A stretch of DNA of 59,560 nucleotides from an uncultured Mycoplasmatota bacterium. Lineage in GTDB: Bacteria > Bacillota_I > Bacilli_A > RF39 > UBA660. Location: NCBI GenBank assembly GCA_900546745.1, contig URDT01000004.1:1-59560 (forward strand), read 5' to 3'. A program made the translations under genes and the position numbers. Positions within the stretch are counted from its first letter, which is position 1, and every line of letters begins with the position of its first letter. Shown here piece after piece: positions 1 through 59,560 of the stretch. The notes beneath the pieces were generated by a model that saw only the letters and a list, made by a program, of their open reading frames with translations, ran no database searches and was not told the origin of the DNA.

Positions 1-275
1 TGCTTTAGTTCATGATATAATTCCTCTATCCATAAAAAATTTTTTAAGTATGTTACTGCAATATCGTAACAATACTGATATTTTTTCATAAGATAGTAAA
101 TTGCCTCATTTTTTATTTTTCCAAAATAATGATTGACAAATTCTTGCTTTGTCATTATTTTTAGATTAATAAGTTTTCTTTTACTAGAAAAATATTTTAA
201 GACTTTATTTTTATTTTCCGTGATTATTAAATCACCATTATTTACCTGTTCTAACATTTTATCACTAACTTTCAT
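1..275 (-). CDS. hypothetical protein, N-terminal part only (gene runs off the left edge)
   Basis: Absent from the ORF track because no stop lies inside the window. Manual minus-strand translation from the ATG at 273..275 stays open to position 1: MKVSDKMLEQVNNGDLIITENKNKVLKYFSSKRKLINLKIMTKQEFVNHYFGKIKNEAIYYLMKKYQYCYDIAVTYLKNFLWIEELYHELKH. The plus-strand ORF 133..327 looks like its antisense shadow. No family recognised. Confidence 0.4.
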   Translation of the reverse strand, partial: MKVSDKMLEQVNNGDLIITENKNKVLKYFSSKRKLINLKIMTKQEFVNHYFGKIKNEAIYYLMKKYQYCYDIAVTYLKNFLWIEELYHELK

Positions 276-335
276 TATTTATTGTATCACAAATTATTTC
301 ATCAATATATGCTTTTTGAGGCTCTAATTATCAAG

Positions 336-363
336 AATAAAAAAAATCACTAAATTGATTTTT
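336..363 (-). terminator. putative intrinsic terminator ending the DUF1003 transcription unit
   Basis: Inverted repeat aaaaatca (342..349) / tgattttt (356..363) with a 6-nt loop. On the minus strand it is followed by a U-run (plus-strand A-run 338..346). The stem is AT-only, so it is weak. Confidence 0.35.
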
Positions 364-577
364 CTTTTTTATTTTTCAAATTTTCTAGTTCAGCTATATA
401 GTTTTGTTTTAATAAACTATCCATATACCCATCTAAATTAACAATTAGATTTTTACACTTCACTAATTCTCTTATGTTTTTATTATTTTTGCATATTTAG
501 AAAATTCGTCTAAATTTTTGATATGAGTCTTTCTATTAGGATTATTAAGTTCTTTTTTTAATATTTCATTGAGTTGG

Positions 578-1096
578 TTATAATTCATCTTTTTTCTCTT
601 TATCAATATATTTTTGAATTTCTCTTTGATTTTTTAATATCTCATCTATTTTATTATGTAATTCCTCTATAATTAACTCACTTTTTACATCTGTATAATA
701 ATCATTCTGATTTCTTAAACTATCTTTTTTTGATTGACGATTTTGGCTCATCATAATAATTGGAGCTTGAAATGCAGCTAAACAAGATAATAATAAATTT
801 AATAAAATAAATGGATATGGGTCTATTGCATTGTTTTTTAATATAATGGTATTTAGTATAATCCAAAATGTTAAAAATAAAGCAAATAATAGAATAAAAG
901 TCCAACTACCGGCAATTGCTGAAAATTTATCTGCTAATTTTTCTCCAAACGTTAAATTAGATTCTTCTTGTTTTTCCACATCTACAGCAATTGGTTTATC
1001 TACTAATAAATCTAACAATTCATCTTCTTCTGCTTTTGTAATTTCTTGTTTTAATAAAATATTAACAATCTCTTTTCTAGTTTTATTTTTTTGCAT
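578..1096 (-). CDS. DUF1003 family membrane protein
   Basis: ORF 578..1123. The segment FGEKLADKFSAIAGSWTFI...IDPYPFILLNLLLSCLAAFQAPIIMMSQNRQSKKD matches the DUF1003 signature. Start moved to the ATG at 1094..1096 (MQKNK), which follows an AGAGGTG RBS. Confidence 0.8.
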   Translation of the reverse strand: MQKNKTRKEIVNILLKQEITKAEEDELLDLLVDKPIAVDVEKQEESNLTFGEKLADKFSAIAGSWTFILLFALFLTFWIILNTIILKNNAIDPYPFILLNLLLSCLAAFQAPIIMMSQNRQSKKDSLRNQNDYYTDVKSELIIEELHNKIDEILKNQREIQKYIDKEKKDEL

Positions 1097-1164
1097 ATTA
1101 ACACCTCTAAAAAAATTATACACCTATGTTGTTTATTTTTAATAGATTAAAGTAAAAAAGAGGA

Positions 1165-2727
1165 TTATTTTTTCCTCTTAATTTTTGAATAAAACATTTT
1201 TAAAAATAACCAAATAGTAAATAGTGCTGCTAAAAGGAGATAAAGATAAAATATAAATGGTAATTTTCCTTTATTCATTACAGCCATCACACTAATTCCA
1301 ATAATGAACGCTAAATCTAATATTGTTATAATTGCTTGATGAAAAATATCTTCTATACGGTTCATTTGATTTTTTGAATCATTTAATTCCATTTGAAATC
1401 TTAATTCTCCATTATTAATTCCTCTTAATAATGAAAGTGTCTCATTAGGGATAGAACATAAAGAATTCCCGTTTTGCAATATCTTTACAAATTCTCTTTC
1501 TAGCACATCTTTTGTGATCAATTTTTTTGCTTTTACTCTATTTTTTAAAACTTGCATCAGATTAATACTAGGGCTTATTTCTTCTAATACCCCTTCAATT
1601 ACAACAATACCGCGAATTAACATTGAAATATCTTTCGGTAAAGTAATGGAATTGGAATTTAATAATTCAAACATATCTCTGGCAAATTCTTTAATATTTA
1701 TATCTGATATTTCTGTGGTTTTATTTTTATTTAAAACTGTTTTAATATCATTTTTTAACTTCATATAGTCGATATCATTGGAACTAGTATCCATAGAAAC
1801 TAATATATGAGCTATTTCAGATGTATTATTTGAAATAATAGCATTAATACAATCATTTAATAAATTTTTATTTTTAATAGTTAATGTCCCCATCATGCCA
1901 AAATCAAGATAAACAATTTTGCCATCTTGAATTTTGATGTTGTCGGAATGAGGATCAGCATGATAATATCCATCATCAATTGCTTGCTTAATATAATTAT
2001 CTGCTAGTTTATTAGCAATTTCATTCATGTCATATCCTAATGAATTTAATTTTTCTGTTTCATTAATGAATGGAGCATCAATATATTCCATTATTAATAC
2101 ATAAGGTGTAGAAATATCTTTATATACTTTTAATGGTTTTATATAAGCTATATTTTCATTGTTATTTTTAAATCTTTCTATATGATTTGCTTCTATTATA
2201 AAGTCCATTTCCTCTTTGGCAGAATCATACATTTCATCAATAATAGCTTGCAAATCCACAATATTACCAAACAATTTATCTAATTTTAAAATAGAAATAG
2301 CCTTTTTTAATAATTTTGTGTCTAACGTCATCATCTGATAAATATTAGTTCTTTGAATTTTAACAGCTACTACTTCTTTCGATTTTAAAACACCTAAATG
2401 AGTTTGTGCAATAGAGGCGGAACCAATAGGTGTTTCGTCAATAGATTCAAAAATTTCATTAAATTTGCCATTATATTCTCTGTTTAATATTTCAAAAACT
2501 TCCTCTTTATCCATTGGCTTTACAGAACAACGCAGTTTTTTTAATTCATCTGATATAGAAGCTGGTATTAAATCACTTCTAGAAGATAAAATCTGCCCCA
2601 TCTTCACGAATGTTGGTCCTAAATCTTCTATTGTTTCCCTAATATTTTGAGGCGATTTATCTTTTAATAAATTATGCTTGTTAATAATAGAGATTATTTC
2701 TTTTAAACGAGTAGTTTCATTATTCAT
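1165..2727 (-). CDS. ABC1/UbiB (AarF) atypical kinase family protein with C-terminal TM helices
   Basis: 520 aa. N-terminal GPTFVKMGQILSSRSDLIP, then GSASIAQTH...VAVKIQR and HADPHSDNI...LDFGMMG, are ABC1 kinase-family motifs. Two C-terminal hydrophobic helices. The start overlaps the upstream gene's stop by 8 nt, indicating an operon. Confidence 0.85.
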   Translation of the reverse strand: MNNETTRLKEIISIINKHNLLKDKSPQNIRETIEDLGPTFVKMGQILSSRSDLIPASISDELKKLRCSVKPMDKEEVFEILNREYNGKFNEIFESIDETPIGSASIAQTHLGVLKSKEVVAVKIQRTNIYQMMTLDTKLLKKAISILKLDKLFGNIVDLQAIIDEMYDSAKEEMDFIIEANHIERFKNNNENIAYIKPLKVYKDISTPYVLIMEYIDAPFINETEKLNSLGYDMNEIANKLADNYIKQAIDDGYYHADPHSDNIKIQDGKIVYLDFGMMGTLTIKNKNLLNDCINAIISNNTSEIAHILVSMDTSSNDIDYMKLKNDIKTVLNKNKTTEISDINIKEFARDMFELLNSNSITLPKDISMLIRGIVVIEGVLEEISPSINLMQVLKNRVKAKKLITKDVLEREFVKILQNGNSLCSIPNETLSLLRGINNGELRFQMELNDSKNQMNRIEDIFHQAIITILDLAFIIGISVMAVMNKGKLPFIFYLYLLLAALFTIWLFLKMFYSKIKRKK

Positions 2728-3028
2728 CTTTTTTTGATTTTGTTTCCTTTAATAATTTCATAATTTCATTTTTTTCTTCTTTTGACATTTTTTGAATTGC
2801 CTCTTTTACTTCTTCTGTTGTCACTTCTTTATTTTCTACAACAACGGTAACGTTTTCTTTAATTTTTTCTTCAATATTATGTTTTAATTCTTCATTGGCA
2901 ACTTTTCCTTCTTCGTAAATTTTTGTGCCTTTTTCTAATAATTCATTCTTTATTTCTTTTGCTTTATCAGTGGTAAGAGACATTGCGCCTAATCCCATTA
3001 GCATAATGTTTTTTAATTCTTCTTTCAT
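2720..3028 (-). CDS. phasin-like small coiled-coil protein (COG3937-like)
   Basis: ORF 2720..3079, with the start moved to the ATG at 3026..3028 behind AGGAGG (3035..3040). The sequence MKEELKNIMLMGLGAMSLTTDKAKEIKNELLEKG is typical of phasin-like proteins that precede ABC1 kinases in Firmicutes. Confidence 0.6.
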   Translation of the reverse strand: MKEELKNIMLMGLGAMSLTTDKAKEIKNELLEKGTKIYEEGKVANEELKHNIEEKIKENVTVVVENKEVTTEEVKEAIQKMSKEEKNEIMKLLKETKSKKDE

Positions 3029-3049
3029 ATTATTCCTCCTATATTTTTT

Positions 3050-3079
3050 ATTATAGCACTCTATTATATTTTTATTCAA
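3050..3079 (-). promoter_or_regulatory. putative sigma-A type promoter of the phasin-like/ABC1-kinase operon
   Basis: Minus strand reads TTGAAT (3074..3079), an 18-nt spacer, then TATAAT (3050..3055). This lies just upstream of the RBS at 3035..3040. Confidence 0.5.
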
Positions 3080-3080
3080 T

Positions 3081-3097
3081 AATGACTATTAGTCATT
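3081..3097. promoter_or_regulatory. 8-1-8 palindrome AATGACTA-T-TAGTCATT, putative operator
   Basis: Perfect inverted repeat 1 nt upstream of the predicted -35. It shares the 11-bp core GACTATTAGTC with the palindrome at 10036..10052. Confidence 0.45.
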
Positions 3098-3133
3098 TAC
3101 ATTTGTTTAACAACTAAAAAAATAGATAATCAA

Positions 3134-3379
3134 TTATCTATTTCCGAATTTTTCTTTTGACTGTTCAATTTTTTGTTGTTCTACTTGTTCTACTTGATAC
3201 CAACCTTTTTGTTCCATAAAAGTAAATATTTCATTTTGTAGGTCTAAACATTCATTTAAAGTATTATGAAAAGCTTTATGAATATCAGGTGTTGAAGATT
3301 CTACACTTCCATGATACAAAATATCGCTAATATTTTTAGTAGATGTTAAGATTGTGTTCATAATTAATTTTGATTCCAT
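3134..3379 (-). CDS. spore coat protein, CotF-like (coat F domain)
   Basis: 81 aa. DILYHGSVESSTPDIHKAFHNTLNECLDLQNEIFTFMEQKGWY resembles the Coat_F domain. AGGAGG RBS upstream. Confidence 0.65.
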   Translation of the reverse strand: MESKLIMNTILTSTKNISDILYHGSVESSTPDIHKAFHNTLNECLDLQNEIFTFMEQKGWYQVEQVEQQKIEQSKEKFGNR

Positions 3380-3387
3380 ATTTCCTC

Positions 3388-3570
3388 CTATTTCATTAAA
3401 AGTTTAAACATTGTATTATAATGCATCTGATATTTGTTTTCTAAATATATTATAAAATTCTTAATATCAGTTTCTGGAATTTCATTTGAAATATCACTGC
3501 AAAAATTTTCTAAAATTTGTTCATGAGATAAAACATCCTCAATGTAAAGTAATTCCTTTTCTGTCATCAT
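3388..3570 (-). CDS. small hypothetical protein co-transcribed with the cotF-like gene
   Basis: 60-aa ORF ending 8 nt before the cotF-like start, with an AGGTGA-like RBS. No family recognised. Confidence 0.4.
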   Translation of the reverse strand: MMTEKELLYIEDVLSHEQILENFCSDISNEIPETDIKNFIIYLENKYQMHYNTMFKLLMK

Positions 3571-3621
3571 TTCATCACCTATTGTTATTATGTTTTTATT
3601 TTATTTTTTTATTCAAAAAAA

Positions 3622-4254
3622 CTATAACTTATCTGGGTTATAGTTATTTACATATTTTTTTAATTCGTTCATTTTTTCATCTAAGGCTTCAATGTCTAAA
3701 GAACAATGATACATTTCTTTTTTTACTTCTTCTGGTATTTCTTTAAATTTATATTGTATTTTATGATCTAGACTTGCCCAAAAATCCATAGCAATTGTTC
3801 GAATTTGAATTTCAGCATCGATATATTCTGTTTTATTATCTACGAAAATTGGGACTTCAATAATCAAGTGATAACTAATATATCCTGTATCTTTTGGATT
3901 TGCTATATAGTCTTTTTCTTCTTTTATCTTAAATTGATTTGATTTTTTTATTAGGTTTACAACTTCGTAAACATCTGTTAAAAAGGAACAAACGATACGA
4001 ACTCCTATCATATCATGAACATGTTTTCTTAAATTATTTACAGTAATTTCGTAATTTTTTCTTTCTAGTTTTTTGATTGCGCTATCTTGACTTTTAATTC
4101 TAGATTTGACATGTTCCACAGGATTGTATTTTGTTTTAAATACATGACCTTTAATTAATATATCTAATTCTGTCTCTAACATTTCTAGAGCAAATTCATA
4201 TTTTAAAAGTGTTTCTTCTAATAATTGTTGTTCTCCAGGTTTAAATTTTTCCAC
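3622..4254 (-). CDS. small alarmone ((p)ppGpp) synthetase, RelQ/RelP (YjbM/YwaC) type
   Basis: 210 aa. DMIGVRIVCSFLTDVYEV, YISYHLIIEVP and EIQIRTIAMDFWASLDHKIQYK are RelA/SpoT synthetase-domain motifs, and there is no hydrolase domain. The start appears to be GTG at 4252..4254 behind AAGGATGGTGA. Confidence 0.85.
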   Translation of the reverse strand: MEKFKPGEQQLLEETLLKYEFALEMLETELDILIKGHVFKTKYNPVEHVKSRIKSQDSAIKKLERKNYEITVNNLRKHVHDMIGVRIVCSFLTDVYEVVNLIKKSNQFKIKEEKDYIANPKDTGYISYHLIIEVPIFVDNKTEYIDAEIQIRTIAMDFWASLDHKIQYKFKEIPEEVKKEMYHCSLDIEALDEKMNELKKYVNNYNPDKL

Positions 4255-4315
4255 AATATCACCATCCTTAACGGTATATGTATTTTAACACTGATTTTTA
4301 TTTCGTGCAAATTTT

Positions 4316-4345
4316 AAAATAGAGCCATTATTTTGACTCTATTTT
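4316..4345 (-). terminator. putative terminator after clpB
   Basis: Arms aaaatagag (4316..4324) and ctctatttt (4337..4345) with a 12-nt loop that contains the clpB stop codon. U-rich tract follows on the minus strand. Confidence 0.4.
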
Positions 4346-6430
4346 AAAGATATAATCAGTATCATAATCTATGATAACTTTATTTCCATATTTTAATTCA
4401 TCATTAATAATCATCTTAGATAGTTCTGTTTCTACAATGTGACTTACAAGTCTTTTTAATGGACGTGCACCATAGTTTACATCAAATCCTTGATCGATCA
4501 TATTTTTTCTAGCAGAATCTGTTAATTCTATATGGATATTTAAATCTATTAATCTTTTTTCAATATCATGAATAATTTTATCTAGAATTTTAGAAATACT
4601 ATCTTTATTTAATGGATTAAATACAATAATTTCATCTACACGATTAATAAATTCTGGACGGAAAAATTTCTTTAGTTCTGGCATTACTTGATCTGTATTA
4701 CCATCTAATATATATTCGCTTCCTAAGTTTGAAGTCATAATAATAATTGTGTTTTTGAAATCAACAGTACGACCATTAGAATCTGTAATTCTACCATCAT
4801 CTAATATCTGAAGTAATAAGTTTAGTACTTCCGGATGTGCTTTTTCGATTTCATCAAATAATACTATACTATAAGGATTTCTTCTAACAGCTTCTGTTAA
4901 TTGTCCTCCTTCATCATATCCAACATATCCTGGAGGAGAACCTATCAATCTGGAAGTAGAGAATTTTTCCATATATTCACTCATATCAATACGAATCATA
5001 TGTTTTTCATCATCGAATAGTTCATAAGCAAGTGTTTTAGCAATTTCTGTTTTTCCTACACCTGTTGGTCCTAAGAATATAAAGGAACCAATTGGACGAT
5101 TTGGATCTTTAATTCCACTTCTTGATTTTAAAATTGCTTCACTTACTAATTTTAAAGCTTCATCTTGACCAATTACTCGTTTTTTCATGTTATCTTCAAG
5201 ATGAAGAAGTTTTTCTTTTTCACTACTCATTAATTTTGAAATTGGAATATTCGTCCATCTAGAAATAACAGATGCAATATCATTTGGAGTAACCGTATCA
5301 CTTAAGATTTTATTTTTTTCTTTGCTATTTAATTCTTGTAGTTCACGTTCTAGTTTTGGAATTTCGCCATGTCTTAAGATTGCGGCTTTTTCTAGATTAT
5401 ATTCATTTTCTGCTTGTTCTAGATCAAAATTAGCCTTTTCTAATTCTTTTTTCTTCGATTTAATTTGATTATTAATTTGTTTTTCTTGATTCCAAGAATC
5501 TGTTAATTCTTTTTCTTCTTTGGTCAACTTTTCTAATTCTTCGTTAATTTTTTCCATTCTTTTCTTTGATAATTCATCTTTTTCTTTTTTGATTGCCTGT
5601 TTTTCGATTTGAAGACGCATTATTTTTCTGGTTAATGTATCAAGGTTTGTTGGAACGGAATCCATTTGAACACGAATAGTTGCACAAGCCTCATCTACTA
5701 AATCAATTGCTTTATCAGGTAAGAAACGATCCGTTATATAACGATTTGACAAAGTTGCTGCGGAAATTAATGCTTTATCTTGAATAGTAACTCCATGATG
5801 AATTTCAAATCTTTGTTTTAATCCTCTTAATATAGTGATTGTATCTTCAACTGTTGGTTCACTTACTATAATTTTTTGGAAACGTCTTTCTAGGGCTCCA
5901 TCTTTTTCAATATATTTACGATATTCATTTAGTGTAGTAGCACCAATGACATGAATTTCACCTCTTGCTAACATTGGCTTTAATATATTTGATGTATCCA
6001 TTGCACCTTCCATATTACCAGAACCTACAATTGTATGAATTTCATCGATAAACATGATGATGTTTCCTTCGGATTTTTTGATTTCATTTAAAACATTTTT
6101 TAGTCTTTCCTCAAATTCTCCTCGATATTTTGCTCCCGCTATCAATGAAGCCATATCTAATTCCCAAATAGTTTTATTTTTTAAGCTATTAGGAACATCC
6201 CCTTTTACTATTCTTAAGGCTAGTCCTTCAATAATAGCTGTTTTACCGACACCGGGTTCACCAATTAATACTGGATTATTTTTGGTTTTTCTAGATAAAA
6301 CTCTAGTGATTCCTCTAATTTCTTCATCACGACCAATTACAGGATCAATTTTACCTTTTTTTACCTCTTCGATGATATTACGTCCATATTTTTCAAGAAC
6401 ATTTTCTTCTTTTTCATTTGTATTAAACAT
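4328..6430 (-). CDS. clpB: ClpB-type AAA+ disaggregase lacking the N-terminal domain
   Basis: 700 aa with two Walker A motifs ([16 protein letters not shown]). A long coiled-coil M-domain lies between NBD1 and NBD2 ([22 protein letters not shown]...). The protein begins only about 20 aa before the conserved VIGRDEEI motif. Confidence 0.9.
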
Positions 6431-6454
6431 ATCATCACCTCTTTCTAATTCTGT

Positions 6455-6495
6455 ATTATACTCTTAAATTAGCACTTGTCAAGTAAGAGTGCTAA
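6455..6495 (-). promoter_or_regulatory. clpB promoter overlapped by a CIRCE (HrcA) operator
   Basis: TTAGCACTT-GTCAAGTAA-GAGTGCTAA at 6469..6495 matches the CIRCE consensus TTAGCACTC-N9-GAGTGCTAA. On the minus strand TTGACA (6477..6482) lies inside CIRCE, with TATAAT (6455..6460) 16 nt downstream. Confidence 0.8.
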
Positions 6496-6508
6496 AATAT
6501 GACAAATT

Positions 6509-8020
6509 TTATATTTTTTCAATTAATTTTTTATAATTTTTCCATAACTCTTTTACAAATATTGATTGATTTTTATTTGGTATTAATAAATAGATTTTGT
6601 TTTTTGTACGTGTAAGTGCTACATAAAAAAGTCTTCTTTCTTCATCATATGGATATTTTGCGGAAGATTTTGACACAAGCCTTAATATCTTATTATTTTT
6701 AATTTGACTTGGAAAACCTAACAATTCATCCTTCATATTAATAAGAATTACATTTTCTTCTTCTAATCCTTTTGATTTATGTACTGTTAAGTAAGTTATT
6801 TTAATATTATCATCTAATTTATAAATAATTTCATTCTCTTTTACTTTAAAATACCTATAATCCAATACGGAGTGAATATCTTTATTATTTCGTCCTAACA
6901 CTAAAATTGGTTTTTGCGTTTCTTTATAAATTTTCTTTATTAATTCTTGAAATTGTTGCTTTAAATTCACATAATTTACAAAGACAATTGGTTTATCTAT
7001 TCTCTTACTAGATTTTAAATTTTTCTTTAGTTGTGCTTTATTTTTCATTACGAATTTTCCTGCAACTTGAATCAATTCTTGGCTATTTCGATATGTATTT
7101 TCTATTCTCATGACTTTAGAATCTTTAAAATAAGAATTAAAATTTAAAAATAAGGATAAATCACAACCTGTGAAACGATATATAGATTGAAAATCATCTC
7201 CTACCACCATTAATTTAGCATTTGTAAAATTTAATATTTCTTTTACTAAGTTAAATCTTACAAGTGAAGTATCTTGATATTCGTCAATCATTACATATTG
7301 AACTTTCTCACGGTACCCTTCTTTTTGGATTTTTTCCGTTGCTCTTATTAACATATCATCAAAGTCAATTTCGTTGTTTAGTTTTAAATATTCTTCATAT
7401 TCTAAATAACAATTTAAAATAAGTGTTAATATGGATTTTTCTTTTTTATATGAAAAAGATTTTTTAATTTTTTTAGAAAACTTTATAAAATCGTTTAGTT
7501 CATAGTTATTACATTTAAATAAGTGAATAAAAGTGGATATTAAGCGTTGTAACAAAATAATTTTGCTATCACCTTTTTCATAATTTTTAATATATTCTTC
7601 TTTATTTTTTAATGAAAAATATTTTAGAGTTAATGACATTATTTCTGGATAATTTAATATTTTTGTTTTAAAGAATTCGTCAATAATATAATCTAAAGTA
7701 CTAGGATCTGCTATAGTATAGTTATGATCTTCTTTCAAAATATTGAGCGCTAATTTATGAAAAGTATAGACAGGAATTTCAAAGTTAAATTCGTTTTTTA
7801 TTTTTTCTCTTAGGCTATCAGAAGATGCTTTTGTGAATGAAATACAAATAATTTCATTTGGTGAAATATTTTTTACCTTTACTAAATAATAAATTTTTCC
7901 TAATATAGTTAGTGTTTTTCCACTTCCTGCTCCTGCAACAACTAATAAATGATTGCTTTCATCTTCGACAATTGCTTTTTGTTGATTATCTAAATCATAT
8001 CCACATATTTTTTGATTCAT
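6509..8020 (-). CDS. compact UvrD/Rep-family (SF1) helicase
   Basis: 503 aa. Motifs present: AGAGSGKT (motif I), IDEYQDTS (II), VGDDFQSIY (III), TVHKSKGLE (V) and YVALTRTK (VI). Confidence 0.8.
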   Translation of the reverse strand: MNQKICGYDLDNQQKAIVEDESNHLLVVAGAGSGKTLTILGKIYYLVKVKNISPNEIICISFTKASSDSLREKIKNEFNFEIPVYTFHKLALNILKEDHNYTIADPSTLDYIIDEFFKTKILNYPEIMSLTLKYFSLKNKEEYIKNYEKGDSKIILLQRLISTFIHLFKCNNYELNDFIKFSKKIKKSFSYKKEKSILTLILNCYLEYEEYLKLNNEIDFDDMLIRATEKIQKEGYREKVQYVMIDEYQDTSLVRFNLVKEILNFTNAKLMVVGDDFQSIYRFTGCDLSLFLNFNSYFKDSKVMRIENTYRNSQELIQVAGKFVMKNKAQLKKNLKSSKRIDKPIVFVNYVNLKQQFQELIKKIYKETQKPILVLGRNNKDIHSVLDYRYFKVKENEIIYKLDDNIKITYLTVHKSKGLEEENVILINMKDELLGFPSQIKNNKILRLVSKSSAKYPYDEERRLFYVALTRTKNKIYLLIPNKNQSIFVKELWKNYKKLIEKI

Positions 8021-8233
8021 TATATCACCAAGAAAATTATATAAATTTTTATTTCTTTTTCAAGTTTTCAATTTTAAATATTGGATTTTATTTTTTTATA
8101 AATTGATTGTTTTCGATAATTATTTTTTTATTTTGGAATATTTTATTTATTAATTATAATTTTTAACAAAAAAACTAACCTATTTCTAGATTAGCAATTT
8201 ATCTTGATCGAAAAAATCGAACATATTTCAATA

Positions 8234-8310
8234 TGGGGCGCGGTAAGGGGATCGAACCCTTGCATAACGGAACCACAATCCGCCGTGTTAACCACTTCAC
8301 CAACCACGCC
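8234..8310 (-). tRNA. tRNA-His (anticodon GTG)
   Basis: Manual fold of the minus strand: G(-1) + acceptor GCGTGGT/ACCGCGC, anticodon stem GCGGA/TCCGT with loop TTGTGGT, T-arm AAGGG-TTCGATC-CCCTT, discriminator C, encoded CCA. The extra 5' G pairing with C73 is the tRNA-His hallmark. Confidence 0.9.
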
Positions 8311-8452
8311 ATGTAACATTCGTTACACGATATATTTTATCAATAAATTTATTTTAACGCAACCCTTTTTATAAAATTAATAGAATTATTTATAGTTTAA
8401 TACCCAATCAACATTTAACCTATCACATACAATAAACAAGAGGAGGATAAAT

Positions 8453-8929
8453 ATGTATAATTATGATTCAGTTCAAAATTACTATGAATATTTAAATAAT
8501 AGTAATTCAAATATGAGAAATGATTATTATAATTACAAAAATAATAATTATAATCAACCACTATATACAGAAGACGCAGATGCTTCTAAACTATATGATC
8601 CATATCAAGGATTTATTAGAGGAAATATGTATCCTAATCTTTATAATGGATATAAAATTAATCCTACTGATATTACTCCTGCCAATGATCAAGCACAATT
8701 ACTTACCTATCTTGATGCTTTATGCTTCGCAATGATTGATATTAATCTATATCTTGACGTTTATCCAGATGATAAAGATATGATTTCTTTATTCAATCAA
8801 TATCGAACAGAAGCTAATAAATTAAAAGAAGAATATCAAAACAAATATGGTCCTATCTTAACAGATAGTAATGCTAACAATCGTTATCCATTTGCATGGA
8901 TTAATAGTCCTTGGCCATGGGAAAAATAA
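8453..8929 (+). CDS. cotJB: spore coat protein, apparent CotJA-CotJB fusion with an N/Y-rich N-terminus
   Basis: The C-terminal half (QAQLLTYLDALCFAMIDINLYLDVYPDDKDMISLFNQY...YGPIL...WINSPWPWE) aligns with CotJB. Residues around 45-75 (LYDPYQGFIRGNMYPNLYNGYK) resemble the CotJA core motif. Strong AGGAGG RBS. Confidence 0.75.
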   Translation: MYNYDSVQNYYEYLNNSNSNMRNDYYNYKNNNYNQPLYTEDADASKLYDPYQGFIRGNMYPNLYNGYKINPTDITPANDQAQLLTYLDALCFAMIDINLYLDVYPDDKDMISLFNQYRTEANKLKEEYQNKYGPILTDSNANNRYPFAWINSPWPWEK

Positions 8930-8948
8930 ATAGAAAGGAAAAAGTAAT

Positions 8949-9521
8949 ATGTGGATTTATGAAAAAAAATTAGAATATCCTGTTAATATTCGTAAAAAAG
9001 ATTTAAAAATGGCAAAATACTTGATGTCTCAATATGGAGGACCTACAGGAGAATTAAGTGCTGCCTTACAATATTTAAACCAAAGATTTACAATGCCAGA
9101 TGATAAGGGAAAAGCTTTATTAACTGATATTGGTACAGAAGAATTAGCTCATATTGAAATGATTGCTTCAATGGCGTACCAACTAATGAAAGATGCTAGT
9201 GTAGATGAATTAAAAGCTGCTGGATTAGGTGGCATGTTTGCTCAACAAGATTCAGCATTATTTCCAAGTGATGCAGCTGGAATTCCATTTACAGCAGCGT
9301 ACATCAATACAACAGGTGATTTTATTGCTGACCTAGAAAGTGATATGGCTGCTGAACAAAGAGCAAGAGCAACCTATGAACATCTTATGGATTTAACAAA
9401 TGATCCTGATGTATTAGGACCTTTAGCTTTCTTAAGACAAAGAGAGATCATTCACTATCAAAGATTCAAAGAACTTAGAAATTATTATTTAGAAAAACAA
9501 ATTCAAAGAAAAAACTCTTAA
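8949..9521 (+). CDS. cotJC: spore coat protein CotJC (manganese-catalase family)
   Basis: 190 aa. MWIYEKKLEYPVNI...QYGGPTGELSAALQYLNQRFTMPD...GTEELAHIEMI closely matches the CotJC/Mn-catalase fold. Confidence 0.9.
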   Translation: MWIYEKKLEYPVNIRKKDLKMAKYLMSQYGGPTGELSAALQYLNQRFTMPDDKGKALLTDIGTEELAHIEMIASMAYQLMKDASVDELKAAGLGGMFAQQDSALFPSDAAGIPFTAAYINTTGDFIADLESDMAAEQRARATYEHLMDLTNDPDVLGPLAFLRQREIIHYQRFKELRNYYLEKQIQRKNS

Positions 9522-9536
9522 ATATTAAGAGTTTTT
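9510..9536. terminator. bidirectional intrinsic terminator between cotJC and the zinc-ribbon gene
   Basis: 11-bp arms aaaaactctta (9510..9520) and taagagttttt (9526..9536) with a 5-nt loop. A-tract and T-tract arms allow function on both strands. Confidence 0.55.
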
Positions 9537-9704
9537 CTATTGTGCATTTGTTTTATTATTTCTTTCAGCTTTTCTTTTATCGCGACATTCTTTACATCTT
9601 ACAGGTTCATTTGTAAAACCTTTTTCTTGATAAAATTGTTGTTCACCAACTGTAAAAATAAATTCTTTACCACAATCTTTGCAGACAATTTTTTTATCTT
9701 CCAT
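9537..9704 (-). CDS. small zinc-ribbon protein (55 aa), not in the ORF track
   Basis: Manual translation: MEDKKIVCKDCGKEFIFTVGEQQFYQEKGFTNEPVRCKECRDKRKAERNNKTNAQ*. ATG at 9702..9704 lies behind AGGAGGT (9711..9717). Two CxxC pairs are present. The plus-strand ORF 9540..9734 is its antisense shadow. Confidence 0.7.
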   Translation of the reverse strand: MEDKKIVCKDCGKEFIFTVGEQQFYQEKGFTNEPVRCKECRDKRKAERNNKTNAQ

Positions 9705-9810
9705 TTTAGTACCTCCTTTTTGATATTTGATTGAATAAATTAGATCTCAAAAAGGGAAACTAAAAATATTAATCATTATTATATTACCATAATATGTAAT
9801 ATTTTTCAAA

Positions 9811-10005
9811 TTATGATAAAAAAAGTTTATCTGGTGTTGTATGAAATACCTTTGCTATTTTAATAGCCATTTCATATGATAATTTTCTTTTCCCATTTTC
9901 TATTAAACTATAATGAGAAGGAGAAATTCCTATTTTAGAAGATATATCATATATCGTTAGTTTTTGCTTGATTCTTAATTTTTTTAATTTCTCTGTATTA
10001 TACAT
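9811..10005 (-). CDS. XRE-family helix-turn-helix transcriptional regulator (64 aa)
   Basis: LRIKQKLTIYDISSKIGISPSHYSLIENGKRKLSYEMAIKIAKVF is a classic HTH_3 (Cro/CI) domain. Confidence 0.8.
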   Translation of the reverse strand: MYNTEKLKKLRIKQKLTIYDISSKIGISPSHYSLIENGKRKLSYEMAIKIAKVFHTTPDKLFLS

Positions 10006-10035
10006 ACTACCACCCTATTTCAATAATATCACTTA

Positions 10036-10052
10036 ATAGACTATTAGTCTAT
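10036..10052. promoter_or_regulatory. 8-1-8 palindrome ATAGACTA-T-TAGTCTAT, putative operator in the divergent XRE promoter region
   Basis: Perfect inverted repeat roughly centred in the 90-bp gap between the two divergently transcribed XRE genes. Confidence 0.5.
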
Positions 10053-10095
10053 ATTAATTAAAACTTATTTATGAGAAAATAGTATTGGTGATAGT

Positions 10096-10317
10096 ATGTA
10101 TAAAGAAGATATTTATAATATTGTAGGAAAGAATATAAAAAAATATAGAAAAGAAAATGATTTAACACAAAGACAATTAGCTGAAAAATTACTTTTATCA
10201 GAAAGTTTTATTGCTAAACTAGAATCTAGTACACATCAAACAATTTCGTTAGATACTTTAGAGCAAATAGCTAATGTGTTAAATATCAATATAAAAGACT
10301 TATTCGATAAAGAATAA
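10096..10317 (+). CDS. XRE-family helix-turn-helix transcriptional regulator (73 aa)
   Basis: IKKYRKENDLTQRQLAEKLLLSESFIAKLES...SLDTLEQIANVLNINIKDLF is an HTH_3 domain. GGTGA-like RBS. Confidence 0.8.
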   Translation: MYKEDIYNIVGKNIKKYRKENDLTQRQLAEKLLLSESFIAKLESSTHQTISLDTLEQIANVLNINIKDLFDKE

Positions 10318-10320
10318 GTC

Positions 10321-12132
10321 TTATTTTTTATTATCAAATTTTTTTCTTTCATTTGTGTTCAATATTTTCTTTCTCATTCTAATAAAGTTTGGAGTAACTT
10401 CTACATATTCATCACTATTAATATAATCCAAACAATATTCTAGAGTTAACGCTCTTGGTCTTTTTAATACAACTGTATGATCTTTTCCAGCACTTCGTGT
10501 ATTTGTTAAGTTCTTTCCTTTTACAACATTTACTGCTAAATCATTTTCATGAGTATGTTCTCCGACAATCATCCCTTCATAGATATCTACACCTGGTTCA
10601 ACAAACATAACTCCTCTGTCTTCTAATTGACCTAAAGCGTAAGCTGTTGATTTACCATTTTCCATAGAAACTAATACTCCTAGTTTTCTTTCACCAACAG
10701 TTCCACCAGCTAATGGAGCATATTCTCTAAAAGTATGATTAATGATTCCATATCCTTTTGTCATTGTCATAAATTCAGTAGAAAAACCAATTAAACCTCT
10801 TGAAGGAACAATATATGACAAGCGAACTTGATTTTCACTATTATGCATATTTTCCATTTTTCCTTCACGATTTCCTAGTGCTTCGATTACATTACCGACA
10901 TATTCTTCAGGAACATCAATTTGAACATCTTCATATGGTTCACATTTTACACCATCAATTTCTTTAATAATAACTTCTGGTTTAGAAACTTGAAGTTCAA
11001 ATCCTTCACGGCGCATATTTTCAATTAAAATAGATAAATGTAGTTCTCCACGACCAGATACGATAAATGATTCACTATCATTTGGTGCTACTTTTAAAGA
11101 TACATCTCGTTCTGTTTCTTTTAATAATCTTTCTTCTATTTTCCTTGCTGTTACTATTTTTCCATCTTTTCCAACAAATGGAGATGTATTTACTCCAAAA
11201 GTCATTTGTAAAGTTGGTTCATCAATACGAAGTCTAGGTAAGGCATCTTCTTTTCCTACTTCGCAAACAGTTTCACCGACTGAAATATCTGGAAGTCCTG
11301 AAATAGCGATAATATCTCCTGCTTCTGCTTCATTAATTTCAATTCTTTTAAGTCCCATATAACCAAACATTTTTGCAATTCTAAATTGTTTAATAGTGCC
11401 ATCTAAACGTACACAAGAAACCATTTCATTTGTTTTAATTTTTCCTCTTTTAACAACACCAATACCAATTCTTCCAACAAAATCATTATAATCTAGTAAT
11501 GCCGGTTGAAATTGTAATGATCCTTCTATATTTACATCAGGTGCTGGAATATAGTCTACAATAGTATCTAGGATTGGATCCATTCCTGGTTTTTGAGTAG
11601 CAACATCTGCTTCATAACTTGAAGTACCATTAATTGCTGAAGTATAAATTACTGGGAATTCCAATTGGTCTTCATCTGCACCAAGTTCAATAAATAAATC
11701 TAAAACTTCATCTACTACTTGAGATGGTCTTGCTGTTGGTTTATCGATTTTATTTACAACAACAATTGGAGTAACTCCTGCTTCTAAGGCTTTTTTAAGT
11801 ACAAATCTTGTTTGAGGCATTGTTCCTTCAGAAGCATCTACAACAAGTAAAACACCATCTACCATATTCATGATTCTTTCTACTTCTCCACCAAAATCAG
11901 CATGTCCTGGAGTATCTAGAATATTAATACGGCATCCGTTATGATCAATTGCTGTTGGTTTTGCTAAAATAGTGATTCCTCTTTCTCTTTCGATATCATT
12001 AGAATCCATTACTCTAATTTCAACATTTTCATTTGCTCTAAATGTACCAGAGCATTTTAACAATTGGTCTACAAGTGTAGTTTTACCATGGTCAACATGG
12101 GCAATAATTGCAATATTTCTTATATTTTTCAT
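10321..12132 (-). CDS. typA: translational GTPase TypA/BipA
   Basis: 603 aa. [33 protein letters not shown] and NKIDK G-motifs, plus TypA-specific C-terminal region. Confidence 0.95.
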
Positions 12133-12257
12133 AAGATTCCACTTCCTTAATCCATGGTATTATAGCATAATTATAAGAATATTGTAAATAAATTTTGATT
12201 GGATTAAAAAGATTTGTTTTTAAATTCAGTTAAATGTATAATAAAATTGGTGGTAGT

Positions 12258-12884
12258 ATGAAAAAAATAAGTATATTGATGATAACTCTATTAGTTATTT
12301 TTATTCCTATTCCAATATTTGCTTCTGAAAGAATAAACGTTACTTTAAATAAATGTGTAGATGGAGATACTGCTTGGTTTAATTTGGAAAATAAAAAAAT
12401 TAAAGCTAGATTTTTGGCAATTGATACTCCAGAATCTACAATTAGAGTTGACCCTTATGGAAAAGAGGCTAGTGAATTCACTTGTAATTTACTTACTAAT
12501 GCAGCTCAAATTCAAATCGAATATGATAATAATTCTGATAAACAAGATAAATACAATAGGAAGTTAGTATGGGTATTTGTTGACGGAAAATTACTTCAAG
12601 AACAAGTTGTAAAAGAAGGACTTGCCGAAGTAAAATATATCTATGGAGATTACAAATATCTTAACGATGTGAATAATGCCTTACAAGAAGCAAAAAAAAA
12701 GAAACTAAATTTATGGAGTGATAATGAAAGTGACAATACCTATGATTATTTAATTGTTGGAATTGGTATTTGTGTCGTTATTATTATGATTTTTTTAAAT
12801 AAGACTTTTCGAAAAAATTTCGTAAAGAAATTTAAATCTTTAACAAAAAAAGAATTTAAGAAATCTCTTAACAAATTAAAATAG
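12258..12884 (+). CDS. secreted/membrane-anchored thermonuclease (SNase-like)
   Basis: ORF 12234..12884, with the start moved to the ATG at 12258 behind GGTGG. It has a signal peptide, then CVDGDTAWF...KARFLAIDTPES...KYNRKLVWVF SNase motifs, and a C-terminal TM helix. Confidence 0.8.
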   Translation: MKKISILMITLLVIFIPIPIFASERINVTLNKCVDGDTAWFNLENKKIKARFLAIDTPESTIRVDPYGKEASEFTCNLLTNAAQIQIEYDNNSDKQDKYNRKLVWVFVDGKLLQEQVVKEGLAEVKYIYGDYKYLNDVNNALQEAKKKKLNLWSDNESDNTYDYLIVGIGICVVIIMIFLNKTFRKNFVKKFKSLTKKEFKKSLNKLK

Positions 12885-12901
12885 AAGAATATTCTATTTT
12901 T

Positions 12902-13615
12902 TTATTCTAAAACATTCTTAATTTTTATATGATGGTTATTTTCATAGACAGTTAATTTTTCATTAATGTCTAATGTTGCTAATAAGATATCCTCTAAATT
13001 ATATCCTTTTACCTTTAATTCTTTTAAAAGCCATTGTTTTGATTTATTCATATTATTTAAATTCTTCATCATGATTCTTCCATCAATAATCACGTTAGCG
13101 CATAAATCTTGTAAAGTAGGTTTTAAATTCATATCATTCATTGTTACAGGATTGTATTCTGGTTTTAACATAATACTAATTTTACCATTTACTTCCATAA
13201 TAGCATATTCGATCTGGCTAATATCAAATGTTCCATTATTTCGACATTGTTCTAATAAATCATTAATATCTATATTTAGTTTTTTCATATTTTCTTTTAT
13301 AATTTTTCCTTCTTGTATTATGATGGTAGGAGTACCAATTAATAGTCTTCTTAAAATAATACTTTTCATAGTTAATCTAGAAACTAACCAAGAAATAATT
13401 CCAAAGGTAAAAATAGCTACTACACCATTAATGTACTGATTATTTAATCCCATAGTCATTTCTGCTGTAAAATTTCCAATTGATATTCCAATTACGTAGT
13501 CAAATAAACTAAGTTCTGATACTTGTTTCTTACCTATTAATTTTGTAATTAGAAATAATGTAAGTAAAGAAAATAAACTACGTGGAATAATTGATAAAGC
13601 TTCTTGTATATCCAT
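12902..13615 (-). CDS. DUF421 (YetF-like) membrane protein
   Basis: LITKLIGKKQVSELSLFDYVIGISIGNF and overall architecture match DUF421. Confidence 0.75.
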   Translation of the reverse strand: MDIQEALSIIPRSLFSLLTLFLITKLIGKKQVSELSLFDYVIGISIGNFTAEMTMGLNNQYINGVVAIFTFGIISWLVSRLTMKSIILRRLLIGTPTIIIQEGKIIKENMKKLNIDINDLLEQCRNNGTFDISQIEYAIMEVNGKISIMLKPEYNPVTMNDMNLKPTLQDLCANVIIDGRIMMKNLNNMNKSKQWLLKELKVKGYNLEDILLATLDINEKLTVYENNHHIKIKNVLE

Positions 13616-13671
13616 AGTATCACCTATTATTAGGCTTTACTATTTTTATTGAAATATACAAAAAAAGGTTA

Positions 13672-14745
13672 TTACTTTAACCTTTTTTGAAATTTTTTTC
13701 TAATTTCTTCATGATCAAATACTACATTTGTTTTCATAATAAATGTAATAACAATGATCAATAAAATTCCATAAATAATATAACCTAAAGTTGCATCTTT
13801 CAATACATAAATAATAGATGCAGCAGCAAAAAGAGAATCTATTGTTAAAATAATAAGGACTGTTGTTCTTTGTGAAAAGTTTCTGTTTAAAAGCTGATGA
13901 TGAATATGTAAACGATCTCCTTTGGCAAAACTTTCTCCTTTTAATGCTCTACGAATGATAGCAAATAAAGTATCTAAAATTGGAATTGCTAAAATTAATA
14001 ATGGAATTATTAAAGAAGTCATTGTAACATTTTTAAATCCAAGCAAAGCAATTACTGAGATAATAAATCCCATAAACATAGCTCCTGAATCACCGGCAAA
14101 TATAGTGGCAGGATTAAAATTATAAACTAAAAATCCTAAAGTTGCTCCTAACATAACAAATGTTAAAACAAAGTCTAATCCAGTTTTACCTTGAATAGTT
14201 GCTATAATGCCAACTGTTAAAAAATAAATAGAACTAATGCCACCAGATAGTCCATCCACACCATCAATAAAATTGATGCAATTGATACAACCTAATATAA
14301 AAAATATTGTTAAAGGATAAGATAAGAAACTAAAATTGATATATAAACCAAAAGCAGTAATATCACTAATTAATAGTTTTCCATAAAAGACAATTACTAA
14401 GGAAGCTGCTAGTTGACCTACAAATTTAGTAAATGGCCCTAATTCTGTAATATCATCGATAACTCCTGTTATTATAATGATAAAGCTGCCTATTAATATT
14501 GCATTCATAATAGAACTATGAGTGCCAAAAAACATATATCCTAATAAAAATCCAAAAAATATTGCAAGTCCACCTAATTTAGGTGTTGTTTTTTTATGAA
14601 TATGTCTTGTATTAGGCCTTGCCACATCGACAGCTCCAATACGCACAGCTATATTTTTTATATAAGGAATTATCATTACCACAAATACAAATGGTAATAA
14701 TATCATTAATAATATTCTTGAAAATAGTTCCTGATCAAACATCAT
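13672..14745 (-). CDS. glycosyltransferase family 4 (MraY/WecA/TagO-like) polyprenyl-phosphate sugar-1-phosphate transferase
   Basis: Multi-TM protein with VGSFIIIITGVIDDI, NCINFIDGVDGL and FAGDSGAMFMGF motifs. Start placed at the ATG-ATG pair (14745 or 14742) behind AGGTGA. Confidence 0.8.
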   Translation of the reverse strand: MMFDQELFSRILLMILLPFVFVVMIIPYIKNIAVRIGAVDVARPNTRHIHKKTTPKLGGLAIFFGFLLGYMFFGTHSSIMNAILIGSFIIIITGVIDDITELGPFTKFVGQLAASLVIVFYGKLLISDITAFGLYINFSFLSYPLTIFFILGCINCINFIDGVDGLSGGISSIYFLTVGIIATIQGKTGLDFVLTFVMLGATLGFLVYNFNPATIFAGDSGAMFMGFIISVIALLGFKNVTMTSLIIPLLILAIPILDTLFAIIRRALKGESFAKGDRLHIHHQLLNRNFSQRTTVLIILTIDSLFAAASIIYVLKDATLGYIIYGILLIIVITFIMKTNVVFDHEEIRKKFQKRLK

Positions 14746-14818
14746 AATATCACCTAGACCCATTATATCATTAAATTTTTTGACTGTCTATTAAATTAAA
14801 AAGCTATCTTTCGATAGC

Positions 14819-15322
14819 TTATTTTACATGTCTTCCTTTTTCCATGATTTCTTGGATTGTCTGACCAGTACTTTCATACACAGATTCTTCCATATTTGAA
14901 TTATAATATTCTTCTTTTTCACGGTTTAACTTATATTGTTCGTAATCTTCTTTCATATTTTCTATTTTAGTTTCACTAAACTCTACAATCTTACCACCAA
15001 TTGGTGTCTTAACTAAAACGGTAGCAGTAACAGCTCCTCCTACAATGAGTGCGATAGCACGTTTATATAATTGAACTTTTCTTTTTCTTTCGCTATATTT
15101 CCAATTTCTCTTTGTTTGTCGAGTGTTTAATCTAGCTTCTTCAATTCTCTGATCAATAGTTGTTAATCTTTCAAGTTGTTCTTCTTCTTTTTTTCTAGTT
15201 AAATCTTCACGATACATTTCTTCTATACGTTGTTTAATTCTTTTATTAAGTTCTGGATCTATTTTATTTTCATATCTTTCATGAATTCTACTCATTCTAT
15301 TAATATCTATATTATTTTCCAT
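14819..15322 (-). CDS. hypothetical charged coiled-coil protein with one TM helix
   Basis: ORF 14819..15334, with the ATG at 15320..15322 behind GGTGA. K/E/R-rich N-terminal half, then AIALIVGGAVTATVLV TM segment. No family recognised. Confidence 0.5.
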   Translation of the reverse strand: MENNIDINRMSRIHERYENKIDPELNKRIKQRIEEMYREDLTRKKEEEQLERLTTIDQRIEEARLNTRQTKRNWKYSERKRKVQLYKRAIALIVGGAVTATVLVKTPIGGKIVEFSETKIENMKEDYEQYKLNREKEEYYNSNMEESVYESTGQTIQEIMEKGRHVK

Positions 15323-15376
15323 ATTTCTCACCACTAAGCTTAGTTTATCATTAAATTACACAGTAAGTCAAATTTT

Positions 15377-16372
15377 TTAGATATTATCAATTAAATTTAT
15401 ATTATCTAACATCACCCCTGCTCCAACGGCAACACATGTAAGAGGACTATCAGCTATCTTTACTGGAACTTTTAATTCATGAGCAAGTAGCTTGTCCAGT
15501 CCCTTTATTAATGCCCCTCCACCAGTTAGTGTTATTCCTCGGTCTACAATATCAGCAGACAACTCTGGAGGAGTTTGTTCCAAAACTGCTTTTGCTGTAT
15601 GGACAATGATCATAGAACTTTCTCGTAATGCTTCTTCAATTTCATTGCTGGTTAATGTTATTGTATTTGGTAAACCACTTACCAAATCTCTTCCTCTTAC
15701 AACCATTTTTTCAGGATTTTTTTTATCTAAAAAAACATTTCCTATCTTTAATTTAATTTCTTCAGCTGTTCGATCTCCAATTAACAATTTGTATTTATTT
15801 TTTATGTATTTCATAATATCACTATCAAAGGTATTACCGGCAACCTTAATTGATGAACTTGTTACAATTCCTCCTAATGAAAGAATAGCAATATCTGTTG
15901 TTCCTCCACCAATATCAATAATCATATTTCCACAAGGAGCTGATATATCTAACCCTGCTCCAACGGCTGCTACTTTTGGTTCTTCTTCAATGAATACCTT
16001 TTTTGCCCCTGTCCTTTCAGCTGCTTCTTTAATGGCATTTTTTTCTACCTGTGTTATATTGGAAGGACAGCATATCAAAATTCTAGGTTTTGAAAAAAAA
16101 CTTTTTCCTCCTGCTTTTTTTATAAAATGATCTAACATGATTTCTGTTGTTTCAAAATCTGCGATAACACCATCTTTCATTGGCCTTATTGCAGTTACTT
16201 TGCCAGGTGTCCTACCCAACATATCACGTGCTTCAGAACCTACAGCCAAAGCTTTTTTAGAATATGAATCTATTGCGACAACGCTAGGTTCATTTAAAAC
16301 TACACCTTGTCCTTTAATATAAATTAATACATTAGCTGTTCCTAAATCAATTCCAATATCTTGTGCAAACAT
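15377..16372 (-). CDS. mreB: rod-shape-determining actin homologue MreB/Mbl
   Basis: 331 aa. DIGIDLGTANVLIY, IIDIGGGTTDIA and LTGGGALIKGLDKLL motifs. It sits next to spoIIID, as mbl does in Bacillus. Confidence 0.92.
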   Translation of the reverse strand: MFAQDIGIDLGTANVLIYIKGQGVVLNEPSVVAIDSYSKKALAVGSEARDMLGRTPGKVTAIRPMKDGVIADFETTEIMLDHFIKKAGGKSFFSKPRILICCPSNITQVEKNAIKEAAERTGAKKVFIEEEPKVAAVGAGLDISAPCGNMIIDIGGGTTDIAILSLGGIVTSSSIKVAGNTFDSDIMKYIKNKYKLLIGDRTAEEIKLKIGNVFLDKKNPEKMVVRGRDLVSGLPNTITLTSNEIEEALRESSMIIVHTAKAVLEQTPPELSADIVDRGITLTGGGALIKGLDKLLAHELKVPVKIADSPLTCVAVGAGVMLDNINLIDNI

Positions 16373-16376
16373 TTTT

Positions 16377-16622
16377 TCACCCCATTTTTAAATATTTATT
16401 TCTTGTAGATAACCCACCTCTAATATGTCTAATGTCTGTATGAAACTTCAAGATTTCTTTTATTTTTATATATTTTTCTTGATTAATATCTTTTAAACGT
16501 TCATTCAAATCTTTATGGACAGTACTTTTTGATACATGATATATTGTAGCAATCTGTCTAATTGTTTGATTTGTTTTCAACATACAATTAGCTTCTTCTA
16601 TCACTCTTTTATTAATTTCCAT
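16377..16622 (-). CDS. spoIIID: sporulation transcriptional regulator SpoIIID
   Basis: 81 aa. TIRQIATIYHVSKSTVHKDLNERL...IKEILKFHTDIRHIRGG aligns with SpoIIID. Confidence 0.9.
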   Translation of the reverse strand: MEINKRVIEEANCMLKTNQTIRQIATIYHVSKSTVHKDLNERLKDINQEKYIKIKEILKFHTDIRHIRGGLSTRNKYLKMG

Positions 16623-16685
16623 AGCTTCACTCCTATTTAATTATATAAATAGAATTGATAGTTATGAATAAAAAGAGGTTTCCCT

Positions 16686-17312
16686 CTATAATTCACTTAA
16701 GGATTTGTCAAAGTAATTTTCAGGATCAACTGTTTTTCCATTCACAATTAATTCAAAATATAAATGACTTCCTAAATCTTTATCTAAGTTGCTTGTACTA
16801 CTTTTTCCAATCACATCACCTTGGGAAATTTTGTCATTTTCTTTTAAAGTTACATCTTTTAAGCTTTGATAAACACTTATAATATTATTATCATGTTCAA
16901 TTTGGACAGTTGTTCCTAAAGTTTCATCATTTTCAACAGAAATAACTTTTCCATCTAGAATAGCAGTTACATCAAAATCATCTTTTCCACCATAAGATAC
17001 TCCACTACTTTGTAAATAGGTATTATTGTAATTAATAATTGCTTTTTCTTGAGATGATTCATCTGCTTGATAATCATAAAAATCTTTTAATATTGTAATT
17101 TCAGAATCTTTATATGGTCTTACTATTTTTGTTTCAGCTGCTACTACAGGTAACACTTCATCAAAAATTGTATCACTTACATATAAAGTATCATCATCTA
17201 AACTATTAGTTGTAAATGCACCTTCTATCAAATAAGCAATTCCAACTAATAAAACAAATCCTAAACTGTACATTAAATATACTGCCGACTTTTTAAGTCT
17301 TCTAACTTCCAT
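16686..17312 (-). CDS. membrane-anchored degenerate LytM (M23) domain protein, SpoIIQ-like
   Basis: N-terminal TM helix plus a C-terminal LytM domain. Both zinc motifs are altered: SYGGKD instead of HxxxD, and HLYFE instead of HLHFE. Located between spoIID and spoIIID. Confidence 0.65.
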   Translation of the reverse strand: MEVRRLKKSAVYLMYSLGFVLLVGIAYLIEGAFTTNSLDDDTLYVSDTIFDEVLPVVAAETKIVRPYKDSEITILKDFYDYQADESSQEKAIINYNNTYLQSSGVSYGGKDDFDVTAILDGKVISVENDETLGTTVQIEHDNNIISVYQSLKDVTLKENDKISQGDVIGKSSTSNLDKDLGSHLYFELIVNGKTVDPENYFDKSLSEL

Positions 17313-17354
17313 TTTTTCTCACCTCTATTAAAAGTGTGAGCACATTTTTTAATT

Positions 17355-18281
17355 TTATACTTCCATTTTTAAAATTTCTACATTTTGATAATAATACTTT
17401 ATAATTTCTTGATAATTATATCCTTTTAAAGCCATCGCTTGGGCTCCATATTGACTCATTCCTACACCATGTCCGTATCCTTTTGTTTGAATTGTTATTA
17501 TATTTCCATTTTGTTCAATATTAAAATAAGTAGATCTTAAATTTAATAATTTTGTTAAATCTGATGCTTTAAATTTTTGACGATTAATTTCTATATTTTT
17601 TATACGACCAGTACTAGTAGTGTCTACTATATTTATTTGCAATTTTTCTTCATAAGGTAAATTTAATTTTTGATAGAATTCTTCTAGGGTAAATTTATAA
17701 ATTTCATTAAAAACAGGAGATACATCACTATCCCATGTAGAATCTACGCTTCTCAAATAAGGCAAAGATTCTTGAAAAACTTCCTCACTATTTTCTGTTT
17801 TTCCAGAGCTAGTAGAAAAAAAGAATGCTTGAATTACTTCTCCATTGTAAGCAATATATTCACCTTGTGTATCATTTACAGCCTTGGTTATTTTTTGCAA
17901 TTTTTCTTCATATTGATCTTTCCATTTTTCTTTCATTTGTGATTCATCTAAATAAACCTGATTCATGACAGTATCTACAATATCGTAATCATTATTTTTA
18001 TTTTGTTCCATTTTTTTTAAAACATAACTTCTAGCGGCAAGTGCTTGCGCTTTTAATGCTTCCAATTCAAAGTTGGCAGGCATTTCTCCTGCTAAAACTC
18101 CAATGATGTAACTTTCAAAGGGAACAGTATCAATAGAACCATTTGTTCTTTGAATTCTAACGTTTTTATTATTAATAACATTTGAATTTATATTTTGTTC
18201 TTTTATTTCTTTAACAAAAATTAAAACTACTAAAAAAGGTATCAATATTACTATTCCTGTCAAACCTAAAATTTTTTTCAT
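17355..18281 (-). CDS. spoIID: stage II sporulation protein D (SpoIID lytic transglycosylase)
   Basis: SpoIID/LytB domain (EALKAQALAARSY..., FFSTSSGKTENSEEVF, GYGHGVGMSQYGA). Start moved to the ATG at 18279..18281 (MKKILG) behind GAAGGGA. Confidence 0.88.
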   Translation of the reverse strand: MKKILGLTGIVILIPFLVVLIFVKEIKEQNINSNVINNKNVRIQRTNGSIDTVPFESYIIGVLAGEMPANFELEALKAQALAARSYVLKKMEQNKNNDYDIVDTVMNQVYLDESQMKEKWKDQYEEKLQKITKAVNDTQGEYIAYNGEVIQAFFFSTSSGKTENSEEVFQESLPYLRSVDSTWDSDVSPVFNEIYKFTLEEFYQKLNLPYEEKLQINIVDTTSTGRIKNIEINRQKFKASDLTKLLNLRSTYFNIEQNGNIITIQTKGYGHGVGMSQYGAQAMALKGYNYQEIIKYYYQNVEILKMEV

Positions 18282-18394
18282 AGAATCCCTTCTTTTTATC
18301 ATTATAAAAAATAGGAAGAAGTAATTTTGTCAAAATAAATGATTTTTATTCATTATATTGTGATATAATGAAAATATTTCAAGGAGGGATTATA

Positions 18395-19072
18395 ATGATT
18401 AAAACTAAAAAAAGAGGATCATTGATTATTATTTCAGGGACTACTTGTGCTGGAAAAGGAACTGTTATTAAAAAATTATTAGAAAGAAATAAAAATATGG
18501 TCTTATCTCTTTCATATACTTCTAGACCTATTAGAAAAGGAGAAGTAGATGGAATTGATTACAAATTTATTTCTCATGAAGAATTTGAAAGAAAAATAAA
18601 AAATGGGGATTTTTTAGAATATGCGAAAGTAAGATATGGAGAATATTTTGGTACTCCAAAAGAGAATATTGAAAATTTACTAGAAGCTGGAAAAGATGTT
18701 ATTCTAGAAATTGATGTACAAGGTGCGAAACAAATTAAGAAAAAGTTACCAGAAACAATTTTAATTTTTATTATGGCTCCTTCCATGGAAGAGATAAAAA
18801 GAAGAATTAAAGCAAGAGGAGCCGAAACAGCAGAGCAAATTGTAGATCGTTTTCAAACTGCTTATAGAGAAATTAATGAGGTAAATAAATATAATTATGT
18901 TGTTGTAAATGATAATTTAGAGGAAGCTATTCAAAAAGTTGAAGCAATTTTAATTAGTGAAAAATGTAGAGTCGATCGTATCGAAGAAATATATGTTGAA
19001 AATAAGGAAGAAATTATTCATGAATTCTTAATTGGAAAAGAATTTAATAATGAAACAAAAAAAATACAATAA
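18395..19072 (+). CDS. gmk: guanylate kinase-like protein
   Basis: ATG at 18395 behind AAGGAGGG. P-loop SGTTCAGKGT, SYTSRPIRKGEVDGIDYKFIS and FLEYAKV..GEYFGTP resemble Gmk. About 30 aa of extra C-terminal tail. Confidence 0.75.
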   Translation: MIKTKKRGSLIIISGTTCAGKGTVIKKLLERNKNMVLSLSYTSRPIRKGEVDGIDYKFISHEEFERKIKNGDFLEYAKVRYGEYFGTPKENIENLLEAGKDVILEIDVQGAKQIKKKLPETILIFIMAPSMEEIKRRIKARGAETAEQIVDRFQTAYREINEVNKYNYVVVNDNLEEAIQKVEAILISEKCRVDRIEEIYVENKEEIIHEFLIGKEFNNETKKIQ

Positions 19073-19093
19073 AACCTCACATATTGTGAGGTT
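19073..19093. terminator. bidirectional hairpin terminator between gmk and the DUF1146 gene
   Basis: 9-bp arms aacctcaca (19073..19081) and tgtgaggtt (19085..19093) with a 3-nt loop. Confidence 0.6.
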
Positions 19094-19289
19094 AAATAAA
19101 TTTTGAATTTAGAAAAAAATCATAAAAAAAATTAACCGTTAAATAGGATAAGGATAAAGAAATCATGAGATATAAAATCCTAGATTGATAATAACGGTTT
19201 TTTTTGAATTTTCCTTCTATATTAAGAGCATCTAAAGCCCATATAGAAATTGGAGTTGTCAAAATATATAAAATTGTTTTAACAGTCAT
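19092..19289 (-). CDS. DUF1146 (YwzB-like) small membrane protein
   Basis: MTVKTILYILTTPISIWALDALN...RILYLMISLSLSYLTVNFF has two TM helices. ATG at 19287..19289 behind GAGGAA, overlapping the end of rpiB. Confidence 0.6.
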   Translation of the reverse strand: MTVKTILYILTTPISIWALDALNIEGKFKKNRYYQSRILYLMISLSLSYLTVNFFYDFFLNSKFI

Positions 19290-19725
19290 GATGTTCCTCA
19301 TAATCAGTAATCAATTTAATTCTTCTCTGATGTCTTTCTTCATTTGAAAATGGTGTTTCTAAAAATGTTTTCACGATTTCAATAGTTTCTTCTTTAGAGT
19401 GTGTAGAAGAAAGGGCTAATACGTTACTATCATTATGAAATCTTGTTAAATATGCTTCTTTTACATTATCAACTTTTGCACATCGAACTGTTTTTACTTT
19501 ATTACAAGCAATTTCCATTCCAATCCCTGTCGTACAAACTAAGATACCTTTTTCAATTTGTTTTGTACGAACAGCCTCTCCTACCTGTAAAGCATATATT
19601 GGATAATCTGTAGATTCTTCATTATATGTCCCATAGTCATGATAATGAATATGATTGCTTTCTAAATATTCGATAATAATTTGTTTTGTTTGAAATCCTC
19701 CATGATCTGAACCAATTCCTATCAT
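19279..19725 (-). CDS. rpiB: ribose-5-phosphate isomerase B
   Basis: 148 aa. MIGIGSDHGGF...GILVCTTGIGMEIACNK matches the RpiB/LacAB family. Confidence 0.9.
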   Translation of the reverse strand: MIGIGSDHGGFQTKQIIIEYLESNHIHYHDYGTYNEESTDYPIYALQVGEAVRTKQIEKGILVCTTGIGMEIACNKVKTVRCAKVDNVKEAYLTRFHNDSNVLALSSTHSKEETIEIVKTFLETPFSNEERHQRRIKLITDYEEHHDC

Positions 19726-20963
19726 TTTTTCACCTTCTTTAATTGATTATAAAATGTAAACATTATTTTATATATAGAATAATAAAATGAATTTGTAATT
19801 AAAGTAAATTCACCTATTAATTCTACTACTTTAGAATTAAATCCTCGTTTAAAATCAAATAGTCCAAACATTGGATCACTTTCATCAAAGGCAGGATCAA
19901 TTCCATAAAAATTAAATTTTTGATAATGATTTGTTAAACCATATTGAATCATTTTCCATTGTAATAAATATTGAGAGTTAAGATGCATAAATGGTTTTAA
20001 ACTTGCTCCAAATAAATACACGATTTGATTTCCAAATAACATGTATAATCCACCAGCAATAGTAACGTTATTGCCATATTTTTGTTTTAATTCGGTTGTA
20101 TTTGTTATTTTTTTAGAAATACTATTGATTTGACTTTCTAATTCTTTTTTTTGTCCCTCTTTTGTTATTTTTTGAAGTTTCTTTTTAATTTCATCAATTT
20201 CATCTTGATATCTTTTAATTTGTTTTGTAGCATCAAAATCAACTAATAAAACTTTAATATGATTTGTTGAAATAAAGGATTGATACATAGTTTTATAATA
20301 ACTCAAAGGTCTATCAATAAAGCCCCTTCTTTCTGAGGTATGTTTCATTAATTCTTTAAATTGTTTTAAGTCATCTGAATTGGCTTCTTTTACAGTAAGA
20401 CTATTTTTACTAGAATTTTTAATGCTCCAACGTGTGGTAGAACGCATTTCCTTTAATAATAATTCTTCTGTTTTGTTTTCTAAGTCCAAAACAGAAAGAA
20501 ATCTAGGCTCTAAATCTCTATGATTATAAAATCCATTATGTTGAAAACCTAATTTTTTTAAATGTTCTACTAGATTTTTATTATTAATACCATTTTCAAC
20601 AATATCACCATCGATATTTCTTTCTTGATAAATAATTAATGGATTCATTTTTACAAATATTCCTTTATTTGTCTTTACATAATCTTTTATTTTTGATATA
20701 AATTCATCCAATTGTTCATAATTATTGTAATCTGTTAAAAAACCTCTAGGAGCATAATAAATATATCGATTAAAAATCGGTATTTTTTTTGCTAATAAAA
20801 GAGTAGCAGATGTAATTTTACTATTCTCTTTTAATCCTACTAAATGTGGTATCCAACCTGTTGATTGTTTTAATTTACCCCAATAGGAGCTTTGAAAAAA
20901 AATGCTATTAGGATGATGTATGGCAAATTTATTAAATTCTTCTTCTGTTAATTTTGTAATCAT
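19722..20963 (-). CDS. FemAB-family peptidoglycan interpeptide-bridge aminoacyltransferase
   Basis: 413 aa. FFQSSYWG..., YAPRGF and an internal coiled-coil insertion (DEIDEIKKKLQKITKEGQKKELESQINS), as in FemA/FemB/MurM proteins. Confidence 0.85.
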   Translation of the reverse strand: MITKLTEEEFNKFAIHHPNSIFFQSSYWGKLKQSTGWIPHLVGLKENSKITSATLLLAKKIPIFNRYIYYAPRGFLTDYNNYEQLDEFISKIKDYVKTNKGIFVKMNPLIIYQERNIDGDIVENGINNKNLVEHLKKLGFQHNGFYNHRDLEPRFLSVLDLENKTEELLLKEMRSTTRWSIKNSSKNSLTVKEANSDDLKQFKELMKHTSERRGFIDRPLSYYKTMYQSFISTNHIKVLLVDFDATKQIKRYQDEIDEIKKKLQKITKEGQKKELESQINSISKKITNTTELKQKYGNNVTIAGGLYMLFGNQIVYLFGASLKPFMHLNSQYLLQWKMIQYGLTNHYQKFNFYGIDPAFDESDPMFGLFDFKRGFNSKVVELIGEFTLITNSFYYSIYKIMFTFYNQLKKVKK

Positions 20964-21050
20964 ATTATCACTCTCTTCGTTATTATACTATATTTTTTTT
21001 ATGAAGTCACTAAGGTTGTGGTATAATAGAAAATAGATTGGAGTGAAACA

Positions 21051-22589
21051 ATGAATAAAGATTCTAGAACTAAAAATTCTATTCGGAATTCCACAATTTC
21101 TATTACAACACAAATTCTAACGGTTATTATGGATTTTGTTGTAAAAACGATTTTTATCAAAGTATTAGGTGACGAATATTTAGGAATTAATGGTTTATTT
21201 GCGAATATTATTACACTTTTATCTTTAGCTGATCTTGGAGTGGGTATTGCCATACCATATAGTTTATATAGGCCTCTTGCAGAAAAAAATGAGCAAAAAA
21301 TTAAAGTTTTAATGAAATTCTATAAAAAAACTTATAATTTAATTGGATGTGTTGTTTTAGCTATTGGAATTTCTTTAACTCCATTTTTAAATTTCATTAT
21401 CAAAGATATGCCAAATATACCTGGGATCTATTTTATTTATATTCTATTTGTTACTCACTCTGCTTTAAGTTATTTCTTTGTTTATAAAAAATTTCTAATT
21501 GAATCTGACCAAAAAGGATATATCGTTTCTAGGATTACTTTTATTTGTTCATTTGCTTTAAATATTGTCAGAGTCATTGTATTATTAATTACAAAAAACT
21601 TTATTCTATATTTATTCTGTAGTATTATTTTTGTTTTAATTCAAAATTTTTGGTATTCTTATAAAGCAAATAAAATGTATCCATATATTACGAAAAAAAC
21701 AGACGAAAATATCTCAAAAGAAGATTTTAAAGAAATTTCTAACAATGTATCTTCTTTGTTAATTTATAAAATTGGAAATGTTATTACTAGTGGTACTGAT
21801 AATATTGTTATTTCTAAATTTATTGGTTTAGTAGCAGTAGGTATTTATTCTAATTATGTATTAATTTCTAATTCATTAGTTAATGTTTTAACGCAAATAT
21901 TTAATGCTATTACTGCTAGCATTGGAAATTTGGTTGTTACCAATAATGAACGAAGTAAAAATATTTATGAAAATTTAAATTTTTTCTGCTTTTGGATTTA
22001 TTCATTATGTAGTATTTGCTTATTTATATTAATTAATCCTTTTATTCAAATTTGGTTAGGAAAAAACTATGTTTTATCAACAACTGTTTCTTTCTTCTTA
22101 GCTCTAAATTTTTATATTATGGGGATGCAATCTGTTACAAATTCTTTTAGAACTGCTTATGGATTATTCTATAAAGCAAGATTTCGTCCTATTGTAATGG
22201 TGATTATTAATATTATTGTATCTATTATTTTAGTTGGTCCTCTTGGAATCTCTGGTGTTTTAATTGGAACAATTATAAGTCGACTTTTAACTGTTGCTTG
22301 GTTAGATCCTTATATTGTCTATAAATATGGATTTCAAGATAATCCTAAAAAATATTATCAAACCTATGTTTCTTATCTCATTATATTTTTAGTACAATGT
22401 TTTGTTCTTTTCTATATTTGTAGTTTCATTCATACTATTAATATTTTTACTTGGATTATAATGGCTATTATTATTTTATTATTTTATAATCTTACTTTAT
22501 ATTTGTTATTTTCAAAAACAAAAGAATTTCAGTTTTTTTATCAAAAAGGATATCAATTTATTCAAAAAATAAAAAGGAGAAATGCATAA
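21051..22589 (+). CDS. MOP-superfamily (Wzx/MurJ-like) oligosaccharide/lipid-linked precursor flippase
   Basis: 512 aa with about 12-14 TM helices. The N-terminus NSIRNSTISITTQILTVIMDFVVKTIFIKVLGDEYLGINGLF is typical of polysaccharide biosynthesis flippases. Confidence 0.8.
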   Translation: MNKDSRTKNSIRNSTISITTQILTVIMDFVVKTIFIKVLGDEYLGINGLFANIITLLSLADLGVGIAIPYSLYRPLAEKNEQKIKVLMKFYKKTYNLIGCVVLAIGISLTPFLNFIIKDMPNIPGIYFIYILFVTHSALSYFFVYKKFLIESDQKGYIVSRITFICSFALNIVRVIVLLITKNFILYLFCSIIFVLIQNFWYSYKANKMYPYITKKTDENISKEDFKEISNNVSSLLIYKIGNVITSGTDNIVISKFIGLVAVGIYSNYVLISNSLVNVLTQIFNAITASIGNLVVTNNERSKNIYENLNFFCFWIYSLCSICLFILINPFIQIWLGKNYVLSTTVSFFLALNFYIMGMQSVTNSFRTAYGLFYKARFRPIVMVIINIIVSIILVGPLGISGVLIGTIISRLLTVAWLDPYIVYKYGFQDNPKKYYQTYVSYLIIFLVQCFVLFYICSFIHTINIFTWIIMAIIILLFYNLTLYLLFSKTKEFQFFYQKGYQFIQKIKRRNA

Positions 22590-23857
22590 TGAATTTTATA
22601 GAAAATGTAGAAAAAAAAGAATATGAGGAATTTGTAAAAAATCATCCAAAATCACATTTTATGCAAAGCTACTATTGGGGAGAGGTAATGAAACATAAAA
22701 ATTTCACCCCTCATTATGTAGGTATAAAGAAAGATGGAAAACTAATAGCTACTGCGTTGTTATTAAAAAAACATTTATTAAAAAATTATTGTTATTTTTA
22801 TGCCCCTAGAGGATATATTTTAGATTATGATAATCTTGATGTTATTGAACATTTTACAAAAAGTTTAAAAGAATATGGAAAAAAACATCATGCTTTATTT
22901 ATTAAAATTGATCCAGATATTAAACTTCACAGTTTAGATTTGGATGGAAATGTTGTTGGAGAGTTAAATCGCATGCCACTCATTGATTTTCTAAAAAAAT
23001 TAGGATATCGTCACATGGGATTTAATAAACAATTTACTGGAGAACAACCAAGATTTACTTTTCGACTAAATTTAGATGATGATTTCAATTCTATTTATGG
23101 AAGAATTCATCCTACTACAAGAAAAATATTAAATAAGGGAAATCAGTATAATCTAGATATGTATATTGGAGATGAAACTGATATTGATGATTTTTATCAA
23201 ACAATGATTGATACAGCAGAAAGAGAGCATTTAAAGAAAACGCCTATTTCTTATTATCAGAATTTTTATACTATTTTAAATCAATATGATATGTCTGATT
23301 TATATATTGTAAAAGTAAAAATAGAAGACTTGAAAAAAACTTATCAAAATAGAATTGATGACATTCATTTAGAAATTGATACTCTTAATAAAACAGAATA
23401 CAAAAATGAAAAGAAAAAAGAAAATCTAATGAATGATTTAAACAAAAAATTGGAACATGCTGAACAAGAAATGGAAGAAATTAATAGTATTCAAAAAGAT
23501 GAAGTTATTCTTTCTTCTATTATTACGGTAAAATATGGAAATAAAGTTTGGACAATTCATGGTGGAAATTCGAATGTACTTCGTGAATTAAATTCTAATT
23601 ATTTATTATATTATCAAATTATAAAAGATGCTCATAGTAATGGATATAAAGTGATTGACTTCTTTGGTACTTCCGGTGAAGCAAATCCTGACAAAAGTAA
23701 TCCTATCTATGGTATTCACAATTTTAAGAAAAGACTTGGTGGAGAATATACAGAATTTATCGGAGAATTTGATTTTGTTATTCATCCATTCTTATATTTT
23801 AGTTATAAAAAACTATTACCTATTTATAGAAAAATCGCACAAAAAAAGAAGAATTAA
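22589..23857 (+). CDS. FemAB-family peptidoglycan interpeptide-bridge aminoacyltransferase (second copy)
   Basis: 422 aa. FMQSYYWG, YAPRGY, a coiled-coil insertion and IHGGNS...YLLYY. The start overlaps the flippase stop (TAATG). Confidence 0.85.
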   Translation: MNFIENVEKKEYEEFVKNHPKSHFMQSYYWGEVMKHKNFTPHYVGIKKDGKLIATALLLKKHLLKNYCYFYAPRGYILDYDNLDVIEHFTKSLKEYGKKHHALFIKIDPDIKLHSLDLDGNVVGELNRMPLIDFLKKLGYRHMGFNKQFTGEQPRFTFRLNLDDDFNSIYGRIHPTTRKILNKGNQYNLDMYIGDETDIDDFYQTMIDTAEREHLKKTPISYYQNFYTILNQYDMSDLYIVKVKIEDLKKTYQNRIDDIHLEIDTLNKTEYKNEKKKENLMNDLNKKLEHAEQEMEEINSIQKDEVILSSIITVKYGNKVWTIHGGNSNVLRELNSNYLLYYQIIKDAHSNGYKVIDFFGTSGEANPDKSNPIYGIHNFKKRLGGEYTEFIGEFDFVIHPFLYFSYKKLLPIYRKIAQKKKN

Positions 23858-23871
23858 TTTTCTTCTTTTTT
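23842..23871. terminator. bidirectional hairpin at the convergent ends of femAB-2 and rpmE
   Basis: Arms aaaaaagaagaa (23842..23853) and ttcttctttttt (23860..23871) with a 6-nt loop spanning both stop codons. Confidence 0.45.
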
Positions 23872-24069
23872 GTCAAATCCATATTTACGGTTGAACATTT
23901 CAACACGACCTGTTTTAGAAACAGCTCCTTGAACTCCTGTATAAAATGGATGACATTTATTACAAGTTTCAAGATGTAATTCTGGAACATTTGATTTTAC
24001 TGTAAAAATATTTCCACAAGCACATGTTACTTTTGTATCCATATAATTTGGATGAATATTCTTTTTCAT
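23854..24069 (-). CDS. rpmE: 50S ribosomal protein L31 (zinc-binding type)
   Basis: MKKNIHPNYMDTKVTCACGNIFTVKSN...CNKCHPFYTG. Start moved to the ATG at 24067..24069 behind GGAGAG. Confidence 0.92.
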   Translation of the reverse strand: MKKNIHPNYMDTKVTCACGNIFTVKSNVPELHLETCNKCHPFYTGVQGAVSKTGRVEMFNRKYGFDKKEEN

Positions 24070-24169
24070 TTGATACTCTCCTTCCGCCATGACTTTCATT
24101 TAAGTCATAGAAATTTAATGCTTCTATATTATAACAAGTAATTTATAAAAAGGCAAGTATTTTATTAAT

Positions 24170-24799
24170 TCATTTTTTATTGATAATATCATTATAAATC
24201 TTTTCATTATTTTTATCTTCATTTAAATTTTCTACATCAATAAATTTTATATTATAGTTTTTTGAAAGATCTTTTACTTTTAAATTAATATAATCATAGA
24301 TTTCATCATAATAATCTGAATGCATATTATAAAATCCTATAAAATAAATATCTTCTTTACAGTATTTTCGAATCATTATAAACATTTTTTCAATATCTGA
24401 TATTAAAGTATCACAATAAGAAAATAATTCATTAATTTCAGTTGTATCTATTTTATAATTTAATTCATTATCTCCCATTTTTACAGTAAGAATATCTGAT
24501 TTAATTAAAGCATTTTGAAGTGTTTGATCACGATTATCTATTGTAATTACTTTATTAGATTCAATATCATGAATTAAATCTGTTATTCTATAATCTTGAT
24601 CAGAAAAATTATTAATATATTTCTCGAGTTTATTATTACGTTCTAAATTTTCAAAGATTAATTCGTTATAAGATTTTACTTGATTATATTTTAAATCTGT
24701 TATATTTAAATAATATATTTTTTTATCTAAATTTAAAATATATATTCCAAATATCATAAGAACAATAATTCCTAAAACTAACAATGTTTTTATTTTCAT
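24170..24799 (-). CDS. hypothetical membrane-anchored protein
   Basis: 209-aa ORF with an N-terminal TM helix (LLVLGIIVLMIFGIYIL) and an N/D/Y-rich extracytoplasmic part. No catalytic motif recognised. Confidence 0.5.
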   Translation of the reverse strand: MKIKTLLVLGIIVLMIFGIYILNLDKKIYYLNITDLKYNQVKSYNELIFENLERNNKLEKYINNFSDQDYRITDLIHDIESNKVITIDNRDQTLQNALIKSDILTVKMGDNELNYKIDTTEINELFSYCDTLISDIEKMFIMIRKYCKEDIYFIGFYNMHSDYYDEIYDYINLKVKDLSKNYNIKFIDVENLNEDKNNEKIYNDIINKK

Positions 24800-24838
24800 A
24801 AAAACCTCCTAAAAAAAATAGAGTTATACTCTATTTAA

Positions 24839-26092
24839 TTATATATCTAGTAGTTCTATTTTAGCACCAATAGACTCTAATTTCCCAACAATGTTTTCAT
24901 ATCCTCTCAATATATGTTCTACATTAGTTATAGTAGTTGTTCCATGAGCTACTAGTCCTGCTAAAACCATGCATGCTCCTGCTCTTAAGTCTGTTGCTTC
25001 TACCATAGCCCCCTTTAATTTCGTAGGTCCACTGATAAATATTTTTTTACCTTCTATATTTATATTAGCTCCCATTTGATTTAAATATTTTACATTATTA
25101 AAACGATTTTCATAAATTGTTTCTTCTACAATAGATAAACCTGTAGCTTGTGTTAATAAAACTGTCATAATTTGTTGTAAATCTGTAGGAAAACCAGGGT
25201 ATCCAAGTGTTTTGATCTTAGCTGATTTTAAATTGGAAATAGCTGATACTGTAATAGAATCTTTATTTATTTTTAATGAAACACCCATATCTAATAATTT
25301 ATTAATTAATGACTCTAAGTGATTAGGAATCACATTATTAATGGTCAAATTAGATCCTACTAAAGCCCCTGCAATTAAATAAGTACCTGCCTCAATACGA
25401 TCCGGAATTACTTCCGTAAAACAACCTTTTAATTCATTCACACCAACGATTTCAATCTGACTAGTTCCTGCCCCATTTATTTTAGCTCCCATTTGATTTA
25501 AAAAAGTCGCAACACTAACAATTTCTGGTTCTTTCGCAGCATTGTATATTGTTGTTAAACCATCTGCTTTAGTAGCAACTAACATAGCATTGATAGTTGC
25601 TCCAACACTCGGCATATCCAAATAAATATCATTTCCAATTAGTCGTTCTGCTGTAATAATATATTTATTATTTTCTTCTATTACTTTTGCTCCTAATAGT
25701 TTAAAAGATTTTAAAGTTTGATCAATTGGTCTACTTCCAATATTACATCCACCAGGAAAATACATTTCTACTTTTTTATATTTAGCAAGCAGAGCTGACA
25801 TAAAATAATAGGATGCTCTTAATTTTTTTGATATTAATTCTGGAATTTCTTTATTTTCTAATTTTGTTGGATCTATTTTTATATAAGAATCTTTTCTTGT
25901 TACTCTAACATTTAGGTATTCTAAAATTTCATCTAATGCTTCTATATCTGAAATATTTGGTATATTTTCTAACTCCACTATACCATCAGACATAATGGAA
26001 GCTGGTATTAAGGCAACTGCACTATTTTTAGCACCACTAATATTAACTGTTCCTGTTAAGGTTTGTTCTCCATTTATCACTAATTTTTTCAT
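24839..26092 (-). CDS. murA: UDP-N-acetylglucosamine 1-carboxyvinyltransferase
   Basis: MKKLVINGEQTLTGTVNISGAKNSAVALIPA...GGCNIGSRPID...RAG match MurA. Start moved to the ATG at 26090..26092 behind GGAGG. Confidence 0.93.
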   Translation of the reverse strand: MKKLVINGEQTLTGTVNISGAKNSAVALIPASIMSDGIVELENIPNISDIEALDEILEYLNVRVTRKDSYIKIDPTKLENKEIPELISKKLRASYYFMSALLAKYKKVEMYFPGGCNIGSRPIDQTLKSFKLLGAKVIEENNKYIITAERLIGNDIYLDMPSVGATINAMLVATKADGLTTIYNAAKEPEIVSVATFLNQMGAKINGAGTSQIEIVGVNELKGCFTEVIPDRIEAGTYLIAGALVGSNLTINNVIPNHLESLINKLLDMGVSLKINKDSITVSAISNLKSAKIKTLGYPGFPTDLQQIMTVLLTQATGLSIVEETIYENRFNNVKYLNQMGANINIEGKKIFISGPTKLKGAMVEATDLRAGACMVLAGLVAHGTTTITNVEHILRGYENIVGKLESIGAKIELLDI

Positions 26093-26202
26093 AAAAACCT
26101 CCTGATTCATTAAGCTATCTAATTTACTATATGTAATATTGAAATAATTGACAATAGTCTACTATGTATTATCATTATAATATCTTTTGAATATTTTGTC
26201 TA

Positions 26203-26733
26203 TTAAAATAAATAGATTAACCCGATTATAATTAAAGTGATTCCACCAAATATAGTAGATATTGTACCTACGATATCATTTATTTTTTTGCCTAATACGA
26301 GTCCTAAAAATGTAAATATTGAACTAACAATCATAAATACAATAGCAGCAATATAAGGAATGTTATAAATTAATTTTAAGCCTAATCCAACAGAAAAGCT
26401 ATCTAAGGAAACAGCAAATCCAAATATCATCATTTCCATAAAATTTAATATTTTTACATTTCTATCTTGTTTAAAGGATTCTATAATCATTTCTAAACCA
26501 ATTAAAAATAATACTAAAAATATTAAAGCATTCGTTGAAATTGGTAATATATGAATAATTGTGTTTCCTACTGTCATTCCAAGAAGTGGCATAAAAAAAT
26601 GATATAATCCTACAATTACCGACAATATCTTTATTTGTTTAAATTCCATATTTAATGTTCCATATGCAAGTGATAAACTGAAAGCATCCATACTGAGTGA
26701 AATTGCAATTGCTATAACCATAATTAATGACAT
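26203..26733 (-). CDS. MntP/YtaF-family (DUF204) membrane protein
   Basis: 176 aa with six TM helices and duplicated DAFS/DSFS motifs (SLSMDAFSLS, AVSLDSFSVG). No yybP-ykoY leader fits in the 50-nt upstream gap, so the sporulation-type YtaF is favoured. Confidence 0.7.
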   Translation of the reverse strand: MSLIMVIAIAISLSMDAFSLSLAYGTLNMEFKQIKILSVIVGLYHFFMPLLGMTVGNTIIHILPISTNALIFLVLFLIGLEMIIESFKQDRNVKILNFMEMMIFGFAVSLDSFSVGLGLKLIYNIPYIAAIVFMIVSSIFTFLGLVLGKKINDIVGTISTIFGGITLIIIGLIYLF

Positions 26734-26783
26734 ATAAAAACCTCCTAAGTAATAGTACTTAAAAGGTTGGATAATTATGATTA

Positions 26784-27302
26784 TTATAAATATTTGTCGA
26801 TTAATTCTTTTATGAATGATTTATATTCTACATGATCAGATTCTTCTGCTTCTACAATACAAAGTGGTGGAAATAATACGCACCACCAATTATCTCCTTT
26901 TCCTTCTCCTAATGTTATTAAAAGAGATTCATAATAACCCTCATCATATGTAACTCCTTTAAAATTCTTCTGTGGAAAATAATGTGACCCAAAGTCAATA
27001 TTAAAATCTTTATCATAGTTTTCATCTTCTAATATTTTTTGAACTTTTAAACTAAGATTGGGTATATTTTCTTTTATTATCTTTCTCGCTTCATCAATTC
27101 CCTTCGTATTTTTTAATAAATTATATAAATCTATTTGTATTTGGTCTCTTACCTGTAATTTTATTTCTTGATCATATTTACTATTACTATTGGCAAGTAC
27201 TCTTAGTCTAATGGCATCATCTGGTATAATATTTTCACTTGCTTTTATATTTTTTGTAAATAGAAATAAAATTATTAAAATCGGAATTATTAGTTTTTTC
27301 AT
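26784..27302 (-). CDS. spoIIR: stage II sporulation protein R
   Basis: Signal peptide, then IRLRVLANSNSKYDQEIKLQVRDQI and GDNWWCVLFPPLC, the SpoIIR signature. Start moved to the ATG at 27300..27302 behind GGAG. Confidence 0.85.
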   Translation of the reverse strand: MKKLIIPILIILFLFTKNIKASENIIPDDAIRLRVLANSNSKYDQEIKLQVRDQIQIDLYNLLKNTKGIDEARKIIKENIPNLSLKVQKILEDENYDKDFNIDFGSHYFPQKNFKGVTYDEGYYESLLITLGEGKGDNWWCVLFPPLCIVEAEESDHVEYKSFIKELIDKYL

Positions 27303-27371
27303 AAGATCATCTCCTATTACATAATGTCCTATTTGAATTGATTTATTCAAAAAAAAAGAGAAAATTTCTCT

Positions 27372-27818
27372 TTATTTATGATAAGATTCATTATTTATAA
27401 TTTTAAAGCTCCTATAAATTTGTTCTAATAATAAAACGCGAAATAATTGATGTGGAAAAGTCATCTTTGAAAAGGATAATTTATAATTACTCCTTTTTTT
27501 TATTTCATCAGATAACCCATAAGATCCACCAATCACGAACGTAATATTAGAAAAGTTAATCAATGTTTGATCTATTTTTTTTGATAATTCAACAGAATCT
27601 ATCATATTTCCATCTATTTCTAAAGTCACTACATAATCATGATCATTAATATATCTAATAATATGATTTTTTTCTTTTTCTAAAATATTTCCATTAGATT
27701 CATCATTCACTTCAATAATTTCTAATTTTGTAAATTTTTTTAATCTTTTTTCATATTCTGAAATTGCTGATCTTAAATATTGTTCTTTTATTTTTCCAAC
27801 ACATATTATTTTAATCAT
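27372..27818 (-). CDS. rlmH: 23S rRNA (pseudouridine1915-N3)-methyltransferase RlmH
   Basis: 148 aa. MIKIICVGKIKEQYL...FVIGGSYGL...LSFSKMTFPHQLFRVLLLEQIYR matches the SPOUT RlmH family. Confidence 0.9.
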   Translation of the reverse strand: MIKIICVGKIKEQYLRSAISEYEKRLKKFTKLEIIEVNDESNGNILEKEKNHIIRYINDHDYVVTLEIDGNMIDSVELSKKIDQTLINFSNITFVIGGSYGLSDEIKKRSNYKLSFSKMTFPHQLFRVLLLEQIYRSFKIINNESYHK

Positions 27819-28579
27819 ACTTCTACTAGATCTGTTCTTTCTGTCTGAGATGAAACCAAAATATGATCAAAATTAATATTATTTTCTTTTAATGTATCTT
27901 TTAACATGGAAAGAGCCAACTCAGGGCAATTATTTTCTTTACTCAAATGAGCCAATATAATTGTATTTGTGTGTTCCCCAATAAATTTTGATAAATAATA
28001 CGCTGAATCTTTATTAGATAAATGTCCTCTATCTCCTACAACTCTTTGTTTTAAATGATAAGGATATTTTCCCTCCATTAACATTTTTATGTCATGATTA
28101 CTTTCAAAAATATAAATACTTTTATCTTTTAATTTTTTATGATTTTTTACATTAATATACCCCGTATCTGTTACGTAAACTACTGATTTACCATTGTTTT
28201 CAAAAATATAACCATTAGAATCACTAGCATCATGAGAAGTTTTAATCACATTAACCGTAATATCACCGATTGAAAAATTGCCATCTATAATTTCATAGTT
28301 AGATATTGGAAACATAATTTTTAAATCTTGATACATTTTTTCCGATACAAATAAAGTTGGATTATATTTTTTGATGAAAACTTTTAAGCCATTAATATGA
28401 TCAGAATGTGTATGCGAAATAACAATAGCAGATATATCTTTGGGATCAACACCTATTTCTAATAATCTTTTTTCAGCATAAGAACTAGTAGTACCTAAAT
28501 CAACCAGAATTTGTGTTGTAGAAGAGGCAACATATGATACATTGCCTTTACTACCACTAGCTAAAACACAAGCTTTCAT
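27815..28579 (-). CDS. MBL-fold metallo-hydrolase (YycJ/WalJ-like)
   Basis: LASGSKGN...ISHTHSDHINGL motif. Start placed at the ATG at 28577..28579, which forms an ATGA overlap with the upstream stop. Confidence 0.8.
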   Translation of the reverse strand: MKACVLASGSKGNVSYVASSTTQILVDLGTTSSYAEKRLLEIGVDPKDISAIVISHTHSDHINGLKVFIKKYNPTLFVSEKMYQDLKIMFPISNYEIIDGNFSIGDITVNVIKTSHDASDSNGYIFENNGKSVVYVTDTGYINVKNHKKLKDKSIYIFESNHDIKMLMEGKYPYHLKQRVVGDRGHLSNKDSAYYLSKFIGEHTNTIILAHLSKENNCPELALSMLKDTLKENNINFDHILVSSQTERTDLVEV

Positions 28580-30036
28580 CGGTACATATTCCATGGGTTA
28601 ATACGTTTTCCACCCATCCAAGGTTTCCCATTAACCCAAACTTCAAAATGAAGATGTGGTCCTGTTGCCCAACCACTTTGGCCGACATAACCTATAATTT
28701 GACCCCTGGCAACGGTTTGACCCACTGTGGCATTTCTTTTTGACATATGAGCATAACAAGTATGATATCCATTGTTATGATTAATACATATATAATTTCC
28801 ATCCTGATAACGATATGATGCTTCGGATACAACACCATTTGTAACAGCATATATTGGGGAACCATATCCTGTTCCTGATATATCAATTGCTGCATGAAGT
28901 TCACGTGCACCATTAATTGGATTAATACGATATACATAATCGGAAGAAATTGTATACCCACTATTTGTAGGCCATAACCAATTCGTTGTAGAACCGACTG
29001 TTGGAATGTATTTATCACCTTTGATAATAATTTCGTTAATAGTTGGCTTTAATTCCTCTTTACTAATAGGATCAACATAGTTGATTACACCATTCACAGA
29101 TTTCACTCTTTGTGTAATCCTTTCCATACCATTCTCACCATTTTGAATAATTTCGTCATCGCCAATTACTTTATTCTCATCATATTCATATTCAACAGAA
29201 TAATTTACTTCTTGGTCTTTTACATTATACTCTTCCATAACAACTGATATTTGGGGATCTGTTACACCAATGATAACTTCTTGACCTGGAAATAATAAAT
29301 TTTTAGAATTGGTAAAACTTGGATTGGAGATCAAAAATTCTTCTATACTGATTTGATGATTAAATGCCACATCTTCAATTGTGTCTCCTATTTGAACTGT
29401 ATACTTGGTTTGATTATCTTCTGTACCAAAGACAAAAAATTTCGATAAAGTAGCAGCATCGGTATAAATATTCTCATTTACTGGAATATTTACATTTTTT
29501 ATTGTAATGTCTTCTCCAATATAAATTTTTTCTATAATATTTCCTGTTGTTTCTATTTTATTTTGTTCTCCATCTTTATATAATTGGTAATTTTCTTCAC
29601 CAACAAATGTTTTAATAGTATTTTCTACGGCTGTATCAAATATATCTTTGCTTAATGTATAAATTATAATAGGATCGTGATCCTCTTTTTTTATTGTAAA
29701 TTGATAACCTTTAATAGTAAAAGGCTCTTTTGAGGAAATTTTTTGATACACCTCTTTAATGGTAGATGTTGTTTTATTATATGTTTCTATTTTTTTGATT
29801 TCTAATCCATTAGGAGCATAAATCTTATTTGTATCAAACTTTTTTTTATAACTTTCGTTTTGTTTATCAATATAATTTTCTAAATCCTCTTTAGAATTAA
29901 TGACACCTATTTTTTCGCCATTCAAGTAAACTTGATAATACATATTTGGTTTAGCACTAGTTTTATAATGAAATCCTAAATAAAAAATAGCTAAACTGGT
30001 TATTAAAACAAATATACTAATTACTAACTTTTTCAT
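28576..30036 (-). CDS. M23 (LytM) peptidoglycan metalloendopeptidase with a LysM-like domain
   Basis: 486 aa. N-terminal TM anchor, a LysM-like segment (YTVQIGDTIEDVAFNHQISIEEFLISNP...GQEVII) and an intact catalytic domain (HAAIDIS, GPHLHFEV). Confidence 0.8.
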   Translation of the reverse strand: MKKLVISIFVLITSLAIFYLGFHYKTSAKPNMYYQVYLNGEKIGVINSKEDLENYIDKQNESYKKKFDTNKIYAPNGLEIKKIETYNKTTSTIKEVYQKISSKEPFTIKGYQFTIKKEDHDPIIIYTLSKDIFDTAVENTIKTFVGEENYQLYKDGEQNKIETTGNIIEKIYIGEDITIKNVNIPVNENIYTDAATLSKFFVFGTEDNQTKYTVQIGDTIEDVAFNHQISIEEFLISNPSFTNSKNLLFPGQEVIIGVTDPQISVVMEEYNVKDQEVNYSVEYEYDENKVIGDDEIIQNGENGMERITQRVKSVNGVINYVDPISKEELKPTINEIIIKGDKYIPTVGSTTNWLWPTNSGYTISSDYVYRINPINGARELHAAIDISGTGYGSPIYAVTNGVVSEASYRYQDGNYICINHNNGYHTCYAHMSKRNATVGQTVARGQIIGYVGQSGWATGPHLHFEVWVNGKPWMGGKRINPWNMYR

Positions 30037-31379
30037 AAATCACCTGGTTCATTCATATAACTTTCGAATTTACTAATGTTTCTTTTAAATAATAGAGGAA
30101 TTGTTTTTGTAGCACCATTACGATGTTTAGAAACAATAAACTCACTTTTACTTGTATTTTCATCAATTTCAATTTTTTTTGTATAATAATCATCTCTATA
30201 CAAAAAGGCTACGATATCAGCGTCTTGTTCGATTGAGCCTGATTCTCTTAAATCACTTAATAAAGGTCTTTTATCTTCTCTTGCTTCTACACTACGAGAT
30301 AATTGAGCTAAAGCTACAATAGGTATTTTTAATTCCATAGCTAATGTTTTTAGTGATCTAGAAATTTCAGCAATTTCTTGTTGTCTATTTCCAGCATATT
30401 TCGCTGATCCTGTAATTAATTGAAGGTAATCAATGATAACAATCCCTAAATCGTTTTCTGAAGAAGCTAAACGTCGACATTTTGCTCGTATTTCAGAAAT
30501 TGTCATTCCAGGTGTATCATCGATAAATATCTTTGTATCAGAAAGTCTACTAATTGCTTCATCTATTTTATTCCAATCATTTTTTAAAAGATTACCACTC
30601 ATTAACTTCCAACCTTCAATTTGTCCTTCAGAAGATATCATACGATTAATTAATTGTTCTGCTCCCATTTCCATATTAAATAATGCGACAGTTTTATTAT
30701 TTTTGATAGCTACATTTGTTGCTAAATTAAGGGCAAAGGCAGTTTTTCCCATGGCTGGTCTTGCTGCAATTATAATTAATTCATTTTCATGAAATCCTGA
30801 AGTTAATTCATCGATTTCATCAAAACCTGTAATTAATCCTGTTATGTTTCCTTCTCTTTCCGATAATTTTTCTAGATTAGATTGATAACTTGTGATAATC
30901 TCTTGAATTTTTCGAAACTCTGTTCCTTTTCTCGTTTTTACCACATTTAATATTTTTTTCTCTGCTGAATCCAGTAAATCATTTAAATTATCTTCTGAGT
31001 TATATCCCTCTTTTTCAATTTCTAAGGATGTTTCTATTAAACGACGACGAACAGCTTTCTCCTCTACAATTTTTATATATTCATCTACATTAGAAGGACT
31101 TGCTACACAATTTAAGATTTCACTTAAGTATTCTACGTCGCCAACTTGTTTTAATAAATTTTTCTTATCTAATTCATCCGTTACAGTAGTAATATCAATT
31201 GCTCGGTTTGTTTCAGATAATTCTCGCATAACATCAAATATTTTTCCATGACTATCTAAATAAAAATAATCTTTTGTTAATTCTTCTACACATTTTTGTA
31301 ATGCATATTTGGATAAGAACATACTAGCTAAAACAGCTTGCTCTGCCTCAATATTTTGAGGAATTTTTTTTTCATTCAT
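30033..31379 (-). CDS. dnaB: replicative DNA helicase (DnaB family; DnaC in Bacillus nomenclature)
   Basis: IPQNIEAEQAVLASM, ARPAMGKTAFALN, IIDYLQLI and the RecA-like C-terminal domain. ATG at 31377..31379 behind AGGTGA. Confidence 0.93.
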   Translation of the reverse strand: MNEKKIPQNIEAEQAVLASMFLSKYALQKCVEELTKDYFYLDSHGKIFDVMRELSETNRAIDITTVTDELDKKNLLKQVGDVEYLSEILNCVASPSNVDEYIKIVEEKAVRRRLIETSLEIEKEGYNSEDNLNDLLDSAEKKILNVVKTRKGTEFRKIQEIITSYQSNLEKLSEREGNITGLITGFDEIDELTSGFHENELIIIAARPAMGKTAFALNLATNVAIKNNKTVALFNMEMGAEQLINRMISSEGQIEGWKLMSGNLLKNDWNKIDEAISRLSDTKIFIDDTPGMTISEIRAKCRRLASSENDLGIVIIDYLQLITGSAKYAGNRQQEIAEISRSLKTLAMELKIPIVALAQLSRSVEAREDKRPLLSDLRESGSIEQDADIVAFLYRDDYYTKKIEIDENTSKSEFIVSKHRNGATKTIPLLFKRNISKFESYMNEPGDL

Positions 31380-31388
31380 CGATTTCAC

Positions 31389-31832
31389 CTACTTTTTGGT
31401 TACTTTAATTTTTATTGTAGCAATTACTTTTTTATGTAATTCTATTTGAACATTATGAAATCCAAGACTCATAATTGGATGGTCTAATTGGATAGCTTGT
31501 TTATCTATATTATATCCTTTTTTATATAAAGCTTCTTTTATCTGCTTTGTGGATATTGTTCCAAACATTCTATCTTGTTCTCCCACTTTTGTTTGAAATT
31601 CAAATGTTTCTTTTTCTAATTTTGACTTTAATGTTTCCATTTCCTTGATAAAAAGTGCTTCTTCTAGTTTTTCTTCGGAAACTTGTTTACTAACTCTATT
31701 AAAATTTTGTTCTGAAGCTTTCAACGCATAACCTTTTTTTATTAAAAAGTTGATAGCATATCCATCAGATACTTCTTTGATTTCATTCTTTTTACCTTGT
31801 CCTTTAACATCTTTTAAAAAGATAACCTTCAT
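31389..31832 (-). CDS. rplI: 50S ribosomal protein L9
   Basis: [36 protein letters not shown]. Confidence 0.92.
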
Positions 31833-31892
31833 CTTTTCACTCCCCTTCGATTTGTTCTTTTCTATTATACTATAAATTAAGAAGAATGTCTT

Positions 31893-32795
31893 TCATTTTA
31901 TTTTTTCAGCCAATTCTTTAATTTTATTGAATCGATGATATAATCCGGATTTTGTAATTTTATTTCCTGTTTCTAAGGATATAATTTCACTTAGTTCTAA
32001 TAGTGAAGTTTCAGGATATTTCAATCGATAAGTAATAGTTTCTTTTGTTTTATCATCCAATACATCTAATAAATCATTTTCTTTTATTTTTTCAATATCT
32101 TTAATTTGTTTATTTGCTGTTTCTATAATCTTATCTACATTAGCTTGTTCACAATTATTAAGGCGATTAGTCATATTTTTATGATCTCTATAAATTCTAA
32201 TATCTTCATAATAGAATACAGCCTGTATTGCTTGCATATATCTTAAAAAATCACCTATTTTTTCTGCCTCTTTCATGTAAATCATATATTTTGTTTCTCT
32301 TCTAATCACTTTACTATTGAAGTGATAATGATTTAATAAATTAGATATAAATTCAGCGTATTCTTCATTATCTACTATAAATTCTAAATGATATCTTGAT
32401 TTTTTAGGATCATTAATACTACCACAACTTAAAAATACACCTCTTAAGTATGCTCTAGTTAATGAATCATCAGAATACATATATTTTTTTGGAATATTAC
32501 AATTAATTTCTAACTCATCCACTATTTTTTTCACACTATGATGAATTTCTAATATATATATATAATTCTTATTAAAATTATAACCTTTTCTAACTATTAT
32601 TTTTGGTGAAATAAAGAATGTTTCTTTTAACAATTTAAATATTCTTCTTGCAACACTAGCATTTTCCGTTGTAATTTTAATATAATCTGTTATAATTCCG
32701 ATATTTTTTATAATTGCAGATAATTCTGAGATATTTTCTGCTTCTATTGTTTCTAATTTGCTAATTTCACTTTTCACAATTCCTGTAAAAGACAT
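31893..32795 (-). CDS. whiA: DNA-binding protein WhiA
   Basis: 300 aa. MSFTGIVKSEI..., degenerate LAGLIDADG-like middle domain (AYLRGVFLSCGSINDP) and C-terminal HTH. Confidence 0.9.
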   Translation of the reverse strand: MSFTGIVKSEISKLETIEAENISELSAIIKNIGIITDYIKITTENASVARRIFKLLKETFFISPKIIVRKGYNFNKNYIYILEIHHSVKKIVDELEINCNIPKKYMYSDDSLTRAYLRGVFLSCGSINDPKKSRYHLEFIVDNEEYAEFISNLLNHYHFNSKVIRRETKYMIYMKEAEKIGDFLRYMQAIQAVFYYEDIRIYRDHKNMTNRLNNCEQANVDKIIETANKQIKDIEKIKENDLLDVLDDKTKETITYRLKYPETSLLELSEIISLETGNKITKSGLYHRFNKIKELAEKIK

Positions 32796-32856
32796 AGAAT
32801 CACTCCCAAGTCATTATACTATAAAAAGTAGTCTTTTGAAAGACTACTTCTATAGA

Positions 32857-33753
32857 TTAATCTCTTAAATACTTTTCAACACTTGTAGCTGCAATAGCTC
32901 CTTCACTAGCTGCAGTAATAATTTGATAAACACTTTTCTTTATAGAATCTCCACATGCATATATTCCTTCTAAACTCGTTTTCATATCTTTATCTACTAC
33001 AATATATCCTTTATCATTTTCTAAGTTCAAATTTTTTAAATAGTCAATATTAGGATCTAAACCAATATAAATAAACAAACCTTCACATGAAATATTATTT
33101 CCATTTATAGTAACTGATTCTAATTTATCTTTTCCATGAATTTCTTCTACTTTACTATTCAATAATATTTGAACATTATCTTTCGTATTAATTTGATCTA
33201 CTAAAGCTGTATCTGCTCGTAATTGATTACTTCTATTTACTATAGTCACTTTATGGCAAATATTAGATAAGTAATAGCTTTCTTCTAAGGCACTATTTCC
33301 TCCACCAATCACACATACATCTTTATTTTTGAAAAAAGTACCATCACATAAAGCACAATAGCTAATACCATGTCCTAACAGTTCCTTTTCCTTAGGAATG
33401 CCTAATGTTCTAGGAATTCTTCCTGTACTAATAATAATTGTTTTTGTATCTAAACTATCATTATTTTTTAAATAAACGATTTTTTCTTGATTGTTTAAAA
33501 CATCAATTACTTCATCATATATAATAGGAATCTTTAGTTCTTGAATTTGATTATAGACATTCATTACTAAACTAGGTCCATCTATTTTAATAAAGCCTGG
33601 ATAGTTTTCCACAGCAGAGGTTTTATTTATTAATCCACCTAGGATTTCTTTTTCAACTAATACTACTTTTTTATTGGCTCTTTTTAAATAAATAGCGGCA
33701 GTCATACCAGCGATGCCTGCCCCTATTATTACACAATCAAAAGTTTGTTTCAT
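32857..33753 (-). CDS. trxB: thioredoxin-disulfide reductase
   Basis: DCVIIGAGIAGMTAAIY, the redox motif CALCDG, VIGGGNSALEE and GDS... are typical of TrxB. Confidence 0.9.
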   Translation of the reverse strand: MKQTFDCVIIGAGIAGMTAAIYLKRANKKVVLVEKEILGGLINKTSAVENYPGFIKIDGPSLVMNVYNQIQELKIPIIYDEVIDVLNNQEKIVYLKNNDSLDTKTIIISTGRIPRTLGIPKEKELLGHGISYCALCDGTFFKNKDVCVIGGGNSALEESYYLSNICHKVTIVNRSNQLRADTALVDQINTKDNVQILLNSKVEEIHGKDKLESVTINGNNISCEGLFIYIGLDPNIDYLKNLNLENDKGYIVVDKDMKTSLEGIYACGDSIKKSVYQIITAASEGAIAATSVEKYLRD

Positions 33754-34552
33754 GAGTATTTTTTATATCATTATATTTGTTATTGAAAACTGAGCCACGT
33801 TTTAGAATAAAAAACATAATAATCCCTGTCACAATCATAATAATTGATATGATTTGAGCAATTCTAAAATTTCCTAACATTAAACTATCTGTTCTCATAC
33901 CTTCTACAAAAAAGCGTTCTATTCCATACCATATCAAATATAGACTTGTTGTTGTTCCTATTTTTGTATATTTCATTCCTCTATAAATAATTAAAACAAT
34001 GAAACCTAAAAAACACCATAAAGATTCATAAAAAAAGGTTGGTTGATAGTAATTTCCATCAATATACATGCCATTGATAATAAATTCAGGAATGTGAAGA
34101 CTTTTTAAATGTTCTAAAGTTGTAATAGCACCATGTGCCTCTCCATTCATAAAATTTCCCCAGCGTCCTATTGCTTGACCTAAAATTAAACTAACTACTA
34201 ATATATCTAAAATTCTAAGAGTATCAACTTTATATTTTTTTGTATAAAAGATAATAAATATTAAAGCCATTATAAGGCCACCGTGAATTGCTAATCCACC
34301 TTCCCATACTTTAAAAATACTTGATAGGTTAGCACTATAATAATCCCAATTAAATGCTACATAATAAGCTCTTGCTCCTATAAAAGATAATATAATTACA
34401 TAAAAGAACATATTAATCATAAAATCTTCTGATATTTTCCATTTTTTAGCTTCTTTTATTGCCAATACACATCCAATGAAAAAAGCTAAAAATAATAAAA
34501 AGGAATACCAGTAGATTTTGCAAAATCCTAAATCTAAAAATATTGGATTCAT
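33737..34552 (-). CDS. lgt: prolipoprotein diacylglyceryl transferase
   Basis: IYWYSFLLFLAF, GARAYYV, GGLAIHGG and GRWGNFMNGEAHG are Lgt motifs. Confidence 0.9.
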   Translation of the reverse strand: MNPIFLDLGFCKIYWYSFLLFLAFFIGCVLAIKEAKKWKISEDFMINMFFYVIILSFIGARAYYVAFNWDYYSANLSSIFKVWEGGLAIHGGLIMALIFIIFYTKKYKVDTLRILDILVVSLILGQAIGRWGNFMNGEAHGAITTLEHLKSLHIPEFIINGMYIDGNYYQPTFFYESLWCFLGFIVLIIYRGMKYTKIGTTTSLYLIWYGIERFFVEGMRTDSLMLGNFRIAQIISIIMIVTGIIMFFILKRGSVFNNKYNDIKNTHETNF

Positions 34553-34965
34553 TCTAAATTCCCCTTTCTAATGATTGGTTTAATAATTTTATCATCCATC
34601 ATTAAATTTAAAACAGAAATGATTATGGCAGCAATATAAGGAATGAGAATTCCATTCACATCAAAATGACCACATAATAGAAAGTCTACTATTTTTAATA
34701 TAATAAAATTAATAAATGGGTAAAAAATACCAAATGTCATTGCCGTGATTGGAATTGTTAAACGAACAATAACTGGTTTTATTGTTCTATTTAGAATATA
34801 AATGATAAAAGAAGCGATTAATCCCCATATTCCAAAATAACTAGTATCAATTTTTATAGCATCTTTAAATAGGAATGAAACGATGCTTAAAATAATTGCA
34901 TAACCAACAATATATATTAACCATTCTATTATTCTATTAACTAATATCTTATATTTTTTAGGCAT
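34549..34965 (-). CDS. YvlD-like membrane protein (Phage_holin_4_2 family)
   Basis: 138 aa with four TM helices. LNRTIKPVIVRLTIPITAMTFGIFYPFINFIILKI matches the family core. Confidence 0.7.
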   Translation of the reverse strand: MPKKYKILVNRIIEWLIYIVGYAIILSIVSFLFKDAIKIDTSYFGIWGLIASFIIYILNRTIKPVIVRLTIPITAMTFGIFYPFINFIILKIVDFLLCGHFDVNGILIPYIAAIIISVLNLMMDDKIIKPIIRKGNLE

Positions 34966-35034
34966 ACTATATCCTCCATGCTATTATATAGTATAACACG
35001 CAAAAGATATTGCGACAAGATTGAATATTTTATA

Positions 35035-36987
35035 TTATGATTTTCCTTTTAGTTCAAATAAGATATCACGAAGTTCTGTTGCTCTTTCAAATTCAAGGTT
35101 TTTAGCAGCTTCTTTCATTTCTGTTTCTATTTGAGTTATTAAATTTAATTTTTCTTCTTTCGTCATTTTCTTTATTGTTTTTGTTTCCACTTTTTTATTA
35201 TTAGAAACAACATCTCTAATTTCTTTTTTTATTGTTTGTGGAATTATATGATTCTCTTTATTATATTCTTCTTGAATTTTTCTACGTCGATTTGTTTCAC
35301 CAATTGCATAGTTCATAGCATCACTAATATGATCAGCATACATAATTACGTGACCACTTGCATTTCTAGCAGCTCTACCTATTGTTTGAATTAAACTTCT
35401 TTCACTTCGTAAAAATCCTTGTTTATCAGCATCCATGATAGCAACTAGACTAACTTCGGGAATATCCAACCCTTCACGTAATAAGTTAATTCCAACTAAT
35501 ACATCATATTTACCAATTCGCAAATCATGAATAATTTGAAGGCGTTCTAAGGTTTTTATTTCACTATGTAAATAAGCTACTTTAATATCTAAATTTTTTA
35601 AATATGTTGTTAATTCTTCTGCCATTCGAATTGTTAATGTTGTTACTAAAGTTCGTTCATTCAATTCTATTCTTTTGTTAATCTCTCCTATTAAGTCATC
35701 TATTTGACCTACCATTGGTTTTACCTCAATTGTAGGATCTAAAAGTCCAGTTGGTCTTATTATTTGTTCGATAACATTATTATTTACTTTTTCTAATTCA
35801 TAGTCTCCTGGTGTAGCAGATACGCAAATTATCTGATTAATCTTTTTTTCGAATTCAGGAAATTTTAAAGGACGATTATCCATTGCACTAGGAAGTCTAA
35901 ATCCATAATCAACTAATACTTTTTTTCTAGCTTGATCACCGTTATACATTCCTCTCACTTGTGGTAATGTAACGTGAGATTCATCTACTACTAATAAGTA
36001 ATCATCTGGAAAAAAATCTATTAATGTTGTTGGAGTCGCACCTGCTGGTTTTAAGGCTAAATGTCTAGAATAATTTTCAACACCTCTACAGCTACCCGTT
36101 TCAGACAACATTTCTAAATCATAGTTTGTTCTTTCCATTAGTCTTTGATATTCTAATAGTTTATTTTCTTTTTTTAAATAGGCTAATCTTTCTTCTAATT
36201 CTTCTTTAATGTTTTTTACGGCTTTCTTTATTTTTTCATTGTTTGTTACAAAATGACTTGCTGCAAATAAGGAAATTGAGTTTTTTTCTGTTAAAACTTT
36301 TCCTGTTACAATATCAAATTCTACAATTTTATCTATCTCTTCACCAAAAAATTCAATTCTAATTCCTTTTTCGTGCCAACTAATAGGAACTATCTCTAAT
36401 ATATCTCCATGAACACGAAATGTTCCTCTTTTTAATTCAATATTATTTCTCTCATAAAACATATCTACTAATTTCATGATTAGATTGTCTCTATCAATTT
36501 CATCACCGACATTTACTGTAAGCATTTTATCTTTATAGTCTTCTACTTCACCAATTCCGTAAATACAAGAAACACTAGCTACTACAATTACATCTCTTCT
36601 TGTAAGTAAAGCTGAAGTAGCAGCATGTCTTAATTCATCAATTTCATCATTAATTGAAGCATCCTTTTCAATATAGGTATCTGAAGAAGCAACGTAAGCT
36701 TCTGGTTGATAATAGTCATAATAAGATACAAAATACTCTACTCTATTATTAGGAAATAATTCTTTTAATTCTGAATAGAGTTGTCCTGCAAGTGTTTTAT
36801 TATGAGCTAAAACTAGAGTTGGTTTGTTCACTTTTTCTATTACGTTTGCAATTGTGAATGTTTTTCCTGTTCCTGTCGCCCCTAGTAAAACCTGGTATTT
36901 TTCACCATTTTCTATTCCATTTACTAAGCTTTCTATAGCCTGTGGTTGATCTCCACTTGGTTTATATTTTGATATTAATTCAAACAT
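35035..36987 (-). CDS. uvrB: excinuclease ABC subunit B
   Basis: 650 aa. [27 protein letters not shown], the helicase C domain and the C-terminal UVR motif (FERATELRD). Confidence 0.95.
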
Positions 36988-37168
36988 AATGACCTCCTTA
37001 TATGATTATTAATAATCTAAACTTCATACCCTATAACTGATTGAATAGGTTAAATTTTAACAGATAAACAGAAAATGTACACCTCAATCACAAATTTACT
37101 AAATAAAATAATATTCACTATTTCCTAACAATATATTTTTTAAGAATTTAATTATAATTTTGATATTT

Positions 37169-38134
37169 TTATTTAAAATAAGCTTTTCTTTTAGTTCTGG
37201 GTATCTGATTTCTAATTGATTCAATTTCTTGTTCTAATATTTCTTCTTTATCAGTTTTATGAAAAATATAATCAGCTTGTTCTAATTCAAATTTTTTTGA
37301 TTGGTCATTCCAAAAATACCTAGGAACTCTTTTTATTTGCCAATCCATAAGCAACCAATTATAAAAACGCTCATTAATATTGATACAGGAAGTGGTTATA
37401 GTTCTAGGATTATTGGAAAATTTATAGCCATTAGAGCTATCATAAATATTATTAAATATATTCAAATCAGCATACGGGATTGCCCTTTCAATAGAATCAT
37501 ATCCTAAGTATTGAACACAAAAATCTTTCATATAGGACATTAAGTTAACTACTAAATATTGATGATAAAATTCCATTATTTTACTATCATCTTGAATATT
37601 ATATTTTTTAGCAATAAAATCTCTGTTTTCAACACAAATAATTTTACCGACTGAACCAAAAAAATCATTATTAGAATAGAGTTTTTGAAAGAAGCATACC
37701 ATGTCACATCGTAATGTATCAAAAACGTCTCTCTGACCATAACCATATTCTTGAGCTAATTTAGCATTAACAATTTCTTGTTCAAAATTACGTTGTAATG
37801 TATCTAAGAATGTTTTATAAGTTATATGATTAAAATAATTATTATATTCAACTTCTCTTATTACGATATCATCAATACCTTCATATTTATTCATTTCTAA
37901 AAATTCTTCGTATCCTTCGAATTTAAATTTTGGAATTTTTTGATTTTTAATAATAAAACTTATAAAATTTAAAAAAATAGGAGTTACCGGATTTCTCCAA
38001 TTATCATGTCCATATTCTCCAATTAAAATACTATAATCTATAATTTTACCTTGTGGATTAATATAACCAATTAAAGGTAGTCCAGTAAATTGTTCAATTT
38101 TTAATATTTCTTGTTCATTAAAATCTATCGTCAT
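37169..38134 (-). CDS. hypothetical protein (321 aa), cassette A of the uvrB-upstream patch
   Basis: Long ORF with an RBS-like AGGAGAAC before the ATG. No motif or family recognised. Rich in Y/F/N/W, with no TM helix or signal peptide. Confidence 0.5.
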   Translation of the reverse strand: MTIDFNEQEILKIEQFTGLPLIGYINPQGKIIDYSILIGEYGHDNWRNPVTPIFLNFISFIIKNQKIPKFKFEGYEEFLEMNKYEGIDDIVIREVEYNNYFNHITYKTFLDTLQRNFEQEIVNAKLAQEYGYGQRDVFDTLRCDMVCFFQKLYSNNDFFGSVGKIICVENRDFIAKKYNIQDDSKIMEFYHQYLVVNLMSYMKDFCVQYLGYDSIERAIPYADLNIFNNIYDSSNGYKFSNNPRTITTSCININERFYNWLLMDWQIKRVPRYFWNDQSKKFELEQADYIFHKTDKEEILEQEIESIRNQIPRTKRKAYFK

Positions 38135-38254
38135 AAAGTTCTCCTATAAATTGAAATACATCATATCACAAATTTACATTTTATTACTTAGCCTTTTTAT
38201 GGTATTTTCGAAAAATTAAATAAAACTTAAAAGTAATAAATAAGACAGTTTTAA

Positions 38255-38472
38255 AAATAATTCTTTTAATTCTGAATAGAGTTGTCCTGCAAGTATTTTA
38301 TTATAAGCTAAAACTAAGGTTGGTTTATTCACCTTTTTCTATTACATTTGCAATTGTGAATGTTTTTCCTGTTGCCCCTAGTAAAACTTGGTTTTTTTCA
38401 CCATTTTCGATTGCCTTTACTAAGCTTTTTATAGCTTGTGGTTGGTCTATATTTTAATACTACTTCAAACAT
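38255..38472 (-). pseudogene. decayed duplicate of the uvrB 5' end (codons 1 to about 78)
   Basis: Aligns by eye with 36754..36987. It begins with a 40-nt perfect match (38255..38294 = 36754..36793) and keeps the ATG (38470..38472). It also has a 1-nt insertion, a 6-nt deletion in the Walker-A coding segment and a 9-nt deletion. Confidence 0.8.
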
Positions 38473-38596
38473 ACTAGTCACCTATTTACTGTACACTATT
38501 TTACCATTTATTATTTACATTAAAACTAAAATTAATATAATGTTTTAAGTTAATTGAAGTTTAATCGTAAAAATTTAAATTCATTTAATATTAATA

Positions 38597-38977
38597 CTAC
38601 CAACTTTCCTTTATTTCTTCATATTCCATGTTATCACAAATTACAGAAAATGATGGCTCCATTTCATCACTAGCAAAATACATATATTCTTTATTATCCA
38701 TTTTAATATATTTTATAATTGCTTCGTCAATGTAATCGCTAAACCTATCGTCATCTCTATATTCCTTAATACCATTAAAGGTTATTTTCATCTTTGTTCT
38801 ATTTGTTTCAATTGAATTATCTTCGTTTAATATTGGTTCAAAAGACCAAAAAACATCTATTAAAATATCTATTTTGTCTTTTTCCAACTCAAATTTAATA
38901 TCTTTTATATAACTGTCATGAAAATAATAATACGACTCCATAAATTCATTTAAATTATTTTTAGTTATTTTATTCAC
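38597..38977 (-). CDS. hypothetical small acidic protein (126 aa), cassette B
   Basis: ORF with a GGAGG RBS. Acidic and cytoplasmic-looking. Its size and composition recall orphan immunity proteins, but no family is recognised. Confidence 0.5.
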   Translation of the reverse strand: MNKITKNNLNEFMESYYYFHDSYIKDIKFELEKDKIDILIDVFWSFEPILNEDNSIETNRTKMKITFNGIKEYRDDDRFSDYIDEAIIKYIKMDNKEYMYFASDEMEPSFSVICDNMEYEEIKESW

Positions 38978-39164
38978 AAAATTTACCTCCTAATATTTAT
39001 AATTATTAAACAATTATTAACATGTATTACTATATGAAACAAGGTAGTAGTATAATTACTTGAAAATTTTTGTTTAACTTCACATATAACTGTACAATAA
39101 ATATCTTATTATAAACTAAAGATGATATTGATTTATCACATTTATAATCATAATTTTTATTACT

Positions 39165-39265
39165 CTTAGTAAAATCTATGTTTTTTACCATTTTCTATTT
39201 TTTTACTAAAATTTCTATAGTTTGTGGTAAATCTTCACTTAGTTTAAATTTTTTATATTTAATCT
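39165..39265 (-). pseudogene. second, more diverged remnant of the extreme 5' end of uvrB
   Basis: cttagtaaaatctatgttttttaccattttctatttttttactaaaatttctatagtttgtggtaaatcttcactt... aligns with uvrB 36881..36980 (cctagtaaaacctggtatttttcaccattttctattccatttactaagctttctatagcctgtggttgatctccactt...). The ATG is lost. Confidence 0.55.
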
Positions 39266-39393
39266 ATAATTATTAATATCATGTGTTTTAATTATTCATC
39301 ATATTGAAATATTTTATTTTTTAACAATTATATTTACTTCATTAATATAATTGTTAATTCTTTTTTACAATACATCTTATATCAGAAATATTG

Positions 39394-40185
39394 TTATTTA
39401 AAAATATTGCTTTTTTTTAGTACTTCACATAAATCTACTTCTAAACAATATTCTACAAATTGATTATCTTTTTCAACAATATTATTAGAAACTAAATAAT
39501 CAGAAACAACATTTGCAAGCGGATACTGTAATAAAACATTTACTATACCTTCCGAAATATCATATTTGATTATCTTTTTCACTTTAGTTATATCTATATC
39601 CTTTTCATCAATATTACCCTTTTTTTCATACAGATCTTCGTAATATAACTGACTACTAATTGCATCAATCATTTTGGATTCAAAAAATAATCTATTATTC
39701 CTTCTAGTAAATATTAAATGCTCATACTTATCAGAGCATAGATATTGTTCTAATTTTTTTTCTAAATAAAATGCCCATGTTTCTGATAAAAACCAATATC
39801 TATCTTCTATTATTTTTGGATTACTATTTCTATCAATATAATGAGCTAATTCATGGACTAACATGAAAATATCACTATCATTACCATTTAATCTTATGAA
39901 TGCTTCATTTATAGATGTATCGACATAAGATTTGCAACTATCATTTATTATTATTTTTCCTTCTTTGATTCCACTGATAATCATATTGTAGTATTCACTA
40001 TTGTACTGTTTATAAAATTGAAGAACTATTTTCATAGGACTATTAATAAGTTTTGTGTATTCTTCTTTTTTATAATCATTACTAAAATGTTTTGCTAACA
40101 AATCAATTACATCTCTTTCAATGAATTTTCTATACTTCACTTCTGATTTTATCTTTTCTATAAATTCTTGGTTATTCAATTGCAT
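39394..40185 (-). CDS. putative gluzincin-type metallopeptidase (HEXXH + E), cassette C
   Basis: 263 aa. FMLVHELAHYIDRN is followed about 25 aa later by FLSETWAFYLE, the HEXXH...E arrangement of M3-like peptidases. No signal peptide. Confidence 0.5.
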   Translation of the reverse strand: MQLNNQEFIEKIKSEVKYRKFIERDVIDLLAKHFSNDYKKEEYTKLINSPMKIVLQFYKQYNSEYYNMIISGIKEGKIIINDSCKSYVDTSINEAFIRLNGNDSDIFMLVHELAHYIDRNSNPKIIEDRYWFLSETWAFYLEKKLEQYLCSDKYEHLIFTRRNNRLFFESKMIDAISSQLYYEDLYEKKGNIDEKDIDITKVKKIIKYDISEGIVNVLLQYPLANVVSDYLVSNNIVEKDNQFVEYCLEVDLCEVLKKSNIFK

Positions 40186-40525
40186 ATAATCCTTCCTTGA
40201 TAACTCATTTGTATCAGATTTTAATATTTTTATTTTATCATTGATTGCTTTTTAAAGCAACGAAATATCATTTTTCAGATATTCATTTGTCAATAAAATA
40301 GTTTTTATACTTTAATTACATAAAAATACATAATATTTAATTGGAAGGAGAAATGGACATGAATAACTGCAATTGTAATGATGATTATGAAAGTGCTAGA
40401 AAAAAATAGAAGAATGTAATAAAAATATAAAATTTTGCGATATTCAAGGTCCGACTGGTCCTAAAGGAGAAAAAGGGGATCCTAGTTCTATAGGATTACA
40501 AGGAAAAGTTGGACCAACGGGACCT

Positions 40526-41224
40526 ATGGGACCAAAGGGTGAAAATGGTCCAACCACGATTGAAATAGGAAAAATAGAAACAGTTAACCCAGAAATGAAC
40601 GCAGAGGTTATTAATACTGGGACAAATCAAGATATTATCCTAAATTTTAAAATTCCAAGAGGTATGGATGGAATACAGGGGCCTCAAGGACCAATAGGTC
40701 CTATGGGACTTCAAGGAGAACAAGGTATAGAAGGTCCTAAAGGAGAGAAAGGAGATCCTGGAGAAAAGGGAGAACAAGGAGAAGATGGAACGAGTAATGA
40801 CATTTTATATAACTCCTTATTTTTTGTGGATATTCCGGAAACAACAGTTGCGGGAATTGCACAGGTTGGCTCGTCAAAAAAGATACCAAATACGGATGAA
40901 TATTTTAAAATTAGTGAGTCGAGAAATATTAATATACAACAATCTGGTACCTACGAAATAACTTTAAATGGCAAAATTTCAGGGGTTACTTCCACAATTG
41001 GAGCTTCCTTTTATTTATATGATGTAACGAACAAAAAAAAAATATCTAATTCAACCTTACAATTAAGAAAAGGAAATATTTCAGAAATGACTTTTTCGAA
41101 ATTATTCTTATTAGAAGTAAATAATTTAATACAATTACAATTAAGAACAGAAATAGAAAATAATCAAACAGATAATATTACTTTTTCAGACATCAATATA
41201 CTAATAAAAAAATATAACATATAA
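40526..41224 (+). CDS. collagen-like triple-helix repeat protein (BclA/tail-fibre-like), apparently 5'-truncated by a frameshift
   Basis: G-X-Y run GPQGPIGPMGLQGEQGIEGPKGEKGDPGEKGEQGEDG, then a beta-rich C-terminal domain of about 130 aa. More G-X-Y coding sequence continues upstream in the same frame to 40400. A separate RBS plus ATG sits at 40353/40359 in another frame. Confidence 0.8.
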   Translation: MGPKGENGPTTIEIGKIETVNPEMNAEVINTGTNQDIILNFKIPRGMDGIQGPQGPIGPMGLQGEQGIEGPKGEKGDPGEKGEQGEDGTSNDILYNSLFFVDIPETTVAGIAQVGSSKKIPNTDEYFKISESRNINIQQSGTYEITLNGKISGVTSTIGASFYLYDVTNKKKISNSTLQLRKGNISEMTFSKLFLLEVNNLIQLQLRTEIENNQTDNITFSDINILIKKYNI

Positions 41225-41264
41225 TAACTTATTTTAAATATAATAAATAGATTTCTATAATTTT

Positions 41265-41290
41265 ACTGGCCATTAGGCTGGTTTTTTTTA
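41265..41290 (+). terminator. intrinsic terminator of the collagen-like gene
   Basis: ACUGGCC-AUUA-GGCUGGU hairpin (7 bp including two G-U pairs) followed by a T8 run. Confidence 0.6.
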
Positions 41291-41346
41291 TAACTACATT
41301 TTATAAATTTTCATATAATTTATAAAAAAAATGTATAGATACATTT

Positions 41347-42999
41347 CTATACATTTTTATCAATTTTGAATGTAACTTCGTAGCTATCTTCTAAATCAAT
41401 TTCTTCTGTTTCGATTTTAAAGCCATATTTTTCAATTGTTGCTGCACAATCTCTAATTGTATTAATTACAGTTTTCATATCAGCAGTGACAAAACGTTGA
41501 TTAGTTTGTGGTATAGGTACTTCTATATCGCCATTTTCATCGAATTTGACATTCTTATTTACAGAAAAGTTATCCATAACTTTTTCACTAGCATTCATAT
41601 TAGTAAAACTATCATCATCTGTTAAATTTAATGGTTCTATTGGCTTAGAAAAATCTACTAAATTAGAATCGAAACCATCATTATTGTTAGACACTACATT
41701 ATTTTCCACAGATATAGGTTTTGGTGTAGGATAAATAGATTCTTCTGGTGTCGAATCATCAGTTACTTGATTATTATAGTTTTCCACAGGTTGTTGTTGA
41801 AAACTATTAAATGAGTCATTCATTTGTTCATTTTTTGGTTCTTCCTTAACTGATGGTTGGGCAAATAAAGAATCTGTTCCAAAAATATTTGATGGATTTG
41901 ATATTGGTTCTCCAAAATCCATATTTACTTGTTTATCTTCTATATCTTCAACATAATTTGGATTCGTTTCTGAATTATTTATTCCAAACATATTAAAGAA
42001 TTTTCCACCCGTTACGGGAACTGTTTCTTCCTCTTTCTGCTCTGGTTGTTGTTCTACTTGCGACATAATATCTACAGGTTGTTCTGTTGGTTTTAATAAT
42101 TCATTTATATCGGCTGGTTCAGCTGGTTCTTTTACGATATCTGTAGCTTCTTTTTCAATTTTATCAATATCCATAAAGCCAGGATTAACATCTGAATTGT
42201 AGTTTTCCACAGGTTGTTGTGGAATATTTGTTTTTTGTTCTGGTTCTTCGTCTTCAAAAACAAATGAAGGTTGATTATTTTCTATAATGGGCTCTGTTGG
42301 AATATTAAATTCTTTTATTGTATCATCATTCATTGTCATTTCTCCCTTAGTTATTTCTTTTGCTTCATTATCTGATGTTGAATTATCAGATGAAGTACTA
42401 TTTAATAACTTTTCTATTTCTTCATCTGTCTTTCTAACAGTCATTCTTTCATTCATAATTCTATTTAACATTAATATTTGTTGATCATTATTTAATTTTA
42501 ATAATGATCTAGCATGTCTTTCTGAAATTTTGTTTTCCATCAAAGCTACCTGTACTTCATCATACAAATTCAAAAGTCTTAATTTATTAGCTATTGTTGA
42601 TTGCTTTTTACCTAGTTTTTCACCCAATGCCTCTTGACTAATATATCCCATATCCAAAATCTTTTTATACGAGATAGCTTCTTCTATTGGTGTTAAATCT
42701 TGACGTTGGACGTTTTCTATTAAAGCTACTTCAGCACTATTTTTATCATCTAGTGATGTAATAATTGCAGGAATTGTTGTTTTTCCCGCTAATATACTAG
42801 CTTTATATCTTCTCTCACCAGCTATAATTTCATATTTATCACTGATTTTTCTTACAACAATTGGCTGAATTACACCATGCAATTTAATAGATTCGGCAAG
42901 TTCATTAATTGCTTGTTCATTAAATTTAATTCTAGGTTGGAATCTATTTGGTAAAATATCATCAATGTTTAAAATTTGAATTTGTTTTTCCATTTCCAT
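41347..42999 (-). CDS. noc: Noc-type ParB-family protein with a low-complexity insertion of about 300 aa
   Basis: ParB N-terminal domain (PNRFQPR, GERRYKAS). The HTH region LGKKQSTIANKLRLLNL...ISERHARSLL and the C-terminus TADMKTVINTIRDCAATIEKYGFKIETEEIDLEDSYEVTFKI match Bacillus Noc rather than Spo0J. Located directly after rsmG. ATG at 42997..42999 behind AAGGAGG. Confidence 0.8.
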   Translation of the reverse strand: MEMEKQIQILNIDDILPNRFQPRIKFNEQAINELAESIKLHGVIQPIVVRKISDKYEIIAGERRYKASILAGKTTIPAIITSLDDKNSAEVALIENVQRQDLTPIEEAISYKKILDMGYISQEALGEKLGKKQSTIANKLRLLNLYDEVQVALMENKISERHARSLLKLNNDQQILMLNRIMNERMTVRKTDEEIEKLLNSTSSDNSTSDNEAKEITKGEMTMNDDTIKEFNIPTEPIIENNQPSFVFEDEEPEQKTNIPQQPVENYNSDVNPGFMDIDKIEKEATDIVKEPAEPADINELLKPTEQPVDIMSQVEQQPEQKEEETVPVTGGKFFNMFGINNSETNPNYVEDIEDKQVNMDFGEPISNPSNIFGTDSLFAQPSVKEEPKNEQMNDSFNSFQQQPVENYNNQVTDDSTPEESIYPTPKPISVENNVVSNNNDGFDSNLVDFSKPIEPLNLTDDDSFTNMNASEKVMDNFSVNKNVKFDENGDIEVPIPQTNQRFVTADMKTVINTIRDCAATIEKYGFKIETEEIDLEDSYEVTFKIDKNV

Positions 43000-43037
43000 A
43001 AAAACGCCCTCCTTTATTCTTAAATATACTATACTAT

Positions 43038-43072
43038 ATTTTGGGAAATAATTCAATATTTTTGGGAAATAA
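43038..43072. repeat. two direct copies of TTGGGAAATAA (NBS half-site GGGAAAT/ATTTCCC) in the noc promoter region
   Basis: tattttgggaaataa at 43037..43051 and tatttttgggaaataa at 43057..43072. The GGGAAAT cores are at 43043..43049 and 43064..43070, 21 bp apart. Confidence 0.4.
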
Positions 43073-43081
43073 AAAAAAGAA

Positions 43082-43783
43082 TTATAATTTTCTTTTTTTT
43101 ATTTCAGAATATTTTCTTGGATATTTTTTTACATCTCCATTTTTTTGAAATTTACAAATAGAACGAATACTATTTTCCACAGGTAAACTAAATTCACATA
43201 AATCAATAAATGTGGTGTTTAGTTCTTTCAAAGCATTCTTACTATCCTCTAATTCTTCTCTAACATTTCCTTTTAATGCTATGAAATAGCCACCAACTTT
43301 TGTCATAGGAATCGCATATTCCAACAATATACTTAAATTAGCAACGGCCCTAGCAGTTGTAACATCAAAACTATTTCGATGTAATAAAGCATATTCTTCT
43401 GCTCTGGTATGAATAACTTCTATATTTTTTAAATTTAGTGTATTTATTACATTATTTAAAAAATCAACTCTTTTATTTAAGGAATCTAACAATACAACTT
43501 TTAATTGTGGAAAAACTATTTTTAGTACTAAGCCAGGAAACCCTGCCCCCGTACCAATGTCACATAAATTACTTATTTTATTTAAGTCAATACTTTTTAC
43601 TATAGTCAAACTATCATAAAAATGTTTTAGATAAACTTCTTCCTTTTCTACAATTCCCGTTAAATTCATTACTTTATTTTTTTCTACTAGTAATTCATAA
43701 TATCGTTCTAATTGATTTAACTGATTATCATTCAATATAATTCCTATTTTTTTCAATTCTTCTATAAAATCATTAATTGGCAT
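43082..43783 (-). CDS. rsmG: 16S rRNA (guanine527-N7)-methyltransferase RsmG (GidB)
   Basis: 233 aa. MNLTGIVEKEEVYLKHFYDSL and DIGTGAGFPGLVLKI SAM motif. Confidence 0.9.
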   Translation of the reverse strand: MPINDFIEELKKIGIILNDNQLNQLERYYELLVEKNKVMNLTGIVEKEEVYLKHFYDSLTIVKSIDLNKISNLCDIGTGAGFPGLVLKIVFPQLKVVLLDSLNKRVDFLNNVINTLNLKNIEVIHTRAEEYALLHRNSFDVTTARAVANLSILLEYAIPMTKVGGYFIALKGNVREELEDSKNALKELNTTFIDLCEFSLPVENSIRSICKFQKNGDVKKYPRKYSEIKKRKL

Positions 43784-45668
43784 TATAATATTCCTTTCTC
43801 AAATAAATCATTAAAATAGAAATATCTGCTGGATTTACTCCACTAATTCTTAAAGCTTGTCCAATAGAAGTAGGATTTACTTCTTTTAATTTTTGACGAG
43901 CTTCACTTGCTAAATTAGATATTTTATCATAATCAATATCTACAGGAATTTTTTTATCTTCTAATTTTAACATTTTTTCTGCTTCTTTTTGTTCTTTAAT
44001 AATATAACCATCATACTTTATATTAATTTCAACCTGTTCTATTACCTCTTGATCATAATTAATTTCTAATAAACCATTTTCTTTTAATAATTCAATTGTA
44101 ATCTCAGGTCTTTTTAAAAAATCATAACAACTAATTCCATCTTTTAGCATAGGTGTATTCAAATTTTCCAATTTACTCATATTTTCTTTAGAAGGAGTTA
44201 TTTTTGTATTCTTAAGGAATTCGGTTAGTTCTAAGATTTGCTTCTTTTTATCTAAAAACTTCTGATATTGACTTTCTGATATTAATCCTACTTGATAACC
44301 ATATTCTCTTAATCTTAAATCAGCATTATCATGTCTTAGCAATAAACGATATTCTGCTCTAGAAGTAAGTAAACGGTAAGGATCACGAATTCCTTTTGTA
44401 ACTAAATCATCAATTAATACTCCAATATAAGCTTCATTTCGTTTTAAAATTAATGGCTCTTTTTTTTCTAACTTTAAAGCAGCATTAATACCAGCAATTA
44501 ATCCTTGACAAGCAGCTTCTTCATATCCACTTGTTCCATTAATTTGACCAGCCGTATATAAGCTTTCCACAATTTTTGTTTCAAGAGTTCTATTTAACTG
44601 TGTTGGGTAAATAGAATCATATTCAATAGCATATGCATACTTTAATATTTTGGCGTGTTCTAATCCTGGTAAACTATGAACCATCAATTCCTGAATATCA
44701 TGTGGCATACTAGTAGAAAAACCTTGTAAGTAAAATGTATTTCCGTAATTAAGATCTTCCTTTATCATACTTTCTGGTTCTAAAAATAATTGATGCTTTT
44801 CTTTGTCAGCAAAACGAACTATTTTATCCTCTATTGACGGACAATATCTTGGCCCGATTCCAGTGATATCGTCCAATCCACCGTACATACTGGCTTTATT
44901 TAAATTATCTTTAATAATTTTATGTGTCTCTGGAGTTGTATATATTAAATGACAAGGTATCTGATTTTCTATTGAATAATTAGGTTTATCATCAAAACTA
45001 AAACTCAATAAAGTATCTGATCCTTTTTCCACTTTTGTCTTCGTAAAATCAATTGTATCTTTATCAATTCTTTGAGGAGTCCCTGTTTTCAATCTTTTAA
45101 TTATAAATCCCAATTTTTTTAGATTATCACTTAAATGATTAGAAGGCTTTTCACCATGAGGTCCCTCTCTTCTTCTAGTATCCCCAACTAAAATATCAGC
45201 TTTCAAATATGTTCCTGTAGTTAAAATTACGGCTTTAGAGTATATTTTTTCCCCATTTTCAAGAATTATCCCCATAATCTTGTTGTTTTCCACAATTAAA
45301 TTTTCTACTAATCCTTCTTTTATTTCTAAATTAGATGTTTTACACAAAGTTTTCCACATTTCTTGTGGATAAATTACTTTATCAGCTTGAGCTCTAAGTG
45401 CTCGAATTGCAGGACCTTTTTTATTATTTAACATTTTCATTTGAATTTGGGCTTTATCAGCATTTTTTCCCATTTCTCCACCTAAAGCATCAATTTCTCT
45501 TACAACAATTCCTTTTGCGGATCCTCCTATAGATGGGTTACAAGGCATATCAGCAATGTTTTTTATATTTCCTGTAATTAATAAAGTTTTATGTCCCATA
45601 CGAGCTGAAGCTAAAGAGGCTTCACAACCGGCATGTCCACCACCTACAACAATAATTTCATAGTTCAT
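43773..45668 (-). CDS. mnmG: tRNA uridine 5-carboxymethylaminomethyl modification enzyme MnmG (GidA)
   Basis: IIVVGGGHAGCEA, PCNPSIGG, GPRYCPSIEDK and QINGTSGYEEAA. ATG at 45666..45668 behind AGGAAGTGA. Confidence 0.95.
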   Translation of the reverse strand: MNYEIIVVGGGHAGCEASLASARMGHKTLLITGNIKNIADMPCNPSIGGSAKGIVVREIDALGGEMGKNADKAQIQMKMLNNKKGPAIRALRAQADKVIYPQEMWKTLCKTSNLEIKEGLVENLIVENNKIMGIILENGEKIYSKAVILTTGTYLKADILVGDTRRREGPHGEKPSNHLSDNLKKLGFIIKRLKTGTPQRIDKDTIDFTKTKVEKGSDTLLSFSFDDKPNYSIENQIPCHLIYTTPETHKIIKDNLNKASMYGGLDDITGIGPRYCPSIEDKIVRFADKEKHQLFLEPESMIKEDLNYGNTFYLQGFSTSMPHDIQELMVHSLPGLEHAKILKYAYAIEYDSIYPTQLNRTLETKIVESLYTAGQINGTSGYEEAACQGLIAGINAALKLEKKEPLILKRNEAYIGVLIDDLVTKGIRDPYRLLTSRAEYRLLLRHDNADLRLREYGYQVGLISESQYQKFLDKKKQILELTEFLKNTKITPSKENMSKLENLNTPMLKDGISCYDFLKRPEITIELLKENGLLEINYDQEVIEQVEINIKYDGYIIKEQKEAEKMLKLEDKKIPVDIDYDKISNLASEARQKLKEVNPTSIGQALRISGVNPADISILMIYLRKEYYNAN

Positions 45669-45765
45669 AAATTTCACTTCCTAAACTTCAAATATTATAC
45701 TATTTTTTTACATTTCTAACAAGAATAATTAAAATATTTCAGAATATACTATATTGGAGGTTTTT

Positions 45766-46068
45766 ATGGAAAATAAAATAAATGATGATGTAAACATTTT
45801 GTTTTTAAAAGATATTGGGAAACTGCTAATAAAAGAAGAATTAAAATATTTGGCAATTGAACAGGAAAATTACATAGATTTAAAATCATTACCAATTGTA
45901 CATAACGATTATCTTAGTGTGTTATACGATTACTTAGCTTATGACTATGATCAATTGGACCCTATATATCAAGAAAAATATAAATTCTTTTCAAAACATT
46001 TAATAAAAAAACAAGATGGATTATATTATTATGATACGAAAACTTATACAAAAAAAAATAGGCATTAA
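45766..46068 (+). CDS. hypothetical protein (100 aa) on the opposite strand between mnmG and mnmE
   Basis: ATG at 45766 behind GGAGG (45757..45761). Y/D-rich, no recognisable family. The stop abuts the mnmE stop. Confidence 0.45.
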   Translation: MENKINDDVNILFLKDIGKLLIKEELKYLAIEQENYIDLKSLPIVHNDYLSVLYDYLAYDYDQLDPIYQEKYKFFSKHLIKKQDGLYYYDTKTYTKKNRH

Positions 46069-46069
46069 C

Positions 46070-47422
46070 CTATTTTCCCAAGCAAAAATTCTTAAATATA
46101 TTATCGATTAATTCATCTTCATAAGTATCGCCCGTAATTTCTCCCAGTAGATTCCATATTTCTTTGATATCTATTTCTAGCATATCTATTGGAACATTTT
46201 GAATTATGCTGTTTTGAATATCTTTTATGCCTTTTAAGGCTTTTTTTAATATTGCTATATCCTTAGAATTTGTTAAATAAGTAAAATCTGATGTTTCTAT
46301 TTGTTCTAAATCAAACATTTTTTTTATAGCATTTTTTAAATCTTCTAACCCTGTTTTCTCTAAATTACTCATTTTAATTATAAATGGTGTATTAAATTTC
46401 AAAGAAAGTTTCATTGGTAAATCAATTTTATTAATAACAACAATGTAATTTTTATCTTTTATTTGATCTAATATTTCTAATTCATCTTTGCTTATTTCTT
46501 CATTATTATTTAAAACAAACAATACTAAATCAGCTTGATCCAGCAATTGGATACTTTTTTCCACACCTATTTTTTCTACTATATCATCTGTTTTTCTAAT
46601 TCCAGCAGTATCAATTATATTCAAAGGGATACCATCTATATTTATTGTACCTTCTACAATATCTCGCGTTGTACCAGCTATATCAGTAACAATTGCTTTA
46701 TCTTCTTCTAATAAATTATTTAATAAACTACTTTTTCCTACATTTGGCTTTCCTACAATAACTGTTTTGATACCATTTTGAAGAATCAACCCATTTTTAC
46801 TTTCTTTTATAATTTTCAAAATATCATTTTCCACAATTTCTATTTCAGATTGAATTCTTTGGTTGGTTACCACTTCAATATCTTCATATTCTGGATAATC
46901 TATATTGACGGCAATATTGGATAATAATCTTACTAATTTATCTCTTATATTTCTGATTAATTGAGAAACTTTTCCTTCCATTTTATTAATAGCTATTTTA
47001 CGTTGCTCTTCGGTTTTAGCAGATATTAAATCCATAGTTCCTTCTGCTTCTTGTAAATCAATTCTTCCATTCAGAAAAGCTCTTTTAGAGAATTCTCCTG
47101 GTTCTGCTAAACGACATCCATTTATTAAAAGTAATTCTAATACTTTTTGAGTAGTAGAAATTCCACCGTGACAATTAATTTCTACGACATCTTCACGGGT
47201 AAATGTTTTAGGACTTTTCATTACTGTCACCAATACTTCATCTATAATCTCTTCATGATCTACAATTTTACCGTAATGAATAGTATGTGACTCAACATTC
47301 ATTAAATTATGTCCTTTAAAAATTTTATTAACAATTGAAATTGCTTCTTTTCCGCTTACTCTTATGATAGAAATAGCACCAACACCTAAAGCCGTTGATA
47401 TAGCTGTAATTGTATCATCCAT
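46070..47422 (-). CDS. mnmE: tRNA modification GTPase MnmE (TrmE)
   Basis: DTITAISTALG, GKPNVGKSSLLN, DTAGIR and the C-terminal CLGK. ATG at 47420..47422. Confidence 0.93.
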   Translation of the reverse strand: MDDTITAISTALGVGAISIIRVSGKEAISIVNKIFKGHNLMNVESHTIHYGKIVDHEEIIDEVLVTVMKSPKTFTREDVVEINCHGGISTTQKVLELLLINGCRLAEPGEFSKRAFLNGRIDLQEAEGTMDLISAKTEEQRKIAINKMEGKVSQLIRNIRDKLVRLLSNIAVNIDYPEYEDIEVVTNQRIQSEIEIVENDILKIIKESKNGLILQNGIKTVIVGKPNVGKSSLLNNLLEEDKAIVTDIAGTTRDIVEGTINIDGIPLNIIDTAGIRKTDDIVEKIGVEKSIQLLDQADLVLFVLNNNEEISKDELEILDQIKDKNYIVVINKIDLPMKLSLKFNTPFIIKMSNLEKTGLEDLKNAIKKMFDLEQIETSDFTYLTNSKDIAILKKALKGIKDIQNSIIQNVPIDMLEIDIKEIWNLLGEITGDTYEDELIDNIFKNFCLGK

Positions 47423-47918
47423 TTTGATCACTTTTCTTTCTAATACCAAATAAATCTGTAAAAAAACTAGGATTTTTTAAAGTTTCTAGAGAAACATATT
47501 TGTCTACCAAAGTTATAATCCATCCTTCTAAATATTTTGGTGGAATTATATTTAATGGAAACATATGTCTTAATATGATATTGCTTATCTTATCATTCAT
47601 TAATTCAGAAAAATATTGATAGGAATTTTCCATTGCCTCTCTAGCATGTACAAATCCATGTTTTTTGAAAAATTTTTTTTGTTTATTACTTGGCCATGGA
47701 TTAGGATAAAAATCATGGAGAAGTCCACCTATTGCTGCACTTTTATAATCTAATTTTAACTTTTTTGCAATATCGTAAGATAATTTTGAAACAGCCAAAG
47801 AATGCTCGTAAACACTAATTTTTCCATGATGTGGATAATATTTTCTTTTTTGAAATTCCTCATTTTTTAAAATATCATATATTATTTTATAATATTCACT
47901 TTTCTCCATAACAGTCAT
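47415..47918 (-). CDS. HD-domain phosphohydrolase
   Basis: HSLAVSKLSY...GGLLHDF carries the H...HD motif. ATG at 47916..47918 behind AAGGGGA. It overlaps the mnmE start by 8 nt. Confidence 0.75.
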   Translation of the reverse strand: MTVMEKSEYYKIIYDILKNEEFQKRKYYPHHGKISVYEHSLAVSKLSYDIAKKLKLDYKSAAIGGLLHDFYPNPWPSNKQKKFFKKHGFVHAREAMENSYQYFSELMNDKISNIILRHMFPLNIIPPKYLEGWIITLVDKYVSLETLKNPSFFTDLFGIRKKSDQNG

Positions 47919-47951
47919 AAAATTCCCCTTACTAAAAAATATAATCAATGA

Positions 47952-48566
47952 TTATATTTCTTTATATTTAATTACTACATGTCTGTCTTTTCCTTCTCCA
48001 ATACTTTCTGTTGTCAATGAATCATATTCATCAATAATTTTATGTACCAATCTTCTCTCATATGAGTTCATTGAATCTAATGAAACAGACATTTGTGTAT
48101 CTTCTACATCTTTAGCAATTCCTCTAACTAACTGTTCTATTTTTTTTAATTTTTTTACTTTATAATTTGAAACATCTAAATTTAGTTTAATTAATAAACC
48201 TGTTTGATTTTTTATCATTTGACGAATTAACGTTTGTAAGGCATTCAAATTTTTTCCTTCTTTTCCTATTAGTATAGAGTTATTATTAGATACCAACAAA
48301 ACATTAAAAACTTCCTCAGATTCAATTATTTCAGTTTCTATATTCAAGTTCATATAAATCGCTATATTTTTTATAAAGTCAGCAATAAAATCTATTACAT
48401 CTTGTTTTTTTAATACAGAAACTATATACTTAGGACTTTTAAATAATTTACCTTCAATAAATTCTGATTTTAAGAATAAGTCTTCTTTTGTAAGTTTCAA
48501 TTCCTTTAAGGCATTATCTAATGCATCCTCTTTAGTTTTTGCTTCATATTTTTTAATTTCTAGCAT
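47952..48566 (-). CDS. jag: RNA-binding protein Jag/KhpB (Jag_N, KH and R3H domains)
   Basis: KH-like IGKEGKNLNALQTLI and R3H SMNSYERRLVHKI. ATG at 48564..48566 behind AGAGGTGA. Confidence 0.85.
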   Translation of the reverse strand: MLEIKKYEAKTKEDALDNALKELKLTKEDLFLKSEFIEGKLFKSPKYIVSVLKKQDVIDFIADFIKNIAIYMNLNIETEIIESEEVFNVLLVSNNNSILIGKEGKNLNALQTLIRQMIKNQTGLLIKLNLDVSNYKVKKLKKIEQLVRGIAKDVEDTQMSVSLDSMNSYERRLVHKIIDEYDSLTTESIGEGKDRHVVIKYKEI

Positions 48567-49509
48567 TTTTGTCACCTCTTTTTACTAATAAATTTTGTAT
48601 AATAGTAAATACATTTGAAGTAATCCAATAAATAGCTATACCAGATGAAATAGTAAATGATGTAATAGCCATCATAAATATCATCACATTAGTCATTGTT
48701 TTCATTTGTTCTTCTTGTTCTTTACTCATAGTAGCAGCACTATTTAATTTAAATGAGAAATAAGTAGCTAAAACAACTAGAACAATTAAAATTAAATAAA
48801 TTGGTTTTCCTTGTTTTAATAGAGCCACAGAAGGACTTGTACCTAATTGGAATCCTATAAAGTTTTCTTCAAAAATTGCTGGGATTCTACTAATTGCTTC
48901 ATAAAAGGCAAAGAATAAAGGTATTTGAATAAAGGTAAATAAACAACCAGACATTGGCTTAATATCATATTCCTTATATATCATCATCATTTCTTGAGAT
49001 TTTTTCATCATACTCTCTTGATCAGTCTTATTCTTGTATTTATTCTCTAATTTTGTTAATTTTGGTTGGGCTTTTTTTAATTTTTCTGATTGTAATGCTG
49101 TTTTACGAGTAAACGGATATACAACTAAACGAATTAATATAGTACATAAAATTAATCCTAAGCCATAATTATTCACAAGATTTCCAATTTGAATAATTAA
49201 CCAAGCTAAAGGTTGAACAAATAATGTTACCCATAAGCCTTGATAACTACTTGATTTAATTGGCATTGTTTTACAAACTGATAAATTATTTAAATCAACT
49301 TTTTTATTTTTAGTGGTTTCATTATAATTCTCATATATTCTTAATGTATCTTGATCTTCTGGTTTACATAATATGTTAAGAGGTAAATTTTGACCAGTAG
49401 AACTATTTTGAATTATTTTCTTATTTTCATCTTTTAGGTATGATGTACAACCTGTTAAATTAAATAGCATTATAACAATAATACTAAGCTTTATTAAATT
49501 CTTTTTCAT
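48553..49509 (-). CDS. yidC: membrane protein insertase YidC (SpoIIIJ/OxaA type lipoprotein)
   Basis: Lipobox LTGC, then the YidC/Oxa1 core (GLGLILCTILIRLVVYPF..., GCLFTFIQIPLFFAF). Confidence 0.9.
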   Translation of the reverse strand: MKKNLIKLSIIVIMLFNLTGCTSYLKDENKKIIQNSSTGQNLPLNILCKPEDQDTLRIYENYNETTKNKKVDLNNLSVCKTMPIKSSSYQGLWVTLFVQPLAWLIIQIGNLVNNYGLGLILCTILIRLVVYPFTRKTALQSEKLKKAQPKLTKLENKYKNKTDQESMMKKSQEMMMIYKEYDIKPMSGCLFTFIQIPLFFAFYEAISRIPAIFEENFIGFQLGTSPSVALLKQGKPIYLILIVLVVLATYFSFKLNSAATMSKEQEEQMKTMTNVMIFMMAITSFTISSGIAIYWITSNVFTIIQNLLVKRGDKNARN

Positions 49510-49852
49510 TATTTTCTCCTTTAATTATATTTAATTTGTCAAAACAATATAATAAATCTGATTTCATTTCTAAAAATGTAGCATTTAAAATAGTTTTCTT
49601 TACTATTATAATACAATTAAAATTTTTTTGATAGTCTTTGGAATCAATAATATTTCTTATTTGTCGTTTTATTTTATTTCTTCCCACAGCGTTGCATATT
49701 TTCTTACTGACACTGATACCAAAATGATAATTTTCTTGATTTCTTTTCAAAAAGACCATGAAATACTTACTTCTAAATGGTTTTATTGTTTTAATCATTG
49801 AATCAAATTCTTTATTTTCTTTTATTATATTTATTTTTTTCAAATTTATCAC
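49484..49852 (-). CDS. rnpA: ribonuclease P protein component
   Basis: IKENKEFDSMIKT...GISVSKKICNAVGRNKIKRQIR matches RnpA. The exact start is uncertain (GTG at 49852 or TTG at 49843). Confidence 0.85.
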   Translation of the reverse strand: MINLKKINIIKENKEFDSMIKTIKPFRSKYFMVFLKRNQENYHFGISVSKKICNAVGRNKIKRQIRNIIDSKDYQKNFNCIIIVKKTILNATFLEMKSDLLYCFDKLNIIKGENNEKEFNKA

Positions 49853-49965
49853 TTCATTTCTTTTGTATTATACTATATATTCACTATTATTAGCAAATCA
49901 CTTATTTTCGTATAGTTATTATTATTTTGTGTACTATTAACATCATATTGAATTTTGAAATAAAA

Positions 49966-49990
49966 ATAAAAAAAACACAAATAAGTGTTT
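49966..49990 (-). terminator. weak hairpin plus U-run after rpmH (attenuator before rnpA)
   Basis: Arms aaacac (49973..49978) and gtgttt (49985..49990). On the minus strand a U-rich run follows. The stem touches the rpmH stop codon. Confidence 0.35.
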
Positions 49991-50111
49991 AATGTGATAA
50001 AACTTTACGACCTTTTCGTCTACGATTATTAATAATGTTAGTTTTCATACGAGCAAAAAAACCTTGTTTTTTACTTCTTTTTCTATTATTAGGTTGATAA
50101 GTTCTTTTCAT
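49989..50111 (-). CDS. rpmH: 50S ribosomal protein L34
   Basis: [43 protein letters not shown] at 50109..50111 behind AGGAGGTA. The ORF-track extension to 50231 is non-coding oriC sequence. Confidence 0.9.
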
Positions 50112-50508
50112 AGCTATACCTCCTTTTTTATATAAATTCGCATTTGCTTTATCAATTATATATATATTTGTTGGATTTGTCAAATATTTTTTCTTTCCAC
50201 AGTTATTTTTAATAAAAAACATTCTCCACATTATAAAACTATTTTATTTTTCTTTATAATATATGAAAAATTTTATTTTTTACACATTTCCACTGAAAAA
50301 AAATTATTGTATTTCACAATGTGCATAATTAATATTAACTTATTCCACAAATTATGTTAATTTCTATTATTTTTATTGTATTTCAATGTTTTTTTTGTGG
50401 AAAAATACTGTTAATAATACTTTTTTTACGATTTTTCCACTTTTTTCTTTGTTTTTCTATAAAAATAATGTAGAATATAGGTGAATATTTGAGCAGGAGG
50501 TGTATCAT
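50112..50508. other. oriC, dnaA-upstream DnaA-box cluster
   Basis: 9-mers related to TTATCCACA: CTTTCCACA 50194..50202, TTCTCCACA 50222..50230, (T)TATTCCACA 50341..50349, TGTGGAAAA 50396..50404 (inverted) and TTTTCCACT 50433..50441. It lies between rpmH and dnaA at the point where gene orientation flips. Confidence 0.7.
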
Positions 50509-51861
50509 ATGGATAATTCGCAACTTTGGAATTCTTTTTTAGAGCGGATTCAATCTGAATTATCACCTGTAACATATGATACTTGGTTCGCCGACACTAG
50601 AATTGTAAAAATTGAAAACAATATTGTTACTTTGGCAGTTCCTATGCATGTACATAAAAAAATGTTGAGTGAGAATTATAATGAAATGATTGAAGAAATA
50701 TTTACTGAAATTTCTGGTTCTAACTTCAAATTTGATTATTTAACAGAAGATGAAATTACAGAAAATATCACAATCGATACAGAAAATATAGGGGTACCAT
50801 CTATTTCTACATTTGAGACTAATTTAAAACCAAATTACACCTTTGATAACTTTATAGTAGGAGAGAGTAATAAATTTGCGAAATTAACAGCTTTTGCAGT
50901 AGCCGAGAAACCGGGTCAAATGTATAATCCTTTATTTATATATGGAAGTAGTGGGTTAGGAAAAACTCACTTGATGCATGCAATTGGAAATTATGCTATG
51001 AAAAATAGTAAGAGTAGGGTATTATATGTAACAAGTGAAAAATTTATTGATGATTTTGTTGGAATTAGCAAGAAAGCAACAGATGAGCCAAATTTTGATA
51101 AAGTGGCATTATTTAAGAAAAAATATCGTGATATTGATATTTTAATCATCGATGACATTCAATATCTTGGAACAGGTGCTAAAACGCAACAAGAATTTTT
51201 CAACACTTTTAATGAATTATATGATAAAAATAAACAAATTATTATTTCTTCAGATCGTTCTCCAGATGATTTAAAATTACTTGAAGAACGTTTAACCACA
51301 AGATTTAACTGGGGAATTACAATTAACATAGAACCTCCAGATTTTGAACTTCGTTTAAAAATTATTGAAGATAAAGTAAAAGGGCATATGTTATCCAATC
51401 CTTTTCCAAAAGATGTTCAAGAATTTATTGCAAGTAACTGTACAAGTGATATTAGAAAACTAGAAGGAGCAATTACTAGGGTAGTTGCTTATGCAGCTAT
51501 GATGAGTGGAAGTCCTATTACTTTAGATTTAGCAAATGAGGCACTTAAAGGATTTTTTGTAAAAACTGTTGTTTCTAAAAATAAAGTAGAGCAGGTACAA
51601 CAACTTGTAGCAAATCATTATAATATTACAGTAGAAGATATGAAAAGTAAAAGAAGGATGGCAAGTATTGCCTTTCCAAGACAAGTTGCTATGTATATTT
51701 GTAGAACAGAACTAAATGAGTCATTTCCCAAGATTGGAATCGAATTTGGGGGAAAAGATCATACTACAGTAATGCACTCTGTAGATAAAATTAAAAAACA
51801 ACTAAAAAGTAATAAAGAATTACAAATAGAAATAGCTAAAATTATTGAAAAGATTTCTTAA
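50509..51861 (+). CDS. dnaA: chromosomal replication initiator protein DnaA
   Basis: NPLFIYGSSGLGKTHL, IDDIQYL, DIRKLEGA and the C-terminal box-binding domain (PRQVAMYICRELT-like, DHTTVMH). ATG at 50509 behind AGGAGG. Confidence 0.97.
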   Translation: MDNSQLWNSFLERIQSELSPVTYDTWFADTRIVKIENNIVTLAVPMHVHKKMLSENYNEMIEEIFTEISGSNFKFDYLTEDEITENITIDTENIGVPSISTFETNLKPNYTFDNFIVGESNKFAKLTAFAVAEKPGQMYNPLFIYGSSGLGKTHLMHAIGNYAMKNSKSRVLYVTSEKFIDDFVGISKKATDEPNFDKVALFKKKYRDIDILIIDDIQYLGTGAKTQQEFFNTFNELYDKNKQIIISSDRSPDDLKLLEERLTTRFNWGITINIEPPDFELRLKIIEDKVKGHMLSNPFPKDVQEFIASNCTSDIRKLEGAITRVVAYAAMMSGSPITLDLANEALKGFFVKTVVSKNKVEQVQQLVANHYNITVEDMKSKRRMASIAFPRQVAMYICRTELNESFPKIGIEFGGKDHTTVMHSVDKIKKQLKSNKELQIEIAKIIEKIS

Positions 51862-52008
51862 CAGTGGATAATTACATTTTATTAACACTTTATTAACAAT
51901 TAAAAACGTAAATTATCCCTTATTTTTCAAGGATTTATTTAGTTTTCAACATTTTCCACTTTAATAATAATAATAAAATATAAATAATTATAATTAGGAG
52001 GTATATAT
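51862..52008. other. oriC, dnaA-dnaN spacer with DnaA boxes and an AT-rich unwinding candidate
   Basis: AGTGGATAA at 51863..51871 (one mismatch, inverted) and TTTTCCACT at 51952..51960. A nearly pure A/T run follows at 51961..51995 (ttaataataataataaaatataaataattataatt). Confidence 0.6.
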
Positions 52009-53130
52009 ATGAATATAGAAATTAAACAAGATATATTATTAGAAAACTTAAACTATGTAATAAGAGGAATATCTACAAAAAATATTATTCCAATTTTGAA
52101 CTGTATTAAATTTGAGTTAACTGATGAAGGTTTATACATGACAAGTACAGATAATGAAAGTGCTATTAGAACCTTTATTCCTAGCTCTAGTATTGAATCG
52201 ATTAATTCGATAGGAAAAATTGTTATTTCTGGAAAATATATTTATGATATTGTTAGGAAACTTCCTAATACTATTATAAAAATTGAAGAATTTATAGATA
52301 ATAAGATTAATATATCTACTTCTAATTCCTCTTTTGATTTAAATTGCAATAATGTTAATGAATTTCCAGAATTAGATTTAAGTGATAGTAAATATCCTTT
52401 CCAAATCACTAGAACTGCATTTAAAAAATTAGTAAAACAAACTTCTTTTGCAGCATCAACTCAAGAGAATCGTCCAGAATTTACAGGAATTAATTTCAAA
52501 ATTAACGAAAATTTATTAGAATGTACATCAACAGATTCCTATCGTTTAGCAAAAAAAGAAATAACATTAATGTCTAAATTAGAAGATTCTATTAATATTA
52601 TTATTCCAACTAGAAATTTGAATGAATTAGAAAAAATGCTTTCTGATAATGATAGACCTATTGAAATTCATATTTTTAATAACAAAGTTATATTTAAATT
52701 TGATAATATTATAGTGATGAGTCGTTTAATTAATGGTGAATATCCTGATACAAATCGATTAATTCCAACAGAATTTAAATTAACATTAACTATGAATTGG
52801 GAGGAATTTTATCAAGCAATTGATAGAGCTTCTCTTTTAACAAGTGAATTTGATAAAAATACTATTAAATTACATTATTCTAATGGAATAGTTGAAATTT
52901 CTTCAAATATTCCAGAAATCGGTCATGTAGAAGAAAAAATGAATGTAGAAGCAAATTCTACTGAAGAATTGAAAATTGCATTTTCATCAAAATATATGTT
53001 AGATGCGTTAAAGGCTGTGGAATGTGATAAAATTGCTGTAAAATTTAATGGAGAAGAAAAACCAATTATTATTAAAGATGTGGATAACAGTGATGTTACT
53101 CAATTGATTCTTCCGGTTAAAACATATTAA
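52009..53130 (+). CDS. dnaN: DNA polymerase III beta sliding clamp
   Basis: 373 aa with three-domain clamp organisation. ILNCIKFEL, TSTDSYRLA and LMSRLINGEYPD. Confidence 0.95.
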   Translation: MNIEIKQDILLENLNYVIRGISTKNIIPILNCIKFELTDEGLYMTSTDNESAIRTFIPSSSIESINSIGKIVISGKYIYDIVRKLPNTIIKIEEFIDNKINISTSNSSFDLNCNNVNEFPELDLSDSKYPFQITRTAFKKLVKQTSFAASTQENRPEFTGINFKINENLLECTSTDSYRLAKKEITLMSKLEDSINIIIPTRNLNELEKMLSDNDRPIEIHIFNNKVIFKFDNIIVMSRLINGEYPDTNRLIPTEFKLTLTMNWEEFYQAIDRASLLTSEFDKNTIKLHYSNGIVEISSNIPEIGHVEEKMNVEANSTEELKIAFSSKYMLDALKAVECDKIAVKFNGEEKPIIIKDVDNSDVTQLILPVKTY

Positions 53131-53156
53131 AATAGGAATTTTCCTATTTTTTTCTT
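53131..53156 (+). terminator. intrinsic terminator after dnaN
   Basis: aataggaa/ttcctatt inverted repeat (53131..53148) followed by a T-run. Confidence 0.6.
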
Positions 53157-53230
53157 TTTCAACAGAAATCGACATATCTAATGATTATAGTAGTAGCCAT
53201 TAGCTTTGCTAATTAGGGGGAGGTGGATAA

Positions 53231-53680
53231 ATGGATAATTATGAAATAAACAGGAAAACTATTGTAATTATTCCTTTATCAAACAATAAATCGAAAGTGG
53301 TAGAAGAGGATAGGGAATATATTGTATTAAAAAAATCAACAGAAATTGTAGACCATAGTTGTAGATATTTTGGAAGTTCTTTTCTTGGACGTCATGAAGG
53401 AACAAAAAATTTAATAGGTGTAAGTTATAAGACACCTATATTGATAGAAGAAACTAATAATATTATATTTTTTCCAACTAGTTCTTCTAGAGCAGATGAT
53501 TGCTATTGGATTTCTTTGGAACAAATTAATGATTATAATGATTATGAGGGAAATTCAAAAATTATTTTTAAAAATGGTTATGAATTAATTTTAAATATTT
53601 CAATAGGATCTTTAGAAAATCAAATTTTAAGATCAACTAGATTAGAATCAGTTATAAGAAAAAGAAGAAAAATAAGCTAA
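53231..53680 (+). CDS. comK: ComK-family competence transcription factor homologue
   Basis: 149 aa. IVDHSCRYFGSSFLGRHEGTKNLIGVSYKTPILIEETNNIIFFPTSS...CYWIS...IIFKNGYELILNISIGSLENQILRSTRL aligns with B. subtilis ComK (IVDRSCRFFGSSYAGRKAGT...PPIMV...FLFPTLS...GWIS...SFENQVYRTAWL). RBS GGGGGAGGTGG. Confidence 0.75.
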   Translation: MDNYEINRKTIVIIPLSNNKSKVVEEDREYIVLKKSTEIVDHSCRYFGSSFLGRHEGTKNLIGVSYKTPILIEETNNIIFFPTSSSRADDCYWISLEQINDYNDYEGNSKIIFKNGYELILNISIGSLENQILRSTRLESVIRKRRKIS

Positions 53681-53696
53681 ATGCTTATTTTTTCTT
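53671..53696 (+). terminator. intrinsic terminator after the comK-like gene
   Basis: aataagc (53671..53677) / gcttatt (53683..53689) hairpin spanning the stop codon, followed by a T-run. Confidence 0.5.
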
Positions 53697-53789
53697 TGAT
53701 TTTGTGATATAATTGTTTATAGGTACAGGTGTACTAAGAATAGTTATATTTTGAAAAATAGGCCATTTTATAAAAAAAGAAGGTGTATA

Positions 53790-56826
<3,037 letters not shown>

Positions 56827-56835
56827 GAGGTTTTT

Positions 56836-59295
56836 ATGGATAGAATAATAGAAAAAAATATAGTACAAGAAGTAAAAGATTCCTTCTTAGAATATTCAAT
56901 GAGTGTAATCGTTTCTCGTGCTATTCCAGATTTAAGAGATGGATTAAAGCCAGTTCATCGTAGGATTTTATATTCAATGTATGAATCTGGGTATACTTCT
57001 GATAAACCACACCGTAAAAGTGCTAGAATTGTCGGAGATGTTATGGGAAAATATCATCCCCATGGAGATTCATCTATTTATGATGCAATGGTTCGTATGG
57101 CTCAACCATTTAGTTTTAGACATACATTAGTTGATGGTCATGGCAATTTTGGTAATATGGATGGGGACGGAGCAGCCGCAATGCGTTATACGGAAGCTCG
57201 ACTTTCTAAATTGTCTTTAGAAATGGTAAGAGATATTAATAAAGATACGGTTGATTTTGATAATAATTTTGATGAAACCGAGAAGGAGCCAACAATTTTG
57301 CCTTCTAGATTTCCTAATATTTTAGTAAATGGATCAATGGGAATTGCAGTTGGTATGGCGACTAATATTCCTCCACATAATTTAGGAGAAGTTATTGATG
57401 GATGTGTTGCTTATATCGACAATCCAGATATTGATACATTAGAATTAATGCAACATATTAAAGGTCCAGATTTTCCAACAGGAGGCATTATTTTAGGAAA
57501 TAGTGGAATTAAAAAGGCTTATGAAACTGGAAGAGGAAGTATTACTATTCGTGGAAGAGTAGAAATTGAAGAAAATAATGGCAAAAGTAGAATTATAGTT
57601 ACAGAACTTCCATATCAAGTAAACAAAAAAGAGTTTCAAGAACGTATAGGTCAATTGGTTAGAGAAAAAATTCTTGACGGAATAAGTGATTTACATGAAG
57701 AATCTAACTTAGAAAATCCTGTTCGAGTTGTAATTTATTTGAAAAAGGATGCAAATGCAAATGTTGTATTAAATAATTTATATAAGCATACTCAATTACA
57801 AATAACATATGGTATTAATTTATTGATGATTGATCAAAAGACTCCTAGAATTTTATCTTTAAAGGAAATTATTTCAAAATATATTGATTATCAAAAAGAA
57901 ATTATTATTAGAAGAACTAGATTTGATTTAAATAAGTGTGAAGCTAGGGTACATATTTTAGAAGGATTAAAAATAGCTTTAGATAATATTGATGAAGTAA
58001 TAAAAATTATAAAATCTTCTAAGACTGATGATATTGCAAAAGAACAATTAATGTCTAAATTTGCTTTAGATGTAATCCAATGTGAAGCAATATTAGAAAT
58101 GAAATTAAGAAGATTAACTGGTCTAGAAAAAGATAAAATAGAAAATGAATTAAAAGATTTATTACAACGTATTGAAGAATTGAAATCTATTTTGGCTTCT
58201 GAACAAAAAGTTCTAGATATTATCAAGCAAGAATTAATTGAAATTAAAAATAAATATGCTGATGATAGAAGAACAAATATTGACATGACTGCTATTGATT
58301 ATATTGAAGATGAATCTTTAATTCCAGTAGAAGATATCATTATAACACTTACAAATAATGGTTATATTAAACGTGTAAATAGTGAAAATTATAAATCACA
58401 AAATCGTGGTGGAGTTGGAATTAAAGGAATGGCAACAAATGAAGAAGATTTTGTTAAAAACATGATATCAATGACGACTCATGATTATATATTATTCTTT
58501 ACAAATAAAGGAAAAGTATATCGAATGAAAGGATATGAAGTTCCTTTATATAATAGACAATCCAAAGGATTACCAATTATTAATTTAATTCCAATTGATA
58601 AAAATGAAATTGTTACTGCAATGATTAGCATTTCAAATCAAGATAAAAACAGATATATGGTATTTTGTACACAAAATGGTTTAATTAAACGTACAGATAT
58701 TAGTGAGTTTGATAACATAAGAAATAATGGAAAATTAGCTATTACATTAAAAGAAGATGATAATTTAATTTCAGTAAAGAAAACAGATGGAAATAATGAA
58801 ATTTTAATTGCATCTTCTAACGGAAGAATGATACGTTTTGATGAATCTGAAATTAGAATAATGGGTAGAACTGCTTCTGGTGTAAAAGGAATTGATGTTG
58901 GTGATGGAATATGTGTTGGTTGTGAAATATCAGATCAAGAAAAACAAATTTTAGTTGTTACTGAAAATGGTTATGGTAAACAAACATTTATTGATGAATA
59001 TAGACTAACACATCGTGGTAGTAAGGGTGTCAAAGCCTTAAATGTAACTGATAAAAATGGTATGATGGTTGCTTTAAAATGTATTGATGTTGAAGATAAT
59101 TATGATGTTATGATTATTACCAATAGTGGTATTATTATGAAAATGCCTTTGGAACAAATTTCAACATTAAAACGTGCTACTCAAGGTGTTAGATTAATTA
59201 ATTTAAAAGATGATCAAAAAGTATCAACTGTTGCAGTTGTGGAAAAAGAAAATTTGACAGAATATAATGAAAGTGAATTATTTCCTGGGAAATAA
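56836..59295 (+). CDS. gyrA: DNA gyrase subunit A
   Basis: [19 protein letters not shown]-like N-terminus, [17 protein letters not shown] (QRDR), [10 protein letters not shown] (active-site Tyr) and a C-terminal beta-pinwheel with a GyrA-box-like [10 protein letters not shown]. Confidence 0.97.
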
Positions 59296-59374
59296 TTAAG
59301 AGTAAATATAGTATTGTTTGGGAAATATTTCTTGTGGAAATTTTATTTATACAAATAAAAAAAATAGGCAGATT

Positions 59375-59388
59375 ATTTCCCGGGAAAT
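59375..59388. promoter_or_regulatory. perfect Noc-binding-site (NBS) palindrome ATTTCCCGGGAAAT
   Basis: Exact match to the 14-bp B. subtilis NBS consensus, embedded in a 20-bp perfect palindrome ATTATTTCCCGGGAAATAAT (59372..59391). It may also serve as the gyrA terminator hairpin. Confidence 0.7.
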
Positions 59389-59477
59389 AATATTTATAGT
59401 TATTTTGTAAGAAAATTTAGAAAAGGATAGAAAAACTTAAGTAATGTATTATGTTATAATCGGAGATAAAGTTTTTA

Positions 59478-59493
59478 TGTTTCACGTGAAACA
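59478..59493. promoter_or_regulatory. parS centromere-like site TGTTTCACGTGAAACA
   Basis: Perfect 16-bp match to the Firmicute parS consensus TGTTNCACGTGAAACA. The palindrome extends to 18 bp (59477..59494). Confidence 0.85.
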
Positions 59494-59545
59494 TTGTTTT
59501 CCACAATCTAAAAAAATATACATCATTAAAATAGTTTTACCTGTA

Positions 59546-59560
59546 TGTTTCACGTGAAAC
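59546..59560. promoter_or_regulatory. second parS site (last base cut by the window end)
   Basis: TGTTTCACGTGAAAC at 59546..59560, identical to the first copy 68 bp upstream, including the flanking A at 59545. Confidence 0.8.

Follow-up and report, generated by a model that had tools for sequence, protein, structure and literature searches.

Layered copies of the uvrB 5' end in uncultured gut Bacilli point to serial integration and decay of site-specific elements

The nested, decaying copies of the start of the essential repair gene uvrB that lie in the window (the whole 59.5-kb stretch of DNA analysed) can be accounted for by a known process. Very probably, site-specific integrative elements target uvrB, supply it with a replacement promoter and 5' end, and then decay into cassettes that lack an integrase (accretion with CIMEs). 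The first-pass annotation had proposed that segments entered one after another at the 5' end of uvrB, each supplying a new 5' end, and had left the mechanism open. Serial insertion is supported by a shared end point of the copies, a conserved element of ~145 nt (CE) that follows it, neighbouring integrases, polymorphism between strains and the upstream regions, while comparative data supply the mechanism in the form of tyrosine-integrase elements. New are uvrB as the target, the unusual length of the replaced segment and the commonness of the scars, not the process itself. In the following, uvrB' denotes a truncated copy of the uvrB start and Lnnn a compared locus.

Table 1. Features of the uvrB region, with positions counted from the first nucleotide of the window
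Feature	Position	Strand	Evidence or remark
Intact uvrB, target gene, 650 aa	35035..36987	-	ORF; Pfam UvrB, UvrB_inter, Helicase_C, UVR
uvrB nt 1-270, segment probably duplicated at each integration (attR-side repeat)	36718..36987	-	
Element-type upstream region of functional uvrB (promoter, leader, RBS ..CATATAAGGAGGTCATTATG)	36988..37168	-	
g321, cargo gene, 321 aa	37169..38134	-	
CE, conserved left-end sequence of the element family	38158..38253	-	first ~10 nt absent here
Copy 1, displaced uvrB 5' end (nt 1-234), pseudogene with three indels	38255..38472	-	
Native-type uvrB leader and RBS remnant (..AGGTGACTAGTATG) ahead of copy 1	38473..38516	-	
g126, cargo gene, 126 aa	38597..38977	-	ORF
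Copy 2, older displaced uvrB 5' end	39031..39265 (clear part 39163-39254; remainder tentative)	-	
Native-type leader remnant ahead of copy 2	39266..39317	-	
g263, 263 aa, HExxH motif, leftmost island gene	39394..40185	-	ORF
Native uvrB promoter region, now ahead of g263	40228..40300	-	-10 box GATAAAAT at 40232-40239

Both copies of the uvrB 5' end are genuine (Table 1). Copy 1 is identical to uvrB nt 1-234 at 201 of 218 bases (Smith-Waterman score 303-306), and the clear part of copy 2 to nt 12-105 at 76 of 92 (score 86-90), against a best unrelated score of 33 on both strands of the whole window; the suspicion that copy 2 might be no better than AT-rich background is thereby refuted, and a profile search recovers it with E = 0.0036. 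The 40-nt perfect match described at the opening of copy 1 was confirmed (36754-36793 in uvrB, 38255-38294 in the copy), and the crossover region probably lies inside this block. Of the indels reported for copy 1, the 1-nt insertion and the 6-nt deletion in the Walker-A segment stand, but the supposed 9-nt deletion measures 11 nt; the reading frame of the copy reaches a stop after ~24 codons. Copy 2 is the more diverged of the two and has lost its ATG, as had been read from the sequence. It had also been taken to cover only the most 5' ~100 nt, which describes its clear part; past a deletion of ~28 nt, however, it probably continues in order to uvrB nt ~268 at ~39031. This tentative extension has moderate alignment support (z = 3.3) and would keep the canonical junction of TTTCATAT with AGTAATAC at ~39031/39030.

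The sequences ahead of the three gene starts differ in kind, being native-like for copies 1 and 2 and element-type for the functional gene. With its leader, copy 1 matches the native upstream region and 5' end of the empty-site strains L174, L243 and L247 at 82-83% over 279 nt, and copy 2 with its leader matches those of L243 and L247 at 73-74% over 153 nt. Divergence from the native sequence amounts to 17% for copy 1 and 26% for copy 2, compared with 0.5% between strains, so the layers do not stem from the recent past of this strain. The region directly upstream of functional uvrB contains a short version of CE, including a 13-mer at 37087-37099. It shares homology with its counterparts in L003, L013 and L038, is unrelated to the native uvrB upstream region of same-species strains with an empty site, and may be the P arm of the element that integrated last.

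The copies belong to an island of 3.24 kb (36988..40227) that starts right after the native uvrB promoter. At its left junction (40227/40228), identity to L247 extends up to 40228 and is followed by divergence. The interval between uvrB and noc had been suggested for comparison across relatives, and its content does differ: among 22 places in the window's species, ~16 have noc, 310 nt and uvrB, five have the island, and one has a collagen-like gene together with the native upstream region. The empty-site strains include the three named above, and empty-site species also exist (L095 and L097, where noc adjoins uvrB). In the first 388 nt of uvrB, island and empty-site strains differ at one base, and the coding 5' end therefore carries no foreign signature in this species, which calls for either later recombinational homogenisation or a donor element of this very species. 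Not every metagenome assembly of these repeats can be trusted. In the case of L003, there is a 'core-only' uvrB copy of 44 nt that adjoins an assembly gap of Ns and was not relied on, and L002, which is the same strain as the window, has a 141-nt inverted, chimeric contig end that is an assembly artefact.

Each interval holds one same-strand ORF, as annotated before. Bracketing by a uvrB copy applies to g321 and g126, which are flanked by such copies just as cargo is in ten other loci, but not to g263, which adjoins the native promoter directly. The lack of a uvrB copy on the left of g263 implies that at least one insertion took another route. No match to g321, g126 or g263 was obtained in Pfam, NCBIfam, PADLOC, PHROGs or PDB sequence searches, apart from a weak, sub-threshold DUF2172 match that is the sole family signal for g263. 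Both g126 and g263 were seen only in strains with this island. The product of g321 has 85 homologues (0/85 annotated) and an AlphaFold model with pLDDT 86.9 that found no match in fold searches of PDB and BFVD, and so represents a well-folded predicted protein family without a known structural relative.

The array as it stands cannot move. Neither an integrase nor an integrase remnant was found in the 59.5 kb, which extends to the whole window the earlier remark that no integrase ORF is visible near the copies, and the link to integrases consequently rests on relatives. A composite attL alignment shows that the g321 unit has lost 46 nt, which span nt 235-270 of uvrB and the first bases of CE. 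CIMEs in the strict sense keep a functional attL and attR; here the attL of the g321 unit is deleted and copy 2 is heavily decayed, so that the units are better regarded as remnants than as mobilisable units. Since the inner-layer junction is deleted and an integrase is lacking, the array is immobile. It is very probably an old fossil that has been inherited as one 3.24-kb block and was not built recently in this strain.

Of 101 loci compared, 14 (including the window and its duplicate L001) have additional uvrB' copies, which without exception point the same way as uvrB, and in many uncultured gut Bacilli a uvrB' of ~90 codons stands upstream of an intact uvrB. It nearly always ends near nt 270 (nt 267-276 for the copies in ten other loci) and then passes into CE. 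In L149-L154, L256 and L257, uvrB' and CE are followed by genes for ParA, ParB, a SpaA adhesin and a sortase, to which L149-L154 add SSB, a Toprim primase, MobC, DUF3801 and a relaxase (PF03432). Integrases lie at the other end. In L168, a HTH_17 excisionase-like gene is followed by two intact tyrosine integrases, int399 and int439 (PF00589, E = 1e-17 to 1e-19), then by 298 nt and the uvrB ATG; L235-L242, L079, L026 and L149 retain remnants of an integrase immediately ahead of uvrB or uvrB'. An integrase gene beside the att site is accordingly a feature of the relatives only. A whole decayed element is present in L235 (uvrB' and CE, 7.3 kb, an integrase remnant, uvrB). L239, of the same species, is identical to it from -320 to +259 and then has ICE-type bases (nt 260-266) and an ICE, so that two strains of one species differ by a single insertion that left a new uvrB' copy. 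On no single contig was an intact element found with both its ends. A pairwise comparison of 164 uvrB genes, in which identity over nt 1-270 was set against that over nt 271-990, gave no outliers that would indicate 5' ends shared between distant hosts.

The sequence beyond the end point is found in the window cassette and in further small cassettes, and conjugative elements have it at their left ends; CE directly follows uvrB' in cassettes with unrelated genes. CE is recognised in the window with E = 1.7e-15 (nhmmer), and with E = 8.4e-10 by a model from which the window and all ICEs had been left out. The same model finds the ICE left ends of L239, L253 and L256 (E ~1e-10 to 1e-11) and of L150 (E = 1e-4) and gives no match in empty-site strains. 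The 13-mer previously reported from two upstream regions is part of CE. One of its positions was correct, and the other is 38165..38177 instead of 38167..38179; on its own the 13-mer is not significant, two matches having arisen in 11 of 100 shuffles. Rfam yielded no match for CE or the array. CE may be the P' arm of the element, and it and its ATTCGTRTCC-type repeats may act as integrase-binding arms. Two other readings, an attC-like hairpin and a transposon or MITE bounded by inverted ATTCGTRTCC-type ends, were dropped once the two ends had turned out to carry integrases and ICE genes.

These observations suggest the following course of events. In uncultured gut Bacilli, one family of integrative elements, either conjugative or mobilisable, would encode a tyrosine integrase that recombines the element attP with a site inside uvrB. 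The blocks of identity (uvrB nt 195-234 in the window, nt 216-253 in L235), together with the ICE-type bases that begin at nt 260 in L239, would place the crossover within ~nt 216-253, in the codons for ELKELFP. Plain insertion there would destroy the gene. The element would, however, carry on the P arm beside its integrase gene a substitute for the promoter, the leader and codons 1-90 of uvrB, with CE on the other side of attP, and because it brings its own 5' end, integration would rebuild an intact uvrB behind the element DNA. The resident promoter and 5' end would come to lie beyond the element as a non-functional fragment fused to CE. The next element to arrive would enter the rebuilt uvrB and push everything outward (accretion), while older elements would lose the integrase and most other genes and shrink to short cassettes. 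In the window, the first layer would consist of copy 2 and g126, and the second of copy 1, CE, g321 and the element-type upstream region, g263 being a further gene inserted behind the native promoter.

The long repeats also allow for a route without any integrase, in which RecA would loop out circles of a cassette plus one repeat that enter further genomes through a single homologous crossover at uvrB, for instance after natural transformation. The repeats measure 270-475 nt and are often 85-100% identical, the cassettes encode no recombinase, the island acts as a block amid flanking DNA that is 98-99.5% identical, and a ComK-like gene lies near oriC. Completed islands are probably indeed passed from strain to strain by homologous recombination. 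As the origin of the arrays, however, such circles are improbable, for they leave unexplained the same copy end point in many species with different cargo, the conserved CE after it that is shared with ICE ends, the integrase genes and remnants at the other end, and the ICE-type bases past the crossover in L239.

Integrative elements that bring a new uvrB start and then decay also have to be weighed against an integron-like platform, in which codons ~65-90 of uvrB would be the insertion site and single-gene cassettes of CE and an ORF, units in their own right instead of decay products, would be moved in trans by an integrase encoded elsewhere. This is about as improbable, although many units (0.6-2.3 kb) do hold just CE and a single ORF whose stop codon closes the unit, cargo families (g321, g380, g140 and the g198 type) recur in varying order in several species, and g321 shares 85% nt identity with its L003 counterpart, being more conserved than uvrB (73%). 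Like integron arrays, the islands are ordered, with mostly single-gene, same-strand units inserted at one point and the newest adjoining it. Unlike integrons, they have no adjacent intI and no attC for each ORF: each ORF runs straight up to the following copy of the upstream region, with no common site after it, no integrase is fixed beside the array, and the repeats are the start of a host gene. The units also bear remnants of integrases of their own (L149 at 6391-6678, L235, L079 and L026), which shows that they decayed from larger elements. In addition, the window's species shows three interval states only, and shuffling of single cassettes was not seen there.

A further reading, in which codons ~65-90 of uvrB form a standing gene-capture site in this clade of gut Bacilli and cassettes of CE and an ORF are still moved in trans by the integrases of resident ICEs, is unlikely as well. 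If it were true, displaced uvrB promoter copies would drive the expression of the individual cassettes, an integron-like system would have been built on a DNA-repair gene, and cargo, including defence-like genes as in L089, could fall under control linked to DNA damage. A local tandem duplication of the uvrB start with later divergence and no relation to gene gain, which had been raised for copy 1 and would produce direct repeats near uvrB, can practically be dismissed, as the copies are separated by unrelated ORFs and by CE, which is shared with mobile elements of other species, and both strains and species with empty sites exist.

Serial integration has known parallels. A three-step model of integration, decay to a CIME and accretion has been described (PMC5704250); tandem accretion with CIMEs is exemplified in Streptococcus thermophilus by ICESt1/ICESt3, which occupy the 3' end of fda. 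The islands at uvrB resemble that system in site-specific entry into the end of a housekeeping gene, decay to little beyond the att sites, and entry of new elements at the att site in the gene end, which leaves direct repeats arrayed in order of age, the oldest lying farthest out. They differ in that the target is the 5' rather than the 3' end and that the repeat contains the promoter, leader and ~90 codons (~270-475 nt); moreover, the window's inner attL lacks the junction, so its units are no longer true CIMEs. Tyrosine integrases target either the 3' or the 5' ends of housekeeping genes, and those of some streptococcal ICEs are specific for the 5' ends of ftsK, rbgA and ebfC (PMC4701971); Tn5253 in rbgA uses an 83-bp attB (PMC6079316). 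Features in common are the tyrosine integrase, a conserved gene that is entered in its 5' part, and direct repeats over the gene start and upstream region. The streptococcal repeats are 12-54 bp long, whereas the uvrB-like segment is several times longer, reaching 270 nt into the gene, and the hosts are uncultured gut Bacilli instead of streptococci. No report of uvrB as an integration target was found in the literature searched.

Substitution of a gene end is likewise familiar. The elements e14 and phage 21 bring a substitute end to icd of E. coli, keeping the gene intact and leaving a displaced pseudo-end behind, but there a single element replaces the 3' end, with neither promoter replacement nor a multi-layer array. 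The elements at uvrB would share the substitute gene end and the displaced pseudo-end, and differ in replacing the 5' end together with the promoter and in forming several layers. A phage origin was considered and rejected: BLAST of 36700-41400 against phage records returned only uvrB and collagen-repeat matches, UvrB aa 1-91, used as query against IMG/VR, recovered full-length uvrB only, and a scan with the L168 integrase gave no match.

In uncultured Bacilli of human and animal guts, uvrB thus appears to be the site at which a widespread element family, with conjugative as well as decayed members, attaches. As these elements replace the uvrB promoter and leader, they may alter the regulation of nucleotide excision repair in their hosts. 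Their scars are common. In a database search with a 92-aa uvrB', the best 120 matches were all ORFs of 88-161 aa, some of them on >100 contigs, and the truncated ORF occurs on hundreds of metagenome contigs. In the protein collection searched, such short ORFs (~90-160 aa) have ResIII/DEAD Pfam matches; as likely attL scars, they could serve as a simple marker for these elements.

Both recurrences of the uvrB 5' end that the first-pass annotation had reported stand well clear of the rest of the window. Copy 1 reaches a local alignment score of 303-306 and copy 2 one of 86-90, against a next-best score of 33 elsewhere on the two strands. Copy 1 has 201 of 218 aligned bases identical to uvrB, and its gene-internal end is a perfect block of 40 nt. 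Its 1-nt insertion and the 6-nt deletion in the Walker-A segment are as first described, but the other deletion comprises 11 nt, not 9. The clear part of copy 2 matches uvrB at 76 of 92 bases; the copy probably continues collinear with the gene past a deletion of ~28 nt to nt ~268, near 39031, an extension with only moderate support (z = 3.3).

Features of the uvrB region, other genes of the window, and motif sites in related loci
Feature	Sequence	Coordinates	Strand	Remarks
uvrB	window	35035..36987	minus	intact gene, 650 aa
Island	window	36988..40227		3240 nt; replaces 94 nt of native leader
g321	window	37169..38134		cargo ORF, 321 aa
CE	window	38158..38253	minus	conserved element
Copy 1	window	38255..38472	minus	repeats first 234 nt of uvrB
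Copy 2, clear part	window	39163..39254	minus	much more decayed than copy 1
Collagen-like gene	window	40361..41224	plus	
Noc/ParB homologue	window	41347..43056		
dnaA	window	50500..51861		
ComK-like gene	window	53231..53680		149 aa
Motif pair sites	L045	3888..3975		
Motif pair sites	L235	17480..17600		
Motif pair sites	L168	6300..6400		

Strains of the window's species were compared through contigs with identical GidB, which gave 22 places. About 16 of these, two NCBI assemblies among them, have noc, 310 nt and uvrB; five carry the window's island, and one (L247) has noc, a collagen-like gene, the native upstream region and uvrB. The flanks are 98-99.5% identical between strains. The left junction of the island lies directly past the native -10 box (GATAAAAT, 40232-40239), so that g263, the 263-aa ORF, now stands behind the native uvrB promoter; this gene shows no tie to any uvrB copy. 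The sequences preceding copy 1 (82-83% over 279 nt of leader plus copy) and copy 2 (73-74% over 153 nt) are homologues of the native leader (RBS AAAGGTGATAATATG), and the functional uvrB has a leader of the element type, as at three other loci (L003, L013 and L038). This pattern is expected if element-borne starts displaced the native one, and the leaders support the earlier proposal that each incoming segment supplies a replacement 5' end. Compared with empty-site strains, the functional gene differs at 1 base in 388 of its coding 5' end, so replacement of coding sequence is not visible in the window's species; this near-identity would be explained by a same-species donor or by recombination between strains. 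Copies 1 and 2 have diverged by 17% and 26%, respectively, compared with 0.5% between strains. The layers are therefore old, and as a single unit the island has either moved or been retained. The neighbouring collagen-like gene resembles phage tail-fibre proteins (PHROGs); in-frame stops cut off its N-terminal part, from about 40361, and across strains it encodes 232 aa or 175 aa, has an internal deletion, or is reduced to its last ~50 nt.

A conserved element of ~145 nt (CE) begins directly past the end point of the truncated copies (uvrB') and is common to cassettes carrying unrelated genes. At the junction in the window, the composite alignment places a deletion of 46 nt, covering uvrB nt 235-270 and the start of CE. 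The 13-mer noted previously, without significance when taken alone, is part of CE and of a shorter CE-like stretch upstream of the functional uvrB; its presence in both upstream regions holds (37087..37099 and 38165..38177), with the second site corrected from 38167..38179. CE contains a 10-nt motif, e.g. ATTCGTGTCC, in two or three direct copies; the inverse of this motif occurs two or three times, 45-70 nt ahead of every start codon of uvrB or uvrB'. The motif varies by element, yet its two orientations always agree, changing together as ATTCGTGTCC/GGACACGAAT, ATTGTCCC/GGGACAAT and TTCGTACA/TGTACGAA. These motifs are putative integrase arm-binding sites; motif and inverse could be protein-binding sites, or form an RNA or DNA hairpin. 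CE and the array have no match in Rfam. A model of CE from which the window and all ICEs were withheld matches the left ends of ICEs (E = 1e-4 to 1e-11) and the window's CE (E = 8.4e-10), and has no match in empty-site strains.

The ICEs in question are found in relatives. In one group of contigs (L017 and L149-L154), uvrB' and CE lead into the left part of a conjugative element, which encodes first ParA, ParB, a SpaA-type adhesin and a sortase, and further on SSB, a DUF3991/Toprim primase, MobC and a relaxase (PF03432). Another species has both a related ICE that starts in the same way (L256, L257) and a decayed version (L253-L255). In L235-L242, uvrB' with CE lies 7.3 kb from a tyrosine recombinase reduced to its C-terminal half, and ~290 nt further on comes intact uvrB. 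L168 carries two intact tyrosine integrases of 399 and 439 aa (PF00589) together with an excisionase-like gene (HTH_17), with 298 nt between the integrase genes and uvrB, and L079, L026 and L149 have integrase remnants immediately ahead of uvrB or uvrB'. The window itself holds no integrase, in line with the absence first noted near the array, and no intact element with both ends on one contig was recovered among the loci compared.

An integration event is preserved in L239, which shares its species with L235. Counted from the uvrB start, no base differs between the two loci from -320 to +259; beyond, L239 has ICE-type bases at 260-266, shared bases at 267-275, and from 276 CE, ParA and ParB. 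Thus, an ICE integrated into a uvrB already fronted by a decayed element, with the crossover to the left of nt 260. In L235, gene and outer copy match perfectly over nt 216-253, with differences on either side; in the window the perfect block spans nt 195-234. The overlap of these blocks, GAATTAAAAGAATTATT, is the best candidate for the site of crossover.

Scanning one genome per species for the pattern gave 105 uvrB loci from uncultured gut Bacilli (labelled 'Bacilli bacterium', 'Firmicutes bacterium CAG:582' or Erysipelotrichaceae MAGs). Among the 101 loci holding the start of an intact uvrB, 14 (the window and its duplicate L001 included) have extra uvrB' copies or the linked element, and the copies are always oriented as uvrB is. 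End points fall at nt 267-276, most commonly after ..TCTTATTAT at nt 270. The best 120 matches to a 92-aa uvrB' protein are all short ORFs of 88-161 aa, several of them each found on more than 100 contigs. Hundreds of ORFs of this size with ResIII/DEAD Pfam matches in the protein collection searched are truncated UvrB N-termini at element junctions, and their classes of 91, 94, 102 and 116 aa mirror different junction types.

As for cargo, g321 belongs to a family of at least 85 unannotated proteins of ~320 aa. A uvrB' copy precedes its homologue in a related species (L003), within a longer array of unknown same-strand genes; in another lineage (L007 8001..8972) its neighbours on the two sides are rpmE and rpiB, and no repeats flank it. 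AlphaFold models the protein with confidence (pLDDT 86.9, pTM 0.87), and neither PDB nor BFVD contains a structural match. The ORFs g126 and g263 occur only with this island.

Tyrosine integrases are well known to act at housekeeping genes, at their 3' or 5' ends, with direct repeats of 12-54 bp and 5' targets including ftsK, rbgA and ebfC (PMC4701971); Tn5253 uses an 83-bp site in rbgA (PMC6079316). The process at uvrB agrees with a published three-step model of integration, decay to a cis-mobilisable element and entry of a new element into a gene-end att site (PMC5704250). In the literature searched, uvrB is nowhere described as a natural attachment site. What is new is the target, how long the carried gene start and promoter are, the clade of the hosts and how abundant the scars are.

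In L089, a 2.1-kb gene pair (837..2974), read by eye as a putative AAA-type ATPase and an RloB-like protein and thus defence-like, sits exactly between promoter and RBS of a displaced uvrB' copy (2975..3257) that is 100% identical to functional uvrB over 283 nt; the uvrB 5' leader is therefore a second insertion point. In L002, a MEGAHIT k141 contig, positions 1..141 match window 38442..38582 and are inverted relative to the remainder; an artefact of assembly at a short palindrome is the most likely cause. A run of N (scaffold gap, 6816..6830) directly follows a 44-nt 'core-only' uvrB copy in L003, where assembly may have collapsed repeats. The window's replication origin region spans ~49900..53700, with the cumulative GC skew minimum near 50,000. 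The minus strand has the gene order rnpA-yidC-jag-mnmE-mnmG-rsmG-noc, and the ComK-like gene comes after dnaN. The Noc/ParB homologue has an acidic, low-complexity C-terminal extension of ~350 aa past its ParB_N and HTH domains.

Follow-up and report, generated by a model that had tools for sequence, protein, structure and literature searches.

A long-linker form of Noc, almost certainly without the N-terminal membrane helix, in an uncultured gut Bacilli lineage

The noc locus and its promoter region

The window, which is the whole stretch of 59,560 nt analysed here, belongs to an uncultured gut Bacilli lineage with a host genome of 1.3 Mb and 27% G+C (74 contigs, 92% complete). Immediately downstream of rsmG, it carries an open reading frame for a 550-aa ParB-family product, the features of which are collected in Table 1. 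An earlier note on this DNA had described the gene as the sole ParB-family gene of the window and as a neighbour of rsmG, and the gene order agreed with this; the genome's one other ParB-family gene lies on contig C5. A canonical soj-spo0J pair is located elsewhere in the genome (contigs C44/C5), and no ORF with a MinD-type Walker A motif was seen beyond Soj in the 92%-complete genome.

The start codon favoured in the earlier note, the ATG at 42999 preceded by AAGGAGG, was confirmed, with this ribosome-binding site 8 nt away. An in-frame TTG at 43056, which would add 19 residues (MNYFPKYSIVYLRIKEGVF), was rejected as a start, since it has no ribosome-binding site and forms the first three bases of the -35 hexamer TTGAAT, conserved in relatives. 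The 19 additional residues do not compose an amphipathic helix, and neither a membrane helix nor an autoinhibitory one is supplied by any upstream start. The promoter-like architecture 5' of noc was kept in relatives L006-L022, and the peptide resemblance found upstream of the ATG in L008 arises because the promoter DNA is conserved. Half-NBS motifs (TATTTCCC) flank the -35 element on both sides, and the promoter half-site upstream of noc reads TATTTCCCAAAATA. Across the genome, TATTTCCC occurred 33 times compared to 41 expected, so that single half-sites are uninformative genome-wide.

Table 1. Coordinates of the noc gene, the regions of its product and the NBS and parS sites in the window
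Feature	Coordinates	Strand	Description and basis
noc gene, long-linker form	41347..42999	-	550 codons and stop; ORF list and translation
RBS AAGGAGG	43008..43014	-	8 nt ahead of the ATG; direct sequence reading
Promoter-like site	43028..43056	-	-35 TTGAAT, 17-nt spacer, -10 TATAGT; consensus scan
ParB N-terminal CTP-binding domain	42706..42984	-	residues 6-98; boxes PNRFQPR, GERRYKAS, ENVQRQ; Pfam PF02195 (ParB_N), E 8e-33
ParB helix-turn-helix DNA-binding domain (HTH_ParB)	42403..42702	-	residues 100-199; Pfam PF17762, E 8e-30
Specificity positions	42517..42603	-	Q133 (42601-42603), K139 (42583-42585), N144 (42568-42570), R161 (42517-42519); alignment block
Acidic, predicted disordered linker	41494..42387	-	residues 205-502, net charge -45; AlphaFold2, composition, BLASTP
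Motif A, NPGFMDIDKIEKEATDIVK	42130..42186	-	residues 272-290; sole predicted helix in the linker
Motif B, GGKFFNMFGIN	41977..42009	-	residues 331-341; candidate relocated membrane or partner contact
Motif VNMDFGEP	41905..41928	-	residues 358-365; N359 and F362 invariant in 22 homologues
Motif PLNLTDDDSF	41605..41634	-	residues 456-465; L459, D461 and F465 invariant in 22 homologues
C-terminal dimerisation-type domain	41350..41493	-	residues 503-550; one helix and two strands; AlphaFold2 pLDDT 88-96
21-nt exact repeat, copy 1	41777..41797		encodes QQPVENY; repeat search, family D3
21-nt exact repeat, copy 2	42200..42220		repeat search, family D3
NBS-like palindrome, TATTTCCTGGGAAATA	59279..59294		1 mismatch; overlaps last codons and stop of gyrA; pattern search, direct reading
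Perfect 16-bp NBS, TATTTCCCGGGAAATA	59374..59389		one of 2 perfect copies in 1.31 Mb
Perfect parS, TGTTTCACGTGAAACA	59478..59493		pattern search, direct reading
Second parS	59546..59560		14-mer core match at 59547; runs off the contig end

Family assignment and DNA-recognition residues

The residues of the CTP-binding boxes were invariant across a 76-sequence alignment. NCBIfam nucleoid_noc (TIGR04285) was the top family, matched in two stretches split by the insertion described below, with a score of 288.1 bits that lies below the curated cut-off of 315 bits. With this model the window protein scored 288 bits versus 243 for the Spo0J of the same genome, while with parB_part the order was reversed (173 versus 210). 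The closest relatives of solved structure by sequence were Noc proteins, with 200 bits for Geobacillus Noc (7ng0/7nfu) and 174 for B. subtilis Noc (7ol9), against 160 for the best ParB. In a tree of 89 sequences built on the ParB_N and HTH core, ParB was separated from short and long Noc together with a support of 100/97, and long Noc formed a single group (100/89). The claim that the gene is a Noc orthologue was thus upheld, its product falling in the Noc clade and not with ParB/Spo0J.

The recognition region was read as LGKKQSTIANKLRLLNL...ENKISERHARSLL, matching the earlier reading. Following the rule of PMC7383237, residues Q133, K139, N144 and R161 correspond to positions 173, 179, 184 and 201 of Caulobacter ParB. 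The earlier note had taken the specificity positions to be Noc-like, which is right for Q133, K139 and R161 (three of the four), whereas the fourth is N144 and not lysine; according to Jalal et al. 2020 (PMC7383237), one lysine is enough, at either 179 or 184. Q133, K139 and R161 were retained in nearly all 76 family members of the alignment. The marks of ParB were absent from the protein: R173 and G201 are replaced by Q and R, and there is no N-terminal LG(K/R)GL peptide for ParA. The genome's own Spo0J has the parS-specifying residues and the N-terminal ParA-stimulating peptide.

At the other end of the protein, the C-terminal part matched positions 204-255 of the nucleoid_noc model (E 5.9e-6), and residues 497-549 aligned to residues 239-291 of Mesobacillus Noc by BLASTP (E 5e-7), so that the last ~50 residues match the Noc C-terminal domain, in agreement with the earlier note. 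The product is a ParB-family protein of the Noc clade. Its CTP-binding boxes are intact, its recognition helix and C-terminal domain are of the Noc type, and it is very probably a Noc orthologue that binds NBS.

The N-terminus, the acidic linker and its conserved motifs

The Bacillaceae Noc proteins examined all begin with MKxSFSRFFGLGEK and have 35-47 residues ahead of PNRFQPR, compared to 16 in the window protein. Residue 5 aligns with residue 26 of 7nfu, and the start of the protein coincides with that of the engineered truncation NocNΔ26, which means that both the membrane helix (alpha1) and the helix responsible for autoinhibition (alpha2) are missing. The same was seen in relatives, as 62 of 62 related MAG proteins have 14-21 residues ahead of PNRFQPR and are missing the N-terminal helix. 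The absence of an N-terminal amphipathic helix, already proposed in the earlier note, was confirmed by the 16-residue N-terminus and the exclusion of TTG 43056, and the protein almost certainly has no N-terminal membrane helix.

The linker between the DNA-binding and C-terminal domains is 298 aa long and contains 64 D+E against 19 K+R, with 19% N+Q and 9% P. AlphaFold2, run with the 76-sequence alignment, gave it a pLDDT below 50 over most of its length. In BLASTP, the stretch from residue 203 to residue 497 is matched by a 2-residue gap in Mesobacillus Noc, which puts the number of inserted residues at 293; the low-complexity acidic insertion of about 300 residues, said to be absent from Bacillus Noc, is therefore real in extent and predicted to be disordered. 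The "insertion" is an expansion of the point where the DNA-binding domain meets the C-terminal domain. The exact 21-nt repeat reported within it was found again, nested in a 27/29-nt repeat, and both copies of the encoded peptide are retained in close relatives. An assembly artefact was rejected as the source of the insertion: proteins 99% identical were present in independent assemblies, full-length homologues at 50-70% identity in many, and over 120 homologues with lengths of 513-606 aa align along the full length, insertion included. The linkers of 69 clade proteins are all net negative, and linker length across the clade ranges from 67 to 387 residues.

Short motifs are conserved within this chain. 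Motif A was found clade-wide, with P273, F275, M276, D277, I281 and A285 invariant in 22 homologues, and AlphaFold2 placed a helix at residues 278-284 (pLDDT 64-76). Motif B, with the core G-K-F-F-N-M-F, was found in 158 of the 180 unique long-form proteins (F 100%, K/R 98%, F/I 98%, N 80%) and lacking in clear form in the other 22. No other 8-mer of the linker is as hydrophobic. AlphaFold2 predicted no helix for motif B (pLDDT 42-50), and a hydrophobic-moment scan of the linker ranked motif A and other acidic stretches at the top and motif B as only moderate. Its alpha-helical hydrophobic moment was 0.23-0.31, compared to 0.45-0.56 for the membrane tail of the genome's own FtsA and 0.40-0.62 for Bacillaceae Noc. 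With this FtsA tail, whose C-terminal end reads ...SMLGKVFGYFFSE, motif B shares Gly-Lys and clustered Phe, with acidic residues following; unlike the tail, it is internal rather than terminal and has lower helical amphipathicity, and membrane contact is a candidate function. The amphipathic helices of MinD and SepF belong with the FtsA tail in this comparison. The basic-Phe-Phe core of motif B resembles that of the Bacillus Noc membrane helix, which reads R-F-F. In Bacillus Noc, the substitutions R7E and F9E abolish membrane binding (Adams 2015, PMC4331003). The same study found the N-terminal helix in every Noc homologue examined, and described it as weak, requiring multimerisation on DNA. 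The literature searched contained no account of a Noc that lacks the helix or has a long linker; the protein belongs to a distinct and widespread helix-less, long-linker form of Noc, and its conserved linker motifs are new here.

NBS sites beside the origin and possible roles of the linker

A genome-wide pattern search (1.31 Mb) revealed three 16-bp NBS palindromes, two of them perfect and one deviating at a single position, where the chance expectation of a perfect site is below 0.001 by our arithmetic from 26.8% G+C. The two sites in the window, at 59279 and 59374, lie ~9 kb from dnaA, and the third is at position 6581 of contig C28, which sister-species synteny places after gyrA. All of them are ~9-25 kb from oriC, beside the parS cluster (contigs C4 and C28). 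Many scattered sites were not found, only ~3 close to the origin, in a 74-contig, 92%-complete assembly from which some may be missing. The NBS within rsmI uses the codons TCC-CGG, in a genome where 0.4% of Arg residues are encoded by CGG and 4.4% of Ser residues by TCC, and it is perfectly kept in a sister species with a 70% identical Noc (40 kb walked in one species). At five further related MAG loci, NBS sites were likewise detected close to noc. In the genome studied here, the few perfect NBS sites all lie near the origin, next to the parS cluster.

As a whole, these results are tentatively best explained by a Noc orthologue that tethers the origin region to the membrane from its linker, a reading to which we give slightly less than even chances. 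Noc would load at the origin-proximal NBS sites and close as a CTP clamp, and the clamps would spread locally, confining the Noc-DNA complex to the origin region. An N-terminal amphipathic helix released by CTP would be unusable, with alpha1 and alpha2 missing, and envelope contact would come from the 300-residue acidic linker, most likely from motif B. A single motif B would bind weakly, and attachment would then depend on many clamps on one DNA. The outcome would be a flexible origin-to-membrane tether that keeps the division ring off the origin-bearing cell halves. Direct membrane contact by a relocated motif B is plausible but not quite an even call: it has no predicted helix and a low moment, its Gly-1 and Asn+3 (~80% conserved) would also fit a specific protein-docking peptide, the strongly acidic chain around it should be repelled by anionic lipids, and 22 of 180 members show no clear motif B. 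That the membrane anchor moved into the middle of an acidic tether and NBS collapsed to a few sites beside oriC/parS across the whole clade is rather doubtful.

Several separate conserved motifs in one disordered chain are typical of multi-partner scaffolds, and motif A, VNMDFGEP, LTDDxxF and motif B may instead dock proteins such as FtsZ, FtsA, SepF, Soj, SMC or DnaA, with no lipid contact and with loading at NBS unchanged. Division control or origin positioning would then be exerted by recruitment or sequestration of partners. The strongly conserved Gly and Asn of motif B, its low helical moment and lack of a predicted helix, and the short acidic helix of motif A, which has no membrane character, all fit such docking; the basic-Phe-Phe core essential for membrane binding of Bacillus Noc is nevertheless kept in motif B, which also resembles the FtsA membrane tail, and we regard docking as somewhat unlikely. 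The small number of NBS sites, all adjoining parS and oriC, would also be consistent with a protein that has given up nucleoid occlusion and serves as a second clamp that organises the origin, or regulates the initiation of replication, the linker being mainly a spacer that enlarges the clamp lumen or separates Noc and ParB complexes at the interleaved NBS/parS array. This agrees with the net negative charge of 69 of 69 linkers whatever their sequence, with the conserved half-NBS motifs in the noc promoter, which suggest regulatory binding, and with the report that S. aureus Noc restrains DnaA-dependent replication initiation (PMC5540599). A pure spacer would, however, need no conserved aromatic motifs, and no fixed lumen size is selected because linker length varies so widely in the clade; this explanation appears distinctly improbable. 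That the protein is a plain parS-binding ParB/Spo0J partition protein with a superficial likeness to Noc, as the Asn at position 184, the score below the nucleoid_noc cut-off and the ParB-like R (173) and G (201) of clade member L009 might suggest, can hardly be maintained against the tree, the Q and R at both specificity-switching positions, the canonical Spo0J (GKSRSHITN...SMGHAR) and Soj elsewhere in the genome, and the perfect NBS sites kept despite codon bias, and canonical ParB identity was rejected.

The window protein shares with Noc (YyaA) of B. subtilis, Geobacillus thermoleovorans and S. aureus (TIGR04285; PDB 7NFU, 7NG0, 7OL9, 6Y93) the same ParB-family clade, the location behind rsmG, 53% identity across the domains that bind CTP and DNA, the Q/K/R specificity residues, the 16-bp NBS palindrome in the genome, a homologous C-terminal domain and coexistence with Soj-Spo0J. 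It differs in the missing alpha1 and autoinhibitory alpha2, which makes it a natural counterpart of NocNΔ26, in the acidic, disordered insertion of 293 residues with its conserved short motifs, and in N instead of K at position 184. The NBS sites of B. subtilis are scattered round the chromosome according to the cited papers, whereas here ~3 are found near the origin only. With ParB/Spo0J it has in common the fold and the CTP-clamp boxes, and the layout of its sites beside parS near oriC is ParB-like, but Q and R replace R and G, the LG(K/R)GL peptide is absent and the genome has a separate Spo0J. We take RacA-DivIVA of sporulating B. subtilis, unrelated in sequence, to have the same outcome as that proposed for this Noc. 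The outcome is also that proposed for RicO of Staphylococcus aureus (bioRxiv 10.64898/2026.03.06.710092), a site-specific DNA binder with origin-proximal sites that bridges the origin region to the membrane or pole, which is unrelated in sequence and employs a C-terminal amphipathic helix, not a CTP clamp.

If the anchor did move and the sites did collapse in this way across the clade, Noc here would be a constitutive, avidity-driven origin-to-membrane tether and not a chromosome-wide occlusion factor, and it would bar the division ring from the origin-bearing halves, possibly replacing the undetected Min system. In model Noc, CTP binding frees the N-terminal helix from an autoinhibited state. 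Here, a large natural family is without this helix and the partner that autoinhibits it, although clamp, NBS specificity and NBS sites have all been retained. This family is a natural test of whether CTP gating of membrane binding is essential, of whether a membrane or partner contact can work from within the clamp linker, and of the effect of a 300-residue linker on a ParB-type clamp, and it hints at how small-genome gut bacteria without a detectable Min system may place the division site.

Noc identity and domain organisation

The noc ORF opens with an ATG 8 nt past AAGGAGG, and ORF and sequence reading bear out the start at 42999 favoured in the earlier note; the product has 550 residues. 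Pfam placed ParB_N at residues 6-98 and HTH_ParB at residues 100-199, and found no domain between HTH_ParB and the C-terminus. The best NCBIfam family was nucleoid_noc (TIGR04285; 288 bits against a cut-off of 315), matched in two pieces, residues 6-230 and the last ~50 residues. In BLASTP against Mesobacillus Noc, residues 2-203 aligned with its residues 33-236 (53% identity) and residues 497-549 with its residues 239-291 (E 5e-7), so that 293 extra residues lie exactly at the junction of the DNA-binding and C-terminal domains. AlphaFold2, given a 76-sequence alignment, folded residues 1-204 and 505-550 (pLDDT >90) and left most of 205-480 below 50.

Of the 298 linker residues, 64 are acidic and 19 basic; Asn and Gln together account for 19%, and Pro for 9%. 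Full-length matches at 47-99% identity were obtained to more than 120 homologues (513-606 aa), which argues against an assembly artefact; linker length in the clade spans 67-387 residues, and the net charge is negative in 69/69. The disordered, acidic, low-complexity insertion of ~300 residues, the Noc-like C-terminus and the 21-nt exact DNA repeat had all been described beforehand, and all elements of that first observation on the gene are confirmed. The linker has two copies of the peptide QQPVEN, both kept in place in close relatives and encoded by DNA that agrees at 27/29 bases; this suggests gene conversion, a duplication of recent date or a motif of the genus.

A maximum-likelihood tree was built from the ParB_N+HTH core of 89 proteins, namely this Noc, the Spo0J of the same organism, 62 related proteins of uncultured Bacilli, and Noc and Spo0J pairs of Bacillaceae and Paenibacillus. 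The results showed that ParB and Noc are split with support 100/97, and that the long forms make a single group (100/89) adjoining the short Bacillaceae Noc. Among solved structures, sequence similarity was highest to Noc of Geobacillus (200 bits for 7ng0 and 7nfu), then to Noc of B. subtilis (174 bits for 7ol9), and the best ParB structure scored 160 bits. Exactly one other ParB-domain gene was found in the genome, downstream of soj; its product carries GKSRSHITN...SMGHAR and an LGRGL peptide, and is therefore taken as the canonical Spo0J. Judged by sequence and phylogeny, the product of the window gene is Noc, not ParB, in agreement with the orthology proposed earlier. The soj-spo0J pair sits after tilS-ftsH, away from noc; the Bacillus order, with soj next after noc, is retained in one sub-clade of the relatives (19/60 loci), and in the sub-clade of this genome the next gene is uvrB.

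Predicted recognition of NBS and distribution of the sites

Four positions (173, 179, 184 and 201) decide between NBS and parS, reading R-T-A-G in Caulobacter ParB vs Q-K-K-R in Noc; Q173 and R201 contact bases, and of the lysines at 179 and 184 either one alone permits binding (Jalal et al. 2020, PMC7383237). The protein has Q133, K139, N144 and R161 there, so the claim of Noc-like specificity residues stood at three positions but not at 184, which is Asn. In the 76 family members compared, Q, K and R hardly vary, and position 184 is Lys only in Bacillaceae and one MAG. One long-linker member, of 603 aa from a rabbit-gut MAG (L009), reads GKTRSTIANK...ISEGHAR, with ParB-like Arg and Gly at both specificity-switching positions, and may represent a reversion towards parS binding.

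Two perfect copies of the NBS, TATTTCCCGGGAAATA, and one single-mismatch copy were found in the 1.31-Mb genome (26.8% G+C), whose assembly, 92% complete in 74 contigs, limits NBS and parS counts and layout; base composition predicts <0.001 perfect copies by our own arithmetic. The copy inside rsmI lies within the conserved CISREISK stretch of RsmI and uses rare codons (CGG, 0.4% of Arg codons; TCC, 4.4% of Ser codons in this genome). The identical perfect NBS stands at the same rsmI codons of a sister species (70% Noc identity), and in five further related MAG loci NBS sites were found close to noc. Taken together, these observations indicate that the target sequence is kept by selection.

Features of the noc region and of related contigs (window coordinates unless a contig or locus is named)
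Feature	Position	Remarks
MreB gene	15377-16372	above curated cut-off
noc ORF	41347..42999	minus strand, 550 residues
QQPVEN copies	41773-41801, 42196-42224	in linker
Two TATTTCCCAAAA motifs	43028-43075	noc promoter
dnaA start	50500	
Intact gyrA, 3' end	59146-59295	gene ends 59295
Near-perfect NBS	59279-59294	1 mismatch; overlaps gyrA stop
tgtttGGGAAATATTTCttgtGGAAATttt	59316-59345	between two NBS sites
Perfect NBS	59374-59389	
parS sites	59478 and 59546	past the NBS sites; second at contig end
gyrA 3' remnant	C28:1-130	41 codons
Perfect NBS in rsmI	C28:6581-6596	codons TGT ATT TCC CGG GAA ATA
rsmI NBS, sister species	L090:15608	
soj-spo0J pair	C44:6126-6680 + C5:1-1107	soj broken at two contig ends
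FtsA and FtsZ genes	contig C3	above curated cut-offs
Long-linker noc, rabbit-gut MAG	L009:2205-4013	

At the start of contig C28 lie a gyrA 3' remnant and three perfect parS sites, followed by tadA-dnaX-ybaB-recR-holB, and its housekeeping genes have no second copy in the genome. Directly after gyrA, the sister species has five parS sites in 446 bp and then tadA-dnaX in the same gene order, which places C28 after the window; the three NBS and all parS found therefore lie on one side of oriC, ~9-25 kb away. This layout is similar to that of a ParB centromere and unlike B. subtilis, where NBS sites are dispersed over the chromosome (PMC8429893; PMC4331003).

The remnant shares 64% identity with the 3' end of the intact gyrA and resembles the sister species' gyrA end, from which the intact end differs; the last codons of the intact gene form the NBS-like site. 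An insertion or duplication appears to have occurred at the gyrA 3' end, comparable to uvrB 5' remnants in the same window. In tgtttGGGAAATATTTCttgtGGAAATttt, two NBS half-sites form an everted pair, and a third half-site is present in part.

Each TATTTCCCAAAA motif in the noc promoter is an exact NBS half, one upstream of -35 and the other between -35 and -10. The layout is kept in ~12 related MAGs (L006-L022), some relatives (L016, L037, L012) have a full or everted NBS upstream of noc, and single half-sites showed no enrichment genome-wide. The arrangement suggests autoregulation or a loading site.

Loss of the N-terminal helix and a candidate membrane contact

In model Noc a 10-residue N-terminal amphipathic helix, weak alone, binds the membrane and is needed for function, and it was present in every homologue examined (Adams 2015, PMC4331003). 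In apo-Noc this helix and alpha2 pack on the N-terminal domain, and CTP-driven clamp closure is thought to free it (Jalal 2021, PMC8429893). The earlier note's reading that the helix is missing here held, since the alignment pairs residue 5 with residue 26 of the Geobacillus structure and only 14-21 residues precede PNRFQPR in 62/62 relatives from uncultured Bacilli; Bacillaceae Noc proteins all start MKxSFSRFFGLGEK. The protein is thus a natural counterpart of the engineered NocNΔ26 construct. An upstream in-frame TTG was rejected as a start supplying a helix, being the first triplet of the -35 hexamer in a promoter conserved among relatives. No account of a Noc that lacks the N-terminal helix or has a long linker was found in our literature search.

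Four linker motifs are conserved: NPGFMDxDKIxxxAxDI (motif A, the sole predicted helix of the linker), GGKFFNMFNF (motif B), VNMDFGEP and PFxLTDDxxF. Motif B, the linker's most hydrophobic 8-mer, occurs in 158/180 unique proteins (G 82%, K/R 98%, F 100%, F/I 98%, N 80%, M/F 87%, F 75%), with variants such as NKFFNFLEDE and GKFINYGEIE in distant sub-clades. Its [KR]-F-F-[GN]-[LM] matches the R7-F8-F9-G-L core of Bacillaceae Noc, in which R7E and F9E abolish membrane binding (PMC4331003). Motif B also resembles the tail of the organism's own FtsA. The N-terminal helix is missing from every long form, and the linker and motif B from every short form, as would be expected if the contact had moved.

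That motif B touches the membrane directly is nevertheless given slightly less than an even chance, because AlphaFold2 leaves it unstructured, its helical hydrophobic moment is low (0.23-0.31 vs 0.45-0.56 for the tail of the organism's own FtsA and 0.40-0.62 for Bacillaceae Noc), and a docking peptide could likewise account for its conserved Gly and Asn. Docking to a protein is less likely. Improbable is a role away from the envelope, in origin organisation, spacing from ParB or initiation control, the last reported for S. aureus Noc (PMC5540599).

Cellular context of a proposed origin-restricted Noc

FtsA, FtsZ and MreB are encoded; the FtsA, whose score exceeds the TIGR01174 cut-off, has the C-terminal end SMLGKVFGYFFSE. 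No ORF other than Soj shows a deviant Walker A box of ParA/MinD type, and no Min system was found in the genome, which is 92% complete. An origin-to-membrane anchor has a recent precedent in RicO of S. aureus, an unrelated protein (bioRxiv 10.64898/2026.03.06.710092). A Noc complex restricted to the origin region would shield the cell halves that carry an origin but not the terminus region, which would be an extreme form of the B. subtilis Noc logic.
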